Origin: Trueperaceae bacterium
GTDB taxonomy: Bacteria > Deinococcota > Deinococci > Deinococcales > Trueperaceae
Length of the DNA stretch: 64,000 nucleotides
Direction: 5' to 3'
NCBI GenBank assembly: GCA_965213925.1
Contig: OZ243927.1
Location: 3,680,001-3,744,000 of the forward strand
Part shown: positions 1 through 64,000 of the stretch, in pieces
Numbering within the stretch: position 1 is the stretch's first letter
Layout of the letters: the number at the start of each line of letters is the position of its first letter
The notes under the pieces: model-generated
What the model saw: only the letters and a program-made list of their open reading frames with translations
The model's database searches: none
Told to the model about the DNA's origin: nothing
Position numbers and translations under genes: made by a program

Positions 1-1475
1 CTCGTCTGGGCGTTTGGAATGTCCACCTCTCTCGAGCCGGGGGCTAGCGTCTCGCCAGCGGCGTTGACCGCGCCTTCGCTGCGCTGCCCTTCCAGGAGTT
101 CGGGTCCGGTTTGCGGAGTGCCCTCTAAGCGCTCGGCTGAACTAGGGGCGGCTTCGGACGGCAAGCTGCCCGAGCCGTTCGCGTCTTCGCCCTCGGGTAC
201 GTTCTGCGCGCCGCCCTCTTGCTCGCCCTCTTGGGCTCCGGCTGAACCGCCCTGCGCGCTCTCGCCCTGAGTGGGGTCGCCCTCGCTCTGTCCGCTCTCC
301 CCTGCTCCCTCTTCCTGCTGGCCCTCCTGCTGACCTTCACTCTCGCCCTGCGCCCCTTGGGGCTGCTCGCCCTCCGCGCTTTGCTCCTGCTCGGAGGGCG
401 TACCTTCCGAGCCGCCTTCCTGTTGCTCGCCTTCGCGAGGGGACTGGGTCTGTTCCGGCGCGCCTTCACCGGACGCGCCCTCTTCTTGTCCGTCCTGGGC
501 ACCCTCGCCTTGTTCTCCTTGTTCTCCTTGCTGACCTTGCTCTCCCTGTCCCTGCTGACCCTCGCCTTGTTCACCCTGCTGGTCTTGGGCACTCTGATCG
601 CGCTGCCCCTCGTTCGGCGCTTGCGAGCCCTGGTTAGGCGCTGCGCCCCCCTCGCCCTGCGCCTCGTCCCTCGAGAAAGGGTTGCGCTCTGCGCCACTAG
701 GCTGCGCCCCGTCCTCCTGCGCCTCTAAAGACTCCAAGTAACGCTCTAAGGTCTCGCTGTCGGCGCTTCCCTCTGCGTCCATTTCACCGCCCTCGCCGCT
801 GACGTCTTCGCCGGGCGCGTCGAAGGTGCGCTCTAACTCGGGTTGCGCGTCCTGAGCGGCGTCCTCTGCCGCGGGAGCTTCGGGCGTTTCGGCTTCGTCC
901 GCGCCACCGTCCGCACCTTCGTCTGCGTCGCTCTGCGCAGCGGGCGGCGCGCCCTCGTTGGGGGATAAGGGCGCGTTGTCGCCCCCTAAGCCGCCTCCCA
1001 AACCACCGGGGAGGCTGAGCGCCGGGAGCACCGCGAGGCTAAGCGCCACCGCGAGCAGCGGGAGCCACCAGGGTTGCGCGGCGGGCGGCTCGAGCCGCTT
1101 CGTCGTGCGCTCGACCTGCGCGCTCAGCGCCCGCACGAAGCCGTAGGCGTCCTCGTCCGGGCGCTCTGGTCGCTCCAGCGCCGTGCGGTAAGCGAGCCCC
1201 GCGCGTTCGTCTATCCAGCCGAGCGCCCAAGGTTCGGTACGCTCTAAAGGCCAGGCAAACCCCGCCGCGAACCCTAGCCCGACGGACGCGAGGTGTAGCG
1301 CGAAAGGGAGGTCGAGAAGCCAAGCCACAAACGATGCGGCGAGCGCCGCGCCCGAACAGATGAGGAGCCTCGAGCGCCGCGCGCGACCTCGTGCGAGCGA
1401 GCGGTGCAAGGTTAGGGAGGGCGCGGCTTCGCTTGCGCCCGTATTCTGTCTTTGTCTCTGACTGGGTTTAATCAT
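1..1475 (-). CDS. Membrane-anchored protein with a long acidic Gln/Glu/Gly-rich disordered C-terminal region (3' end outside the window)
   Basis: Read by hand. ATG at 1475, just after the upstream TAA (1478-1480), gives MIKPSQRQ...LLICSGAALAASFVAWLLD...AGLAYRTALE...PWWLPLLAVALSL and then QGEQGEGQQGQGEQ repeats. The frame stays open to the window edge, which is why it is missing from the ORF track. Confidence 0.8.
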   Translation of the reverse strand, partial: MIKPSQRQRQNTGASEAAPSLTLHRSLARGRARRSRLLICSGAALAASFVAWLLDLPFALHLASVGLGFAAGFAWPLERTEPWALGWIDERAGLAYRTALERPERPDEDAYGFVRALSAQVERTTKRLEPPAAQPWWLPLLAVALSLAVLPALSLPGGLGGGLGGDNAPLSPNEGAPPAAQSDADEGADGGADEAETPEAPAAEDAAQDAQPELERTFDAPGEDVSGEGGEMDAEGSADSETLERYLESLEAQEDGAQPSGAERNPFSRDEAQGEGGAAPNQGSQAPNEGQRDQSAQDQQGEQGEGQQGQGEQGQQGEQGEQGEGAQDGQEEGASGEGAPEQTQSPREGEQQEGGSEGTPSEQEQSAEGEQPQGAQGESEGQQEGQQEEGAGESGQSEGDPTQGESAQGGSAGAQEGEQEGGAQNVPEGEDANGSGSLPSEAAPSSAERLEGTPQTGPELLEGQRSEGAVNAAGETLAPGSREVDIPNAQT

Positions 1476-1477
1476 CC

Positions 1478-2101
1478 TTATGCCCCCTCTTCACGCGGCG
1501 TCGGGCGAACGAGGTAGACCAGCGTCGCACCTGCACAGAGCCCCGCTAAGGCGAGGTGCAACGCGGAAACGTGCGCGACCGCGGTAAACGGATTGAGTAT
1601 CGGCTGCGCCACCCAAGAACTCGCCCACACGTCGAACGAGACGACGCCGACGAGGATGAGGGGCACGACGAGCGGCAAGAGCGTGCGCAGCCTCAGCTTG
1701 CTGAGCAGCGCGCCGAGCGCTAGACCGACCCCGAAGAACGCGGCGATGTCTAAGGTACACGCGAGGAGCGACCACCAGAGCGGCGTCACGGGGTAGCTCG
1801 CGGCGTAGGTCGCAGTTTCTAAAGGCAGCGCGAGCACGTGAAAGCAGCCGAGCGCGGCGAGCGTGAGCCGCTGCTCGGTGCGCGAGCGCGGGCTCGAGGT
1901 CGCGCCGTAAGCGAGCCCTAAAAGCGCCAACGCCGCCACCTTGGTCTGCGCGAGCGCGTACCAACTGTTGTTGGTCTCGAGCGCGTCCGAGGGCCAGGAG
2001 ATGACCAGCACGAAGATGAGGAGCGCGAGCAGCCCCATAAAGAGCTGCGTCATATCCTCACGGCGTAAGAGGGCGCTGAGCGCCCCTAAGGACGAGGTCA
2101 C
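1478..2101 (-). CDS. Multi-pass membrane protein (ABC-2 permease-like / hypothetical)
   Basis: 207 aa with about 6 hydrophobic segments; GTGA overlap with the upstream gene. Confidence 0.75.
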   Translation of the reverse strand: MTSSLGALSALLRREDMTQLFMGLLALLIFVLVISWPSDALETNNSWYALAQTKVAALALLGLAYGATSSPRSRTEQRLTLAALGCFHVLALPLETATYAASYPVTPLWWSLLACTLDIAAFFGVGLALGALLSKLRLRTLLPLVVPLILVGVVSFDVWASSWVAQPILNPFTAVAHVSALHLALAGLCAGATLVYLVRPTPREEGA

Positions 2102-3591
2102 AGCCCTGCCTCCGCGCAGTAACGGGCTGTCCCGCCGTCCGCACCGCTTCGTTTTTGGGCGGGTCCGGTCGGCTCATCCGTCAGCTCGCCCACCCCTTCG
2201 CCTACCCCTTCGTCCAGCGCATCCCCGCGCGCACTTTCGGACGCGCTCGGTAGAGGCGACGTAGATGTGACCGCCGCTGCGCGCGAGCGCACTGCCGCGC
2301 GGGAGGTGCGGCAGGAGCGGGCTGTAGGTCGCAGGGGGCAAGCTGTCGCGCATCCGCACGGCGAGGCGTTCGCATCGGCGGCGATGTCGCCCTGTTGCCC
2401 GAACCCTACGACGAACACGTCGCCCAGGGGAGCCGAACCGCTATTGACCAGCGCGTCGCCCTCCCAGTAGAACGTCGCCGTTTCGAAGCGCGGCGCGAGC
2501 ACGAGCGTGACCGCCGACCAGCGCGGCATATCGAAGCGGAGGCTGCCTGGCGACGCCCGCCACGAGGTCAGCTCGAGGGGATAAGCGTTGACGTCTAAAC
2601 GGCGCGTCCCTTCGGGCAGGCTAAAGAGCGTGCGCAGCTCCAGGGTCTGCGCGAGCCCGCCGCTCGCTAGGGTGACGCTGCGGCTGCGGGTCAGGGTGGC
2701 GTCGGCGGGTCTCAGGTAGCCCCACGCGCCCGCGGCGAAAAGGAGCGCCAGCGACAGCCCCGCGATAAGCCCCGGCACGCGCCCGAAGCGGACCACGAGG
2801 AGCGCGGCGAGCGCGTAGAGGCTCGCACCCAGCAAAACGACTTGCTGCGGCATGCTCGGCGGGCCGCGCTGCAGGTCGGGCGAGATGAGGGCGCTTTGCA
2901 GCGCGTTACGCTCTATCGTCGGCAGTGGCGACACCTCCGCGCCTTCCCCTACGCGCTCGAGCCAACCCGACCCGAGACGCTGCACCTCGCGCCGCGCGAG
3001 CCCGCGCAGGTCACCCGTGAGCGGTTCTAACAGGCGCACACTCGTCCCCGCCGCCGCCGCCGCCGCTACCGTCCGAGCGGACGCCTCGCCTCCGACCCAC
3101 AGCGTCGCCACGCCCGCATACGCGCTCGGACGCCCAGGCAGCGTATCCGCACGCACGTCGACGACTCTCGCCTCACGCGCTAAGGCGTCAGGCGGTAAGT
3201 TGACGCCCATACCTAAGAGGTGGAGCGGTCGTGGGTCGACCCTGCGCCTATCGATGCTGCCACTCGCCAAGACGCTATCTTGGGTCCGCACCGCCCAGGT
3301 CAGCCGCCGCCACGCCGGGATGTAGAGGTCGTCTTCGAACACATAAAGACCGCTGCCCCCGGCTAAAGGGGCGCGGTAAGAGACGAGTTGCTCGCCGTCG
3401 CGCAGGTTGCCCTGGTCGATCTCTAAAACGAACTCGGCCGCGCTCCGGTCACGTAAGGAGATGCGCAGCGGGTTCCAGGTATTCGCGACCACCTCACCGG
3501 AGAAACCCAGCGTCACCTGAACGTCGCTGTTCTGAGCCAAAGCAACGCTCAACGCCGAAAGGAGTGCGAAGAAAAAACTAACTCTAACCAC
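2098..3591 (-). CDS. Exported/membrane hypothetical protein with a signal peptide and two TM helices; C-terminal ~40 aa may lie in a shifted frame
   Basis: Probable GTG start at 3591, signal peptide ending ALA-Q, N-terminal V-x-L-G-F-x-G...W-N-P-L beta domain, TM pair near aa 250-295. Confidence 0.7.
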   Translation of the reverse strand: MVRVSFFFALLSALSVALAQNSDVQVTLGFSGEVVANTWNPLRISLRDRSAAEFVLEIDQGNLRDGEQLVSYRAPLAGGSGLYVFEDDLYIPAWRRLTWAVRTQDSVLASGSIDRRRVDPRPLHLLGMGVNLPPDALAREARVVDVRADTLPGRPSAYAGVATLWVGGEASARTVAAAAAAGTSVRLLEPLTGDLRGLARREVQRLGSGWLERVGEGAEVSPLPTIERNALQSALISPDLQRGPPSMPQQVVLLGASLYALAALLVVRFGRVPGLIAGLSLALLFAAGAWGYLRPADATLTRSRSVTLASGGLAQTLELRTLFSLPEGTRRLDVNAYPLELTSWRASPGSLRFDMPRWSAVTLVLAPRFETATFYWEGDALVNSGSAPLGDVFVVGFGQQGDIAADANASPCGCATACPLRPTARSCRTSRAAVRSRAAAVTSTSPLPSASESARGDALDEGVGEGVGELTDEPTGPAQKRSGADGGTARYCAEAGL

Positions 3592-3909
3592 TACCCATAG
3601 TTTACCAGCTGACTCCTGAGAAACCGTGACCCGCGCAGACGAACCCATCCGCATACGTGCAGCGTTTGCAAAGAGGGTTGCGAGCGTTCCGACCTTATTC
3701 TGAGCGTTGAAGTGCTTCGGCTTCGAAAACCTCAACCACTATAAAAAGGTTTCTACGCTTGAGGCGGACTTCGTTGGCGTTCTCCAGTTCAGATTATTTC
3801 GGTGAACCTACCTTGTTCTAAGCGTTTAGCAGTTACCAATCAGCGCTATGAGGCGTCGCGGCGAATCCTGCACACGCTGACGAGCGCGGCGTCGCCTGTG
3901 CCCGCAACC

Positions 3910-3952
3910 AAAAGAGAAACTCTCAGCCTAGAGACCGAGAGCTTGTCTTTTT
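3910..3952. terminator. Probable intrinsic terminator downstream of the small lipoprotein gene
   Basis: Imperfect inverted repeat AAAAGAGAAACTCTC...GAGAGCTTGTCTTTT. Confidence 0.4.
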
Positions 3953-3987
3953 CAACGCGACCTCTTCGCGAGGTCTTATAAAAGCGT

Positions 3988-4131
3988 TTAAGCTAACAGG
4001 TTGAGAACAATCGCAGCGGAGCCGCCTGTTTCGCCGCCCGTTTCGCCACCATTACCGTCTTCATCATCGCTGCAGCCTACGAGTGCGGTTGCTAAAACCA
4101 AGAGAAAAATCAAAGATGCGCGTTTCATCAT
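3988..4131 (-). CDS. Small lipoprotein, 47 aa (MMKRASLIFLLVLATALVGCSDDEDGNGGETGGETGGSAAIVLNLLA)
   Basis: GGAG RBS, basic n-region, hydrophobic h-region, lipobox LVGC, TAA at 3988-3990. Below the ORF-track cutoff. Confidence 0.75.
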   Translation of the reverse strand: MMKRASLIFLLVLATALVGCSDDEDGNGGETGGETGGSAAIVLNLLA

Positions 4132-4303
4132 GTAAACTCCTATGTTGAGTGAAAATTTTTACACCACAGAGCGGCGTAAAGTGTTAAGAGCAAGAGTGAC
4201 ATGTGAAAGAATGAGAATTCTGCAATGCTTATGAGAAGATTAGAGAAGGACTCCGAGTAGGGCGTGCTCGCGACGGGTACTAAACTATGTCAAACTCGGA
4301 GCT

Positions 4304-5272
4304 ATGAACGCGATACAGATAACCGAAAACGGCAACGCGGACGTGCTCGAGCTTAGAGAAGTTGATGCGCCCCAACCTGACAAGGGTGAAGTTTTGGTCA
4401 AAGTTGAGGCGGCAGGCTTAAACTTCATCGACATCTACCGCCGCGAAGGACACTACCCGGTCTCGCTTCCGCACATCCCCGGCAGCGAGGCGGCGGGCGT
4501 GGTCGAGGCGGTAGGCGAGGGCGTCAGCGAAGTTGAGGTGGGGGACCGCGTGGCGGGCGTAAGTTTCAGCGGGGCGTACGCGGAGTTCGCGCTCGCGCCC
4601 GCTCAAACACTCGTCAAGGTGCCGGACGGGGTCAGCGGCGAGCAAGCGGCAGCCGTGATGCTCCAGGGTATGACCGCGCACTACCTCACGCACACGACCT
4701 ATCCGCTCCGAGAAGGTGAGACTTGCCTCGTTCACGCAGCGGCGGGGGGCGTCGGGCTGCTCCTCGTGCAGATGGCGAAGAAGCGCGGGGCGCGGGCTAT
4801 AGGCACCGTCTCCACCGAAGAGAAAGAACGCTTAGCGAGAGAGGCGGGCGCGGACGACATCATTCGCTACACGGAGCAAGACTTCGAGGAAGAGGTCAAA
4901 CGGTTGACGGACGGTGAGGGCGTGCAGGTCGTCTACGATTCGGTAGGCAAGTCGACCTTCGAGAAGGGGCTTGATTGCCTCGCCATGCGCGGCATGATGG
5001 CGCTCTTCGGGCAGTCGAGCGGGACGGTGGAGCCTTTCAATCTGCAGACGCTCAACGCGAAGGGCTCGCTTTTCCTGACGCGCCCTTCGCTCTTTCACTA
5101 CGTCGCCAAGCGCGACGAGCTTGTGGAGCGGGCGAACGACGTGCTCGGCTGGGTGGCGGCGGGCGAGCTTAGCGTGCGCGTCGATTCGAAGCTGCCGCTC
5201 GCCGACGCGGGCGAGGCGCACCGGCGTTTAGAGGGGCGCAAAACGGCGGGGAAAGTGTTGCTCGAGCCATGA
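4304..5272 (+). CDS. qor: NADPH:quinone oxidoreductase (zeta-crystallin/MDR family)
   Basis: GLNFID, PGSEAAG, HAAAGGVG, VVYDSVG and GSLFLTRP motifs. Confidence 0.92.
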   Translation: MNAIQITENGNADVLELREVDAPQPDKGEVLVKVEAAGLNFIDIYRREGHYPVSLPHIPGSEAAGVVEAVGEGVSEVEVGDRVAGVSFSGAYAEFALAPAQTLVKVPDGVSGEQAAAVMLQGMTAHYLTHTTYPLREGETCLVHAAAGGVGLLLVQMAKKRGARAIGTVSTEEKERLAREAGADDIIRYTEQDFEEEVKRLTDGEGVQVVYDSVGKSTFEKGLDCLAMRGMMALFGQSSGTVEPFNLQTLNAKGSLFLTRPSLFHYVAKRDELVERANDVLGWVAAGELSVRVDSKLPLADAGEAHRRLEGRKTAGKVLLEP

Positions 5273-5385
5273 AAGCAGGTATACCCCGTTTGGGGCACCT
5301 TACCCGCTAAAGCAGGGCTTCTCCCGAAGGTGTGCGAAGCGTTACGGAGTAAGGGCTACGCAAACGAAGTTTTGCCTCCGGCAAA

Positions 5386-5458
5386 CAGGTTATTTGGTCA
5401 CAAACGCGCTCACTGTGGAGAACACAGTTTAGCACGCACATAATAAAGATAATATCTG
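5386..5458 (+). repeat. Degenerate copy of the CAGGTATCATCT-ended MITE-like repeat
   Basis: CAGGTTATTTGGTC...TTTAGCACGCACAT...AGATAATATCTG; internal match to the copy at 36391. Confidence 0.6.
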
Positions 5459-5513
5459 CGTGATTCAAACTCAGTATCTCTGTTAAGCACGGTTGTTCCA
5501 GCAATCAATCTTC

Positions 5514-5610
5514 GTAGGGGCGGGTTTGAAACTCGCCCCTACACCGCGTCACATTCTACTGAACGGAATACAGCGCTGTCTCGTAGGGGGGATTCATGAA
5601 TCCCCCCTAC
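5514..5610. repeat. Two GTAG-type REP-like palindromes (5514-5542 and 5583-5610)
   Basis: GTAGGGGCGGGTTTGAAACTCGCCCCTAC and the perfect palindrome GTAGGGGGGATTCATGAATCCCCCCTAC. Confidence 0.75.
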
Positions 5611-5620
5611 GCTCGGTTCC

Positions 5621-6841
5621 TCAGGTCCTAAAAATCACCCCTTCACGCTTGAAACTCCTGAAGGCAAAGTCCAGCAAGAGGGCGGTGTAGGCGAGCGTCG
5701 AACCGTACGTCAGGAGCAGCGGCAAGGCTTCGGCGCTCCCTTTCACGAGGTCGTTCATCACGATGAGCGTGTTGAGTACCGGGATGAGGTAGAGAACGGG
5801 ATTCGAGCCGAAGAAGTCCGCGAACTGCAAGCCGACCGCAGGCAAAATGAGCACGAACGAGAGCGGCGCGACGTAGCTCTGCGCCTCCTTGAACGAGCGG
5901 GCGAACATGGCGATGCTAATTAAGAGCGCGGCGATGAGCCCGGCGAGCAACAGGGCGCTGACGATGAGCATCACAACGCCGAACGCGCTCACGTCGAGCG
6001 CCCCGCCCATCACGCTCACGATGTCTTGCGCCTCCTCGCCCTGGAGCTTAAAGACCTGACGGAGCACCGTGCCGCCCAGCACGTATCCTAAAATCGCCAT
6101 GAGCGCGGCGGAGAGCCCGAAGGTCATGGTGGCCAAGAACTTGCCCACCACCACCTCGGCGCGGCGCACCGGGGCGACTAGGAGCGACTCCAACGTCCCC
6201 CGCTCTTTCTCTCCGGCGGTCGCGTCAATCGCAGTCATCTGCCCGCCCGCGAGCGTCCAGACCGCGATGAAGAAGGGGATGAGCCAGGCGAGTTGCCCGC
6301 TCGAGCGCTCCGAACGCTGCCGCGCATCCTGGTTGTCGATGGAAATAGGCACTAACACGCTCGGCTCCAAGCCCGCGCTGCGCAACCTCTCGGCGACGAG
6401 TTCTTGCTGGTATGTACCGATAGCGTCCTCTAACTTGCCCGCGCTCAGTTCGCTGCGCAAGTTGCCCGTCTTGCTGTACACGGTGAGTTCGCCTCGACCC
6501 TCTCTCAGGCTGCTTTCAAACCCTTCCGGCACCCCTAAAGAGACGGCGTAACGGTCCTCTCTCACGGCGGCTTCGGGGTCGTCAACGGGCGTCAAGACGA
6601 TGCTCTGCGCTTCTATTTCGCTGCGCAAATCGCCGGGTAAATTGCCCAAGCCTTGCACCGCCACCTCGGTCAGGGTGGTCTGTTCGCGCTCGAAAAGCCC
6701 GCCGATCAAGAGGGGCAGACCGAGCATCACGAGCGGCAAGACGAGCAGGGGGATGAGAAGGCTCGAGACGATCGCGCGCCTGTCCCTGAGCGTCGAGAGA
6801 ATTTCCTTGCCTGCAATGCTTAAAATGATGGCGAGCCTCAC
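5621..6841 (-). CDS. ABC-2 exporter permease, NatB-like
   Basis: KEIxxTLRDRR N-terminus, AGEKERGTLESLL and ARSFKEAQSY motifs. Confidence 0.88.
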   Translation of the reverse strand: MRLAIILSIAGKEILSTLRDRRAIVSSLLIPLLVLPLVMLGLPLLIGGLFEREQTTLTEVAVQGLGNLPGDLRSEIEAQSIVLTPVDDPEAAVREDRYAVSLGVPEGFESSLREGRGELTVYSKTGNLRSELSAGKLEDAIGTYQQELVAERLRSAGLEPSVLVPISIDNQDARQRSERSSGQLAWLIPFFIAVWTLAGGQMTAIDATAGEKERGTLESLLVAPVRRAEVVVGKFLATMTFGLSAALMAILGYVLGGTVLRQVFKLQGEEAQDIVSVMGGALDVSAFGVVMLIVSALLLAGLIAALLISIAMFARSFKEAQSYVAPLSFVLILPAVGLQFADFFGSNPVLYLIPVLNTLIVMNDLVKGSAEALPLLLTYGSTLAYTALLLDFAFRSFKREGVIFRT

Positions 6842-7617
6842 GCGCTCACCTCTTTTTTTGGTCCATGTTCTTCTTTCGGTCTATGGTCTTCTGGTCCTTG
6901 CGAACGTTCGACGAGGGTGAAAAACGCCTCCTCGAGGGTCTTCGTTTCCGCCTCCGCGACGAGTTCGCCTACGCTGCCCTTCGCGATCAGCTTGCCGCCG
7001 TAGATGATCGCCACGCGGTCGCACAGCTCCTCGACCTCGCTCATCACGTGCGTCGAATAGACCACCGCCCTGTCTTCGCTCGGGTAGCGCTTTACGAAGT
7101 TCAGCACCGTGCGCCGCGCCATCACGTCCAGCCCGGAGGTCGCCTCGTCGAAGAAGATGATGGGCGGGTCGTGCAAGACCGCCCGCGCGATCACGATCTT
7201 CTGCTTCATCCCGGTCGAGAAGTCGCCCGTGCGCCGCGTCAGCGTGGGGCCGAGGTCCAAGAGGTCATCAAGCACCGCCACGCGCGCCTCTATCTGCGCT
7301 CTGCTCAACCCGTACAGCCGCCCGAAGTAGCGCAGCACCTCCAAGCCCGTGAGCCTGTCGTAAAGCCCCATCCCGCCGTTGACCACGCCGATCTCGGCGC
7401 GGACCTTTTCAGCGTCCTGCTTGACGTCGTGAGCGTTGACCGTGGCGCTGCCCGCGTCGGCTTGAAGGAGCGTCGCGAGGATGCGCAGCGTAGTGGTCTT
7501 GCCCGCGCCGTTCGGTCCTAAAAGCCCGAAGACCTCGCCTGCAGGGACCGAAAAGCTCAGGTCGTCCACCGCTTTGACCTCGCCAAAGGATTTGCATAGG
7601 TTCGAAACGTGAATCAT
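6838..7617 (-). CDS. ABC exporter ATP-binding protein, NatA-like
   Basis: Walker A GPNGAGKTT, signature FSTGMKQK, Walker B IFFDE; ATG at 7617 preceded by TACAAT. Confidence 0.9.
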   Translation of the reverse strand: MIHVSNLCKSFGEVKAVDDLSFSVPAGEVFGLLGPNGAGKTTTLRILATLLQADAGSATVNAHDVKQDAEKVRAEIGVVNGGMGLYDRLTGLEVLRYFGRLYGLSRAQIEARVAVLDDLLDLGPTLTRRTGDFSTGMKQKIVIARAVLHDPPIIFFDEATSGLDVMARRTVLNFVKRYPSEDRAVVYSTHVMSEVEELCDRVAIIYGGKLIAKGSVGELVAEAETKTLEEAFFTLVERSQGPEDHRPKEEHGPKKEVSA

Positions 7618-7749
7618 AGGGCTATTGTAGAGGTCTCGAGGTGAGAGGGAAGCGAGAAGCGTCTCAGAGGGGGAAGCGCGCCGGCATATCAACCCATCAG
7701 GAAAACCTCCGCACCTGACGTGCTGACGGGCTGACGTGCTGCTTATTCC

Positions 7750-7903
7750 TTAGCAGTTCCAAAACATACTGAGACAGATTACCGCAGATTTCACAGCTTT
7801 GCTGTAACGGAACTTCATCTCTGAAAGTGCGTACTAGACGGTAACTCGTAGAGTGAGAGTGTTGCTTCGCACAACTTCGTTCACTCTGACCAGATGATAC
7901 CTG
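7750..7903 (-). repeat. Extended copy of the MITE-like repeat
   Basis: The reverse complement starts CAGGTATCATCTGGTC and carries GAGATGAAGTTCCGTTACAGCAAAGCTGTGAAA...TCTGTCTCAGTATGTTTTGGAA, shared with 25617-25681. Confidence 0.75.
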
Positions 7904-7924
7904 CTACCTGTTATCATCACCCCT

Positions 7925-8713
7925 ATGGCAGACCGCGACATCGCCGCTCTGGAGAGCTATCAACTCATCCCCAAACTCCTGCACGACGTTCAGCTCGTGG
8001 ACGCTTCGTGTCGGCTTCTAGGCGCGACGTACGATACGCCCATCGTGCCGCTTTTGGAGCGCGCTTTGGGACGCCCGCCCGCGAACATCGGCACGCTCAG
8101 TTTGGTCGACGCCGAACTGCTTTTAGAGCAGCCCGAGACCTTTCACTTCAATCTGAGTCTCCCGCTCTTGAAGCCTGAAAAGATGGGCTACCTCATGCCC
8201 AAAGTGCGCAAGCTCGCCGCGGCGGGCGTGCCCGCGTTCGCGCTCGACCTCTCGGTGTTAGCCGACACGCCCCCCTACGGCTCACACGAGTGGCGGCCGC
8301 GCACCCGCGAAGACCTAGCCGAACTCCGCGCGGCGGCGGGCGTCCCGCTCTGGCTCTACGGCGTGTGCAGCGTGGCAGACGCCGACATCGCGACCGAGGC
8401 GGGTTTAGAGGGCATCGTGATCACCTCGAGCGCCGGGCACTTCCTTAACGGTCCGGCCGCCGCCGAGGTGTTCCCCGACATCTTCGACGCGGTGGCGGGC
8501 ACTATCTCGGTCTACGTGGGCGGTCCGGTGCGTAGCGGTATCGACGTGTTCCGCTATCTCGCCATCGGCGCAGAAGCCGTCGTCGTGGACAGCGACAGGT
8601 CGCTGGAGAACCTGCGGGCGGAACTCGAGTATGCCATGCGCTTGACCGGCTGCCAGACGCTCGCCGACATCGGCTACGAAGCGGTCTTCGCGCCGCTCTT
8701 TGGAGAGGTGTGA
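7925..8713 (+). CDS. Divergent FMN-dependent alpha-hydroxy-acid dehydrogenase/IDI2-like TIM-barrel protein
   Basis: L-x-P-x-x-L-x-D-V N-terminus, GPVRSGIDVFRYLAIGA and ELEYAMRLTGC motifs. The catalytic SNHGGR motif is not conserved. Confidence 0.7.
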   Translation: MADRDIAALESYQLIPKLLHDVQLVDASCRLLGATYDTPIVPLLERALGRPPANIGTLSLVDAELLLEQPETFHFNLSLPLLKPEKMGYLMPKVRKLAAAGVPAFALDLSVLADTPPYGSHEWRPRTREDLAELRAAAGVPLWLYGVCSVADADIATEAGLEGIVITSSAGHFLNGPAAAEVFPDIFDAVAGTISVYVGGPVRSGIDVFRYLAIGAEAVVVDSDRSLENLRAELEYAMRLTGCQTLADIGYEAVFAPLFGEV

Positions 8714-9306
8714 TGATCGCCTACCTAGATGGCGTCGTCGCCGAAATCAAAGGCGGCAGCGTCGTGATCCAGTCGGGCGCGTTCGGCCTGGAGGTCTTCG
8801 CGCCCAAGCCCACGCTCATCGTTTGTAAGGTCGGTGTGGCGCTGCGGCTCCACACCTACTTGCTCGTGAAAGAGGATTTGCTCGCGCTCTACGGCTTCCA
8901 CAACAAGGACATGCACACGCTCTTTACCTACCTCATCGGCGTGTCGGGCGTCGGCCCTAAACTCGCATTGGCGATGCTCTCGTCCATGCAAACGACGATT
9001 TTAGCGAGCGCCATTCTGAGCGGCGACGCGGGGCTGCTGTCGTCCGCCCCCGGCGTCGGCAAGCGGATGGCGGAGCGCATCATCTTAGACCTTAAAAACA
9101 AGTTGCCCGAAGAACTCATGGCGTCGTCGGGCGGGGCGCGCCCCACGGTGCTCACCTCGCAGGCGGGCGAAGACGCGGTGGAGGCCTTGCTCGCGCTCGG
9201 TTACCGCGAGTCGCAGGTCAAGGGCGTGGTGGCGGAGCTTGCGCTACAAGACCCCGATTCGGGCGCGGAAACGCTGATTCGCAAGGCGCTCTCGAAGCTG
9301 AGATAG
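8713..9306 (+). CDS. ruvA: Holliday junction branch migration protein RuvA
   Basis: MIAYLDG, LYGF, HhH motifs VSGVGPKLAL and PGVGKRMAERI, C-terminal ALLALGY; TGATG overlap with the upstream gene. Confidence 0.96.
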   Translation: MIAYLDGVVAEIKGGSVVIQSGAFGLEVFAPKPTLIVCKVGVALRLHTYLLVKEDLLALYGFHNKDMHTLFTYLIGVSGVGPKLALAMLSSMQTTILASAILSGDAGLLSSAPGVGKRMAERIILDLKNKLPEELMASSGGARPTVLTSQAGEDAVEALLALGYRESQVKGVVAELALQDPDSGAETLIRKALSKLR

Positions 9307-9458
9307 AAGGTAAGGTGTGACGTAAGACATATCAATATCGGTACAATTTGGCACAAATCGGCGGCGCTTAGCGGGGTGGTAGAGGATACGCCTGATGAGG
9401 TACGGTGGAAATCGGAGGAGCGCAAAGAGGCCGTGAAAGGATGGTTTGACCTCGAGCT

Positions 9459-10013
9459 ATGATTCAACGGTTCTTCACGGTAGAAGACTTTAGTGGAGAG
9501 ACACCTCAAGACATCATCGAACATCTCAGGATTAAAGTCTACAGTCCTGAGATGTTCGGGCGATATGAGCAAGAGGTGTTTCAGACGTTTCCAGAGCCAC
9601 TACAAACCATTCTACTCATCATTGACTTTGATACAGAAGTCGCGATGAACGGTATTCTCGGCTTTCTCGAGAACTCAACAGGTCTCTATTTGGATGAAAC
9701 CATCGAAGCATTTGCAAGAATTGGCGCTCTACAAACGTCTACGATTTTAGCGGAGGTAAAAACGATACTGAAAAATCATCAGACCTCCGCTCAAAACTTA
9801 CGAGATGAAGTCAATCAGATGCCGCTATACTCGATTACGAGTTTTCTCGAAATGCATGGAGAACACAGTAAAGGAATGACGGACGAGATTGGAAAGGTTA
9901 CAGCGAATCTATACGTAGATAGCAACTCCGCATCAGCCGAACCTGTTTACCTTGTGTTCCAAGAGTACGTTGCCAGATGGCGACTTTTCTTAATTCATCA
10001 AGTTAGCAACTAG
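9459..10013 (+). CDS. DUF4375/DMP19-like protein
   Basis: EVAMNGILGFLENSTG...TIEAFARIGA pattern; visibly lower GC than the flanks. Confidence 0.65.
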   Translation: MIQRFFTVEDFSGETPQDIIEHLRIKVYSPEMFGRYEQEVFQTFPEPLQTILLIIDFDTEVAMNGILGFLENSTGLYLDETIEAFARIGALQTSTILAEVKTILKNHQTSAQNLRDEVNQMPLYSITSFLEMHGEHSKGMTDEIGKVTANLYVDSNSASAEPVYLVFQEYVARWRLFLIHQVSN

Positions 10014-10046
10014 TGAATCAAAGTCAGGGTCTAGGTCAATTCAGCC

Positions 10047-10856
10047 TCAACCAAATGCTGTCAAGACCGCCCCACCATCCACCCGGTAGTTCGACCCGTC
10101 CACATACGCCGCAAGGTCCGAGCACAAAAACGCCACCACGTTCGCGACCTCTTGCGGTCTGCCCCGCCGACCCAAGTTGATACCGGGGCGCTTTTCGTCT
10201 AAAAAAGTCTCGACGGCTTCCTCTACGTCCGTATCCATTTTCTCCGCCCGCTGCTCCATCATCGCGTCGGTCATAGGCGTCTTGACGTAGGCGGGCGAAA
10301 CCACATTGACGTGAACGCCGTCGGGTCCATACGCTTTGGACAACCCTTTCGTTAGGTTGATGACGCCCGCTTTGGCGGCGTTGTAGGGCGTCTCTTCGAC
10401 GTAAGGCTGAATGGCGTTCTCCGAAGCGGTCAGAACGATGCGCCCGTAGCCGCGCTCACGCATTCCCGGAATAAAGGCGCGGCAGACGCGCACGGCGCTC
10501 ATGAGGTCCACGTTGAGGGTTTCCATCCAGCCTTCGTCAGTTAGCTCGAGAAAGTCCCCCGCCGCCCCTCGCGTCCCCGCTAAATGCGCGAGAACTGACG
10601 CGCCGCCCTGCTCATCGGCGGCTCGGAGGAGCTTCTTCACGTCGTCCGGGTTCGTGAGGTCAGCGGCGACGTAAGAAACCTCTGCGCCCTGCACCTCTTC
10701 TTTGACTTTGTCCGCGGCATCTTTAAGCTCGTCCTCTTTGATATCGCTGATGAGCACTTTCGCGCCCTCCGCCGCCAAGGTGATAGCCGTGCGCAAACCG
10801 ATACCCGAATCCGCGCCTGTGACTACAGCGAGTCGTCCGTTAAGTGCTAAATCCAT
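10047..10856 (-). CDS. SDR family oxidoreductase
   Basis: VTGADSGIG, YNAAK, NVVSP and VDGG motifs; probable ATG at 10856. Confidence 0.9.
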   Translation of the reverse strand: MDLALNGRLAVVTGADSGIGLRTAITLAAEGAKVLISDIKEDELKDAADKVKEEVQGAEVSYVAADLTNPDDVKKLLRAADEQGGASVLAHLAGTRGAAGDFLELTDEGWMETLNVDLMSAVRVCRAFIPGMRERGYGRIVLTASENAIQPYVEETPYNAAKAGVINLTKGLSKAYGPDGVHVNVVSPAYVKTPMTDAMMEQRAEKMDTDVEEAVETFLDEKRPGINLGRRGRPQEVANVVAFLCSDLAAYVDGSNYRVDGGAVLTAFG

Positions 10857-11029
10857 AATAAAAACTACCTGAGAACGCCGTACTTGACTCGGTGCTACGT
10901 CATAATTTGGTGAAAGAAATAACAAAAAGTGCTGCCCTCGTTTTTTGCTAAGCTCAATGCGTGTTTCAAGGGGCTAGAAGAACCTCAAGGAGCGAAGGTA
11001 GAAGGGCTTTGCCCCGAGGATATCCTTAC

Positions 11030-11345
11030 CTTCAGTGATCCGAATTGTGCCTTTCTCAAAGCCTAGCCCGCCCCGTTTTTGCTTCAGACGGGGAGAGGCG
11101 GCAATTTTTAGGGCGGTTCCGTCATCGCGGATAATGATACGAGGTTGCACGACATAGTTTGCAAACTATGTCGTGCCCATCTATGATGGGACATAAACTC
11201 GGCGCTCCGCTGAAAAGCTCTGACGCTCTCGGTAAAGATAAGTAAACCGTGCAATTCCGTATGACCACGCTTTGACCTTGCGCAACCTTATCCAAAAGCC
11301 CCTCGAGCCGAGTTTTTGCCTCTTTCACAGTTGTTGTCGTAGGTA
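11030..11345 (-). pseudogene. Degraded Phd/YefM-family antitoxin
   Basis: TVKEAKTRLEGLLDKVAQGQSVVIR (Phd N-terminus) with no clean start, then drift; the downstream fragment KRGGLGFEKGTIRI resembles a Phd C-terminus. No toxin gene follows. Confidence 0.5.
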
Positions 11346-11429
11346 TTAGTTTACACGTTCAAATCCAACTTACAGCTCGTGACCACCTTTTTTCTCTTCT
11401 GTCACCCTCTTTGCTCACCCCAAACCTCG

Positions 11430-11520
11430 TCTGTCGACCTGAGCGCAGCCTTGCAACGTCGAAGGGTTTTGCCTGGCACACTCTACCAAAAACGAATGCG
11501 GAGATTCTTCGTTTTGTTCA
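11430..11520. repeat. Degenerate GTC...GAGCGCAG / AGATTCTTCG palindromic repeat
   Basis: TGTCGACCTGAGCGCAGC...CGAAGGGT...GAGATTCTTCGTTTTGTTC; a related copy lies at 35178-35305. Confidence 0.45.
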
Positions 11521-11585
11521 ATCACCGAGCTATGAGCACCCCCAGAGCGAATCGCTGCGAAAGGACTATAGACGAGTCTGGGAAT

Positions 11586-12524
11586 CTAGGGGTTAGGCCG
11601 CACGTCGTAGATGAGGCGAAAGGTGTAGTCACCTGGCTGTTCCGATCCGTCGACCGAGAGCGAGAAGTCGCTCGGCGAGAGGAGCGGCTCGAAGCCGTAG
11701 GTCGGCGACGCGGTGCTGAAACGCCGCCCCTCGGCGCTCTGCCCGGCGAGGTAGAGGCGGTCAGTAAGTGACGCGCTAGCGGGATTAGGCAAGACGTCAT
11801 CTTGTACAACGCTGACGGTGACGGTGTAACCCTGTGGGTTGTTGGTGAAGACCTCGAGCGTGCGGATGTCGCTGCTCGTCGCGCTTAACGGCGTGAGCGT
11901 TTCGGTCGCCCGTAGATACGTCATGACCCCCTTGCCGCTGTAGTCGAACTCGAGCGTCGCGGTCTGCGCGGTGACGAGCGAGCGCTCGACGCGCAGCGAG
12001 GTCGCTGTGGGCACGACCACGCGAACATCGTGGCGCACGGACGAGTTGCCCGCGCGGTACGTCAGCGAGGTCGTGTAACTGCCCGCGACCTCGCCTCCCG
12101 AGAGCTGCGCGCGGTACTCCACGCTTATCTCGGTGCGCTTGTCGCGTCTGGCGATGACCTCTTGCCAAGGCTCGTCCAGCGAGAGCCAAGGCGTAACGTA
12201 CCGGTCGTCCTTTTTCGACGAAAAGGTGAGGCGCGCCTGCAGCTCGGGTGCACCAGCGGGGCGTGAAGACGGCTCGACCCGGAAGGTGTAGCGCTTACTT
12301 TTGTCCACGCGCATACGGATGTTGGGGCTCGAGGGCTCAGGCTCTACGCTGCCGCCGAGCGCCGCCAAGTAGACCTCGCTCGTCGGTGCGAAGGCGACGC
12401 GCCCGGAGGAGCGAAAGCGGAGCCGCTGGGCGTCTGCGGTGCCCAGCAGTCCGAAGAGGCACAAAAGGACTAAGCAGACGCGCCGGGCGCGTCTGCCACA
12501 GTGTCCTCTTGCAGGGGCGATCAT
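11586..12524 (-). CDS. Two-domain secreted pilin-like protein (putative tip/initiator subunit)
   Basis: Signal peptide (ADA-Q). Domain 1 ends GSYTTSLTY. Domain 2 starts HDVRVVVP and ends DGSEQPGDYTFRLIY, both motifs shared with the upstream paralogues. Confidence 0.7.
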   Translation of the reverse strand: MIAPARGHCGRRARRVCLVLLCLFGLLGTADAQRLRFRSSGRVAFAPTSEVYLAALGGSVEPEPSSPNIRMRVDKSKRYTFRVEPSSRPAGAPELQARLTFSSKKDDRYVTPWLSLDEPWQEVIARRDKRTEISVEYRAQLSGGEVAGSYTTSLTYRAGNSSVRHDVRVVVPTATSLRVERSLVTAQTATLEFDYSGKGVMTYLRATETLTPLSATSSDIRTLEVFTNNPQGYTVTVSVVQDDVLPNPASASLTDRLYLAGQSAEGRRFSTASPTYGFEPLLSPSDFSLSVDGSEQPGDYTFRLIYDVRPNP

Positions 12525-13312
12525 GGAACAGAGATCGGCAACTCCGCCACGAGCAGTTCGCCCCGGCTGTCCTGGATGAGCGCCAGCGCGACGTAGAAGC
12601 CCGCTTCGACCTCAGGAGGTAGGGGCAGGAGCAGCTCGCGCTCGCTGTCACGCAGTATCGGCACGCTAGGCACCTCTACACTGTGCTTGACCTCGCCCAT
12701 CTCGTCGCGCAGCTCGACGTGTCCGCCTAAACGCATGAGCGTGTTGCCCGTGTTGGCAATAGCCAGCGTCAAGGACGCTTCGTCTTCCTGCCAGAAGTCC
12801 ACGACTTCGGCGCTGTTACGCTCCGTACCCGCAACCGTGATGTAGACCGTCAAGCCGATGCGGGTCGTTGTCACCACGCCGACGCCCATCAGCGCAGACT
12901 CGGGCGGGACCACGCGGAAAAAGACCATGTCGTGATAGGTGCCCCCTTCGGCGTCCGGCGGAACCGTGACGGAAACGCGCAGGTCGCGGCTCGAATTGGG
13001 TTCCAAAAAGAAGTCCGTGCTCTCCAGACTGATCCAGTTCGCGGCGCTATGCTCCGAGCTGTTCGCAGGCAAGAAGGTGACGTTGCCCGCTAAGTCGAGC
13101 GTCCAGTCGTTCACTTCGGACGTGACCTGGAGCCGCTCCGAGCTATTGGTAATGAGCGTAACGGTCTCGGTGATGGTCTGACCGGGGCTGCCCACAAGCG
13201 TGAGGCGCGGCGGCGAAAGTCCGATGTCGGTCGCTTGCGCGACGAAGGTAGAGGCGAAGACGAGACTCAGTAGGAGCGGGGTTAGGACTCGAGAAAAGCG
13301 TAAGGTGTGCAT
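12521..13312 (-). CDS. Secreted PapD-like/DUF916 (WxLIP)-like chaperone
   Basis: Signal peptide; IGLSPPRL start; SAANWISL...LEPNSSRDLRVSVTVPPDAEGGTY...RIGLTVYITV; second Ig-like domain with NTGNT. Confidence 0.72.
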   Translation of the reverse strand: MHTLRFSRVLTPLLLSLVFASTFVAQATDIGLSPPRLTLVGSPGQTITETVTLITNSSERLQVTSEVNDWTLDLAGNVTFLPANSSEHSAANWISLESTDFFLEPNSSRDLRVSVTVPPDAEGGTYHDMVFFRVVPPESALMGVGVVTTTRIGLTVYITVAGTERNSAEVVDFWQEDEASLTLAIANTGNTLMRLGGHVELRDEMGEVKHSVEVPSVPILRDSERELLLPLPPEVEAGFYVALALIQDSRGELLVAELPISVP

Positions 13313-13316
13313 ACCT

Positions 13317-13970
13317 TTAAGGATAGAAAATTGCATAGGTCACCGTTGTGGAATATTCGCCCGGGTCTTCGTCGCCGTCCACCTTGACGCGGTAGTCCTG
13401 CCCGCTAAAGCCCAGCGTCTGCCAGCCTCTCGTCCCGAATATGCTGAGAGCGACCTCTTGAGGGTCGGTGGAGAGCGCCCACGCACCGCTTATGCGACCC
13501 CACGCTACCGCGCTTTGATTAAGCCCGGAGACCGCGCCGCGCACCACTTGGATGTCCTCCAGGGCAAATCCTGCGCCTTGCGCTGCGCCGCGATACTCGA
13601 GCGGCGACGCTGTGACCTCCACATACCAGAGGGGTAGACCGAAGCCCGTACGGACGGACACCTGCACGTCCGCGAAGTCAGTCACGTTCGAAGCGCCTAT
13701 ATAGCCCGAGCCTTCATAAGCTTCTGTGTAAGCCGCCACGTCCGAGGCGTAGTCGAAATTCACGGCGGGCGAACCCCTCGGGACGTTCGCGTCGTTCACG
13801 ATGCGGATACCGAAGAAGCTCGGTATCCCGACCTTGACGTCGTGCTCAGCAGACTGCGCGGCGGCGCGTGAGAACCCGAGTGCGGCGCAGATGAGCGTAA
13901 GGAAGACCAAAGCTTTGACCAGACCTTGGCGCTCGGTATAGATTTGTCGGCGTTTTATCATCTGAGTCAT
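13317..13970 (-). CDS. Secreted pilin-like subunit (minor)
   Basis: AAA-Q cleavage, HDVKVGIP, TRGWQTLGF, DGDEDPGEYSTTVTY. Confidence 0.75.
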   Translation of the reverse strand: MTQMIKRRQIYTERQGLVKALVFLTLICAALGFSRAAAQSAEHDVKVGIPSFFGIRIVNDANVPRGSPAVNFDYASDVAAYTEAYEGSGYIGASNVTDFADVQVSVRTGFGLPLWYVEVTASPLEYRGAAQGAGFALEDIQVVRGAVSGLNQSAVAWGRISGAWALSTDPQEVALSIFGTRGWQTLGFSGQDYRVKVDGDEDPGEYSTTVTYAIFYP

Positions 13971-14039
13971 CACCTAACCTTGTAAATGCGAACCGCGACG
14001 TAAGCGCCTGCACGTGGGTATGCGGCTCGCTACGCGAAA

Positions 14040-14066
14040 GTAGCCGCCGCGATACGCGGCGGCTAC
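14040..14066. terminator. Intra-operon hairpin after the putative major subunit (partial terminator or mRNA stabiliser)
   Basis: GTAGCCGCCGCG-ATA-CGCGGCGGCTAC, a perfect 12-bp stem. Confidence 0.6.
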
Positions 14067-14082
14067 AGAGCTAAACTCAGGT

Positions 14083-14655
14083 TTAGTTGCTGAAGATGTT
14101 GTAGGTGACTGTGGTGCTGTAGTCGCCCGCGTCCTCGGTGCCGTCGAACGTGACGCGGAAGTTGTCGGGACCGAAGCCGAGGCTTTCCCAACCTCTGGTC
14201 TTAGCGCTGCTCTCAGAGCCGTCGTTGCCGGCGATGAACGGGTCCATCAGATCGAATGAGGCGTTGATATTCGCGCCAGTCGCGCCCTCGATTGTCACTT
14301 GGTCCCAGTCGAAACCTTCGCCGTCGACCGGCTCAGGGCCCGTCTTGTCAGACAGCGTCATCCCGACAAACCAGTTCACGTCGTTCGAGAAGACCTGGAC
14401 GTCATCCCAGTTGTAGCCGCCGTCGGTAGGCGTAGACGCCCCGAAAGATGTACCCGTCTCGAACCGTGTTGCGTCCGTTACGAAGTCGAACAGAACCGCG
14501 TCAGGTGCGCTGACCGGCGCGTTGCCGTCGACGAAGCGGATGCGCAAAACGTTAGGGATTTTGACCTCGACGTCGTGCTTACCCTCTGTCTGAGCGAAAG
14601 AGACACCTGAGCTGAGGACGGCTGCTGCTGCGAGTAAACCTAAAACCTTTTTCAT
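14083..14655 (-). CDS. Secreted pilin-like subunit (putative major), 190 aa
   Basis: GGGAGGA RBS, MKK signal peptide with SFA-Q cleavage, HDVEVKIPNVLRIRF, TRGWESLGF, DGTEDAGDYSTTVTY. Confidence 0.8.
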   Translation of the reverse strand: MKKVLGLLAAAAVLSSGVSFAQTEGKHDVEVKIPNVLRIRFVDGNAPVSAPDAVLFDFVTDATRFETGTSFGASTPTDGGYNWDDVQVFSNDVNWFVGMTLSDKTGPEPVDGEGFDWDQVTIEGATGANINASFDLMDPFIAGNDGSESSAKTRGWESLGFGPDNFRVTFDGTEDAGDYSTTVTYNIFSN

Positions 14656-14675
14656 GACATTCCTCCCGGAATAAC

Positions 14676-14748
14676 TTCGGCCGGTTGCGCTACTAGCTCC
14701 ATCTTGCCCAAGCGCCCAAATACGGGTCAAGACTTCATCGCGTCCGAA
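14676..14748 (-). promoter_or_regulatory. c-di-GMP-II riboswitch aptamer (copy 1)
   Basis: TTCGGACGCGATGAAGTCTTGACCCGTATTTGGGCGCTTGGGCAAGATGGAGCTAGTAGCGCAACCGGCCGAA: P1, GA/GA kink-turn, TGGGC loop, GCGCT/AGCGC pseudoknot and GCAACCG pocket. A TATACT -10 lies at 14804-14809. Confidence 0.9.
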
Positions 14749-15115
14749 AGGAACCCTCCGCGTGGGTGAATTTGGGGTGGCGGAGGTGCGTTCAACTAAA
14801 ATTAGTATACGGATTCGCTCTTACAAAATTCTGACGAGAAAGCGGCTCAGGGACGTTAAAAATCCCACTAAGTTTGCACGAGATAAACTCGCTCAAAACT
14901 GTAAAAACATCACGAAGCTTTGCCGCGCCAAAAGCAACCTAATCTTGAAGATATAGCGTCCTAAATAACCCGCAAGGCTCTACGCGCCTCACTTATATAT
15001 TGTGGGAGGTTCGCCGCAGTTACCGAAGAGGTAGACGAAGAGGTTGTGCGTTGAAAAGAGATTGAGCTTTAAGCTGCTCGAGCTTCTCGCCGAAACTTCA
15101 AGCGGACGTCATAAC

Positions 15116-15586
15116 TTAAGGGCGCGTCACCGTATACGTCACTGTGCCTTGATAGCGCCCATCCGCCGGCAAGCTCTGGAGACCGTAGCGCAGGTCGAAG
15201 TTCTTCCAGCCGCCCGTGTTCTCGCCGCTCTCGATAATCTGCGGATAGGCGGTGAAGCGCTCCCAGTTCCCCTCGGCTTCGGCTCGCCACATAAGCTGCG
15301 CCGCCGCGTCCGCCTCGCTCGCCGGGACGTAGCTCGCGGAGAGCTGCCACGCGCTATTGGCCATGACCTGAACGTTGCTGCCCGCGGGCGCAATTTCGAA
15401 CGCGCCGTTCGACACGCGGATGTCGACATCGACGTTCGCCTTATCTTGCGCGACCTTGTCGTCAATTTTGAGCCTGAGAACGTTGGGAATACCGACGCTT
15501 ACGTCGTGGCTTGCGCTCTTCTGCGCCGCTGCAATGTTGAGCGAACCTAAACTTACGAGAAAAAACAAAACGAAACCTTTACGCAT
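15116..15586 (-). CDS. Secreted pilin-like subunit (short paralogue), 156 aa
   Basis: AAA-Q cleavage, HDVSVGIPNVLRLKI, ANSAWQLSA, TGGWKNF, GRYQGTVTY. Confidence 0.78.
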   Translation of the reverse strand: MRKGFVLFFLVSLGSLNIAAAQKSASHDVSVGIPNVLRLKIDDKVAQDKANVDVDIRVSNGAFEIAPAGSNVQVMANSAWQLSASYVPASEADAAAQLMWRAEAEGNWERFTAYPQIIESGENTGGWKNFDLRYGLQSLPADGRYQGTVTYTVTRP

Positions 15587-15629
15587 CCAAACCACCCTTT
15601 CGTGGAATGGATGCAACCACCTTGTAGAG

Positions 15630-15705
15630 CAGGTATCATCTGGTTATAAACGCCCTCTTTCGAGGAAGCGCTGCTCGAGCACGCACATTCAAAGATGAAG
15701 TCCCG
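15630..15705 (+). repeat. MITE-like repeat copy in the pilin-gene leader
   Basis: CAGGTATCATCTGGT...AGCACGCACATTCAAAGATGAAGTCCCG. Confidence 0.7.
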
Positions 15706-15768
15706 CTAGCTCTTCGAGCTGAGACTTGCGTGGTTCAAGCTCAGTAACGATAAAACCGATAGCTCCAT

Positions 15769-15844
15769 GTTCGGCCGGTTGCATCACTGGCTCCCCGAGT
15801 CCCATGATGCCCAGATAGGGAAGATCGGTTCATCGCCTCCGAAC
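15769..15844 (-). promoter_or_regulatory. c-di-GMP-II riboswitch aptamer (copy 2)
   Basis: GTTCGGAGGCGATGAACCGATCTTCCCTATCTGGGCATCATGGGACTCGGGGAGCCAGTGATGCAACCGGCCGAAC; the pseudoknot covaries (GCATCA/TGATGC). Confidence 0.87.
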
Positions 15845-16010
15845 GCCATAAAAAACGCTCGACCAGGGGCACTTAGCCCGGCTGCTCGAGTGAGGTTCGC
15901 ATTTGGAGGGTAGCTTAGAGGCTACGCTCTGTTTTAGGTATTCGCAGTCGCGGTGCCGAGAGAACTCTCGAGACCGGGTGAAACCTGCTCAACAAGCGAG
16001 TTATTCACCC

Positions 16011-16080
16011 TCGGCCGGGTGCGCTACTAGCTCAGCTTGTTCCAAGCGCCCAGATACAGAACAAGCGTCGTCGCTTCCGA
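16011..16080 (-). promoter_or_regulatory. c-di-GMP-II-like riboswitch aptamer (copy 3, variant GCACCCG)
   Basis: TCGGAAGCGACGACGCTTGTTCTGTATCTGGGCGCTTGGAACAAGCTGAGCTAGTAGCGCACCCGGCCGA; a TACACT -10 lies at 16111-16116. Confidence 0.82.
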
Positions 16081-16484
16081 AGTTGTTCAGGTTGCCCTGA
16101 ACTTGTATAGAGTGTAGCGTGACTTAGGCGTAGAGGATGTGCATCCGTCACATCAGGCGCGAGTCCGTTTTTTAGTTAGCGCAAGAGGGTTTGAGAGAAG
16201 TCTTGGATGAGAGGGTATCACCCTAAACCGTTAAGCGAAGGGGCTCGTTTTTTATCCTCGCCCGGACCAAGGAAACAAAAGTGGAGATTCTTTTGCGGCC
16301 CAGTTTATTCAGAAGGGCAGCAGGAGGATACCGGTGATTCGCCCTTTCCTCTTGCATCAACACGCCTAGCGTCCACACCCGCACCTATGGTATGCTTTTA
16401 CGTCTTATCGGCGCATGGCGCTTTAGCGTTTTAGCCCTGAAGTCGCGCCCTTTAACTCGCATTCATTCCACCGGAGGAATCAAG

Positions 16485-16628
16485 ATGAAAAGAACCTATC
16501 AGCCCAACAAGCGCAAGCGTGCCAAGACGCACGGTTTTCGCGCCCGCATGAAGACCTCGACCGGACGCAACATCATCAAGCGCCGCCGCGCGAAGGGCCG
16601 CACGAAGCTCTCCGTCTCTGACGAGTAA
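16485..16628 (+). CDS. rpmH: 50S ribosomal protein L34
   Basis: [30 protein letters not shown]. Confidence 0.98.
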
Positions 16629-16633
16629 GCGCT

Positions 16634-16972
16634 GTGGTAACGCCGGTCTGCTCCTTGAAGGGCGACCGCGCGTTTCAGAGGATGCGGCGCGGCAAGGCGG
16701 GGCACGCAAAACTTTTGAGTCTCCGCTGGCGCAGCAACCGCGAAACGTGTGTGCGCGTTGGAATTGTCGTGTCGAAAAAAGTGGGCAACGCCGTAGTGCG
16801 AAACCGCGTGCGACGCCGCTTACGTGAGGCGCTCCGCGCACTTACGGCGGAAGGCAAGGTTTCTAAAACCTTCGACCTCGTCGTTATCGCGAGACCCGTC
16901 GCTGCTGACGCGGACTACTGGCAGCTCAAAGACGCGCTACGTTACGCGCTGAAAAAGGGTGGAGCGTTATGA
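16634..16972 (+). CDS. rnpA: Ribonuclease P protein component
   Basis: [25 protein letters not shown] (RNR motif). Confidence 0.96.
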
Positions 16973-17235
16973 GCGCTCCCACCAAGTTATCGTTTGCGCA
17001 GCAGCTTGCGCTGCTACCAGTGCGCGCGTACCGCCGCTTTTTATCGCCGCTTAAAGCGAGCCCTAGCTGCCGCTTTCATCCCACATGTAGCAAGTACGCG
17101 GTGGACGCGGTTACGCAGCACGGCGCTCTGAGAGGAAGTTATTTGGCGCTGAGGCGCGTGCTCAAGTGCCATCCGTTTCATCCTGGCGGGTTCGACCCCG
17201 TCCCGAGTGTTCGCGCGCAACGAGACGTCTCATGA
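16969..17235 (+). CDS. yidD: Membrane protein insertion efficiency factor YidD
   Basis: [25 protein letters not shown]. Confidence 0.95.
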
Positions 17236-17304
17236 CCCGAAACGCTGAGGGGAACATCACGCAGAAGGTGACACGCCAAGGGCGTGCCCTCACCCGGAGG
17301 AATT

Positions 17305-18873
17305 TTGAAAGGTAAAGTATTTTCGGCGCTCGCGCTCCTCGCCGCGCTCGTGTTCACCTCGTTCGCGTTCGCTAGAGTCTCGTTCGGTATTCAAGACTTC
17401 AATGCGTCGCAGTTTAGCAACGCGGCGGATTTAGACGAGCTTTGCACCCCAAATCCCACCTCGTTTTGGTGCGACTTAAGAGGTCAAGACCTCAAGCTCA
17501 TCACGACGAAGAGCGTGGACTATATCTTCGACGAGAGCGGCGAAGTCGTCGCGCTTTTTGCCAAGCAGCAGCGCGGGCAAGATTTTAACGGCAACTATAA
17601 CCTCAACAACAACCAGAACCTCATCCCCTATACCGCGCAGATTCCTGGCGGGGCGGTCTTTGTGGGCGGGGAGAGGCTAGAGCCCGAAACCGCCACGAGC
17701 AACTGGCAAGAGGTCGAGCGCAACGGCGAAGACGCTCTACTAGGCGAATTCTCCTACGAGACGAACGGCTACGCAGTCGAGAAGACCCTCTTAGTCAGCT
17801 CGGCTAGAAATTCACTGGACGCAGAGATAACCGTCACGCGCACCGAGGCTGGCGAAGAGCCCGTAGAGGTGCAGTACGCCTACTCCGGCATTGGACGGCA
17901 AGACACGCCCGTTATCAAGATAGGGCAGGGCGAGAACTTCACGCTCAATCCGGTCTCACAACCCGTTCAAAATCCGTCTTACATCTCGTTGCAGAACAAC
18001 AACAACAACCGCGCTTTCGCCATCGTCATGCGCCCCGACCCTAACGCCGAAGGCGCGGGCGGACAAGACCTAGCCGCCCTGCCGCGCTCGGGGCGTCAGA
18101 TTGCCCTAGCCAAGACGCTGCCACCCGAAGCGAGCGCATCTGTGACGTTAGATGTGGAAGTCTATGGCGGTCCTAACGAGATGGTGCGCTACCTGCAAGA
18201 AAACTACCTCGATTTGCCAGGTCTCTTTAGGCCCAACATCTTAGGGCGCGTCTCACTCGGTATCGTCATCGCGCTAGAGACCATTCACGGCGTCGTCGGT
18301 AACTGGGGCTTGTCCATCATCGTGCTGACCCTTCTCTTCCGCATTTTGGTGTGGCCCCTCATCGCCACGCAGACAAAGTCCATGATGGGGATGCAGCAGC
18401 TTCAGCCGAAACTTCAAGCGTTGCAAAAGAAGCACAAGGACAACCGCGAAAAATTGACCGAAGAGACGATGAAGCTCTATAAAGAGGCGGGCGTCAACCC
18501 AGCGGGGGGCTGTCTGCCGATTCTCGTGCAGATGCCTATCTTCATCATCTTGTGGCGCGTTTTTATCAACTTCGAGTTCAACGAGGGCTTCTTGTGGATT
18601 CCCGACTTAGGACTCAACGACCCCTACTACATCTTGCCGCTTCTTTACGTCGTGGTGATGGCGGGGCAAGCCTTCATTTCGGCGCAAGGGAACATGCAGT
18701 CACTTAGGCAGCAACTCCTGATGAGCGGTATCTTCGTCTTTTTCATCTTTAACTTCCCTGCTGGCGTGACGCTCTACCTCATCACTTCGATGGCGATTCA
18801 GGTGCTGCAGCAGTTTCTCATCAAGCGCACCACCGCGCCACCCGCTACGGCTGCGCAAGCGAAAGCGAAATAA
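17305..18873 (+). CDS. yidC: Membrane protein insertase YidC
   Basis: NWGLSIIVLT, NPAGGCLP..QMPIF, FLWIPDL..DPYYILP and FPAGVTLY motifs; TTG start after GGAGG. Confidence 0.95.
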   Translation: MKGKVFSALALLAALVFTSFAFARVSFGIQDFNASQFSNAADLDELCTPNPTSFWCDLRGQDLKLITTKSVDYIFDESGEVVALFAKQQRGQDFNGNYNLNNNQNLIPYTAQIPGGAVFVGGERLEPETATSNWQEVERNGEDALLGEFSYETNGYAVEKTLLVSSARNSLDAEITVTRTEAGEEPVEVQYAYSGIGRQDTPVIKIGQGENFTLNPVSQPVQNPSYISLQNNNNNRAFAIVMRPDPNAEGAGGQDLAALPRSGRQIALAKTLPPEASASVTLDVEVYGGPNEMVRYLQENYLDLPGLFRPNILGRVSLGIVIALETIHGVVGNWGLSIIVLTLLFRILVWPLIATQTKSMMGMQQLQPKLQALQKKHKDNREKLTEETMKLYKEAGVNPAGGCLPILVQMPIFIILWRVFINFEFNEGFLWIPDLGLNDPYYILPLLYVVVMAGQAFISAQGNMQSLRQQLLMSGIFVFFIFNFPAGVTLYLITSMAIQVLQQFLIKRTTAPPATAAQAKAK

Positions 18874-18921
18874 GAGTAGTATAGCCGAACGACAGATACC
18901 GCGTAATTGTAAGGAGCTAGT

Positions 18922-19530
18922 GTGGCTGACGACAAGAATAACGATTTGGATACGTACCTCGATAACCTCGGCATCAATACAGGTGAAGAGGCGTCGGCCA
19001 CGCCCGAATTACCCGAAGATACGCTCCCCTCACAGCCCTTCGTCGCGCCGCTCGTTTTGGGGGGTGACGCGGCGGAGCGCTGTGAGTCATTTTTGGTCCA
19101 TCTGCTTCTCAACATCGATCCTGGCTACGCCGTCGAGATTCGACATGCAGATGAGGATGAAGTCGCCGTAGACGTCACCGGCGGCGATCCCGGTAAGATC
19201 ATCGGGCGTGGGGGACGCACCCTAGCCGCTTTAGAATACCTCACCAACGCCGTGGTGAACCGCGACGAGACCCGCGATAAGTCGGAGGGCAACGTGCGCG
19301 TCAACATTGACGTAGGCGGCTACAAGGCGCGTCGTGATGATAGGTTAAGAGGTGAGGCGCGTAAGGCAGCGGCACGGGTGCGCAAAACGGGCTTCGCCGT
19401 CGAGCTAGACCCGATGAACGCGGGGGAGCGGCGCGTGATTCATATGGCGCTCGCAGATGACCCATCCGTAAGGAGTGAGTCGTCGGGCGAGGGGCGCGAC
19501 AGGCGGGTTGTGGTCAAACCGGTGGAGTAG
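18922..19530 (+). CDS. jag: Jag/KhpB (EloR) KH + R3H RNA-binding protein
   Basis: IIGRGGRTL (KH), PMNAGERRVIH (R3H), SESSGEG; conserved position after yidC. Confidence 0.9.
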   Translation: MADDKNNDLDTYLDNLGINTGEEASATPELPEDTLPSQPFVAPLVLGGDAAERCESFLVHLLLNIDPGYAVEIRHADEDEVAVDVTGGDPGKIIGRGGRTLAALEYLTNAVVNRDETRDKSEGNVRVNIDVGGYKARRDDRLRGEARKAAARVRKTGFAVELDPMNAGERRVIHMALADDPSVRSESSGEGRDRRVVVKPVE

Positions 19531-19800
19531 AACATTTAAGAAGGTGTGAAGGGGTCCTCATCGCAAGAAGTTGGGCGCAGCGCTGTGAGTGTAAGCTTAT
19601 CGTAGGAGCGAAGCACTATCACATGCCGACAAGTTATATAGTAACGTGATAAACTTCACTCTTTTTTCGCTTTTAGTGTCGTCTCTTATGACTACGCTAC
19701 AGTCACGTAAAAAGTGTCGTGCAACGCTAACAATTGCCTTGTGACGCTACGCAGCAAACGCAACGAACAAAAACGGTAAAGACAAAATAGAGAGGTCAAG

Positions 19801-20964
19801 ATGGTTCCAACGAAAGAAGAACTCAAAACGCTCGGTGCACAGACGGGGCTCAACGTCTCCATCTATATGCCTACTCACATGGCAGGAGCCGACACGCGCG
19901 AAAATCCCATCCGCTTCAAGAACCGCTTGCAAGAGGCGGAGCGCCGCCTGAACGAGCACGATATCGACCCGAGCAGGATTGACACGCTGCTCGGCTCGGC
20001 TCGGCAGCTCGTGGACAATAACGACTTCTGGCAGCACCAGCGCGAAGGCTTCGCGATGTTTCTAAGCGAGTCGGAGCAGCGCCAGTACAAACTACCTTTC
20101 TCGCCAAAAGAGATCACCGTCGTCGCGGAGCACTTTCACGTCAAGCCGATGTTGCCCTTTATCGGGGAGGGCGAGCACTTCTTCATCTTAGCGGCGAGTC
20201 TCAATAACGTACGACTCTTCGAGGCGACGCGCTTCGACGTGAGCGAAGTCGAGTTAGAAAACACGCCCACGAGCCTCGACGAAGCGCTCAGGTACGACGA
20301 CGCCGAGCCGACGCTGGACCACTACACCATCGCCGCAGGTGGACGCGGCGGCGTCGGGCAAGGCGCCGTCATTCAAGGGCAGGGCTCGGGCAAAGACGAG
20401 CGCAACGTCAACATCTTGCGCTTCTTTAAGGAACTCGACAACGGTGTGCGGCGCATCTTAGAGCCGCAAGGGAGCCGCATTCCGGTCGTGTTCGTAGGCG
20501 ACAAGGGTATCTTCCCTATCTATCAAGAGGCGAACCACTACGGCGGTCTTTTGGACGAAAACGTGGACGGCAATCCTGACAACTTAGACGCCAAAACGAT
20601 CCATGAGAAAGCGTGGCCCGTGGTGGAGCCGCACCTGCAAGGGCAGCGCGAAGAGGATAAGAACAACTACATGCATAAAGCGGGCGCGGACCCCGAGCAC
20701 GCCTCGGACAGTTTGGAGGACATCCTCCCCGCCGCCTTCGACAGCCGCATCGAAACGCTTTTCGTCGCGCAAAACGAGCACCGCTGGGGACGCTATGACC
20801 CGGAGGCGCGCGAGGTTAAACTGAACGATGAAGAGAGAGCGGGCGACAGTGACCTGCTCGACTTAGCCGCGCTTCACACGATCTTGAACGGTGGAACAGT
20901 CTACGCGGTGGAAAAAGAGAGCGTTCCCGGTGACGGGGTCGCGGCGGCGATTTACCGCTTTTAG
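19801..20964 (+). CDS. Bacterial archaeo-eukaryotic release factor-like protein (baeRF3/7 family)
   Basis: VSIYMPTH, FHVKP, VRLFEAT, RIETLFV and GGTVY...AAIYRF motifs. Confidence 0.8.
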   Translation: MVPTKEELKTLGAQTGLNVSIYMPTHMAGADTRENPIRFKNRLQEAERRLNEHDIDPSRIDTLLGSARQLVDNNDFWQHQREGFAMFLSESEQRQYKLPFSPKEITVVAEHFHVKPMLPFIGEGEHFFILAASLNNVRLFEATRFDVSEVELENTPTSLDEALRYDDAEPTLDHYTIAAGGRGGVGQGAVIQGQGSGKDERNVNILRFFKELDNGVRRILEPQGSRIPVVFVGDKGIFPIYQEANHYGGLLDENVDGNPDNLDAKTIHEKAWPVVEPHLQGQREEDKNNYMHKAGADPEHASDSLEDILPAAFDSRIETLFVAQNEHRWGRYDPEAREVKLNDEERAGDSDLLDLAALHTILNGGTVYAVEKESVPGDGVAAAIYRF

Positions 20965-20990
20965 CCGTTTTTTACAGCAGTCGATAGACT

Positions 20991-21019
20991 TAGGGGGCGC
21001 ACCTGTTGCGCCCTTCTTT
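20991..21019 (+). terminator. Intrinsic terminator
   Basis: GGGGGCGCA-CCTGT-TGCGCCCTT followed by a T-rich tail. Confidence 0.55.
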
Positions 21020-21124
21020 ACATTTTTTCAGAGAATCGAGCAATTGTGATGCTGAAGCACGTCGCTGCCGCAGCTTCTTTGTTACCGTTCGGCTTATATC
21101 AAATAGCAAGGCAAAGGGGTGAGT

Positions 21125-22708
21125 ATGTTCGGGCTCGATATCCAAGTGGCGACGATTGACCTCGTTATCATCGCGCTCTATTTTATCGCGGTTTTTGCTA
21201 TCGGCTACTGGGTGTCGCGGCGCACCAAAAGCGGCGACGACCTCTTTTTGGCGGGGCGCAGCTTGGGCTGGGGCGCGGTCGGCTTGTCGCTCTTCGCTTC
21301 GAACATTTCAGGCTCTCACTTAGTCGGTCTCATGGGCGACGCTTACCGTACGGGCTTAGCACCCTCCGCCTATGAATGGATGGCAGGGTTGCTTCTTATC
21401 TTCGGGGCGTTTACGTTCTTTCCGTTCTTTTTACGCTCGAGAATCTCCACCATCCCCGAATTTTTAGAGAAACGCTTCGACGCGCGTTCACGTAAGTACT
21501 TCTCTGCGATCACGATCTTTTTGGCGGTTATCGTGGATACGGCGGCGGGTCTCTACGCGGGCGCACTCGTCGCGGAGGTCTTTATCCCGGGACTCAACAT
21601 TACCGTTTTCATCGTGACGCTCGCGCTTATAGGCGGCATCTACACGGCGGCGGGCGGTCTGGCGGCGGTGGTGTACACCGATATGCTGCAGTCCATCATC
21701 CTCCTCGTCGGCGCGTCCGCTATTTCCATCATCACCTTTTCGCAGTTCGGCTTTTCCTGGAGCGAAGCGACCCAAGCCTTGCCAGAGGGTCACCTCTCTA
21801 TCGTGCAGCCGGTATCTGACGACGTACTGCCGTGGCCCGGTCTCATTTTAGGCGTGCCGCTCTTAGGCTTCTACTACTGGATTTTGAACCAGTACATCGT
21901 GCAGCGTGTGTTAGGCGCAAGAGATGTAACCAACGCGCGGCGGGGTGCGATTCTAGCGGCAGCGCTCAAGCTCACCCCTCTTTTTATCTTGATGCTGCCG
22001 GGTGCGTTCGCCTTAACGCTTTTACCTGATTTGCAGTCGCCCGACCAGGTCTTCCCCACCCTCGTTCAAGAGTTCTTGCCTATCGGCTTAACGGGTATCG
22101 TCTTGGCGGGGCTCATTTCGGCAATTCTCTCGAGCGTCGACTCCGCTTTGAACTCCGCTTCGACTCTCTTAACCCTCGACTTCATCGAGCCAATGATGGG
22201 GCGCGACCTAGAGCCGAGCGAGTCGCGGCGCATCGGCACCTTTGCAACCTTGGGTTTTATGGTCGTTGCGGCGGTGTGGGCTCCCTCGATTCAGGGTTTT
22301 CCGGGTCTATTTTCCTACCTTCAGTCGATGTATTCCTACATCGTCACGCCTCTAGTCGCGGTTTTTATCTTGGGCTTCTTCTGGGACAGAGTCAACACCC
22401 AAAGTGCGCTCATCACCTTTATCGCAGGACACGTGATTGCGGCGATCACCTTTACACTTGTCCAAGTAGGTGTCATCAACATTCATTTCCTTTACGTAGC
22501 GAGCCTACTCTTCATCGTCTGCCTCATCATCTGCGTCGTGACGAGCCTGAACCTCGGTACAGCTCCGAGCCAAGAGAAGCTCTATGAGACGACCTTTAGC
22601 AGCGGCTACGCTGAGCCCGAAAGCAGCACGCTCTGGTACGCCGACTTCCGTATCCAAGCTGCCGCCGTCGTTTTACTCACCGTGCTGATACTTCTTATCT
22701 TCTGGTAG
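21125..22708 (+). CDS. Sodium:solute symporter (SSS, SGLT-like), copy 1
   Basis: FLAGRSL, SLFASNI, TIPEFLEKRF, GGLAAVVYTD and NQYIVQR motifs. Confidence 0.93.
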   Translation: MFGLDIQVATIDLVIIALYFIAVFAIGYWVSRRTKSGDDLFLAGRSLGWGAVGLSLFASNISGSHLVGLMGDAYRTGLAPSAYEWMAGLLLIFGAFTFFPFFLRSRISTIPEFLEKRFDARSRKYFSAITIFLAVIVDTAAGLYAGALVAEVFIPGLNITVFIVTLALIGGIYTAAGGLAAVVYTDMLQSIILLVGASAISIITFSQFGFSWSEATQALPEGHLSIVQPVSDDVLPWPGLILGVPLLGFYYWILNQYIVQRVLGARDVTNARRGAILAAALKLTPLFILMLPGAFALTLLPDLQSPDQVFPTLVQEFLPIGLTGIVLAGLISAILSSVDSALNSASTLLTLDFIEPMMGRDLEPSESRRIGTFATLGFMVVAAVWAPSIQGFPGLFSYLQSMYSYIVTPLVAVFILGFFWDRVNTQSALITFIAGHVIAAITFTLVQVGVINIHFLYVASLLFIVCLIICVVTSLNLGTAPSQEKLYETTFSSGYAEPESSTLWYADFRIQAAAVVLLTVLILLIFW

Positions 22709-22876
22709 CTTTTGGCACGACACTTATACATTTCAAACCCGAATACTCAGATGTGTACTCAAAAAATACACATTCCTGCACCACTTGATCTTCAACACAT
22801 TGTGACTCTGAGTCATGTTTGTACCTACCGCCTTTGTTAGTTTGAGTACAAATTCACAGGTAGAGAAAGGACAGGT

Positions 22877-24460
22877 ATGTTTGGACTTGATATCCAGGTC
22901 AGCACCGTTGACCTCATCATCATCGCTGTTTATTTCGTTGCTGTGTTCGCGATCGGTTATGTGGTGTCGCAGCGCACGGAGAGCGGCGACGACCTCTTTT
23001 TGGCAGGTCGCAGCTTGGGCTGGGGCGCGGTCGGCTTGTCGCTCTTCGCTTCGAATATCTCGAGTTCTACCCTCGTAGGTCTTATGGGTGACGCCTACCG
23101 CATCGGCTTAGCACCCTCCGCGTACGAATGGATGGCAGGGTTGCTTCTTGTCTTCGGCGCGTTTACGTTCTTTCCGTTCTTTTTGCGCTCGAGAGTCTCC
23201 ACCATCCCCGAATTTTTAGAGAAACGCTTCGACGCGCGTTCGCGCAAGTACTTCTCTGCAATTACGATCTTTTTAGCGGTAATCGTAGACACAGCAGCCG
23301 GACTCTACGCGGGCGCACTCGTCGCGGAGGTCTTCGTACCGGGGCTTAACCTGACGGTCTTCATCGTGACGCTGGCGCTGATTGGCGGCATCTACACGGC
23401 AGCGGGCGGTCTGGCGGCGGTGGTTTATACCGACGTGTTGCAAGCCATCATCCTCATCATCGGTACAGCGGCCATCGCGATTTCCACCTTCTCGCAGTTC
23501 GGCTTCTCCTGGAGCGAGGCGACGCAGGCGCTCCCTGACGGTCACCTCTCTATCGTCCGTCCTATCTCTAACGACGTCTTACCGTGGCCCGGACTCATCT
23601 TAGGTGTACCGCTTTTGGGCTTCTACTACTGGATTTTGAACCAGTACATCGTGCAGCGTGTGTTAGGCGCGAAAGATGTGACGAACGCGCGCAGAGGCGC
23701 AATCTTAGCAGGTCTCCTCAAGCTTACGCCGCTCTTCATCATGATGCTCCCCGGCGCGTTCGCGGTGACGCTGCTGCCCAACTTAGAGTCGCCCGACCAG
23801 GTCTTCCCCACCCTCGTTCAAGAGTTCTTGCCTATCGGCTTGACGGGTATCGTCTTGGCGGGGCTCATTTCGGCGATTCTCTCGAGCGTCGACTCCGCTT
23901 TGAACTCCGCTTCGACCCTTCTCACCCTCGACTTCATTGAGCCGATGATGGGGCGTGACCTAGAGCCCAAAGAAGCGCGGCGCTATGGCACGTTCGCCAC
24001 CTTAGGCTTCATGGTCGTTGCGGCGGTATGGGCACCTTCGATTCAGGGTTTCCCCGGTCTCTTCCAGTACATCCAGTCGATGTTTGCGTATATCGTGACG
24101 CCCATCGTGGCGGTTTTCATCATGGGCTTTTTCTGGGACAGGATGAACGCGCAGAGCGCCTTCGTCACCTTTATCGCGGGTCACGTCATCGCAGCGATCA
24201 CCTTTACCCTTGTGCAGACCGGCGTCGTCAATATTCACTTCCTCTACGTCGCGAGCTTGCTCTTCATCGTCTGCTGCATCCTCTGCGTTGTTACGAGCTT
24301 GAGCATAGGCACGGCTCCGACCACAGAGAAGCTTAACGAAACGACCTTCAGCAGCGGCTACGCCGAGCCCGAAGAGACCTTCGCTTGGTACGCCGACTTC
24401 CGCATTCAGGCGGCGGCGGTGGTGGTGCTTACCGTCATTATGCTCATCACCTTCTGGTAA
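22877..24460 (+). CDS. Sodium:solute symporter (SSS, SGLT-like), copy 2
   Basis: Close tandem paralogue of copy 1 with the same motifs. Confidence 0.93.
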   Translation: MFGLDIQVSTVDLIIIAVYFVAVFAIGYVVSQRTESGDDLFLAGRSLGWGAVGLSLFASNISSSTLVGLMGDAYRIGLAPSAYEWMAGLLLVFGAFTFFPFFLRSRVSTIPEFLEKRFDARSRKYFSAITIFLAVIVDTAAGLYAGALVAEVFVPGLNLTVFIVTLALIGGIYTAAGGLAAVVYTDVLQAIILIIGTAAIAISTFSQFGFSWSEATQALPDGHLSIVRPISNDVLPWPGLILGVPLLGFYYWILNQYIVQRVLGAKDVTNARRGAILAGLLKLTPLFIMMLPGAFAVTLLPNLESPDQVFPTLVQEFLPIGLTGIVLAGLISAILSSVDSALNSASTLLTLDFIEPMMGRDLEPKEARRYGTFATLGFMVVAAVWAPSIQGFPGLFQYIQSMFAYIVTPIVAVFIMGFFWDRMNAQSAFVTFIAGHVIAAITFTLVQTGVVNIHFLYVASLLFIVCCILCVVTSLSIGTAPTTEKLNETTFSSGYAEPEETFAWYADFRIQAAAVVVLTVIMLITFW

Positions 24461-24495
24461 GTCCACAAGACTTAGCGTTTGCGCTAGGCTGAGCT

Positions 24496-25473
24496 ATGTC
24501 TACAGGTATGTTTGCAGGTATGTTTGCAGATGTTCGCTCAGCTTGCGCAGAGGTAGCCAAGCGCTCGCGCTACGTTACGCTGAACAAAGATAAACTAGGC
24601 GCGTACGCCCGCTCGCTTTCCGCTGAAACTGCGCCGCCGACTTACGACACCGTTCATCACTTTCTAGGCTCACCGGACGACACGCTTGCCTATATCATTA
24701 CGCTAGACGCGGTCAACTTCGGCTCAGGGTACTTTCCGCACCTGCAGAAGCGCCCCGGTATGTCGGGATACTTCACGGTGGCGTCGGCCCTTAAAGACTC
24801 TTTTGATGAGAACGGACCGATTGACGCGGGGGCGCTGAGCAAGCTAAGGGTGGAAAGTTGCTCGAGCCTCTTCGGTCAAGACCTCATCAACCCCGTTCGC
24901 GCCGAACTGATGCAGCATTTCACGCGAGCACTCAATGACCTCGGCACCTACCTTTTAGAGCATTTCGGCGGACGCTTCACCACGCTCATAAAGAGCGCTG
25001 AACATTCCGCCGAACGCTTAGCGGCGCACCTCGCCGAGATGCCCTACTTCAGAGATGTCGCTACGTACGAGAACTTGCGCGTTCCCCTCTACAAACGCGC
25101 GCAGATCACCGCCTCTGACCTCGCGCTCGCTTTTAGCGGCGAAGGCTACGGTTCCTTTAACGATCTGGATAAGCTCACGATTTTCGCCGACAACCTCGTC
25201 CCGCACGTGCTCCGTTTAGACGGCGTCCTCCATTTTGGCGAGGACCTCCTCTCGCGCATCCGAGCGGGTCAACTCATCGCGCCCGGTTCACCGGAAGAGG
25301 TCGAGATTCGCGCCGTGGCGCTCCACGCGGTCGAAAGGATGGTGAGCGCTCTGCGCGAAAACGGACCTGAGCACGTCACGGCGCAAAACCTAGACGTGCG
25401 GCTCTGGAATAGAGGGCAGGACCCTCGGTACAAAGCGGAGCCGCGTCACCGCACGCAGACGGTTTATTATTGA
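24496..25473 (+). CDS. Queuosine 5'-phosphate N-glycosylase/hydrolase (Qng1/DUF2419 family)
   Basis: LDAVNFGSG, YKRAQI, LTIFADNLVPHVLR, EVEIRA and HRTQTVYY motifs. Confidence 0.85.
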   Translation: MSTGMFAGMFADVRSACAEVAKRSRYVTLNKDKLGAYARSLSAETAPPTYDTVHHFLGSPDDTLAYIITLDAVNFGSGYFPHLQKRPGMSGYFTVASALKDSFDENGPIDAGALSKLRVESCSSLFGQDLINPVRAELMQHFTRALNDLGTYLLEHFGGRFTTLIKSAEHSAERLAAHLAEMPYFRDVATYENLRVPLYKRAQITASDLALAFSGEGYGSFNDLDKLTIFADNLVPHVLRLDGVLHFGEDLLSRIRAGQLIAPGSPEEVEIRAVALHAVERMVSALRENGPEHVTAQNLDVRLWNRGQDPRYKAEPRHRTQTVYY

Positions 25474-25555
25474 CTGTGGAGGTTAAGCTAGCAGGTATAC
25501 CCGCTAAAGCAGCTAGCGGGCTAGTGGGAGCTTCGCGACTGCGCGCCACGCGACT

Positions 25556-25690
25556 GCACTTTCATCTGGTCTAAAACACTCCCACTATGAAAAACACCGA
25601 TGAGCACGCACGTTGTGAGATGAAGTTCCGTTACAGCAAAGCTGTGAAACCTGCGGCATTCTGTCTCAGTATGTTTTGGAAGTGTTAAGC
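25556..25690 (+). repeat. Extended copy of the MITE-like repeat
   Basis: TTCATCTGGTCTAAAACACTCCCACT...AGCACGCAC...GAGATGAAGTTCCGTTACAGC...; matches 7750-7903 and 36391-36464. Confidence 0.72.
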
Positions 25691-25838
25691 GTAGCGCGGA
25701 CACGCCGAGCTGTAGTCCCGTCACCATTAACCTTATCTTTATCCTAATGAGTGATAGTATTGGGTACATCCAAGGCGGCAAGGACACTGCCCTCTACGCA
25801 CGCTGACTTTAGAGCAATCTTATTTCTGTAGGTATTTT

Positions 25839-26678
25839 ATGAACGTAGCGAAAGCACTTTCCTTGACGCAGGAGACCCTCGAGGCTGCCCAAATCGACAG
25901 CCACCGAGTCGAGTCATTGGTGATATTAGAGCATCTACTAGGTGCGTCTAGGCTCGAGATCGTCACCAACTATCAGCGCCCTCTAAGCGAGTCACAGCAA
26001 GAGAAACTCAGCCGCTGGCTCGCGCGACGCGCGCAGCGCGAACCGTTGCAGCATATTTTGGGCATCGCTTACTTCTACGGTTTGGAACTCACTATTACGC
26101 CGCACGTGCTCATCCCACGCCCCGAGACGGAGCGCATGGTCGAGCTTGCCTTGCGGCGTTTAGGACGGCGGGCACCTCTTAAAGTGTTGGACATCGGTAC
26201 GGGCAGCGGCGCGATCGCGCTCGCGATCAAAGCGGAGCGCTCTAACGCCGAGGTGATGGCGACGGATATATGCGGCAAAGCGCTCGAGGTGGCTAAAACC
26301 AACGCCGCCAACCTCGGCTTAGACATTCGTTTTTTGGTCGCGGACCTTTTAGAAACGGAAGAGGTCAGGGCGTTCGCCCGAGACGCCGACCTCGTCATCT
26401 CCAACCCACCCTATCTGCCCGAATCGGACAGAGATGAAATCAGCCCGGAGGTGCGCGCTGATCCGCAGGGCGCACTCTACTCGGGCGAGGACGGGCTCAC
26501 GCACTTTAGACGGTTGGAGCGTGACGCCTTCGCCCTGCTCAAAACGGACGCTTGGCTTTTCGTCGAACTCGATCCGCGCAACGTACGCACCGCGTTTGAC
26601 GAGTGCGGAGGTTGGCGTCAGCGCTGGGTGGAGAAGGACTTGGTGCGGCGTGAGCGGTTTTTGCGGTTAAGGCGCTAA
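25839..26678 (+). CDS. prmC: Release factor glutamine methyltransferase PrmC
   Basis: REPLQHI, VLIPRPETE, DIGTGSGAI and SNPPY motifs. Confidence 0.95.
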   Translation: MNVAKALSLTQETLEAAQIDSHRVESLVILEHLLGASRLEIVTNYQRPLSESQQEKLSRWLARRAQREPLQHILGIAYFYGLELTITPHVLIPRPETERMVELALRRLGRRAPLKVLDIGTGSGAIALAIKAERSNAEVMATDICGKALEVAKTNAANLGLDIRFLVADLLETEEVRAFARDADLVISNPPYLPESDRDEISPEVRADPQGALYSGEDGLTHFRRLERDAFALLKTDAWLFVELDPRNVRTAFDECGGWRQRWVEKDLVRRERFLRLRR

Positions 26679-26722
26679 AGACTGGGGTAGTGGCTTTATC
26701 CGGAATGACGCTGACGTCAAAG

Positions 26723-26742
26723 CAAGGGGTTTCAACCCCTTG
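26723..26742. repeat. REP-like palindrome/terminator between the convergent prmC and lspA genes
   Basis: CAAGGGGTTTCAACCCCTTG. Confidence 0.5.
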
Positions 26743-26834
26743 TCCACTCCCCCTATTCAGTATGTAGAGATAGCAGAGGGAGCACATGGCAGCATTCGAC
26801 TCAGAACCGCTACCAAGACTGGTTTCGGATGGCG

Positions 26835-27356
26835 TCAGGTATCCCTTCGCGCGTCGGTCTCTGGGCTCGAGCTATAAACTTCGGGGTTTATAGACTCGTC
26901 CTCAGCCTCTTGCGGGCGCTCGAAGAAGCTCGAGATCAGCAGCAGCGCCGCCCCGCCCACCACGCACATATCCGCCACGTTGAAAACTGGATAGTTAAAG
27001 CCCTGTACGTAGAAGTGGATAAAGTCGCGCACAAAGCCGAGCAAGAAGCGGTCGATCATGTTGCCGATCGCGCCGCTCAGGATAAGCGTCAAGGCGGCGA
27101 GTTGCATTTTGGGCATCGTGCGGGCGTGGCGCAAGAGGTAGACGAAGATGGCGACAGAAACGACCGCCGAGAGAATACCTAAAAGAAACGTGCCGCCCTG
27201 CAAAATGCCAAAAGCTGCGCCCGTGTTGCGCGTGTAGGTGAAGTGGAAGCCGAGCCCGAGCGCGAGGTCGGGACCGTTCAGGGGAAAGGTGCTCGCCGCC
27301 CACCACTTGGTGAGCTGGTCTATAGCGACGAGGATAAGAACTGCGAAGAGGTACAT
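26835..27356 (-). CDS. lspA: Signal peptidase II
   Basis: DQLTK, NTGAAFG, GAIGNMIDR, VRDF and FNVAD motifs. Confidence 0.96.
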   Translation of the reverse strand: MYLFAVLILVAIDQLTKWWAASTFPLNGPDLALGLGFHFTYTRNTGAAFGILQGGTFLLGILSAVVSVAIFVYLLRHARTMPKMQLAALTLILSGAIGNMIDRFLLGFVRDFIHFYVQGFNYPVFNVADMCVVGGAALLLISSFFERPQEAEDESINPEVYSSSPETDARRDT

Positions 27357-27686
27357 AGGGCTTAGTATACGGAGTGTGGACGCGGTTGGGGTGGATTGGC
27401 TTGCATTTTGTCATCAATTTTGTAAAAAAGCTCAGGAGTTGGTTCCCTTATTTTATCCGAGAACGCCGCGTCCACACCGCTATTTTCGCTTTCAGTTAGG
27501 TGCGAACGGCTCGAGCCTGTTGAGCAGGTGTCGCCAACTTCACATGAAGCTGTGTCCTTAAACCGTACGCTTTGGCAGAATTACACGCCATTTTTCAGCG
27601 TATACTCCTCCATATTCATCTTTGAAGCGGTGTGTGTGAGAGAAAGCGTCAGTTTAGATGCCAGAAACGGAATAGGAGGGGTAAGG

Positions 27687-30600
27687 ATGCCCGCGACCCT
27701 TAATCAGTTGCAGCAGTTCATCAAACGAAACCGCCAGGGAGCCGACGACCCCTTAGAGAACTTCGTTGGCTTTTTATTTGAGAAAGCCAGCCCCGACCTC
27801 TTGGAGATTTTCGACACGGAGAGCCTTCTAGCTGTCGGTAAAGGTGCGCTCTCTTTCATGCAGGACAAAGCGCCCGAAGAGGTGCGCGTGCGCGTCTACA
27901 ACCCGAGCTACGAGGCGGAGGGCTGGAAGACGCCCTACACCGCTTTGGAACTCACCCTCAAAGACCGCCCTTTCATCGTGGACTCGGTGCGCGCTGCCCT
28001 GCGCCGCAAGGGGTACGAAGTCTATCACCTCTTACATCCGATTTTGAGGGTCGAGCGTGAAGATGGCAGGGTCACAGACGTTGACATCGGGCAGGATGAA
28101 GATGAGGTCTTAGAGGCGTACGAGCTTTACCTCATCGAGCGCGAGGACGACGCGCAAGAGCGTGAATCATTAGAGGTCGCCATCCGAGAGGTTTTAGAAG
28201 ACGTCGTTTTAGCCACCGACGACTACCTGACTATGCGGGAGAAGACGGGGGAGCTTAAAGGGACGTTGGAGGACCTGCAAAAGTACGCCAAAAATCAAAA
28301 ACAAGCCGACGAGTTAGAGGAGTACACCGCCTTTATGAGCTGGCTGGCGGACGACAACTACGTCTTTTTGGGCTACCGCGAGTACGACATTATCGACCAA
28401 AACGGCACGCAGCACCTCGTCGTGGACCAGGATTCAGGCTTGGGCGTTTTGAGCAAGATGCAAGAGAGCGCCTACACCGAGCCCGTACCGCTCAGCGAAA
28501 TCCCGCAGGGGCTACGCGAGCGCGTCTTAGGCGGCAAAGTTTTGACCGTCACCAAAACGAACGCCGAGTCCACCGTCCACCGCCCCGCCCGCATGGACTA
28601 CGTCGGCTTGAAAAAGATAGCTGAGACCTGGCAGGTGCAGGGCGAACGGCGTTTCGTCGGGCTCTTCACCTCGAAAGCGCTCTCGACGTCCGTCGAAGAC
28701 ATCCCCATCTTGCGCCACAAGTTGCGCCTCGTTTTGGACAAAGACAAGGCGACCCCCGGCTCGCACGATTACAAGCGTATCGTCACGATTTTTAATTCAA
28801 TCCCGCGTGAAGAACTCTTCTGGAGCGACGCCTCGCAGCTCTATAAGGACATCCGCACCGTCATGGACACCGCCAAGGAGCGCGGCGTACGTTTAACCGT
28901 GCGCCCCGACCCACTCGCAAGAGGTCTCGCGGTCATGGTCATCATGCCCCGCGAGCGCTTTAACGCCGACGTGCGCCGCGAGATTCAGGCGTTTTTGGCG
29001 GATGAACTGGACGCCGAGCACGTCGATTATCAACTTGCGATGGGTGAGGACGAGGCGCAGGTGCGCTTTCACTTCTTCTTCACCACGAGTAAGAGCCAAG
29101 ACGACCTTCACATCGCTGAGTTGGAAGGAGAGGTCGCCGACCTCACACGCACCTGGAACGACCACCTCTTAGAGCGGCTGATGACGCAGAAGGGCGAGGC
29201 GGCGGGCAGGCGCTTGGCGGAGCGCTACGCGGACGCCTTCGACGAGCGGTACAAAGCGGATACCAGCAGCGCGGTCGCCCTGCGCGACATCGAGAACTTG
29301 GAGGCGCTAGGCGGCTCGCCCTATCTCGTGGACATCCTCAACCCTATCCACGGTTACGAGGGCGAAGAGGCGACGCAACTCAAGATTTATCACCAGGAGC
29401 GCACGCTCGTCTTGAGCGAAGTCTTGCCAATTTTGGAGAACCTGGGCTTCAAAGTCTTAGAGCAAATCTCTTACTACACGCGGGCGAGTAGTCAAGCCTC
29501 GAGCAAAAGTAGAGAGGTGCGCGGCATCGACATTTTCCGCGTGCAAGACCGCGCCGGCGAGATTATCGACGTACGCGAGCACGGCGAGCGGATTAAAGAG
29601 GCGCTCCTAGCGCTGCTCACCCAGAGCGCCGAGAGCGATACCCTAAACCGCTTAGTGCTCTACGGCAACCTCAGCGTACGGCAAGTCGCCCTTTTGCGAA
29701 CCCTGCAGATGTACTACGCCCAACTGAGTGCGGGGACGAGCCGGAGTTTCGTCGCCAGTGCGCTCCTCAACCACCCGAACGTCGCCAGCCTCATCTACCG
29801 CGCCTTCGACGTGAAGTTCAAGCCGAATGTAGGCGATAGAGAGGTGAAGTTAGACGAGGTCGAAGCGTCCTTTTCCGAGGCGCTGCAAGAGGTCGCCTCG
29901 TTGTCCGAAGACCAGACCCTGCGCGGGCTTTTTAACCTCGTCAGCGCGGCGGTGCGCACGAACTTCTTCTTGGACAAACCTTACATATCGCTCAAGCTCG
30001 ACTCTTCACAAGTCACCCGGATGCCCGAGCCGCGCCCCTTCTTCGAGATCGCCATGTCGAGCCCGACGGTCGAAGGCACACACCTGCGCGGCGGCAAGGT
30101 GGCGCGCGGCGGCTTGCGCTGGAGCGACCGCCCGGATGACTTTCGCACCGAAGTCTTGGGCTTGATGAAAACGCAGATGACCAAAAACGCGGTGATCGTG
30201 CCGGTCGGCTCGAAAGGCGGTTTCATCGTCAAGAACGCGCCTGATGACCGTGACGCTTTGCGCGAGTACGTGAGGACGCAATATAAGACCTATATTCACA
30301 GTCTTTTAGACCTCACCGACAACCGGGTGAACGGCGAAACGGTTCAGCCTGAAGGCGTCGTGGTCTACGACGAGCCCGACCCTTACTTGGTCGTTGCGGC
30401 GGACAAAGGCACCGCGACCTTCTCCGACCTCGCCAACGAGACCGCCGCCGAATACGACTTCTGGCTCGGCGACGCCTTCGCCTCGGGCGGCTCGCACGGC
30501 TACGACCATAAGGAAGAGGCGATTACCGCGAACGGCGCGTGGGAGTGCGTGAAGCGGCATTTCTATGAGATGGGAACGAACGTCTTTAAGCAGAGCGTCA

Positions 30601-32522
30601 CGGTGGCGGGCATCGGGGACATGTCGGGCGACGTCTTCGGCAACGGTCTCCTCTACACGGATACGCTCAAGTTGCAAGCGGCCTTTAACCACCTGCACAT
30701 CTTTTTAGACCCTGACCCTGATCCGAAAGGGAGCTTCGAGGAGCGCAAACGCTTGTTCGAGAAACCGCGCTCGACTTGGGAAGATTACAATCCTGACCTC
30801 ATCAGCGAGGGGGGCGGGGTGTACTCGAGGTTCAGTAAATCCATCACCCTCACGCCACAAGTTAAGGCGATGTTGGACGCCCAAGCGGACGCACTTTCAG
30901 GGCAAGACCTCATCCGAGCGATTCTCAAGATGCCCGTGGATTTGCTCTGGAACGGCGGCATCGGCACGTACATCAAAGCCTCTTCGGAAAGCCACGCGGA
31001 CGTGGGGGACTCGAGCAACAACGCCGTGCGCGTAGACGCGCCTGAGCTGCGCGCTAAAGTGGTGGGTGAAGGCGGTAACTTAGGCTTCACGCAGCTCGCC
31101 CGCACCGAATACGCGAAGCGCGGCGGGCGCATCAACACCGACGCCATCGACAACTCGGGCGGTGTGGACATGTCCGACCACGAGGTCAACATCAAAATCG
31201 CTTTAAGGCCTCTTGTCGGCAGCGGCGAGCTGTCCTTTGTGCAGCGCAACCGCCTCCTAGACGAAATGACGGATGAGGTCAGTGCGTCGGTCTTGCGCGA
31301 CAACTACGAGCAGTCCTTGGCGATCTCGCTCGCTGAGCGGCGCAGCGAAGAGGAACTCCTGCTTTTCGCCTCGCTACAAGACTACTTGTCAGAGCGCGGT
31401 CCCCTCAAGCCTGAGGTCGAATTCTTGCCGAGCCCGCGGGTCTTTAACGAGCGGCAGCGCTCAGGCGAAGGCTTGGCCCGGCCTGAACTCGCCATTCTCC
31501 TCGCCTACACCAAGATGGGCATCTACCGCCGCCTCTTAGAGACTGACTTCCCCGACGAGCCGCACTTTCAGCACTACTTGTTCGACTACTTTCCGAGCGC
31601 CTTAAACGAGCGCTTCCCCGAGGTCATTCAGGGCCACTCGCTGCGCCGTGAGGTCATCGCCACGCAGTTCACGAATACCGTCGTGGACCTTTTGGGCATC
31701 ACCTTTGTGCACCGCAGCATCCGCGACACGGGGGCGAGCCCGGTGGAGGTCATCCGGGCGGCGCTCGTCGCCTTAGAGATTTTAAGCGCGAGCGACTTTT
31801 TAGAGCGCGTCTTTGCGCTCGACTACGAGATTTCGGCGGACGCGCAGTACGCCATGTTAGAGGAGTTCGTCAGCGCGACTGAAGACATCGTCGCTTGGAT
31901 ACTCCTCTCGGACGTGGCGATACGCTCGATCCCCGACTTCGTCGAGACGTACAAAGAGCCGATGAGCGCGTTGCGAGAAAGCCTCGAGTCCTTCCTTCCC
32001 GGGGGCGAAAAGGAGCACTACCAGAGCCGTATGCAAACCTTCAGCTCTTTTGAGTGCCCCAATCCCTTGGCCGCCGAAGCCGCCGCGATGGAGTATCTGC
32101 CTAGCGCGATGGGCATCGTGGACGTGAGCCGCGTGGCGAACGTAAGCGTGGACGAAGCCGCCAAGCGGTTCTACGGCTTGGGCGAGCGACTTTCGCTAGG
32201 CGTCCTGCGCGACGAAATCGCCGCGCTGCCGAGCGAGAGCAAGTGGGAGAAAATCGCGCTGGGCGGGCTCGTGATGGACCTGCGCCGCGCCCAACTCGGG
32301 CTGACGATTCGCTATTTCGAGGAGTTGCGCGAGGGCGGCGAACTCGACCCTGAAGGGTTCTTAGAGACCCACCCGCGCCTCTTGAGACGCTACGACGAAG
32401 CCTTAGAAGAAATTCACCGCGACAACAGCTTGACCTTAGCGAGCGGCGGCGTGTTGGCGCGGCTTTTGTTGCAGACGCTCGAGGAGGCGTACCGTCCGAA
32501 GCCGGTGGAAGAGAGGTCGTAG
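27687..32522 (+). CDS. Large NAD-specific glutamate dehydrogenase
   Basis: HLRGGKVARGGLRWSDR, KNAVIVP.GSKGG, YLVVAADKGTATFSD, GIGDMSGDVFGNG and DNSGGVD motifs; ATG at 27687 after GGAGG. Confidence 0.95.
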   Translation: MPATLNQLQQFIKRNRQGADDPLENFVGFLFEKASPDLLEIFDTESLLAVGKGALSFMQDKAPEEVRVRVYNPSYEAEGWKTPYTALELTLKDRPFIVDSVRAALRRKGYEVYHLLHPILRVEREDGRVTDVDIGQDEDEVLEAYELYLIEREDDAQERESLEVAIREVLEDVVLATDDYLTMREKTGELKGTLEDLQKYAKNQKQADELEEYTAFMSWLADDNYVFLGYREYDIIDQNGTQHLVVDQDSGLGVLSKMQESAYTEPVPLSEIPQGLRERVLGGKVLTVTKTNAESTVHRPARMDYVGLKKIAETWQVQGERRFVGLFTSKALSTSVEDIPILRHKLRLVLDKDKATPGSHDYKRIVTIFNSIPREELFWSDASQLYKDIRTVMDTAKERGVRLTVRPDPLARGLAVMVIMPRERFNADVRREIQAFLADELDAEHVDYQLAMGEDEAQVRFHFFFTTSKSQDDLHIAELEGEVADLTRTWNDHLLERLMTQKGEAAGRRLAERYADAFDERYKADTSSAVALRDIENLEALGGSPYLVDILNPIHGYEGEEATQLKIYHQERTLVLSEVLPILENLGFKVLEQISYYTRASSQASSKSREVRGIDIFRVQDRAGEIIDVREHGERIKEALLALLTQSAESDTLNRLVLYGNLSVRQVALLRTLQMYYAQLSAGTSRSFVASALLNHPNVASLIYRAFDVKFKPNVGDREVKLDEVEASFSEALQEVASLSEDQTLRGLFNLVSAAVRTNFFLDKPYISLKLDSSQVTRMPEPRPFFEIAMSSPTVEGTHLRGGKVARGGLRWSDRPDDFRTEVLGLMKTQMTKNAVIVPVGSKGGFIVKNAPDDRDALREYVRTQYKTYIHSLLDLTDNRVNGETVQPEGVVVYDEPDPYLVVAADKGTATFSDLANETAAEYDFWLGDAFASGGSHGYDHKEEAITANGAWECVKRHFYEMGTNVFKQSVTVAGIGDMSGDVFGNGLLYTDTLKLQAAFNHLHIFLDPDPDPKGSFEERKRLFEKPRSTWEDYNPDLISEGGGVYSRFSKSITLTPQVKAMLDAQADALSGQDLIRAILKMPVDLLWNGGIGTYIKASSESHADVGDSSNNAVRVDAPELRAKVVGEGGNLGFTQLARTEYAKRGGRINTDAIDNSGGVDMSDHEVNIKIALRPLVGSGELSFVQRNRLLDEMTDEVSASVLRDNYEQSLAISLAERRSEEELLLFASLQDYLSERGPLKPEVEFLPSPRVFNERQRSGEGLARPELAILLAYTKMGIYRRLLETDFPDEPHFQHYLFDYFPSALNERFPEVIQGHSLRREVIATQFTNTVVDLLGITFVHRSIRDTGASPVEVIRAALVALEILSASDFLERVFALDYEISADAQYAMLEEFVSATEDIVAWILLSDVAIRSIPDFVETYKEPMSALRESLESFLPGGEKEHYQSRMQTFSSFECPNPLAAEAAAMEYLPSAMGIVDVSRVANVSVDEAAKRFYGLGERLSLGVLRDEIAALPSESKWEKIALGGLVMDLRRAQLGLTIRYFEELREGGELDPEGFLETHPRLLRRYDEALEEIHRDNSLTLASGGVLARLLLQTLEEAYRPKPVEERS

Positions 32523-32523
32523 A

Positions 32524-32578
32524 CAGTAGTCAGAATTCAGTAGTCAGCTCAATAGCATTGCTGAATTCTGACTGCTGA
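32524..32578. repeat. Heptamer-built inverted repeat (CAGTAGT/CAGAATT); related copies at 33861-33916 and 42571-42618
   Basis: CAGTAGTCAGAATTCAGTAG...CTGAATTCTGACTGCTG. Confidence 0.55.
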
Positions 32579-32611
32579 TACTTAAAAACTGCTTTATCCT
32601 GATCTCCCGAG

Positions 32612-33778
32612 TCAATGCGCCGACCTTTGATTCCCTTCGTAAACAAAAAATGCCTCTATGACCCGGTTGAGGTGCAAAAGCCCGGCGTCGGTGGTGCGGA
32701 GGTAGGGCGGGGTGTGCTCGAGCCGCCCCTCCTCAATAAACCTCTCTACAAGAGGTGCGTAGTGCGCCACCACATCAATTCCTGACCTCTCTTTAAGCCC
32801 CACAACGTCTACCCCACGCCGCGTGCGCAAGCCCGTCATCAATACATCTTCGACATAGTTCAGTGCGTTCACTGGCAGCGTTTCTGGCGGTTCACCTCTC
32901 AGCCAATCTTTAATCACGCGGTTCGTGCGCCGTTCACCGATGAGATAGCCTTCGGTAGAACGGAGGTCTACGTTCCACTCAACCTCTTGTTCCGCAGGAA
33001 CAAAACTCGCGGCAGACGGTCCTAATGCTAAAAAGTGCTCGCCGCGCCAGTACACCTGGTTGTGTTTCGACTCGTGACCTGGCTTGGCGTGGCTCGAGAC
33101 TTCGTAGCGCTCTAAACCATACCCGGACAAAATCTCGTTCGCCAACTCGTAGTCATCCGCCTCTTTGTCGGGGTCTACCGAGACGCCGCGCCGCGCAAAA
33201 GGGGTATGCGGCTCGATCGTCAAGTTGTAAACGCTGATGTGCTGCACGCCTGTCTGCGCGAGGGTGTGTAAATCTCTCGCCGCATCTTGGTTCGGTACAG
33301 CGGTGATGAGGTCAGCGGAGACTTCGAAACCGGCGGCTAGCGCCATTTCAACCGCGCGTAAACCTTCTTTCGCATTGTGTTTCCGTCCTAAAAAGAGCAG
33401 CGTGGCGTCTTGGGTGGACTGTAAACCGATGGAGAGGCGGTTAAAATCCAGAGATTTGAACGTCTCTAACCTCTTTTCGTCAAAGGTCAAAGGGTCCGCT
33501 TCTAGGGTGGTTTCACCCCTTCCCGGAAAGCCCCACGTCTTTTGAAAGGCGCGGACGATTCGTTCCAACTCCTCGTCCGAGAGATGCGAGGGCGTGCCGC
33601 CGCCAAAGTAAATCGTGTCAAGCTCGCCTGGAAATTCTCCGTAAAGCTCGAGCGCTTCTCGCTCCAAACGCTCTATATACGCCGCTACTAACCCTTCACT
33701 ACGGCGCATTTTGTGAAAGTCGCAGTAAGGACATATCTTAGGGCAAAAGGGGACGTGTAAGTAAAGTGAGCGCGGCAC
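32612..33778 (-). CDS. hemW: Radical SAM heme chaperone HemW (HemN-like)
   Basis: LYLHVPFCPKICPYCDF, YFGGGTPS, YEVSS and HNQVYW motifs. Confidence 0.9.
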   Translation of the reverse strand: MPRSLYLHVPFCPKICPYCDFHKMRRSEGLVAAYIERLEREALELYGEFPGELDTIYFGGGTPSHLSDEELERIVRAFQKTWGFPGRGETTLEADPLTFDEKRLETFKSLDFNRLSIGLQSTQDATLLFLGRKHNAKEGLRAVEMALAAGFEVSADLITAVPNQDAARDLHTLAQTGVQHISVYNLTIEPHTPFARRGVSVDPDKEADDYELANEILSGYGLERYEVSSHAKPGHESKHNQVYWRGEHFLALGPSAASFVPAEQEVEWNVDLRSTEGYLIGERRTNRVIKDWLRGEPPETLPVNALNYVEDVLMTGLRTRRGVDVVGLKERSGIDVVAHYAPLVERFIEEGRLEHTPPYLRTTDAGLLHLNRVIEAFFVYEGNQRSAH

Positions 33779-34008
33779 CTCTTTAGCTTACGGAAAAGAG
33801 AGCAGGGGGGCGTACGCTTTCCCGACAAAAGAAAGCCATGAGCAAAAGAAGCCGTCGGGTATCAGAATTCAGTAGTCGGTCGCGGTATGCTGAGTACTGA
33901 ATTTTGACTGCTGTCTCCCTCAAATTCTCTTAGCGCCGCTCTCCTCACCCGAAATTGTTCCGCAAGCCCCTCCGCCAGCGGTATGCTGTAGCCCATCGGA
34001 GGTCTTTA

Positions 34009-35115
34009 GTGAAACTCGAACGTATCGAACTGCGCACCGTGCGCCTCAAGCTGCGCTTCCGCTTTAAGACGAGCTTCGGCGTCGAGCAGCATTTCCGTAA
34101 GTTGCTCGTGACTCTATATAGCGAGGGCCTAGAGGGCTACGGCGAGGCGACCGCTAACGTCGTGCCCGGTTATTCCTACGAGACGGTAGATACCGTATGG
34201 CTCACCCTTAAAGAGCATGTCATACCGCAGATCATCGGCAGGGACTACGCGACGCCCGCGCAACTTTTGAACGGCGCAGCACCCATTCGCGGACACAACA
34301 TGGCGGTCGGGGCGTTAGAAACCGCTTTCTGGGATTTGCAGGCGAAGGCGGCGAACGTGCCGCTCTGGGTCCTGCTCGGCGGCGAGCGCACCGCGCATCC
34401 AGTAGGCGCGTCCTTGGGCATTCAAGAGAGCGTGGAGGAGACGGTTGAGCTTGCCCAGAAACACGTAGAGGAAGGCTACAAACGCCTTAAATTCAAGATT
34501 AAACCGGGTTGGGACGTCGCGCCTCTACGCGCCGTGCGGGGCGCTCTGCCCGACATGCCCCTCACTGTGGACGCGAACAGCGCCTACACGCTGACCGACG
34601 CGCGGGTCTTTCAGCAGCTCGACGAACTCAACCTCGACTATATCGAGCAGCCTCTAGCCTACGACGACCTTGTGGACCACGCGCAGCTTCAGCGGCAACT
34701 CGCTACGCCCCTCTGCTTAGACGAGTCCGTCCACTCCCCCGAAGACGCCCGCAAAGGCTTACAACTCGGCGCGGGGCGCGTCATCAACGTCAAGGTGGGG
34801 CGGGTGCGCGGTCATTTGCAGGCGAGGCGCACCCACGATGTGGCGCTCTCCTTCGGCGCGCCCGTGTGGTGCGGGGGGATGTTGGAACTCGGCGTCGGGC
34901 GGGCGCACAACCTCCACCTGAGTTCTTTGGCAGGCTTTACGCTTCCCGGCGACACGTCTAGCGCCTCGCGCTACTGGGACGAGGACGTTGTCGAACCTCT
35001 TTTGGACGCAGTGGACGGCGTGCAGCGCATCCCCGAAGGTCCGGGCATCGGCGTGAGTTTGAAGCGGGACTTTCTCGAGAGCATCACCGAGCGCGTGGAA
35101 ACGTTTGCGCCGTAA
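34009..35115 (+). CDS. menC: o-Succinylbenzoate synthase / N-acylamino acid racemase (enolase superfamily)
   Basis: FKTSFG, KxK motif (KFKIKPG), VDAN, IEQP, LDES and WCGGMLE; GTG start after GGAGG. Confidence 0.88.
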   Translation: MKLERIELRTVRLKLRFRFKTSFGVEQHFRKLLVTLYSEGLEGYGEATANVVPGYSYETVDTVWLTLKEHVIPQIIGRDYATPAQLLNGAAPIRGHNMAVGALETAFWDLQAKAANVPLWVLLGGERTAHPVGASLGIQESVEETVELAQKHVEEGYKRLKFKIKPGWDVAPLRAVRGALPDMPLTVDANSAYTLTDARVFQQLDELNLDYIEQPLAYDDLVDHAQLQRQLATPLCLDESVHSPEDARKGLQLGAGRVINVKVGRVRGHLQARRTHDVALSFGAPVWCGGMLELGVGRAHNLHLSSLAGFTLPGDTSSASRYWDEDVVEPLLDAVDGVQRIPEGPGIGVSLKRDFLESITERVETFAP

Positions 35116-35177
35116 CGGTTCTTACTGTTCGCAGCTTATTACGGCGTTGAGCAAGTTCTGCAATATAACCTCTTACT

Positions 35178-35305
35178 TGTCACCCCGAGCTACGCCGAGG
35201 GGTCTCGGTTGGCTATGCCAAAACTGCGTAACTTGCAATCTCAATCAGAGGAGTCAGCAAGGTCAGAGATTCTTTCACTCCGCTATCGCTTCGTTCAGAA
35301 TGACA
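35178..35305. repeat. Palindromic repeat TGTCACCCCGAGC...AGATTCTT...GTTCAGAATGACA
   Basis: Terminal TGTCA/TGACA inverted ends; related to 11430-11520. Confidence 0.5.
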
Positions 35306-35579
35306 CGACTTATTTCTTATACCAAAGTGAAGTATAGATGTCAAAATACGACATCTATACCGCGCGGATGCGCGTACCCTCGGACGCTCTCAATTTACGA
35401 CATCGTTCTTTCAGTTCGGTATTATTTAACGCTGTATTGACAAGGGATTGGAGAAGGATGAAGGAAGCGCGGAAAGCAGAAGGGGAAATGGGGAATCTCT
35501 TCCGTCTTCTCACATACCGAACTCACTCTCTTTGACTCACCCATTGACTTGACCTAAACTTTCACGACAAGATGAAGCT

Positions 35580-36356
35580 ATGAGCAGACTTAGCGACGAC
35601 CTTATGAACGCTCGAGACAACGCCACGCTTCTCACGCCGCCCTCGTCCGAACGAGGATTTCACCTGGCGGCTGCCTACGACGTTACCGACGAACTCATGC
35701 GGCGGCGAATCTCACAAGGTCATGAGGTCACTGGACGCAAGATCGGTCTGACGAACACGGCGAGTTGGGACAAGCTCGGACTAGACGCGCCCGTGTGGGG
35801 CTACATGTATTCCGACACGGTCCATTACGCTCAAAATGGCACCCTACGCCTCTCGCCCAGCGGGATGGCTGCGCCTAAGCTCGAGCCCGAAATCATCTTT
35901 CGCTGGCGTGGGGGGGAGGAAAACCTCCTAGATAACATCGAATGGCTCGCGCTCGGTTACGAAGTCGTGGACTGCCACTACCCCGACTGGGACTTCAAAC
36001 CGGCTGACGCGGTGGCGGACTTCGGGCTGCACGCCGCGCTCGTCGTCGGGCAGCCGCTCGTGGTGACACAAAAGCGCAAGGAAGGATTGGAGGAAGCGCT
36101 TAAAAACATTCGCGTGACACTCTATAAAGAGGGAGAAGAGGTGGCGCGAGGCAGCGGCGCGGATGTGATGGGCAGCCCGCTGAACGCGCTAGGAGGGCTG
36201 CTCAGCTTGCTCGAGGAGCGCTCAGACGGGCTGAAACCTGGCGACGTGGTCACGACAGGAACGTTTGCAACGCCGACACCAGTTGAAGCGGGGGAAAGCT
36301 ATACCGCAGTGGCGGAGGGAGTGGGGCTGGAGCCCGTGGAGATTACCTTGACGTAG
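35580..36356 (+). CDS. 2-keto-4-pentenoate hydratase-like protein (FAA hydrolase superfamily)
   Basis: GRKIGLTN, KLEPEI, EVVD and GDVVTTGT motifs. Confidence 0.85.
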   Translation: MSRLSDDLMNARDNATLLTPPSSERGFHLAAAYDVTDELMRRRISQGHEVTGRKIGLTNTASWDKLGLDAPVWGYMYSDTVHYAQNGTLRLSPSGMAAPKLEPEIIFRWRGGEENLLDNIEWLALGYEVVDCHYPDWDFKPADAVADFGLHAALVVGQPLVVTQKRKEGLEEALKNIRVTLYKEGEEVARGSGADVMGSPLNALGGLLSLLEERSDGLKPGDVVTTGTFATPTPVEAGESYTAVAEGVGLEPVEITLT

Positions 36357-36390
36357 TTTGGTCAAGAAGAGCGGGGCTCGAGGTGCTTAG

Positions 36391-36464
36391 CAGGTATCAT
36401 CTGGTCAGTTACACTCCCACTGTAAAGAACATTATTTAGCACGCACATTCAGAGATGATACCTG
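36391..36464 (+). repeat. Best-preserved MITE-like repeat copy, 74 bp with perfect 12-bp terminal inverted repeats
   Basis: CAGGTATCATCT ... AGATGATACCTG. Confidence 0.8.
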
Positions 36465-36599
36465 TGTCCATTTGTTCCAGTACGTCGCGGAATTGCTAAT
36501 CGATACGAATTTGGCACCCTTCCGAATAACAGAAGAGCCGAAGTTTGACCCTTCGGCTCCCCTATTAAATCGCGTTTCGGCGTCTGCGTTTAGCGCCTT

Positions 36600-37832
36600 C
36601 TAAACCCGCTTAAACACCAGCGCCGCGTTCTGCCCGCCGAAGGCGAAGTTCTGCGACAACACGTAGTCTACGCGCTTTTCCCTAGGTTCATTCGGGATGA
36701 AATCCAGGTCAAGCTCGGGGTCGGGGTCGAGGTGGTAGTTGCGCGTGGGCGGCAGCACGCAGGTGTGAAGCGCCTGCACACTGGCAATCGCTTCGATGCC
36801 GCCTGCCGCACCTAGCGTGTGCCCCGTCATCCCTTTGATAGAAGAAACGGGCGGAACGGCGTCGGCGCTGCCGAACACGGTCTTGAGCGCGAGCGTTTCG
36901 TTGAGGTCGTTCGCGGGCGTCGAGGTGCCGTGCGCGTTGACGTAGCCAACTTTGTCAGCAGAGATACCCGCCGACTTGAGCGCCCAGTTGACCGCCCGAA
37001 CTGCGCCCGCGCCGCCTGGGGCGGGCTGCGTCATGTGGTAGGCGTCCGCGCTGGTAGACGCGCCCACGACTTCGGCGTAGATGCGCGCGCCGCGTTTGCG
37101 GGCGTGCTCGAACTCTTCTAACACCAAAATCCCCGCGCCTTCACCCGCGACGAATCCGTCACGCGACGCTGTGAAGGGGCGGCTCGCCGTCTCCGGGCTC
37201 TCGTTGCGCGTCGAGAGGGCTTTCATGACCGCGAAGCCGCCGATGCCGATAGGCGTCACGCACGCTTCGCTGCCGCCCGTGATCATGACGTCCGCCTCGC
37301 CGCGCTGGATGATATGAAAGGCGTCGCCGACTGCACCCGAGCCCGTCGAGCACGCTGTAACTACCGCGCTACTCGGTCCTTGCAGCCCGTAGCGCATCGC
37401 GACCTGCCCCGAACCCATATTCGCGATCATCATCGGGATGAAAAAGGGGCTCATGCGCATCGGACCGCGGTCAAAGCGAACTTTAGTCTGCGCTTCCCAC
37501 GTCTCTAAGCCGCCGATGCCGCTGCCGATGCACGTACCGGTATGTTCGCCCGCTACGTCGTCTTCGCTCAGCCCTGCGTCTTCGAGTGCCAGCGCCGTGC
37601 CGATAAGCGCGAAATGGACGTAACGGTCTAAGCGTTTGGCTTCTTTTCGCTCGATGTATTGCGAAACATCGACGTCCACCTCGCCCGCAATAGTGACGTC
37701 GGTTTGACTGGCGTCGAAGCGGGTAATCTGGCGGATGCCATTTTTCGCCTCGTGCTGCGCCCCCAAAAAGGTCTCCGCGCCGACCCCGATCGAGGTGACC
37801 GGACCTACCCCTGTAACGACAACTCGCTTCAT
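36600..37832 (-). CDS. fabF: 3-oxoacyl-ACP synthase II
   Basis: VTACSTG, DAYH, NAHGTST, GHTLGAAG and FAFGG motifs. Confidence 0.96.
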   Translation of the reverse strand: MKRVVVTGVGPVTSIGVGAETFLGAQHEAKNGIRQITRFDASQTDVTIAGEVDVDVSQYIERKEAKRLDRYVHFALIGTALALEDAGLSEDDVAGEHTGTCIGSGIGGLETWEAQTKVRFDRGPMRMSPFFIPMMIANMGSGQVAMRYGLQGPSSAVVTACSTGSGAVGDAFHIIQRGEADVMITGGSEACVTPIGIGGFAVMKALSTRNESPETASRPFTASRDGFVAGEGAGILVLEEFEHARKRGARIYAEVVGASTSADAYHMTQPAPGGAGAVRAVNWALKSAGISADKVGYVNAHGTSTPANDLNETLALKTVFGSADAVPPVSSIKGMTGHTLGAAGGIEAIASVQALHTCVLPPTRNYHLDPDPELDLDFIPNEPREKRVDYVLSQNFAFGGQNAALVFKRV

Positions 37833-37884
37833 AGATACCTTACCGCCGCGCTCCCTCTATAAAACCTCAGAGCGCGTGCTCTCG

Positions 37885-38124
37885 CTACTTCTGCGAGGCG
37901 ACGAAGTCCACCGCGTCGCCCACCGTGCGAATGTTCTCAGCTTCTTCGTCGCTGATCTCGATGCCGAACTCGTCCTCTAAACCCATGATGAGTTCGACCA
38001 CGTCTAAAGAGTCCGCGCCTAAGTCGTCTACAAAAGACGCCTCTTCTTTGACTTCGCCAGGGTCGGCGTCGAGTTTGTCGGCGGTGACTTCCTTAATTTT
38101 AACCAAGATTTCGCTGCGTTCCAT
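37885..38124 (-). CDS. acpP: Acyl carrier protein
   Basis: [12 protein letters not shown]. Confidence 0.97.
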
Positions 38125-38397
38125 GTGTGTTGCCTCCAGAATTTGATGTGTGCCTCAACTATAGCAACTTTCGCTCTCGCTGAGATTGTGTCGCGCAGTT
38201 ACCCTCTTTTAACAGGAACGCTACGCGATACTTTATCCGCTAAGAGCGTTGCTTCGCAGGACTTCGTACATCGTGACCCGATACTATTTGCTATGACACC
38301 AGATGCTACCTGCTATAACCTAGCAAATCTCAGGGATTCTAACATGCGTTGCCGAAAGGATGCACGCTGAGATGTCTGTACGAGCAATCCGCGCCGT

Positions 38398-39135
38398 TCA
38401 ACACGCCACCATACCCCCGTCCACTGCGAGCGTTTGTCCATTGACATACGCCGCGTCTTCACCCGCTAAAAAGGCGACGACCTTCGCGACCTCTTCGGGT
38501 GAACCGAAGCGACCCACCGGAATCTGCTCTAAATAACGCGCCCTAAGGTCATCCGAGAGGTCTCCCGTCATATCCGAGGCGATAAAGCCCGGCGCGACGG
38601 CGTTCACTGTGATGCCCTTGCCGCCGTACTCCTTGGCGAGCGCCTTGGTGAGCCCTAAAAGCCCCGCTTTCGCCGTCACGTAGTTCGCTTGCCCGACGTT
38701 GCCCATAATGCCTACTACCGACGAAATATTGATGACGCGCCCCCATTTGCTGCGCACCATGCCGCGCAGCGCCGTTTTGGTGAGGTGAAAAGCGCTCGAG
38801 AGGTCCGTGTCAATCACATCCGTCCAATCTTGCGCTTTCATGCGCATGGCGAGACCGTCTTTGGTGATGCCCGCGTTGTTGATGAGGATATCTAGGCTCC
38901 CAAACGCCTCACCGACCTCTTTCACTAAGGTTTGACACGCCTCGGGGTCCGCGATGTCCGCGCTAAAGACCTCCACTTGTGCGCCCGCCTCTCTCGCGAG
39001 CTTCGCGACCTCTTCGGCAGGCTCTGCCGAGCGGACGTAATGCACGGCGACGTTGTGACCTCTTTGTGCCAGCTCGAGCGCCATCGCCCGCCCTAGACCG
39101 CGGCTCGAGCCCGTCACGAGCGCCGTCCGCGTCAC
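38398..39135 (-). CDS. fabG: 3-oxoacyl-ACP reductase
   Basis: TGSSRGLG, NNAGIT.D, GNVGQANY...K; fab operon context. Confidence 0.95.
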   Translation of the reverse strand: MTRTALVTGSSRGLGRAMALELAQRGHNVAVHYVRSAEPAEEVAKLAREAGAQVEVFSADIADPEACQTLVKEVGEAFGSLDILINNAGITKDGLAMRMKAQDWTDVIDTDLSSAFHLTKTALRGMVRSKWGRVINISSVVGIMGNVGQANYVTAKAGLLGLTKALAKEYGGKGITVNAVAPGFIASDMTGDLSDDLRARYLEQIPVGRFGSPEEVAKVVAFLAGEDAAYVNGQTLAVDGGMVAC

Positions 39136-40058
39136 CCTTTGACCTCTTGTAAGCTGGCTAATGTTTCAGGGTCGTAGACGGACTTGGCGTCGGCTGTTTT
39201 GTCCATCCGCTTGATCAGCCCGCTCAAAACCTTGCCCGAACCGAATTCTAAAAAGGTCGTAATGCCTAAGTCCTGCAACCGCTTTGTTAGTTCGACCCAG
39301 CGCACCGCGTGCGTCACCTGCTCCTCTAAAAGCCGCGGGGCGTGCTCTATTTCCACCACGTCCGCCGTAACATTGCTGAGCACCGGAAACGAAGGGGTTC
39401 TAAACTCGGTCTCTCTAAGAATCGTCGCGAGTTTGTCCGCCGCTGGTTTCATCAAACGGCAGTGAAAAGGCGCGGAGACGTTGAGAGGAACGACCCTCGC
39501 CCGCCTCTCTTTAAGCTTTTCGCTCGCCTTTTGAACCGCGCCTTGTTCACCAGAAATGACCGTCTGCTCTGGCGAATTGTAGTTGGCGACCTCGACAGTG
39601 CCCCCAGAATTCTTGGCGACCTCCTCGCAGACCTCTTTCACCTGCGCCGCGTCCACCTTGAGAGCGGCTGCCATCGCGCCCTGACCTTCGGGGACGGCGT
39701 CTTGCATGTACTGTCCGCGCTTGCGGACGAGCTTGAGGGCGTCCTCGAGTTGAAGTGACCCCGCCACCACGTGCGCTGTAAACTCACCTAAACTGTGCCC
39801 CGCCGCGCAACTCGGTCTCTCACCCCCCGCTTCGGTGTACGCCGCGAACGCCGCCACGCCCGCCGCCACGAGTGCGGGTTGCTGGTTCGCGGTGAGCTTG
39901 AGCGTATCCTCGGGACCCTTCCACATAATGTCTAAAAGTCCGGGCAAGGCGGCTTCAGCTCTATCTAGGATGGATTTGGCAGCGGGGCTTACGTCGTAAA
40001 ACTCCTGCGCCATCCCCACCACCTGCGAGTTCTGCCCCGGAAAAAGTGCCGCAATCAT
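39132..40058 (-). CDS. fabD: Malonyl-CoA:ACP transacylase
   Basis: FPGQ, GHSLGE and VSAPFH motifs. Confidence 0.96.
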   Translation of the reverse strand: MIAALFPGQNSQVVGMAQEFYDVSPAAKSILDRAEAALPGLLDIMWKGPEDTLKLTANQQPALVAAGVAAFAAYTEAGGERPSCAAGHSLGEFTAHVVAGSLQLEDALKLVRKRGQYMQDAVPEGQGAMAAALKVDAAQVKEVCEEVAKNSGGTVEVANYNSPEQTVISGEQGAVQKASEKLKERRARVVPLNVSAPFHCRLMKPAADKLATILRETEFRTPSFPVLSNVTADVVEIEHAPRLLEEQVTHAVRWVELTKRLQDLGITTFLEFGSGKVLSGLIKRMDKTADAKSVYDPETLASLQEVKG

Positions 40059-41065
40059 GCTGCCTCCATGAGTCCGCCCCAGGTGATGACGCTGGACGCC
40101 CAGGTTAAGCCTGCCCCGAACGCGACCAAGAGCAACTTGTCGCCATCTCGGATGCGCCCGTGGTCCAGTGCGTGTTTGAGCGCCAAAGGAATACTCGCCG
40201 TCGAAACGTTGCCGTACTCGTCCACCGTCACGACGACGCGCTCTTCCGGGAGTTCTAAACGCTCCCGAGCCGCTTTGATAATGCGCAAGTTCGCCTGATG
40301 CGGCACGAAGAGTGAAATGTCGTCCGGCGTGAGCCCCGCCTTTTCGATGGCGTCCAGTGAAGCGCTTTGCATAATGCGCACCGCGAACTTAAAGACTTCG
40401 TGCCCGTTCTGGTAAATTTTGTCCGTTATCTTTGTGCCGTCCGGTAAGCAGGGCGCAACCGCTTTCGAGTGTAAGAACTTACCGCCCGAACCGTCCGCGC
40501 CCAAGACAAAGGAGGAAAACCCATAAGGCTCCGGCACCGCTTCGACGATGGCTGCGCCCGCCGCGTCGCCGAAAAGAACCGCCGTGCTGCGGTCTTCCCA
40601 GTCCAAGATTTTAGTGAGCGCCTCCGCGCCGATGGCTAAGACTTTCTTGCAGATGCCCGCCTCGACGTAACCCTTCGCCACTGAAAGCGCATAAATCCAA
40701 CCCGGACACGCCGCCAAGAGGTCGAACGCGCCTGCGTCCAAATTAAAATGCTCTTGCACGATAGACGCCGTAGACGGAAAGAGCGCGTCGGGCGTGTTCG
40801 TCGCGACGATGACCATGTCCACGCCCTCCAAGCTCGCCGCGCCGTGCCGGCAGCGCAAATCTTCGACGCTTCTCATCGCCAGGTGAGAGGTGAACTCCTG
40901 ATCCGCCGCGATGTGCCGCCGCTTGATGCCTGTGCGCGTGGTAATCCACTCGTCAGAGGTGTCCATCATGGCTTCTAGGTCTCTATTACTGAGGATTTTC
41001 TCAGGGGCGTACGCGCCTAACGCACTGATGCCAGCACGCGCCTTACCGTCAGTCGCAGGTATCAT
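40055..41065 (-). CDS. fabH: 3-oxoacyl-ACP synthase III
   Basis: AACPG, LFGDAAG, PHQAN, YGNVSTAS and FGAGLTW motifs. Confidence 0.95.
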   Translation of the reverse strand: MIPATDGKARAGISALGAYAPEKILSNRDLEAMMDTSDEWITTRTGIKRRHIAADQEFTSHLAMRSVEDLRCRHGAASLEGVDMVIVATNTPDALFPSTASIVQEHFNLDAGAFDLLAACPGWIYALSVAKGYVEAGICKKVLAIGAEALTKILDWEDRSTAVLFGDAAGAAIVEAVPEPYGFSSFVLGADGSGGKFLHSKAVAPCLPDGTKITDKIYQNGHEVFKFAVRIMQSASLDAIEKAGLTPDDISLFVPHQANLRIIKAARERLELPEERVVVTVDEYGNVSTASIPLALKHALDHGRIRDGDKLLLVAFGAGLTWASSVITWGGLMEAA

Positions 41066-41126
41066 CTGGTTTGCGTCAATTTCACGAGGTCAACCATTAA
41101 CGAGTACGCACGTTCAGAGATACCTG
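41056..41126 (+). repeat. MITE-like repeat copy overlapping the fabH start codon
   Basis: CAGGTATCATCTGGT...GTACGCACGTTCAGAGATACCTG. Confidence 0.72.
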
Positions 41127-41364
41127 CGTGATTCAATACCAGCATTTCTGGGAACTGCTCTAAATGGGTCACGAAATCACGTCCGCTCGGTCTAAGATAG
41201 GGCATGTTATACCAAACTGGTTTGAGTATGTCACTCATACGCTGCATCTGATGACATTTGTACCCTACGCATAAGGAGTTCAAAGGTTCAAGTTCTTATA
41301 GAAGTGGCTGCGTTCGGTGCTTATCGGTGTGGTAGGAATACGGACACAGGCAGCCGAAAGAATC

Positions 41365-41670
41365 ATGTATCTGCTCGAGCTATTCAGCACGGCAAAACCG
41401 CTTTTCACATTTGATTTGGGGGCTCACCCCTTCCTCTTTTCTCTTTGCGTGGCTACGGCAGTTTTCACTTGGGGCGCTGGACGCGAGGGCGAGAGGTTAG
41501 GCTTACAAAAGAGAATCGCCGCTCAACTTCGCTTAGCTGGTGCGGCGCTACTCGGGCTTATCTTCTTCGTCAGTCTAGCTTCGCTTAGCTGGCTTATGGG
41601 TGCGCTCTTCGGTTCACTTTTCGCATTGCGTCTAGGTGTGCCTGCGCTTCGTGAACTTCGCAGACATTAA
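41365..41670 (+). CDS. Small membrane protein (hypothetical)
   Basis: About 101 aa with 2-3 hydrophobic segments; a terminator-like hairpin follows at ~41680-41706. Confidence 0.55.
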   Translation: MYLLELFSTAKPLFTFDLGAHPFLFSLCVATAVFTWGAGREGERLGLQKRIAAQLRLAGAALLGLIFFVSLASLSWLMGALFGSLFALRLGVPALRELRRH

Positions 41671-41727
41671 AAGCACAAAAAAAGAGGCTGCTAGGCAACC
41701 TCTCTCATTTCAGAAATGAACTAAAAA

Positions 41728-41919
41728 TCAGTAATTATCAACGTCTAAAACTTGCTTGCCGCCGTACGAGCCGCAGTGTGGGCAGACGACGTGGCTGGGC
41801 TTGAGTTCGCTGCACTGAGCGCAGGGGACGAGGTTGGGTGCGGACAACGAATCGTGGGCACGCCTCGAGTCGCGCCTCGCTTTGGACATGCGTTTTTTGG
41901 GTACGGGATGCTTCGCCAT
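41728..41919 (-). CDS. rpmF: 50S ribosomal protein L32
   Basis: MAKHPVPKKRMSKARRDSRR, CxxC...CxxC. Confidence 0.97.
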   Translation of the reverse strand: MAKHPVPKKRMSKARRDSRRAHDSLSAPNLVPCAQCSELKPSHVVCPHCGSYGGKQVLDVDNY

Positions 41920-41944
41920 GACAAACTCCTTTTATCCTTAAAAC

Positions 41945-42508
41945 CTAGTTGTTAAGGTCTAAATCTTTCAACACAGAGAAGGGTGATTCGGGCTGCTCGA
42001 CCTTGACGGGCGCTTCGTGCTCGGGGTGATCGTTCAGGTTGACCCCGTCGAGCGAGAGCCCCTTACAAGTCTCTTTACAGAGTACCGTAAGTGGCAGGTC
42101 AATCGCAAAGATTTGCGCTAAAAGAGGGGCAAAGTCCACTTCGGGTTTTCCGAAGATGAGCATGTCGTCTTCGTCTTCGGACTCTTTTAAGGTCAAGTTG
42201 CCGTTGCCCGCTCTATACGCCATCGGGTAAACGAGGTCGGTGCGGAGCGTGGTCGCCACATCCGTTAAGCAGCGGCGACACTCCTGGACAGCCGTACCGG
42301 AGACATCTCCCATTAAAAGATAATCATCATCTCCGCCAGTCGAGCGCACGCTGAGGTGCCACGCTAAAGGCGTCTCGAGCCTCAATCCATCCGCCTCTAA
42401 AAGCGCCTCGTCCGGCATGAGTAGCCCGTTACCCTCAACCTCGCCCCCCGCTTCGGGGTCTTGCTTGAGCAAACTTGCTAAGTTGAGAATCGCATCTTGC
42501 CTAGACAT
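41945..42508 (-). CDS. yceD: YceD/DUF177 family protein
   Basis: ECRRCL and LCKETCKGL motifs; upstream of rpmF. Confidence 0.88.
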   Translation of the reverse strand: MSRQDAILNLASLLKQDPEAGGEVEGNGLLMPDEALLEADGLRLETPLAWHLSVRSTGGDDDYLLMGDVSGTAVQECRRCLTDVATTLRTDLVYPMAYRAGNGNLTLKESEDEDDMLIFGKPEVDFAPLLAQIFAIDLPLTVLCKETCKGLSLDGVNLNDHPEHEAPVKVEQPESPFSVLKDLDLNN

Positions 42509-42624
42509 CCCATTAGGGTAAGGTCTCACGGCGTAGAGTGTCAAGGCGTGGTGAGACAGGGAAAAAGCAGGAGTTGGAATTCAGCGTAAAACCTACTGAA
42601 TTCTAACTCCTTGACTACTACCTC

Positions 42625-43662
42625 TTACACCCCCACTGCCTCTTTCGCCGCAAAGAGCTTGTTGTACCCTCTCGCTTCGCGCCCCTCCCAACCGCGCTTA
42701 TGATAGGCGTAGCCAGCGATGAGAGGCAGCGTCACCGTCGCCTCGCCGTAGACCATCTGCTCGTAAGCCAAGTCCACTTTGCCCCACGAGTTCGCCTCTT
42801 TCAAGGTCGAGCCGGAGAGTGCGCCGTCGCGCTCGTCGGCGACGGTGAGTTGCACGGCGTACTTATGCATCGCCGCGGCGTGCCCTAAAAATTCGGCGGA
42901 GACGACGATGTCTTGCACGAAGTTTTTGGGCACGCCGCCACCGATCATGAAGATACCCGTCGTCCCTTGCGCGATTTTGACTTGAGTAAGTTCGCGAAAG
43001 TCTTTCACTGAGTCGATGGAGACGTGCGCGTCGGGGTTGTGGGTTTGGTGGAACACGAGCCCGAAGCCCGCCGAGCAGTCGCTGAAGGCAGGGACGAAGA
43101 TGGGAACGCCCCGTTCGAAGCACTCGCGAACGATGGAGTCCTGTCCCAAGTCGTTCTGAACGAGGTAGCGTCCCATCTCTACGATGAACTCGCGGGAGCT
43201 GTACGCGCTCGGCTTCATGTCGTCCGCAATCTGCCGAATCGTGTCGTCGCAGACGCGCAGTTCGTCCTCGTTAATGTACGTGTCGTAAATCCGGTCGATG
43301 GCGAGTTCACGCAGGGTGTTATCGTCCGCCGCCGTATCGCCCTGATAATGTTTGTAGCCGAGCCCTTCGAAGAAGTCCTGGTCTACGATGTTCGCGCCCG
43401 TCGCGACGATGGCGTCTACCATATTGTTGCGAATGAGGTCCAAAACGACGAGCTTTTGCCCCGCCGAGATAATGCTGCCCGCGAGTGTCAAGACGATGCC
43501 TGCGTCCTCGTCGCGAATCATTATGTCGTAGATGCCTGCGGCGCGTGCGAGCGTCCGCGCTGAAAAGGCAGTTTTGCCCATCGCCTCGACGAGCGGCACG
43601 ACGTTGGTTTCTTTGATGTCGATATGTTCGACGGTGTCTTTGAGGAAATCTTGCTTTTGCAT
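42625..43662 (-). CDS. Deoxyhypusine synthase-family protein (SpeY-like, homospermidine pathway)
   Basis: IDRIYD, PAFSDCS, IGGGVPKNF and GALSGSTLKEANSWGK (catalytic Lys retained). Confidence 0.85.
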   Translation of the reverse strand: MQKQDFLKDTVEHIDIKETNVVPLVEAMGKTAFSARTLARAAGIYDIMIRDEDAGIVLTLAGSIISAGQKLVVLDLIRNNMVDAIVATGANIVDQDFFEGLGYKHYQGDTAADDNTLRELAIDRIYDTYINEDELRVCDDTIRQIADDMKPSAYSSREFIVEMGRYLVQNDLGQDSIVRECFERGVPIFVPAFSDCSAGFGLVFHQTHNPDAHVSIDSVKDFRELTQVKIAQGTTGIFMIGGGVPKNFVQDIVVSAEFLGHAAAMHKYAVQLTVADERDGALSGSTLKEANSWGKVDLAYEQMVYGEATVTLPLIAGYAYHKRGWEGREARGYNKLFAAKEAVGV

Positions 43663-43915
43663 CTTACTGAGCCTCCACTCGAGTCTAAACGTAGTCTTAG
43701 TTGCCCGCTTAGTGTAGCCGTGGTTTTAGCAAGGTGCAAAGAAAAAGACCACGGCGTTTTGGAGTCCTACGGCTCTTATTTGAGTAGAGAATCTAGGAGC
43801 CGCCATCGGTACTCCCCATGGCTGATATCTCAATGATGAGGGATGGGAGAGGAAAAATCAAGAGGTCGAGAGGCGAACCGGTTACGAACGAGCACCCCAA
43901 CTTGCTATTTATTTC

Positions 43916-44572
43916 TCACCGCTCTATCGGCGCGAGCCCTAAACGCACGATGTAGCGCTGCGCCCCGCGCTTTTGTTGATAGCGCTTCAAGAGGTCGAAC
44001 ATCTCGCGCTGCAGCGCCTTGGCGTCCTCGAAGTCGAGGTACGCTTCGCGCCAGGCGGAGAGGACGGCGGGGTCGTCGTTCGCTAAGGTCGTGAGGTTTT
44101 GCTCGGGCGCTACGGCCATCTGTACCTGCAGGCGTCCGCGAGCGTCCCGGTAGATGCGCGTGCCGTAGGTCTCCACTTTTTCCAACCGCGCACGCACGAC
44201 GTTGTGGCGCAAGAGGTCTTGCCAGTAGGCGTCGCGCTCAGCTAAGGCCGCCTCCAAAGACTCCGCTGAGGTCGCTTCGAAGGGGATGAAAAAGCCGTCC
44301 GCGACACCCCTATAGACCTTGAGCGCCCGCCCCTGGCGCGGTTCTTCGCGCACGACCTCTAAAAGACCCGCCCTGAGAAAGCGCCGCACCCGCGACAGCA
44401 CCGTGTTCGGCTTTTCGCCCGTCTCCTGCGCCGCCTCTTTTACGGTCATCTCCCTCGCCAAAAACGGCTCTAGTTGCCGCAATGTGTGGGGGTTGGTTAG
44501 GATAGCAGCGGCTTCAGGGTTGTCGACGCTCAGAATGCTAGGTGAAGTTCTGCGTGACTTTTGCTCTTTCAT
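43916..44572 (-). CDS. Winged-helix (ArsR-like) transcriptional regulator
   Basis: LEPFLAREMTVKEAAQETG...RFLRAGLLEVVREEPRQGRALKVY. Confidence 0.75.
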   Translation of the reverse strand: MKEQKSRRTSPSILSVDNPEAAAILTNPHTLRQLEPFLAREMTVKEAAQETGEKPNTVLSRVRRFLRAGLLEVVREEPRQGRALKVYRGVADGFFIPFEATSAESLEAALAERDAYWQDLLRHNVVRARLEKVETYGTRIYRDARGRLQVQMAVAPEQNLTTLANDDPAVLSAWREAYLDFEDAKALQREMFDLLKRYQQKRGAQRYIVRLGLAPIER

Positions 44573-44613
44573 ATCACCTAGCTTACCTCCAAAATGAGAT
44601 GTGGAGGCGAGAG

Positions 44614-45327
44614 GTGAAGTTTACTGAGGAGAAAATAAAACAGCAAATTGAGTACTACCGCGCCAGAGCGTCCGAATATGATGAGTGGTTTTTGCGGCAA
44701 GGGCGTTATAACCGAGGTGAAGAACATAAGGCGCAGTGGTTCGAAGAGGTCGCGCAACTCCAGAAGGCGCTAGAGGATTTTGAACCGCGCGGAGACGCGC
44801 TCGAGCTTGCCTGCGGCACGGGTTGGTGGACGGAGCACTTGACCCCTTACGCTCATTCGCTCACGGCGGTGGATGCGTCGGCGGAGGTGCTCGAGCTAAA
44901 CCGCCAGCGCGTCCAGTCTGACAAGGTGAACTACGTCCAAGCTGACCTCTTCGCGTGGCTTTCTGAAAGGCAACCCGAACGGAAGTTCGACACGATATTC
45001 TTCAGCTTTTGGCTCTCCCACGTGCCACCAGAACGGTTCGACTCCTTTTGGAGTTCGCTGCGAAGCTGGCTCGAGCCTGGCGGAAGGGTGTTTTTGATCG
45101 ACTCGAGCTACGAAGTTTCGAGCACCGCTAAAGACCAACACCTGAGAGGTCCGGATGACAGCGTCGTGACGCGCAGGCTCAACGACGGGCAGACCTTCGA
45201 CATCGTCAAGGTTTTTTATCAGCCCGAGGCTTTGGAAAAGAGGCTCGAGTCTTTAGGCTGGCGCGCCGAAGCCGAGCAAACTGACACCTTTTTCCTCTAC
45301 GCGAATACCACACTTAAAGAGGTCTAA
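44614..45327 (+). CDS. Class I SAM-dependent methyltransferase
   Basis: YYRARASEYD, LELACGTG, FWLSHVP and LEPGG motifs. Confidence 0.88.
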   Translation: MKFTEEKIKQQIEYYRARASEYDEWFLRQGRYNRGEEHKAQWFEEVAQLQKALEDFEPRGDALELACGTGWWTEHLTPYAHSLTAVDASAEVLELNRQRVQSDKVNYVQADLFAWLSERQPERKFDTIFFSFWLSHVPPERFDSFWSSLRSWLEPGGRVFLIDSSYEVSSTAKDQHLRGPDDSVVTRRLNDGQTFDIVKVFYQPEALEKRLESLGWRAEAEQTDTFFLYANTTLKEV

Positions 45328-45455
45328 ATGCAGGTCAACTGTGTAAAGTGAAGAACTTCACCTACGGGTAAAAGGCAAAAGGCGCGGTAAGATAGACGAA
45401 ACGTCGCAACCCTCCACCACCCCCTCAGACACGAAAAGCAATGAAGGAGTTCCAC

Positions 45456-48191
<2,736 letters not shown>

Positions 48192-48210
48192 CTTTAGTAG
48201 ACAGAACGGC

Positions 48211-48238
48211 GTAGGGGCGATTCATGAATTACCCCTAC
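48211..48238. repeat. GTAG-type REP-like palindrome
   Basis: GTAGGGGCGATTCATGAATTACCCCTAC, homologous to 5583-5610. Confidence 0.72.
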
Positions 48239-48332
48239 TTCTGTGAAAATTTCGCGGAACGCTTCTAAACAGGTCTTTCATACTTAGAAAGAGGCGCTGA
48301 GGTGCCTTAATTTAGAGTTTTAGGAATCCACC

Positions 48333-48941
48333 ATGATAAGACCTGTTTTACTCGTATCTACTATCCTTTTCTTACTTGTCTCATGCGCTCCGGGTGCGAC
48401 AACCGCGTCTAATAGTGTTTATGCATCTCAAAACTACGCTGAGCAGGTGTCTGAACACCATTTCCGTCATGTAGTGACCTTCTCTGATAGACGTAGCGGC
48501 AAGAAGCGAAAGAAAGCGGTAGTACCTATTCAGGCGGGCAAGACTTTCCTCTTTGAAGCTAACTACAACATTGAGGGGAAAATCCGTGCTCTATATTCTC
48601 AGAAGGATAAAAAAGGTGATGCTATCATCTACGATACGACAGCTAAGTTCAAGCAGGTAGCGATAAAGGTACCTGAAGGCTGGAGTGTAAGACTCGAGGC
48701 AATCCAGAAACGAGTCGTTTTTGACCCCTCAGCTAAAGCGCCTCCCGAATTGTCTGGCGTTCCCATTCGTGTGAATATGGGAGGCAAAGCCAAGGCGACT
48801 AAACAAGGCATTGTCACCTTCGCTGAGGCAGTAGAGGTTTCCGTACCGCAAAATGTGCAACCCGGACGATATTCGGTAAAAACGCAGTATAAATCTAAAG
48901 ATGATACCGAGTCGCTCGAGTTCATCGTAGAAGTTCTCTAG
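48333..48941 (+). CDS. Lipoprotein of unknown function (lower GC)
   Basis: Lipobox LVSC; Lys-rich, beta-rich body. Confidence 0.7.
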   Translation: MIRPVLLVSTILFLLVSCAPGATTASNSVYASQNYAEQVSEHHFRHVVTFSDRRSGKKRKKAVVPIQAGKTFLFEANYNIEGKIRALYSQKDKKGDAIIYDTTAKFKQVAIKVPEGWSVRLEAIQKRVVFDPSAKAPPELSGVPIRVNMGGKAKATKQGIVTFAEAVEVSVPQNVQPGRYSVKTQYKSKDDTESLEFIVEVL

Positions 48942-48948
48942 CACGAGA

Positions 48949-48974
48949 TAGGGGCGGGCTCGAAGCTCGCCCCT
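48949..48974. repeat. Degenerate REP-like palindrome
   Basis: TAGGGGCGGGCTCGAAGCTCGCCCCT, homologous to 5514-5542. Confidence 0.6.
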
Positions 48975-49006
48975 CGACAATTTGCTATGTTGGCATGACC
49001 GAGCTT

Positions 49007-51385
49007 CTAAACAGTGCGTATAAGAACGACGCCTTGGCTATCCGCCAAGGTCACGGGCGCATCGGCGCGTTCAAACGTCACACCCGGCGCGGCGAGCACG
49101 AGCCTCCAGCCTTCTGACTCCAACCCCGCCAAGGGCAGTTCGGTCGGCGTCACCTCTACGGGGTCGCCCTCCATGTTCGCCACGAAGAGCACCTGCTCGT
49201 CGCCCGCTGGCGAGGTGCGCAGGCTGTAAAAGAGCGTCGCTTCGTCGGTTACGGTGTGCCCGTAATCGTCACCTTCACTCAGGTCACGCCTGAGCCAGAA
49301 ACGTTCGCGGCGAAACTCGCGCACGGCGAGGTTGAAGCTCGAGCGTCCCTCGTCCAAACGCTCTACCGATAGGCTTACGCTGCAAAAGTCGTGGAGGTCG
49401 TCCATAAAGGCTCTTGCGGTGCGTTTAAGCGCTGCCATCGAAAGCTCGGGACCCGCTAGGGGGGGTTCAACGTCCTTTAAGAGCACGACCATCGTGACCA
49501 GGCTGTAGCTCGTCAGCGTCATAGTTTTGACGAGTTCCTCCATAAAGCGGCGCAGCTCGCTTAGCTCCCCAAAGCCGAGCGCTTTAAGCCGCTTAAAGGT
49601 GTCGGCTTTCGCGTAGGCGATCTCGTCGACTTGCCACCACAAAAAGCGCGCCTCTTCCGACATGACTTTCACGCCGTAGAGGTCGTCGGTGTTGCGGATG
49701 AAGCCCCAAGGCGCGTGCACCGCGGCGTTGAGAAAGTCCATCGGCACGCCCGGAAAGCTGGCGTAGGCGAGCAGATGCGCCGCCGGGTTGTCGTAGGCGT
49801 TGCGTAAAATATCGGGGAGGTGTTCGCCTAAACGCTCGTTGATGGGCTCGCCTAAGCTAATCTGCGTGCCGCGCCGCACCGTGTCGTGGTTTGCGCAGCC
49901 CGAAATCCAGTGGCTGCCCTTCGTGTAAATCTCCTCGACGCGCCACCAACGCTCGCGCCAGAAGCCGCGCAGAGCGGGCGTGTTGTGCGCAAACGTCAAA
50001 GGACCCCACTGAAAGGTGTCGGGCTGCTGCTTGATCACGTCGTCGTAGGTCGAGGCGGTCATCCAGTCTTCGCGGGGCCAGGGTCTGCCGTCTTCGAAGA
50101 TCATCCAGGGGTAGTAACGCACGCCCGCGACCTCTTGCTCGACGTCGCTCATCTTTTGCAAGTAGTCGTCGTCGTGCTCGACAGCTTGTTTTTCGGCGTT
50201 CCACACCTTGAAGTCCTGCGCGCCGTCCACGCGCACGCCGTCCGCGCCGATGTCGACCTTGCGGCGCTGCATCTCGAGCATCACAGCGCGCACCACCGGA
50301 TGCTTCTGGTTCACGTCCTGCCCGTACATGTTGGGGCCGCGAAACCAGTACGCATTGAGCAAGCTGAGCGCCTGATTGTCCGCGTGTCCGTAGACCACGT
50401 CGAGAATAAGCTTGATCGGTTTGCCGGGAAAGTTGTGGAGCGCCGCCACAAAGTCTAAAACCTCGTCAGGACGCCTCGTCTCCAAGAGGACGGGGTTGGT
50501 CGCAGAGGACGCGGACAAGACGATGTCGTAGCCCCAGTTGGTCATGTTGGGGCGGCGGAGCTGAACGTTCAGCGCGACGACCTCGTTACTTTTGTCGTCG
50601 ATCTCTAAGGGCTGCCAGAAGTGCGGTCCCATCTCGTACTCGATAAGGGGCTCAAAGGGGAGCGGTTGAATGGCGTCATAGCCCAAATAGACCCGCTCTT
50701 CCGGGGTGAGCGCTTCGCCCGCGCGCACCTTGTCGGCGATACGTTCTAGCGCATGGGTAAGCCCGGCGAGCGTGCCGTTCGCCGTCGCCGTCGGCACGTG
50801 AAGCTGCAAGATGTTCGTCGTCGGCGAAAAGTGAACGACTTGCCCCGCTTCGGCGAGGCGCGCGTAGTAGTCCTTGTCCTTGCGCTCAGCTTGCATCCGC
50901 GCCACGTCGTAAAACTCGGCGGGCGCAAACGCGCCGAAGGGCAGCGAGGCGGCGAGCACGTCCGGGGAGGTCTCCCAGCCCCCTTTCGCCTCTTGATAGG
51001 TCAGCCAGTACAAGCTGCCGAGTTCGTTGCGACTGCCCGCTGTCATCCCCTCGACGACACCCCAGAGATAGTCACCCTCCTGCGCCAAAGACACGAGTTC
51101 GCGCCGAAAGGAGACCTCTTGCAAGGGCGCTGAGAGGTCGATGTCGGAGCGCGGCGTGTAGACCTCTAAAAAGATGCGCTCCGGCGAGATACCGCGCTGC
51201 GCGAGTTCGGGCACCCAAAAGCCCAGCTCAGCCTTTCCGTCGACAAGGTGAGCGCCCAAGCGTCTAACGAGGTGCTGCGCGGCGACGAAGGGGTCTTCGT
51301 GGGTCTGCTGAACGTCCTGAGCCCAAGCGACGAGGTCGGCGGTAGCGTCCTGTAAAAGGCGGCATTGTGTAGGTGCGTCAATCAT
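49007..51385 (-). CDS. gghA: Glucosylglycerol hydrolase (GghA-like, alpha-amylase-type fold)
   Basis: RLGAH, NWGYD, DVVYGHADNQ, NMYGQD, DGVRVDGAQDF, FEDGRPWP and NHDT motifs. Confidence 0.75.
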   Translation of the reverse strand: MIDAPTQCRLLQDATADLVAWAQDVQQTHEDPFVAAQHLVRRLGAHLVDGKAELGFWVPELAQRGISPERIFLEVYTPRSDIDLSAPLQEVSFRRELVSLAQEGDYLWGVVEGMTAGSRNELGSLYWLTYQEAKGGWETSPDVLAASLPFGAFAPAEFYDVARMQAERKDKDYYARLAEAGQVVHFSPTTNILQLHVPTATANGTLAGLTHALERIADKVRAGEALTPEERVYLGYDAIQPLPFEPLIEYEMGPHFWQPLEIDDKSNEVVALNVQLRRPNMTNWGYDIVLSASSATNPVLLETRRPDEVLDFVAALHNFPGKPIKLILDVVYGHADNQALSLLNAYWFRGPNMYGQDVNQKHPVVRAVMLEMQRRKVDIGADGVRVDGAQDFKVWNAEKQAVEHDDDYLQKMSDVEQEVAGVRYYPWMIFEDGRPWPREDWMTASTYDDVIKQQPDTFQWGPLTFAHNTPALRGFWRERWWRVEEIYTKGSHWISGCANHDTVRRGTQISLGEPINERLGEHLPDILRNAYDNPAAHLLAYASFPGVPMDFLNAAVHAPWGFIRNTDDLYGVKVMSEEARFLWWQVDEIAYAKADTFKRLKALGFGELSELRRFMEELVKTMTLTSYSLVTMVVLLKDVEPPLAGPELSMAALKRTARAFMDDLHDFCSVSLSVERLDEGRSSFNLAVREFRRERFWLRRDLSEGDDYGHTVTDEATLFYSLRTSPAGDEQVLFVANMEGDPVEVTPTELPLAGLESEGWRLVLAAPGVTFERADAPVTLADSQGVVLIRTV

Positions 51386-51773
51386 AATTATCTCAGCCTA
51401 CCCCATAATAATGCCGCGTGAAAGAGCAGAGGGAAAACGCTATCAACGTGGTGGCTTAGAGGCTACAACGGCGCTCCAGACGGAGCCGTTACGCATCTGA
51501 GCCACCCAAAGCTCTGAGAAAGGTCCAGAACTAAATGCCGCCTGACACGCGGTTCTTTCGCACCGATACCCCGAGCTAGTGAGACGCAGTGACGCGCGGT
51601 GAGCCATGCTCGGCGGGCTTAAAGAACGATTCGGTACGTTCTCTGCTAGTGTACCCAGGCTCCGAAGGACGTATCATTTGAAAGCAACGTCACATGGGTG
51701 AGATTGTAGGTCGCGCAACAAAATGGTAGATTAGCGGCAGCAACTTAAGCAGTCAATATCTGGAGGTTTACAC

Positions 51774-53336
51774 ATGCCCATACTTAGATGGTTCCTCATC
51801 GCCCTTTTGTTCCTACCCGTGGTCGCCGCGCAAGGGACGCTCAACTATCCTATCGACGCCGACCCCGAAAGCCTGGACGCTTGGCGCACGACGACCGTGG
51901 CGTCGCGGCGCATCCTCGACAACGTCTACGAGGGCTTGACCACGCTCGACCCGGAAACAGCGGAAATCGTCCCCGGACTCGCCGAATCGTGGGAGGTCTC
52001 GGAGGACGGGCTCACCTACACCTTTACGCTCCGCGAGGGCGTCTTGTTTCAAGAGGTCGAGGGCGTCGAGTATGAAAACCGAGAGCTGAGCGCGGAAGAC
52101 GTGGTCTGGTCCTGGACGCGCTACCTCACGGAAGACACCAGTATCTCGGAGCACCCGGAATATTTAAGCGCCGTGGCGGGCGCAGAGGCGTATCTGGCGG
52201 GGGAAGCCGAGAGCGTGTCGGGGCTCAATGTGGTGGATGACACTACCCTCGAGGTCACCCTAGCCCAACCCAACCACCGCTTCTTAGCAGACCTTATCAA
52301 CGCCTACGTCGTGCCCGAAGAGGCGTTAGAAGGCTTGGGCGAAGAGCTTTCGAACCGTCCGGTCGGCACGGGGCCGTTTATGCTCGAAAGGTGGAACCGC
52401 GACGACCAGCTCATCTTGGTTAAAAACCCCGACTACTGGGAAGCGGGCTTGCCACATCTGGATAGCGTACGCTTCTTGAACGTGCCCGAAGCGAGCACGG
52501 GCCTACTGCAGTACCGCGAGGGCGAGTTGGACCTCTTGCTCGACATCCCCTCCGCGCAGATGGAGTCCGTAAGGCAAGAATTCGCCGACGAGTTCTACGA
52601 AGCGCCGGGGCTCAACGTGCGCTACTGGGGCTTCAAGATGACGGGCGAGCCCTTCGGCAGCAACCCCACACTGCGCCAGGCGCTCAACTACGCGGTGGAC
52701 CGCGAGCTGATCTGGAACGTGCTGATGGAGGGCGCGCGTCGTCCCGGCACAGCGGGCGTCTTGCCGCCCGAGATGCCCGCGGCGGACGTGCCGGGCTACG
52801 AGTACGACGTCGAGCGTGCCAGAGAACTGCTCGCCGAGGCAGGCTACCCGGAGGGCGAAGGTTTGGAACCCGTCACGCTCTACTACTTCGCCTCCGCCGA
52901 GGACGCGCCGCAGCTCGCCTTCCAGGACATGATGCGGCAAATAGGCGTGACGGTCAACCTACAAAAAGAGGACAACTCGACCTACTGGAGCCATATCGGT
53001 GAGGACGACGTGCAGCTTTTCTTGTCGGGCTGGAGCGCCGACTTCGCCGACCCGAGCGAGGTGTTCGACTTCTTGTTCCGCGACGGCCGCGACGACACCC
53101 AGTACGACAACCCCGAAGTGAACGAACTCCTAGCCGAAGCGAACGCGCTGACCGACGACGAGGCGCGCAACGCGCTCTACCGCGAAATCCATGAGATCAT
53201 CGTGGCGGACGCGCCCTGGATCGTCTCGGCGTACTCGACTATCACCTTTTTGCAAAAACCTTATGTGGAAGGGCTCAGTGTCTCCCCCGCAGGTCTTTAC
53301 CGCGCGCCGCTCAAGTACGTCGAGATCAACCGGTAA
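51774..53336 (+). CDS. Peptide/nickel ABC transporter substrate-binding protein (OppA/DppA family)
   Basis: PGLAESWEVSEDGLTYTF, PVGTGPF and RQALNYAVDRE motifs. Confidence 0.92.
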   Translation: MPILRWFLIALLFLPVVAAQGTLNYPIDADPESLDAWRTTTVASRRILDNVYEGLTTLDPETAEIVPGLAESWEVSEDGLTYTFTLREGVLFQEVEGVEYENRELSAEDVVWSWTRYLTEDTSISEHPEYLSAVAGAEAYLAGEAESVSGLNVVDDTTLEVTLAQPNHRFLADLINAYVVPEEALEGLGEELSNRPVGTGPFMLERWNRDDQLILVKNPDYWEAGLPHLDSVRFLNVPEASTGLLQYREGELDLLLDIPSAQMESVRQEFADEFYEAPGLNVRYWGFKMTGEPFGSNPTLRQALNYAVDRELIWNVLMEGARRPGTAGVLPPEMPAADVPGYEYDVERARELLAEAGYPEGEGLEPVTLYYFASAEDAPQLAFQDMMRQIGVTVNLQKEDNSTYWSHIGEDDVQLFLSGWSADFADPSEVFDFLFRDGRDDTQYDNPEVNELLAEANALTDDEARNALYREIHEIIVADAPWIVSAYSTITFLQKPYVEGLSVSPAGLYRAPLKYVEINR

Positions 53337-53573
53337 TGCGCTTGAACGCTTCTGTCAGGGCATCTTGAATCCTGATGGGGTGACGGCAGCGTGGTGAAGC
53401 CTACTCCTTTGAGCCAGGTTGAAGCAGAGCTTGAAGCTCTGCTTCCCCATCCTGCTCGCTACACCTCTCAGCGCGCAGCTCGAGAGGTCTCCCCTGTTTT
53501 CCAAAGCAACACCTACACCGTAGATTTTTATGTAGACGTCTGCACAAACCTCTTTGAAGGGCGTCGTCACTAG

Positions 53574-54518
53574 ATGTTCCAATACGTCCTGCAAAGGCTC
53601 CTGCTCGCCGTCCCCACCCTACTCGGCGTCTTCAGCATCATCTTCGCGCTCACCTACCTGATGCCGGGCGACCCGGTGCGCGCGGCGATGGGCGAGAACT
53701 ACCGCCGCGCCGACCCCGAGACTATCGAGCGGGTGCGCGAGCGCTTAGGCTTGAACGACCCCTGGTACGTACAGTACACGCGCTTTTTGGGGCGCACGGT
53801 GCGCGGCGACTTGGGCGAGAGCTTCGTTTTAGACGAGCCCGTCATGGGCATTATCCGCTACCGCTTCCCGCGCACCGTGCAGCTCATGGCGGCGGCGCTC
53901 CTCGTCGCTATTGCCATCGGAATTCCGGCGGGTCTTTTGGCGGCGCGCTACCAGTACACCTGGGTGGACCACACCTTGATGCTCGTCGCGCTCATCGGCG
54001 TCGCCATGCCGGTCTTCTGGCAGGCGATTCTCGCCAAGATTTTTCTGACGCAGGACACGTACGGGATCGCGCTCTTCCCGGTCGCGGGCTACGGCGGCGG
54101 CAACCCGCTCTACATGGTGCTGCCCTCCTTGGTCTTAGGCACGCACCTGAGCGCGACCATCGCCCGCGTGATGCGCTCGTCGCTCCTAGAGGAGCGGAGC
54201 AAGGACTACTCGAGGACCGCCCGGTCGAAAGGTCTGAGCAGCGCCCAGATCATCACCCGCCACCAGCTCCGCAACGCGCTGATTCCGGTTCTGACCGTGA
54301 TCGGTTTGGACGTGGGCTACCTCTTAGGTGGCTCGGTGGTGACGGAGACCGTCTTTAACTGGCCCGGACTAGGGCGAGCGGTGGTCAACGCCATCTTCCG
54401 CCAGGACAGCCCGGTCATCATCGGCACGCTGGTCTTCGGCGCGGTGCTCTTTATCTTGGTCAACTTGGTCATCGACCTCTTATACGTGGCGCTCAACCCG
54501 CAGATTCAGTACACGTGA
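53574..54518 (+). CDS. ABC transporter permease (OppB/DppB)
   Basis: MPGDP, GDLGES, TARSKGL and ETVFNWPGLG motifs. Confidence 0.92.
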   Translation: MFQYVLQRLLLAVPTLLGVFSIIFALTYLMPGDPVRAAMGENYRRADPETIERVRERLGLNDPWYVQYTRFLGRTVRGDLGESFVLDEPVMGIIRYRFPRTVQLMAAALLVAIAIGIPAGLLAARYQYTWVDHTLMLVALIGVAMPVFWQAILAKIFLTQDTYGIALFPVAGYGGGNPLYMVLPSLVLGTHLSATIARVMRSSLLEERSKDYSRTARSKGLSSAQIITRHQLRNALIPVLTVIGLDVGYLLGGSVVTETVFNWPGLGRAVVNAIFRQDSPVIIGTLVFGAVLFILVNLVIDLLYVALNPQIQYT

Positions 54519-55390
54519 CGGGTCAGCTCTCTCTCGGGCATTCGGTTAGGCGTTTTGCGCGCAGCAGGATCGTCAGGACCTTTCTGCGCCACCGGGTCGG
54601 GCTCGTCGGCTTGGGCATCGTCACCCTGTTCAGCCTCGCGGCGATCTTCGCGCCGCTGCTCGCGCCGCACGACCCCCTGGAGCAGCGCATCGCGACGGCG
54701 CGGCTCGAGCCCCCTTCCGCCGAGTACCCGCTCGGCACCGACGAACTCGGGCGCGACCTCTTGAGCCGCCTCATCTACGGCGCGCGCATCTCCATGCGCA
54801 TCGGGCTCATCGCCGAGGGCATCGCGCTGAGTATCGGCATCGTGCTCGGCAGTTTGGCAGGCTACTTAGGGGGTTGGGTGGACAACCTCATCATGCGCCT
54901 CACCGACGTGTTCTTCGCGATCCCTTCCCTACTCTTCTTGATCGTCGTCGTATTCATCTTCGACGCGAACGCCACCACCATCTTCGTGGCGCTCGGGCTG
55001 ATCAGTTGGCCCAGCGAGGCGCGGCTCATGCGCTCGGAGGTGCTACGCTTACGCGGGCGCGAGTTCGTGACCGCCGCTGAAGCGTTAGGCTCGCCCAAAG
55101 GTCGCGTCATCGTCCGCCACATCCTCCCCAACGCGCTCGCGTCGATGGTCGTGCTCGGCTCGCTGGGCGTCGCCGGGGCGATTTTGAGCGAAGCGACGCT
55201 CTCCTTTTTAGGGCTAGGCATCCAGCAGCCCGTACCGAGTTGGGGCACGATGATCAATCAGGGGCAGGAGTACATCTTCACCGCCTGGTGGTATAGCGTC
55301 TTTCCGGGGCTCACCATCATGCTCGTGGTGCTCGGTTTCAACTTCGTGGGCGACGCCTTGCGCGACGCGCTGGCGGTCGAGGAGCGCTGA
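54515..55390 (+). CDS. ABC transporter permease (OppC/DppC)
   Basis: LGTDELGRD, EFVTAAEALG and LSFLGLG..PSWG motifs. Confidence 0.92.
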   Translation: MTGQLSLGHSVRRFARSRIVRTFLRHRVGLVGLGIVTLFSLAAIFAPLLAPHDPLEQRIATARLEPPSAEYPLGTDELGRDLLSRLIYGARISMRIGLIAEGIALSIGIVLGSLAGYLGGWVDNLIMRLTDVFFAIPSLLFLIVVVFIFDANATTIFVALGLISWPSEARLMRSEVLRLRGREFVTAAEALGSPKGRVIVRHILPNALASMVVLGSLGVAGAILSEATLSFLGLGIQQPVPSWGTMINQGQEYIFTAWWYSVFPGLTIMLVVLGFNFVGDALRDALAVEER

Positions 55391-55397
55391 GTACATA

Positions 55398-55430
55398 AAA
55401 AGAGCGCCCCCTTTGGGAGAAAGGGGGCGA
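55398..55430. terminator. Intrinsic terminator (U-tail on the minus strand)
   Basis: AAAAAGAGCGCCCCCTTTGGGAGAAAGGGGGCG. Confidence 0.6.
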
Positions 55431-55594
55431 GAGAGGAGAGGCAGGGCGCAAATGGTGATGCATGACGTGGTAGATGACGGTTCACGGTGTTGCCCTGCCT
55501 GAATGTACTGTAGGGGATGGGGTGTCACAGGATTCTTACAAAGTAGCTTACACGAGGTTCCAGAGCAAGACGTAAGCAGGAGTACTACGCTAAG

Positions 55595-55705
55595 CCCACC
55601 AGAGGGACGCTTTCACGCAGCCGTTTAGGGAGGCTGCAATGAAGCAATCTCTCTAGCGGGCTACTAACGCCCCCCGGCGGAAGGTTACGAGGCCTCGCCT
55701 CGTAG
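55595..55705 (-). ncRNA. Candidate structured sRNA, paralogue A
   Basis: TATACT -10 at 55711-55716; 5' hairpin, conserved CCGC.GGGGGCGT.AGTAG linker, long 3' stem; homologous to 59219-59325. Confidence 0.55.
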
Positions 55706-56210
55706 TTGCGAGTATACCGTAAAAGACTGGCGTTTGTTATATGTAGCGGATTTGGCCGTCTTGCTACGTTTGCAGAGCGTTTTATACGGATTCCATGATT
55801 ATGGAATCCGTACGAGTAGTCTGGATAGTCTTTCGTTCTATCTGAAGAGGTAGAATAAACGTCCCAATCAAGTGCGCGAAGGGGTTGCTCGAGCTTAGAG
55901 CAACCCCTCTCTAGCTCGCCAAACGTCACGGCTCTTTAGAGGTTGAAGGTGGCGTTTAAGCGCCGCGTGACAGGGCAATACCTACAAACTTCGGAAAGAG
56001 GTTGGAGAGTGGCGGGCGGCGGATGAGGCGGCTCGGAAGCGTAACTGTGGCGCAGAGAGCCCAAGAAGGTACGTAACTGTACGTAAGAATGATATATTGT
56101 CATTAGCTGCTCAAAAGCTTGCGTGGGCTTACGCTACGCGCCTACGCGCTTCACCGCTGTGTGAGGAACCACTCTACACTACGTTCTAACCTATGGTTCA
56201 AAGGAGTTAC

Positions 56211-57407
56211 ATGACAGGTCCCAGCAGCAGGAAATCGTTCATTGGCCCCTTGCTCGTCCTTCTCTCGGTGGGGCTCTTGGTGGGGTCCCTAGCCGCTTGT
56301 GACGGCGGCGAGACCGAGCAGGAGGAACTGCAGAGCGAACTCACCAGCGCCCGCGACGAGCTGGAGACGACTCGAGAGCGCCTCGGCGACCTGAATAGCG
56401 AGATCGTGACGGCGCGCGCCGGCTCACAGAGTCTCAGGCAGCAGGCCCTCACCCTGGAGGAGGCTAACCAGGTTCGCGCGGACGACGCGGAAGGGGTCGA
56501 GGCGCTGCGCTCGCGAATCGTGGCTCTCGAGGACGACGCGGCGACCTTTGCCGAAACGCAAGCGGAACTTGACGAGGCGCTCGGAAATATCAACTTGGAG
56601 ATTGGCCGGGCTAGCGACCGCGTCCAAGGGGCGCGGAGCGAGCGTGACGGGCTGCTCTCGCAGCTTGCCGAGGCCCAGGCTGCGGTTGCCCAGGGCGGCG
56701 CACAGCTCCAGGAGACCAGAGAAGCCGGCGCAGCAACGCTCACGGCTACCGATAATGAGCGCACGCAGGCCCTCCAAGAGGCTGAACTGCTGCGCGTTCA
56801 AGGCGCGGAGTTAGCCACTCAGATCGCTGAGCAGCGCGAGCAGCTCAGGATGGATGAGGAGACGCTCACGGCGGCGCAAGGCCAGGTCGCCCAACTCGTA
56901 GAGCAGCAGGCGAGCTTGGTCGAGGGGATCGAGCGCACGCGGCGCGAGATTGAAACGCGCCCTAGTGCGGCGGAGGTCGAGCAGCTTTACGCGGAACGTA
57001 GCGACGCAGTAGCCGCACTTGAGGAGGTGCGCGCCGCGCTTAACGCGCGCCCTCGCAGGGAGCAGCTCAACGCCTTTTTGCGCGAAGCCGACGCGCTGCG
57101 TGCGCAGCTCGAGGGGCGACCCGACCCGCAGCTCCTCGAGGATGTGCGAGCGCGCACGCAGGCGCTTAGAGCAGAGCTTGCCGAGAGACCTACGCCCGAC
57201 GCGCTGCAGGCGGCTCAGGCGCGCGTGCGCACGCTGCAAGAGCAGCTCGAGGCGCGGCCCACAGAGGCTGAGTTGGCCGCCGTGCGCGAGCAGATTCGCA
57301 CGCTGGAATTGCAAAGCGCCGCCCCCGCAGCCGGTGGGGACCAAGCCCCCCGAGAGGGCGAGGCTCTACCGGAACCCAGTGCACCTGATGGGGAGGAGAC
57401 ACCGTGA
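56211..57407 (+). CDS. Long coiled-coil lipoprotein with 23-aa RP(T) repeats, paralogue 1
   Basis: AAGGAG RBS, lipobox LAAC, continuous heptads, Pro-rich tail. Confidence 0.8.
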   Translation: MTGPSSRKSFIGPLLVLLSVGLLVGSLAACDGGETEQEELQSELTSARDELETTRERLGDLNSEIVTARAGSQSLRQQALTLEEANQVRADDAEGVEALRSRIVALEDDAATFAETQAELDEALGNINLEIGRASDRVQGARSERDGLLSQLAEAQAAVAQGGAQLQETREAGAATLTATDNERTQALQEAELLRVQGAELATQIAEQREQLRMDEETLTAAQGQVAQLVEQQASLVEGIERTRREIETRPSAAEVEQLYAERSDAVAALEEVRAALNARPRREQLNAFLREADALRAQLEGRPDPQLLEDVRARTQALRAELAERPTPDALQAAQARVRTLQEQLEARPTEAELAAVREQIRTLELQSAAPAAGGDQAPREGEALPEPSAPDGEETP

Positions 57408-58594
57408 AGGTATCTAAAGCTCAGATTGTGGGCGTCACACTCCTGCTGCTATTAAGCCTGGGCGCTTGCGAGCGCAACAGCGGGCGAGAGGTGCTCCAGA
57501 ACGAGCTCCAAGATGAACTCAGCACCGCGCGCGCGGAACTCCAGGAGGTGCGCGCGCAACTGGGTGAACTCGAGGACGAACTGGCAGCGGCGCGTGCGGG
57601 GGCGCAAAGCTTGAACGCGCAAGCCGCCACGCTGGATCAGGCGAGCGCTACCCTCTCGGATAACAGCGAAGGGGTCGGGGCGCTCAGGGCGCGCGCTGAC
57701 GAGCTAGAAACGCAAACCACCGCCTTCGCCGAAGACCAGAGGCGGCTCAACCGCGAACTGAACACAGCCCGCCTGGAGCTGGGGGGGCTCCAAGATCAAC
57801 TGCGCTCGGTTTCAGATGAGCGCGACGACCTGCTCACGAGGCTGTCTCAACTGCGCGCTGCGAACGTCCAGCAAGCGGCGAACCTCGAGGGGTCGGACGC
57901 GGTCGAAGCCACGCGCCGCGCCGCAGCCGAAGCCGCGCGGGACGCGGCGCGCCGCGAGGTCGAGGCCCTGAGAGAGCGCAACGAGGAGCTGCGAGCGCTG
58001 AGTAGCGAGTTGGCAACGCAGTTGGGCGAATCCCGGAGGCTGGTCACCCAGGTGAACGAAGAGGTGGGCGGGCTTACAGAGACGCAGACCACCTTGCAGC
58101 AGGAGCTAACGAGCACTCGCAACGAACTCGAGACCCTCCCGGACGAGGCCGAACGCCGCGCGCTGACAGCGGCGCGGGACGAGGCGCGCGCGCAGCTCGA
58201 GGTGCTGAACCTGGAGTTAAACGCCCGGCCCACCCAGGAGCAGCTAGGCACCGCTCAAGAAGAGGTCGGGAATTTGCGCGCGGACCTCGAAGCGCGGCCC
58301 GCGCGCGCGCAACTCCAAGCCGTGCGCGCCCAGGCCCAGACCCTCGAAGCGGAGCTGAACGCACGGCCCACCCAGGGGGCGCTCGAGGCGGCCCAGGCCC
58401 GCGCCCAGGCCCTCGAGCAGGAGCTTCAAGGGCGACCTACCCGAGCAGCTTTAGACGCTGCGCGCGCGCAGCTCCAGGCTTTACAGCAAGAGAGCACAGC
58501 ACCTGCGCCGAGCCCTGCACCTACCCAAGGGGGACAACCGCCGCAACCCGCCAACCAACCGCCGCAGGGCGACGCGCCACCTCAAGGTGAGTAG
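57404..58594 (+). CDS. Long coiled-coil lipoprotein with 23-aa RP(T) repeats, paralogue 2
   Basis: GTGA overlap, lipobox LGAC, shared ARAG.QSL..QA.TL and EGV.ALR.R blocks. Confidence 0.8.
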   Translation: MKVSKAQIVGVTLLLLLSLGACERNSGREVLQNELQDELSTARAELQEVRAQLGELEDELAAARAGAQSLNAQAATLDQASATLSDNSEGVGALRARADELETQTTAFAEDQRRLNRELNTARLELGGLQDQLRSVSDERDDLLTRLSQLRAANVQQAANLEGSDAVEATRRAAAEAARDAARREVEALRERNEELRALSSELATQLGESRRLVTQVNEEVGGLTETQTTLQQELTSTRNELETLPDEAERRALTAARDEARAQLEVLNLELNARPTQEQLGTAQEEVGNLRADLEARPARAQLQAVRAQAQTLEAELNARPTQGALEAAQARAQALEQELQGRPTRAALDAARAQLQALQQESTAPAPSPAPTQGGQPPQPANQPPQGDAPPQGE

Positions 58595-58696
58595 CGCAGT
58601 GTCAGGAAGCTTAGCAGCAAGCGTGGCTGCGAAACTTCTCAGCCCCAACTCTAGGGCTGCTACAAAACTCAGCCGCCTACTCGACCAACATCTATA

Positions 58697-58728
58697 AAGG
58701 AAAGCCTCTTTCCGAGGCTTTCCTTTTC
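58697..58728. terminator. Bidirectional intrinsic terminator
   Basis: AAAGGAAAGCCTC-TTTCC-GAGGCTTTCCTTTT. Confidence 0.75.
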
Positions 58729-58741
58729 ATAGCTTTTCTTT

Positions 58742-58816
58742 TGGTAGGCGCGGGCAGGATTGAACTGCCGACCTCCACAGTGTCAGTGTGGCGCTCTCCC
58801 ACTGAGCTACGCGCCT
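58742..58816 (-). tRNA. tRNA-Val(GAC)
   Basis: AGGCGCGTAGCTCAGTGGGAGAGCG CCACA-CTGACAC-TGTGG ... GTTCAATC ... CCA. Confidence 0.96.
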
Positions 58817-58904
58817 ATGCGCTAGGTTGCTAAGTGCGTGTGGGTCTGCACTTGGGTATCACCTCACAGGTAATTTGCGGGCGAGATGATACCGCCAGGT
58901 TCCT

Positions 58905-58979
<75 letters not shown>

Positions 58980-59100
58980 AAGGAAGAAGAGAATATCACG
59001 CTGTAAGTGAGGGTGTCAACGTTAAGCATGACGCGAGAAGGCTCCTCCGCGCGAAATTGTGAAGCTGCGGCTTATCTCAGTAAGCTGCAAACGCTGAGGT

Positions 59101-59184
59101 GGGGTAGCCCCCGCAGCTCGCAGCACTGCTGCCGACACCGGGGGGCTTAAAGGTCGTGCAGCGGCGGCTGCGCGACGCCACCCC
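59101..59184 (-). ncRNA. Candidate three-way-junction sRNA
   Basis: TATACT 6 nt upstream; GGGGTGG/CTACCCC closing stem with two internal hairpins. Confidence 0.4.
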
Positions 59185-59218
59185 TGGTTCAGTATAGCGC
59201 ACGCTCTAAAAAGGAAAA

Positions 59219-59325
59219 CCCGCCAGAGGGACGCTTCCGTGCAACCCCTAGAAAGGCTACACGAAGGCAGTCTCTCTAGCGGGCTACTCACGCCCCCAGC
59301 GGATGTCGCGAGGTCAGGCCTCGCA
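59219..59325 (-). ncRNA. Candidate structured sRNA, paralogue B
   Basis: TAAAAT -10 at 59332-59337; same architecture as 55595-55705; ends in a U-rich tail. Confidence 0.58.
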
Positions 59326-59424
59326 AGCACTATTTTATACCGTATGCGCGACAATTGCATAACGCGCGGCTCGACTTCGCTAGCTACCTTACATGTTACC
59401 TTAAAATTTAAGGTATAGTACCTT

Positions 59425-59631
59425 ATGGAAAACTTCACTTCTCTAAGCGGAGCAGTTACGCCTGATGTTGCCGTGCTCATCCGGGCGGTGCTCCTTACCA
59501 CGCTCATCTTCGGGCTCGAGGCGCTCAGCAACGCGAGGCGCAAAGTCGGACGTGACAAGGTGACGCGTAAGGTGCGTCAACCCGAGCACGCTAGGGGGAA
59601 GCTCGCAAAAAAGCAGGTCGTCAGAGCTTAG
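59425..59631 (+). CDS. Small single-TM protein with a basic tail (hypothetical)
   Basis: TATAGT 5 nt before the ATG; one hydrophobic helix followed by a K/R-rich tail. Confidence 0.55.
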   Translation: MENFTSLSGAVTPDVAVLIRAVLLTTLIFGLEALSNARRKVGRDKVTRKVRQPEHARGKLAKKQVVRA

Positions 59632-59729
59632 CAAGAGATGAGATAGGAGCGCTGAAAGGAGATAAAGGGTAGCCAGTACTCACCAAGCGACCTTTGACGT
59701 CGCCTCTCCAAGCACTGTTATATTGAGCT

Positions 59730-62700
59730 ATGGCGAACCCCTCCCCCACCTCCAAAACACAGTTTGCCCACCTCCACCAGCACACCGCCTATAGCCTCCT
59801 AGACGGCGCGGCGCGCATCAAAGACCTCATGAAGTGGGTCAAAGAGGTCTCGCCCGAGAACCCTGTTCTGGCGATGACCGACCACGGCAACATGCACGGC
59901 GCGGTGGAGTTCTATAAAGCGGCGGAAAAAGAGGGTGTCAAGCCGATTTTAGGCTTCGAGGCGTACGTGACGGCGGGCTCTCGTTTTGAAAAGAAAAAGC
60001 CGAGTTCAAAGTTAGACGGTGGCTACTTTCACCTCACCTTGTTGGCAAAGAACTTTACGGGCTACCAGAACCTCTGCAAACTGAATTCGCGTGGCTGGCT
60101 CGAGGGCTTCTACATGAAACCCCGCGTAGACCACGAGCTTTTGCGCGAATACTCAGAAGGCGTCATCGCCATGTCGGGCTGCTTGGGGGCGCAGATACCT
60201 AGAAACCTCTTAGATTTAGGACCCGAGCAGGGCGAAGCGGTCTTGCAGCAATATCTGGACATTTACGGTGAGAACTTCTTTATCGAGTTGCAGAACCACG
60301 TGCCAGAGCGCGCCGAGGACATGGACTCGAGCCTCCGCGACTTAGCCGAGCAGCAGACGCGCCTTAACCCGATGCTTAAAAGTTTGGCGAATAAGTACGG
60401 GCTGGGCATGGTCGCCACCAACGACGGGCACTACGTCAAGAAAGAGGACGCCAAAGCGCACGAAGCGCTCTTAGCGATTCAGACGAAGACGACTCTGTCC
60501 GACCCCGGACGCTTCAAGTTTCCCTGCGACGAGTTCTACGTTAAGACGCCCGAAGAGATGGCGCGGGCGATCCCTGAAGACGAGTATCCGAGCGCGTTAG
60601 CTAACAGCATGAACGTCGCGGACCTCTGCGACGTGACGCTGCCGATTGGCTCCAAGCGCGTCTACCAGATGCCCGAGCTGCCGATTCCGGCAGGGCGGAC
60701 GCTCGCCGAGCAGCTCAGGGTACAGACATACGAAGGCTTGACCACGCGCTACGAAGAGATTACCGAAGACCTCTACCGCGACTATTTAGCGTGCTCGGGC
60801 GAGAGTGTGCCGAGTGAGGCGGAAGCGGTCTACCTCAAGCTGGCGCAAGTCGGGGAAAGAGGTCGGACGCCGAAAGAAGAGGGGCAGAACTTCGACACGT
60901 TCGCGTATCCTTGTCTAAAGGCATTTAGAGAACAAGGCACGGCGAGCGAAGAGGCGCTCTTGATTCTCGAGCGCGCCGAATTCGAACTCGGTGTAATTAT
61001 CGCGATGGGCTTTCCCGACTACTTTTTGATCGTCGCGGACTTCATCAACTGGGCGAAGGACCACGGCATCGCGGTCGGACCAGGGCGCGGCTCGGGGGCG
61101 GGCTCCATCGTCGCCTTTGCGACGCGTATCACCGACATCGATCCCTTGGAGTTCGACCTCTTGTTCGAGCGCTTTTTGAACCCCGATAGGGTCTCCATGC
61201 CCGACTTCGACGTGGACTTCTCCGACACGCGGCGCATGGAGGTCGTGGACTATGTGCGGCGAAAGTACGGCGAGGAGAAGGTCGCGCAGATCGCCACCTT
61301 CGGGACGATGGCGTCCAAAGCGGCGATTCGGGATGCGGCGCGAGTGTTAGAAGCGCCTTATGCCGACGCCGACGCGGTCTCGAAACTCATCCCCGTTGTG
61401 TTCGGACGCTCCACGCCGATAGCCAGGGCGATGGATGAAGTTACCGAGATCAAGCAGCTCTACGACAACGGTGCGAAGGAGTTCGTGGACGTCGCGATGA
61501 GTTTGGAGGGCTTGACGCGCCACGCCTCGGTGCACGCGGCGGGCGTCATCATCGCCCGCGAGCCCGTGCAAGAACTCGCGCCCGTCTTTCGCAGCGGCGA
61601 CGGTCCCATCGTCTGTCAGTACGACATGGGCTCGGTGGAGGACTTGGGTTTTATCAAGATGGACTTTTTGGGCCTCAGGACGCTCTCCTTTATCGAGGCG
61701 GCGATTCGCATTGTCAAGGAGTCGCGCGGGGTGGAACTCGACCCGGACGCGTTCCCGAAAGACGACGAGAAGACGTTTGGGCTCCTCTCGAGGGGCGAAG
61801 CCGCCGGCGTCTTCCAGTTCGAGTCGCCCGGCATGGTCGATACGCTCAAAAAGCTCAAGCCGCGCCGCGTCCAAGACCTCATCGCGGTCTCGGCACTCTA
61901 CCGCCCCGGTCCGATGGAGAACATCCCGACCTACATCCGGCGGCACCACGGCGCGGACAATCCGGACTTTTCCGAGGACCCCTACGCGGAGTTTCCCGAG
62001 TCGCGACAGTATTTAGAGTCCATCTTAGAAGAGACCTACGGCATCCCTGTCTATCAAGAACAGATCATGCAGATCGCTCAAGCCGTGGCGGGCTACTCTT
62101 TGGGCGAAGCCGACCTCTTGCGGCGGGCGATGGGTAAGAAAAAAGTCGAGGAGATGGAAAAGCAGCGCAAAATCTTTTTAGAGGGTGCGAAGGCGAAGGG
62201 TATCCCTAAAGATGAAGCGAGCCGCATCTTCGACCTCTTGGAGAAGTTCGCGAACTACGGCTTTAACAAGTGCGTCGTGGGCGAGACGCTCATCCCGGAC
62301 GCACAGACGGGGCAGCTTCACACTGCCGCAGACCTCTTTAGTGAACACCACCGACCTGAAGTCGTGAGCGTTCAAGAGGACTTCAGTCTGACGCAGAGTA
62401 AAACGGTGCAGACGATGCAAAACGGTGTTAAACCCGTTTACACCCTCACCACCTCTTTGGGCAAAGAGATTATAGCGACGGGCAACCATCCGTTTAGAAC
62501 GCTGGACGGCTGGAAGAACTTAGAAGATTTGCGCGTAGGCGAGCGCGTCGCGTCGCCCGCGCACCTGTCTGTGGCGGGGCAAGAGGTCTGGGACGCGCAC
62601 AAGCTCATCACGCTGGGTTGGACGCTCGCGGAGGGTAACACGTGTCATCCATGTGGCGTTTACCTCTACAGCAACAACGAGGCTACCGTGGCGGATATGG

Positions 62701-64000
62701 TGAGCGCGGCTGAGCAGTTTGAAAACACCGCGCCTACCGTCAAGCAGCGTCCCGAACGCAGCGATACCTTCGACGTCTACTTGGGAACGGGCAAACGTGG
62801 TTCAGCCAGCGGCGGACGTTCGGGCGCGCGGCTGTGGTTAGAGACGCTCGGCGTCATCGGGCAAGGTGCAGCGGAAAAACGCTTTCCCGAAGAGGTCTTC
62901 CGCCTCACGAACGACAGCTTAGCCCTCTTGCTCGGGCGCTACTGGTCAGGGGACGGGTTCGTTTTCGGACAGGGGAACACGACACCTTACGCCGCGACCT
63001 CTTCAAAAGAACTCGCACGGCAACTTCAACACCTCCTGCTCCGCTTCGGCGTCGTCAGCCGCCTCGCAGAAAAGACGTTCGCGTATAAAGACGGGCGAAC
63101 AGGGTACACCGTTCACGCGCTAGGTAGGCGCAGTGTTGAGCGGTTTGTTGCGTACATCGCGCCGCATCTAGTCGGCAAAGACTCGCAGCTTAGCTGCTTA
63201 AAAGATTACCTGGGGCACACCCCCACCGACAGGGAGAGTGTGGACACCTTGCCGCCCGAAGTCAAAGGTTGGGTCAAGGAGGTCAAGGAACAGAGCCGTT
63301 TGACCTGGCGTGAGGTTGAAGCGCAGAGCGGCGTGTGCGTTAAGGAGCTATACGGCGATACGAAGGCGCATAAGAAGGGCTTCCGGCGCAGCACGGTTCG
63401 CAAGCTCGCTGAGTTCTTCGGTTCTGAGAGGTTGCGTCAGGCGTGCAGCAAAGACCTCTTTTGGGAGCGCGTCGAATCTATTGAACCCGCAGGTGAGGCG
63501 ATGACTTACGACCTGGAGGTTGCGCACACGCACAACTTCGTCGCCAACGACCTCTTGGTGCATAACTCGCACTCCGCCGCTTACGGCGCACTCTCCTACC
63601 AAACCGCCTACCTAAAAGCGCACTATCCCTTGGAGTTCGTCGCCGCCCTCTTAACCGTCGAACGTGGCAACTCGGACAAGGTCGCCGAATACATCACCGA
63701 CGCGCGCTATCTGGGGCTCGAGGTCTTGCCCCCCGACGTCAATGAGTCCAGAAGCGACTTTACGCCCGTGGATGAGGTCATCCGCTTCGGGCTTTACGGC
63801 ATCAAAAACGTGGGAGACGCGGCTGTTGAACACATCCTAGACGAGCGCGACAAGGGCGGGAAGTTTAGAGACCTTTACGACTTCTGCAAACGGGTGGACT
63901 CGTCGCTAGTGAATAAGCGGGCGCTGGAGCACCTCGTCAAAGCGGGCGCGTTCGACGAACTCGGCAACCGGAGCGACCTTTTGGCGAACTTAGAGCCCGC
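59730..64000 (+). CDS. dnaE: DNA polymerase III alpha subunit, intein-containing (3' end outside the window)
   Basis: FAHLHQHTAYSLLDGA, MTDHGNM, GPGRGSGAGS, MPDFDVDF, KMDFLGL and YGFNK|SHSAAY motifs; frame consistent through the intein. Confidence 0.97.
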   Translation, partial: MANPSPTSKTQFAHLHQHTAYSLLDGAARIKDLMKWVKEVSPENPVLAMTDHGNMHGAVEFYKAAEKEGVKPILGFEAYVTAGSRFEKKKPSSKLDGGYFHLTLLAKNFTGYQNLCKLNSRGWLEGFYMKPRVDHELLREYSEGVIAMSGCLGAQIPRNLLDLGPEQGEAVLQQYLDIYGENFFIELQNHVPERAEDMDSSLRDLAEQQTRLNPMLKSLANKYGLGMVATNDGHYVKKEDAKAHEALLAIQTKTTLSDPGRFKFPCDEFYVKTPEEMARAIPEDEYPSALANSMNVADLCDVTLPIGSKRVYQMPELPIPAGRTLAEQLRVQTYEGLTTRYEEITEDLYRDYLACSGESVPSEAEAVYLKLAQVGERGRTPKEEGQNFDTFAYPCLKAFREQGTASEEALLILERAEFELGVIIAMGFPDYFLIVADFINWAKDHGIAVGPGRGSGAGSIVAFATRITDIDPLEFDLLFERFLNPDRVSMPDFDVDFSDTRRMEVVDYVRRKYGEEKVAQIATFGTMASKAAIRDAARVLEAPYADADAVSKLIPVVFGRSTPIARAMDEVTEIKQLYDNGAKEFVDVAMSLEGLTRHASVHAAGVIIAREPVQELAPVFRSGDGPIVCQYDMGSVEDLGFIKMDFLGLRTLSFIEAAIRIVKESRGVELDPDAFPKDDEKTFGLLSRGEAAGVFQFESPGMVDTLKKLKPRRVQDLIAVSALYRPGPMENIPTYIRRHHGADNPDFSEDPYAEFPESRQYLESILEETYGIPVYQEQIMQIAQAVAGYSLGEADLLRRAMGKKKVEEMEKQRKIFLEGAKAKGIPKDEASRIFDLLEKFANYGFNKCVVGETLIPDAQTGQLHTAADLFSEHHRPEVVSVQEDFSLTQSKTVQTMQNGVKPVYTLTTSLGKEIIATGNHPFRTLDGWKNLEDLRVGERVASPAHLSVAGQEVWDAHKLITLGWTLAEGNTCHPCGVYLYSNNEATVADMVSAAEQFENTAPTVKQRPERSDTFDVYLGTGKRGSASGGRSGARLWLETLGVIGQGAAEKRFPEEVFRLTNDSLALLLGRYWSGDGFVFGQGNTTPYAATSSKELARQLQHLLLRFGVVSRLAEKTFAYKDGRTGYTVHALGRRSVERFVAYIAPHLVGKDSQLSCLKDYLGHTPTDRESVDTLPPEVKGWVKEVKEQSRLTWREVEAQSGVCVKELYGDTKAHKKGFRRSTVRKLAEFFGSERLRQACSKDLFWERVESIEPAGEAMTYDLEVAHTHNFVANDLLVHNSHSAAYGALSYQTAYLKAHYPLEFVAALLTVERGNSDKVAEYITDARYLGLEVLPPDVNESRSDFTPVDEVIRFGLYGIKNVGDAAVEHILDERDKGGKFRDLYDFCKRVDSSLVNKRALEHLVKAGAFDELGNRSDLLANLEP
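62271..63566 (+). mobile_element. Intein (432 aa) with a LAGLIDADG-type homing endonuclease in dnaE
   Basis: C1 (CVVGET), block B ATGNHPF, endonuclease motifs LGWTLAEG and GRYWSGDG, block F/G TYDLEV..THNFVANDLLVHN followed by Ser+1. Confidence 0.95.

Follow-up and report, generated by a model that had tools for sequence, protein, structure and literature searches.

On balance, the evidence favours a Trueperaceae locus that encodes a pilus-like surface fibre, assembled through donor-strand exchange with the help of a chaperone and made when the biofilm signal c-di-GMP is high. Such a fibre would most likely be thin and adhesive, built from very divergent parts of known pilus systems. The initial annotation of this DNA had proposed an undescribed surface fibre. 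That proposal stands for the Deinococcota, where no description of such a system was found in the literature, but similar pili appear elsewhere in two 2026 preprints, which present donor-strand pili that are guided by a chaperone and lack a canonical usher, one from Bacillota (Elr/WxL; 10.64898/2026.10.17.759780) and one from CPR bacteria (Pam; 10.64898/2026.03.03.709456).

A conserved operon of five genes

The operon lies at 11586-16116 of the window (the whole 64-kb stretch of DNA that was analysed) and holds five secreted-protein genes, A to E, all on the minus strand. A (15116-15586, 156 aa; ORF and alignment), B (14083-14655, 190 aa; ORF and alignments) and C (13317-13973, 218 aa; ORF) encode small, paralogous pilin-like subunits. 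They are followed by D (12521-13336, 271 aa; ORF), which encodes a two-Ig-domain chaperone-like protein, and by E (11586-12524, 312 aa; ORF), which encodes a two-domain subunit and whose start overlaps the stop codon of D. Read from its second methionine, D is 263 aa long, the same length as the database copy P0001. Proteins A to D have exactly one hydrophobic segment each, at the N-terminus, and E has a shorter N-terminal hydrophobic stretch, recognised by eye. An LPXTG-like motif, a lipobox and a C-terminal hydrophobic segment are absent from all five proteins, and none passes a curated Pfam or NCBIfam cut-off. Sec would export all five, with cleavage after an AxA motif; such cleavage would leave a free N-terminal strand (...HDVxVxIP) on A, B and C.

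Trueperaceae genomes have the gene order and the riboswitches in common. The synteny comparison found D followed by E in 18/18 related loci, subunit genes upstream of the pair in 13 of these, and A-type orthologues at 8. The co-oriented secreted genes reported in the initial annotation are confirmed, as is its statement that the locus and its surroundings lack an usher, a sortase, a SipW-type peptidase and a prepilin peptidase: none was found by Pfam scans of 45 window ORFs (25 at E<=1e-5 and 20 at E<=0.01, with three ORFs in both sets). A lipoprotein signal peptidase (Peptidase_A8) is encoded in the window at 26835-27356.

Riboswitches and RNA elements

Three c-di-GMP-II aptamers had been placed in the leaders, and all three, on the minus strand, exceed the RF01786 gathering score of 53.5 bits. 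Aptamers 1 (16004-16087; 76.3 bits, E 1.9e-15, full model 1-84) and 2 (15764-15849; 63.0 bits, E 1.1e-11) stand in tandem ahead of A, an arrangement that recurs at locus L001, and aptamer 3 (14670-14754; 63.5 bits) stands ahead of B. Another 16 aptamers are spread over 11 of the 18 related loci, each of them in the leader of an A- or B-type gene; of the 12 loci with a B-like gene, 11 have a separate riboswitch for it. In C. difficile, adhesins and type IV pili are reported to be controlled by class II c-di-GMP switches of the ON type (PMC11477304). In the Trueperaceae operon, c-di-GMP would bind all three aptamers.

Between aptamers 1 and 2, the centroid fold of 15845-15910 contains a terminator-like hairpin with a U6 run (15850-15890, minus strand), likely the expression platform of aptamer 1. 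The hairpin is not statistically distinctive (z -1.28) and was not listed by a simple terminator scan. The tandem aptamers would probably act on A by relieving a terminator. Aptamer 3 ends 14 nt ahead of the B start codon, with a Shine-Dalgarno sequence directly past the 3' strand of P1, and this compact layout is found in 12/12 aligned B leaders, B starting 6-20 nt past the aptamer. In the unconstrained MFE fold of the B leader, the 5' strand of P1 pairs with the Shine-Dalgarno sequence. Forcing P1 raises the computed accessibility of that sequence in 8 of 12 leaders (from 0.00 to 0.64 in the window); the test fails in the other 4. Ligand-bound aptamer 3 would hold the 5' strand, an anti-Shine-Dalgarno sequence, in P1 and free the ribosome-binding site of B, and so would constitute a translational ON switch.

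Right past the B stop codon lies a GC-rich attenuator- or terminator-like hairpin (14040-14066, minus strand) with an MFE of -27.9 kcal/mol (z -4.48; 0/200 shuffles fold as well), and an equivalent hairpin is present at 10 of 11 related loci. B probably encodes the major subunit, made in abundance, and C, D and E, past this strong hairpin, would be made at a lower level.

Subunits A, B, C and E

As judged from the alignments, the best-conserved parts of the subunits are an N-terminal HDVxVxIP strand and a C-terminal GxYxxTVTY strand. Past the signal peptide, the three paralogues read HDVSVGIP (A), HDVEVKIP (B) and HDVKVGIP (C), and their C-termini are GRYQGTVTYTVTRP, GDYSTTVTYNIFSN and GEYSTTVTYAIFYP, respectively. 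A, B and C are 20-31% identical to one another; nonetheless, invariant columns fall in the N-terminal and C-terminal strands, which fits donor-strand exchange, where these two strands pair. Alignment of A, B and C with the C-terminal half of E gives as invariant H-D-V-x-V-x-x-P (directly past the signal peptide in A-C), T-x-G (with W as the next residue in A-C but F in that of E) and, at the C-terminus, G-x-Y-x-x-x-x-x-Y. Orthologues from other genomes repeat the same HDV, T-x-G and G-x-Y motifs, which bears out the three paralogues with HDVxVxIP, GW and GxYxxTVTY motifs of the initial annotation. To polymerise, one subunit would insert its N-terminal strand beside the GxYxxTVTY strand at the C-terminus of the following subunit.

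The subunit profile matches gene A at E 1.5e-36. The subunit family extends to E, whose two domains had also been recognised: hhalign shows residues 162-309 to be homologous to it (probability 98.6%, E 7.3e-16). The N-terminal domain of E (about residues 33-160) ends GSYTTSLTY; past it come an internal HDVRVVVP strand and the C-terminal pilin-like domain, an architecture kept in 15 aligned orthologues. With an extra domain ahead of its donor strand, E may serve as adhesin or adaptor subunit.

Structural models suggest a weak resemblance of the subunits to donor-strand pilins. The subunit profile recovers no PDB entry at E<=10 and no Pfam family, and the 18 relatives of C are all unnamed or hypothetical, without precomputed Pfam domains. 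In the AF2 monomer of C (pLDDT 85), the N-terminal strand lies in the lowest-confidence part of the model and is without assigned secondary structure; the unassigned stretch is residues 39-52, and residues 31-50 have pLDDT blocks that average 62-63. Its best Foldseek matches are nearly all donor-strand filament subunits (CfaB, a Pyrobaculum bundling pilin, the PapG pilin domain, CsuA/B, CupE, CS17 and TasA), though the list also includes carbohydrate-binding modules and viral jelly rolls. All are weak, with a best E of 2.6e-3 and TM of 0.28-0.47. Of the counted matches, 0/500 reach E<=0.001, and the kinship to donor-strand pilins that the initial annotation had suggested shows itself in weak matches.

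The chaperone-like protein D

Fold prediction and profile searches give good support to D as a soluble chaperone-like protein that has two Ig domains and a PapD-like fold and belongs to the DUF916/WxLIP superfamily. Its AF2 model (pLDDT 92.1, pTM 0.81) is matched best by enterococcal WxLIP (9i1y/9i25, E 5e-12), then by CsuC, CfaA, Caf1M and FimC (E ~1e-9 to 1e-10), with a Foldseek probability of 1.00 to all five alike. D scores 15.3 bits against PF06030 (DUF916), under the cut-off of 27.3, and does not reach the cut-off of PF11797; PapD_N gives no match at permissive thresholds, and hhalign puts FimC at 0.3% probability. The D profile gathers 2588 representatives by HMMER at E<=1e-10, of which 25 were scanned and 5 pass the PF06030 cut-off; source names among the relatives include "P pilus assembly chaperone PapD" and "DUF916 domain-containing protein". 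Both the chaperone-like character read from the sequence and its mixed DUF916/WxL and chaperone-usher flavour are thus borne out.

A C-terminal hydrophobic segment is absent from D, and with it a membrane anchor. D would act as a soluble periplasmic chaperone that caps each subunit by donor-strand complementation. ElrE, a DUF916 protein, is reported in a bioRxiv preprint to have been shown as the donor-strand chaperone for a pilus (10.64898/2026.10.17.759780).

Gene F and a possible passage through the outer membrane

A convergent gene of ~980 aa, F, abuts E in 15 of the 16 related loci with a visible flank and was found in 15 of all 18 loci; in several its 3' end overlaps E by 4 nt. F is absent from the window and from locus L015, and no F homologue is among the matches listed on the large contigs that carry the nearest D relatives of the window. 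Identity to the reference F is 29-43% in 8 of 9 comparisons (94% in the ninth, L014), and linkage to E persists though all other flanking genes differ. The layout of F consists of a signal peptide, Ig-like domains, a central region resembling an outer-membrane barrel and further Ig-like domains, and the protein may be such a barrel with Ig-like flanks. Among named Atlas language-model clusters, those closest to the central region belong to outer-membrane beta-barrel and Usher families, at scores of 0.80-0.85, in the range (< 0.9) that the tool itself rates as leads only. The Usher family has no match at E<=1 in 10/10 members of F, and hhalign gives 2.7% against FimD. Its layout and conserved linkage to E make F an obvious candidate translocator, a non-canonical, usher-like protein that in most Trueperaceae probably handles outer-membrane passage. 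The initial annotation had described the locus as usher-less, exported by an unknown route, and had looked to a consistently co-occurring canonical usher as the sign of an ordinary system. No canonical usher is found in the window or in the 18 related loci, and F is missing from the window; at related loci, a barrel-like candidate does adjoin E, and the usher-less reading is supported only in part.

F might instead be a true usher, relocated here to elsewhere on the 4.58-Mb chromosome, and the whole an ordinary, extremely diverged archaic-type chaperone-usher system. We regard this as unlikely. The gene content mirrors the Csu layout, in which a chaperone and an usher accompany several small pilins and a tip subunit of two domains, and the position of F next to E and the Ig-like domains on either side of its barrel-like centre would suit an usher. 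D matches CsuC and CfaA nearly as well as WxLIP, CfaB and CsuA/B are among the better subunit matches, and systems of the archaic class have been reported from Deinococcus-Thermus (PMC4654587). However, PapD_N, Usher and spore-coat-U are absent for D, F and the subunits at permissive thresholds, HMMER ties the D family to DUF916 and not to PapD, no relation to FimC or FimD emerges from the profile comparisons, and F is convergent and outside the operon.

It also seems improbable that the system is truly usher-less, with subunits that polymerise without a dedicated outer-membrane pore, a fibre that is periplasmic, envelope-bound or released through an unrelated exit, and F an unrelated surface protein. 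ElrD is reported to polymerise with its chaperone alone (10.64898/2026.10.17.759780), and a proposal for Pam pili is that they can do without a trans-envelope machine (10.64898/2026.03.03.709456). Usher, secretin and sortase families are absent from the 64-kb window and the flanks of the 18 loci, the operon and its riboswitches are intact in the window although F is absent, and the nearest relatives' contigs likewise list no F match. Deinococcota, however, possess an outer membrane, which an adhesin fibre must cross, and F is tightly linked despite its low identity and otherwise differing flanks.

Very doubtful is the absence of any fibre, with A, B, C and E as monomeric secreted beta-sandwich proteins (e.g. 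envelope or matrix lectins) and D as an Ig-like partner or anchor: the weak subunit fold matches, carbohydrate-binding modules and viral jelly rolls included, would allow it, as would the earlier view of DUF916/DUF3324 proteins (WxLIP) as surface-linking binders between bacterial and host surfaces (PMC10599100), but what the paralogues conserve lies mainly in their terminal strands, the monomer model shows the N-terminal strand as unstructured, D carries a chaperone fold, several paralogous subunits share the operon with an attenuator hairpin past B, and ElrE is reported as a pilus chaperone (10.64898/2026.10.17.759780).

Comparison with known systems

The proposed donor-strand fibre can be set beside the Elr/WxL pilus of Enterococcus faecalis, described as having the chaperone ElrE (DUF916/DUF3324) and WxL pilins (10.64898/2026.10.17.759780). 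Both have small and large subunits with an amphipathic N-terminal and a conserved C-terminal strand, one chaperone and no canonical usher; D has enterococcal WxLIP as its best solved-structure match, and its family reaches DUF916-positive proteins by HMMER. Unlike 96.7% of WxL chaperones, for which a C-terminal membrane helix is reported (10.64898/2026.10.17.759780), D has none, and it falls below the PF06030 and PF11797 cut-offs. The Trueperaceae subunits lack a WxL domain match, the locus has no LPXTG base subunit or sortase, and it is under riboswitch control. Its host is a diderm member of the Deinococcota, whereas the Elr/WxL system is reported from Bacillota only, among 4,698 genera (10.64898/2026.10.17.759780).

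With Csu (Acinetobacter baumannii) and CFA/I (E. coli) the locus shares a soluble periplasmic two-domain chaperone of the same predicted fold (CsuC E 4e-10, CfaA E 7e-10), a subunit whose best matches are CfaB and CsuA/B, a gene set in which several pilins are joined by a chaperone and a two-domain subunit, and a link to biofilm. It differs in that no component belongs to their sequence families, the operon has no usher gene, and the candidate translocator F, missing from the window, is convergent and has another number of domains.

Pam pili likewise combine PapD-like chaperones with donor-strand exchange (here proposed) and no canonical usher, and the layout of E, an N-terminal domain, a linker strand and lastly an acceptor domain at the C-terminus, recalls theirs; E matches the NCBIfam Pam pilin C-terminal model weakly (17.8 bits against a cut-off of 55). 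A, B and C, in contrast, are single-domain subunits, and D lacks the membrane anchor reported for Pam chaperones, whose hosts have no outer membrane; Pam pilins are reported in CPR bacteria only (10.64898/2026.03.03.709456).

As in C. difficile (PMC11477304), RF01786 aptamers stand in leaders of apparent surface-adhesion genes. Here, however, the genes encode donor-strand-type subunits and neither sortase substrates nor type IV pilins, the leader of B has the look of a translational rather than a terminator switch, and a tandem aptamer pair precedes A.

A conserved operon of pilin-like subunits and a chaperone-like protein

The operon at 11586-16116 most likely encodes a c-di-GMP-induced, chaperone-assisted fibre whose subunits would be joined by donor-strand exchange. 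Its five open reading frames, all on the minus strand, are A (15116-15586, 156 aa), B (14083-14655, 190 aa) and C (13317-13973, 218 aa), small paralogous pilin-like subunits; D (12521-13336, 271 aa), a chaperone-like protein with two Ig domains; and E (11586-12524, 312 aa), a two-domain subunit. A single hydrophobic segment, always N-terminal, is found in each of A to D, and E begins with a hydrophobic stretch that, judged by eye, is shorter. No LPXTG-like motif, lipobox or C-terminal hydrophobic helix occurs in any of the five. When aligned to A, the B and C proteins and the C-terminal half of E show 20-31% identity and share three invariant clusters: H-D-V-x-V-x-x-P directly after the signal peptide (an internal copy in E), T-x-G followed by W in A to C and by Phe in E, and a C-terminal G-x-Y-x-x-x-x-x-Y. 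Together with the cmscan results, these reading frames and alignments bear out in every particular the genes, motifs and aptamers described by the initial annotation. None of A to E reaches a curated Pfam or NCBIfam cut-off, and sequence-family searches return no usable family from either collection for A, B, C or E. Housekeeping genes flank the operon in the window, with rnpA-yidD-yidC-jag to one side of it and a short-chain dehydrogenase gene to the other, and base composition gives no island-like anomaly for the region.

Scanning GTDB species genomes with the D alignment finds 18 related loci (L001 to L018), all from Trueperaceae or from unclassified MAGs. The comparison of synteny that had been proposed for this locus gives a clear result: E follows D in every one of the 18, and A-, B- or C-type genes lie upstream of D in 13 (three other loci begin inside D). 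A conserved gene upstream of the operon was looked for across the loci and not found. The operon is real, conserved and previously unannotated. Three loci show variant arrangements. At L006:9000-11700 and L007:4200-7100, genes D and E and a further gene, F (see below), are kept, and the sequence upstream has no detectable A-, B- or C-type gene or riboswitch; a methyltransferase gene precedes D in the former and a solute-binding-like ORF in the latter. L015:9300-12500 looks degraded or poorly assembled, with truncated ORFs, flanking DDE transposase genes, a B-like ORF that has no signal peptide, and a D shortened to 182 aa.

D is modeled with a chaperone-like fold

By sequence, D falls short of every relevant family model. 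It scores 15.3 bits against PF06030 (WxLIP_PGBD/DUF916), below the cut-off of 27.3, has no match at E<=1 to PF11797 (DUF3324) or to the PapD-family domains PF00345 and PF02753, and gives a weak lead to PG_0320-like_C. Searching PDB by sequence with the D profile returns one marginal match (2qsv, E 0.012), and hhalign of that profile against E. coli FimC is null (probability 0.3%), as expected where similarity is of fold only. The AF2 model, built from a 32-sequence alignment, has pLDDT 92.1 and pTM 0.81 and consists of two beta-sandwich domains, with a beta strand at residues 261-270 ending the chain. The Foldseek comparison suggested by the initial annotation was run on this model and matches both WxLIP and Csu-type chaperones. 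The top hits in PDB are the WxL-interacting protein of Enterococcus faecium, 9i1y_A (E 5.3e-12) and 9i25_C (E 7.6e-12), at probability 1.00 and TM about 0.46-0.49; next come the chaperone-usher chaperones CsuC, CfaA, Caf1M, DraB, FimC and others (E 4e-10 to 1e-8, probability 1.00). By fold, D thus answers both to a WxLIP/ElrE-like chaperone and to a two-domain PapD-like chaperone. Its N-terminal signal is its sole hydrophobic segment, and there is no C-terminal transmembrane anchor. One of its strands, RIGLTVYITV, is conserved.

Five of 25 scanned relatives from the D profile search pass the PF06030 cut-off, so that transitive homology places D, distantly, in the DUF916 superfamily. The same search, of 1.84 billion representatives, yields 9399 matches at E<=1e-3, 2588 at E<=1e-10 and 60 at E<=1e-30. 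Few relatives carry an organism name, and those include Aerophobetes proteins, a "DUF916 domain-containing protein" of Deferrimicrobium, and a protein of Marinithermus hydrothermalis with the UniRef name "P pilus assembly protein, chaperone PapD"; a PapD name much like this one is also given to two IMG proteins. The set at E<=1e-10 points to a large unexplored family. A word-index search adds 134 relatives whose names are absent or hypothetical, Trueperaceae being the sole organism named.

The subunits weakly resemble donor-strand pilins

In the AF2 monomer model of C (pLDDT 85), the mature chain outside its N-terminal stretch forms a beta domain. Residues 39-52, which bear HDVKVGIP, have no assigned secondary structure, and residues 31-50 fall in blocks whose pLDDT averages 62-63. 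Foldseek gives no match for C at E<=0.001, and nearly all the best-ranked matches are donor-strand filament subunits: CfaB (E 2.6e-3 to 4.9e-3, probability up to 0.97), CsuA/B (probability 0.96), and further the Pyrobaculum bundling pilin, the PapGII pilin domain, CupE, CS17 and TasA. Of the structural relatives suggested beforehand for the subunits, therefore, CsuA/B and TasA are matched weakly, and the WxL chain of 9i25 is absent among the fold matches listed. Nor does sequence connect them to WxL proteins: A, B, C and E have no WxL family match at E<=1, and none of 16 subunit family members has one at E<=5. The subunit profile reaches no Pfam family and has no match in PDB at E<=10. A word-index search finds 18 relatives of C, every one lacking a name or called hypothetical. 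The likeness of the modeled fold to donor-strand pilins is suggestive, not decisive.

Conservation of the termini makes the stronger argument. The N- and C-terminal strands are the parts kept across paralogs and orthologs, and those are the strands that pair in donor-strand exchange. The same terminal strands are the most conserved regions of Pam pili in the available text of one preprint (10.64898/2026.03.03.709456), and form the interface of Elr pili in that of another (10.64898/2026.10.17.759780). From this we infer donor-strand exchange between the subunits.

E combines two domains. Homology to the subunit family covers residues 162-309 and extends over the donor-like strand (hhalign probability 98.6%, E about 7e-16). 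The other domain, at residues ~33-160, finishes with the pilin-like strand GSYTTSLTY. The NCBIfam model for the Pam pilin C-terminus, NF058581, scores 17.8 bits against E over one 32-residue stretch, the cut-off being 55. A CxGC cysteine pair, present in the N-terminal domain of most E orthologs, is lacking from the E protein of the window (region 12340-12420).

Probable riboswitch control

Three c-di-GMP-II aptamers (RF01786) lie on the minus strand of the operon: a tandem pair before A, at 16004-16087 (aptamer 1; cmscan, 76.3 bits) and 15764-15849 (aptamer 2; 63.0 bits), and a third before B at 14670-14754 (63.5 bits). All exceed the gathering score of 53.5 bits and cover model positions 1-84 of 84. 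Another 16, every one of them in the leader of an A- or B-type gene, occur in 11 of the 18 related loci, and the B-like gene has its own aptamer in 11 of the 12 loci where such a gene is present. The exception is L015, where no riboswitch is found even at E<=1.

The B leaders suggest how such an aptamer might act. In all 12 that were aligned, the Shine-Dalgarno (SD) sequence directly follows the 3' strand of the aptamer helix P1 and precedes a ATGAAGAAG-type start, and GGAGGA is the complement of the P1 5' strand, whose consensus is UCCUUCGG. The unconstrained minimum free energy fold of the window's B leader pairs the P1 5' strand with the SD; forcing P1 to form raises the in-silico probability that the SD is unpaired from 0.00 to 0.64. 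Forcing P1 raises predicted SD accessibility in eight of the 12 leaders and not in the other four. The predicted folds fit an apparent translational ON switch in the B leader. Class II switches are described as ON switches for C. difficile adhesins and type IV pili in the accessible part of PMC11477304.

The stretch separating aptamers 1 and 2 holds a terminator-like hairpin with U6 after it, which is not statistically distinctive. Downstream of the B stop codon, a strong hairpin (z -4.48) has counterparts in 10 of 11 loci. By comparison with major-pilin genes, this may mean that B is the major subunit and that read-through into C-D-E is attenuated. A sigma-70 scan returns two weak promoter-like sites, no more than in shuffles. 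A weak sigma-70-like site just upstream of C (13957-13986, minus strand, 9/12 matches) could allow riboswitch-independent transcription of C-D-E, such sites being no more frequent here than in shuffles. With three aptamers in one operon, one of them an apparent translational ON switch, the locus provides a compact model of how a pilus might be placed under c-di-GMP control by riboswitches alone.

No canonical usher, and a candidate translocator in relatives

The initial annotation called this locus usher-less. That much stands for the canonical families: scans of 45 ORFs of the window and of 80 flanking ORFs of the related loci find no member of the Usher, PapC, sortase, secretin or prepilin peptidase families. 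As a description of the system the label needs amending, since relatives carry a conserved candidate outer-membrane partner. This gene, F, encodes ~980 aa (for example, L004:11746-14682, minus strand). In 15 of 18 loci (L002-L008, L010-L014 and L016-L018) it runs convergently to E and directly adjoins it, the 3' ends of E and F overlapping by 4 nt in several. Two of the remaining loci end at or just after E, and L015 has a transposase instead. Eight of nine comparisons of F proteins with the reference give 29-43% identity, and the ninth (L014) gives 94%. F has diverged and stayed beside E while the genes beyond it differ from locus to locus, so the block from A to F behaves as a unit.

F begins with a signal peptide and Ig-like domains (PF23619), continues with a central region of ~380 residues that is rich in Gly, Trp and Arg and ends ...YAF, and closes with Ig-like domains of CarboxypepD_reg/SdrD_B type. 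The center has features like those of an outer-membrane barrel. Its nearest named language-model clusters bear the names "outer membrane protein beta-barrel family" (0.85) and Usher (several clusters, 0.80-0.83); scores below 0.9, as these all are, count as leads only. None of the ten F proteins matches Usher (PF00577) at E<=1, and in PDB the F profile matches only Ig-like domains, of SdrD and NOMO. An hhalign comparison with E. coli FimD is also null, which says little, because D has the FimC fold and scores nothing by that method either. Neither tblastn nor a profile search detects F in the window. Elsewhere, at least 29 homologs are matched (8000 candidates scored), and among the matches listed none is on the 4,584,497-bp contig or on the large contigs that carry the nearest relatives of the window's D. 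Linked to the operon in relatives and absent here, F is a candidate non-canonical translocator of the family, which this genome either keeps elsewhere or does without. A better label for the locus is therefore one with no canonical usher, whose relatives have a conserved candidate outer-membrane partner missing here.

Relation to known pilus systems

The locus is not a categorically new machine. With Elr/WxL pili, the locus has in common the chaperone superfamily, the WxLIP-like fold of D and, probably, the donor-strand principle. In the available text of the preprint describing those pili (10.64898/2026.10.17.759780), they are reported only in Bacillota and 96.7% of WxL chaperones have a C-terminal membrane helix, whereas D has no anchor. 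The Elr/WxL chaperone combines DUF916 with DUF3324, while D is below the PF06030 cut-off and lacks PF11797; the Elr/WxL pilins are WxL proteins, while A, B, C and E have no WxL domain; and anchoring there is through an LPXTG base subunit and sortase (variable in the family), neither of which is found here in A to E or in the window, respectively. With Pam pili, the locus shares the lack of a canonical usher, a two-domain pilin-like protein (the layout of E, with N-terminal domain, linker strand and acceptor domain, resembles PamA and PamB) and, probably, the donor-strand logic. As far as the accessible text of that preprint goes (10.64898/2026.03.03.709456), the Pam system is reported only in CPR bacteria, and its chaperones PamC and PamD are membrane-anchored, unlike D; E, moreover, is below the NF058581 cut-off.

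Archaic and alternative chaperone-usher systems have a soluble chaperone fold and similar gene content in common with this operon, and in having no anchor D resembles their periplasmic chaperones rather than those of the WxL and Pam systems. No component here is a sequence-family member, however, and no usher lies inside the operon. The archaic class is reported in Deinococcus-Thermus in the part of PMC4654587 available. The riboswitch regulons of C. difficile (class II) are also close to this system. The literature searched on Truepera with chaperone-usher or donor strand, and on DUF916 with Deinococcota, gave no description of it. A type V pilus, a Bacteroidota structure whose subunits are made as lipoprotein precursors, is ruled out by the lack of a lipobox in A to E, and a sortase pilus by the lack of LPXTG in A to E and of a sortase in the window.

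Chaperone-guided donor-strand exchange was long thought to depend on a Gram-negative usher. Two 2026 preprints, in the text available, extend donor-strand exchange to Gram-positive cocci (10.64898/2026.10.17.759780) and to CPR bacteria (10.64898/2026.03.03.709456). The present locus suggests that the chaperone-guided principle also works in Deinococcota, in a version that would combine a chaperone of DUF916 type, in soluble form, with pilins of a family unrecognized by database models and possibly with a new outer-membrane translocator. A further reading is tentative and, in our judgment, rather unlikely: that the chaperone-guided donor-strand pili of Trueperaceae belong to a third independent lineage, in which a diderm for the first time uses a DUF916-superfamily chaperone (soluble, not membrane-anchored), together with an undescribed pilin family. 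The outer-membrane step would then be taken either through F, as a new usher-like barrel that has no sequence relationship with PapC/FimD ushers, or, in this genome, through no dedicated pore. Were it true, the thousands of D-like proteins from the profile search would mean that such pili are widespread and have been overlooked.

Other features of the window

Several other genes in the window deserve mention. A gene for a bacterial archaeo-eukaryotic release-factor-like (baeRF) domain protein lies at 19801-20964 (plus strand), just downstream of the rnpA-yidD-yidC-jag cluster. No Pfam family is matched by any of three consecutive ORFs at 3-3735 (minus strand), which are 545, 207 and at least 491 aa long; the second encodes a multi-pass membrane protein, and the third has a long acidic, low-complexity tail rich in Gln, Gly and Glu. 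A coiled-coil protein with weak intermediate-filament-like matches (57404-58594, plus strand) is preceded by a 404-aa ORF without a family (56193-57407, plus strand) and followed by two tRNA genes at 58745-58979. The DNA polymerase III alpha gene at 59730-63998 (plus strand), whose ORF runs past the end of the window, is split by an intein with a LAGLIDADG homing-endonuclease domain.
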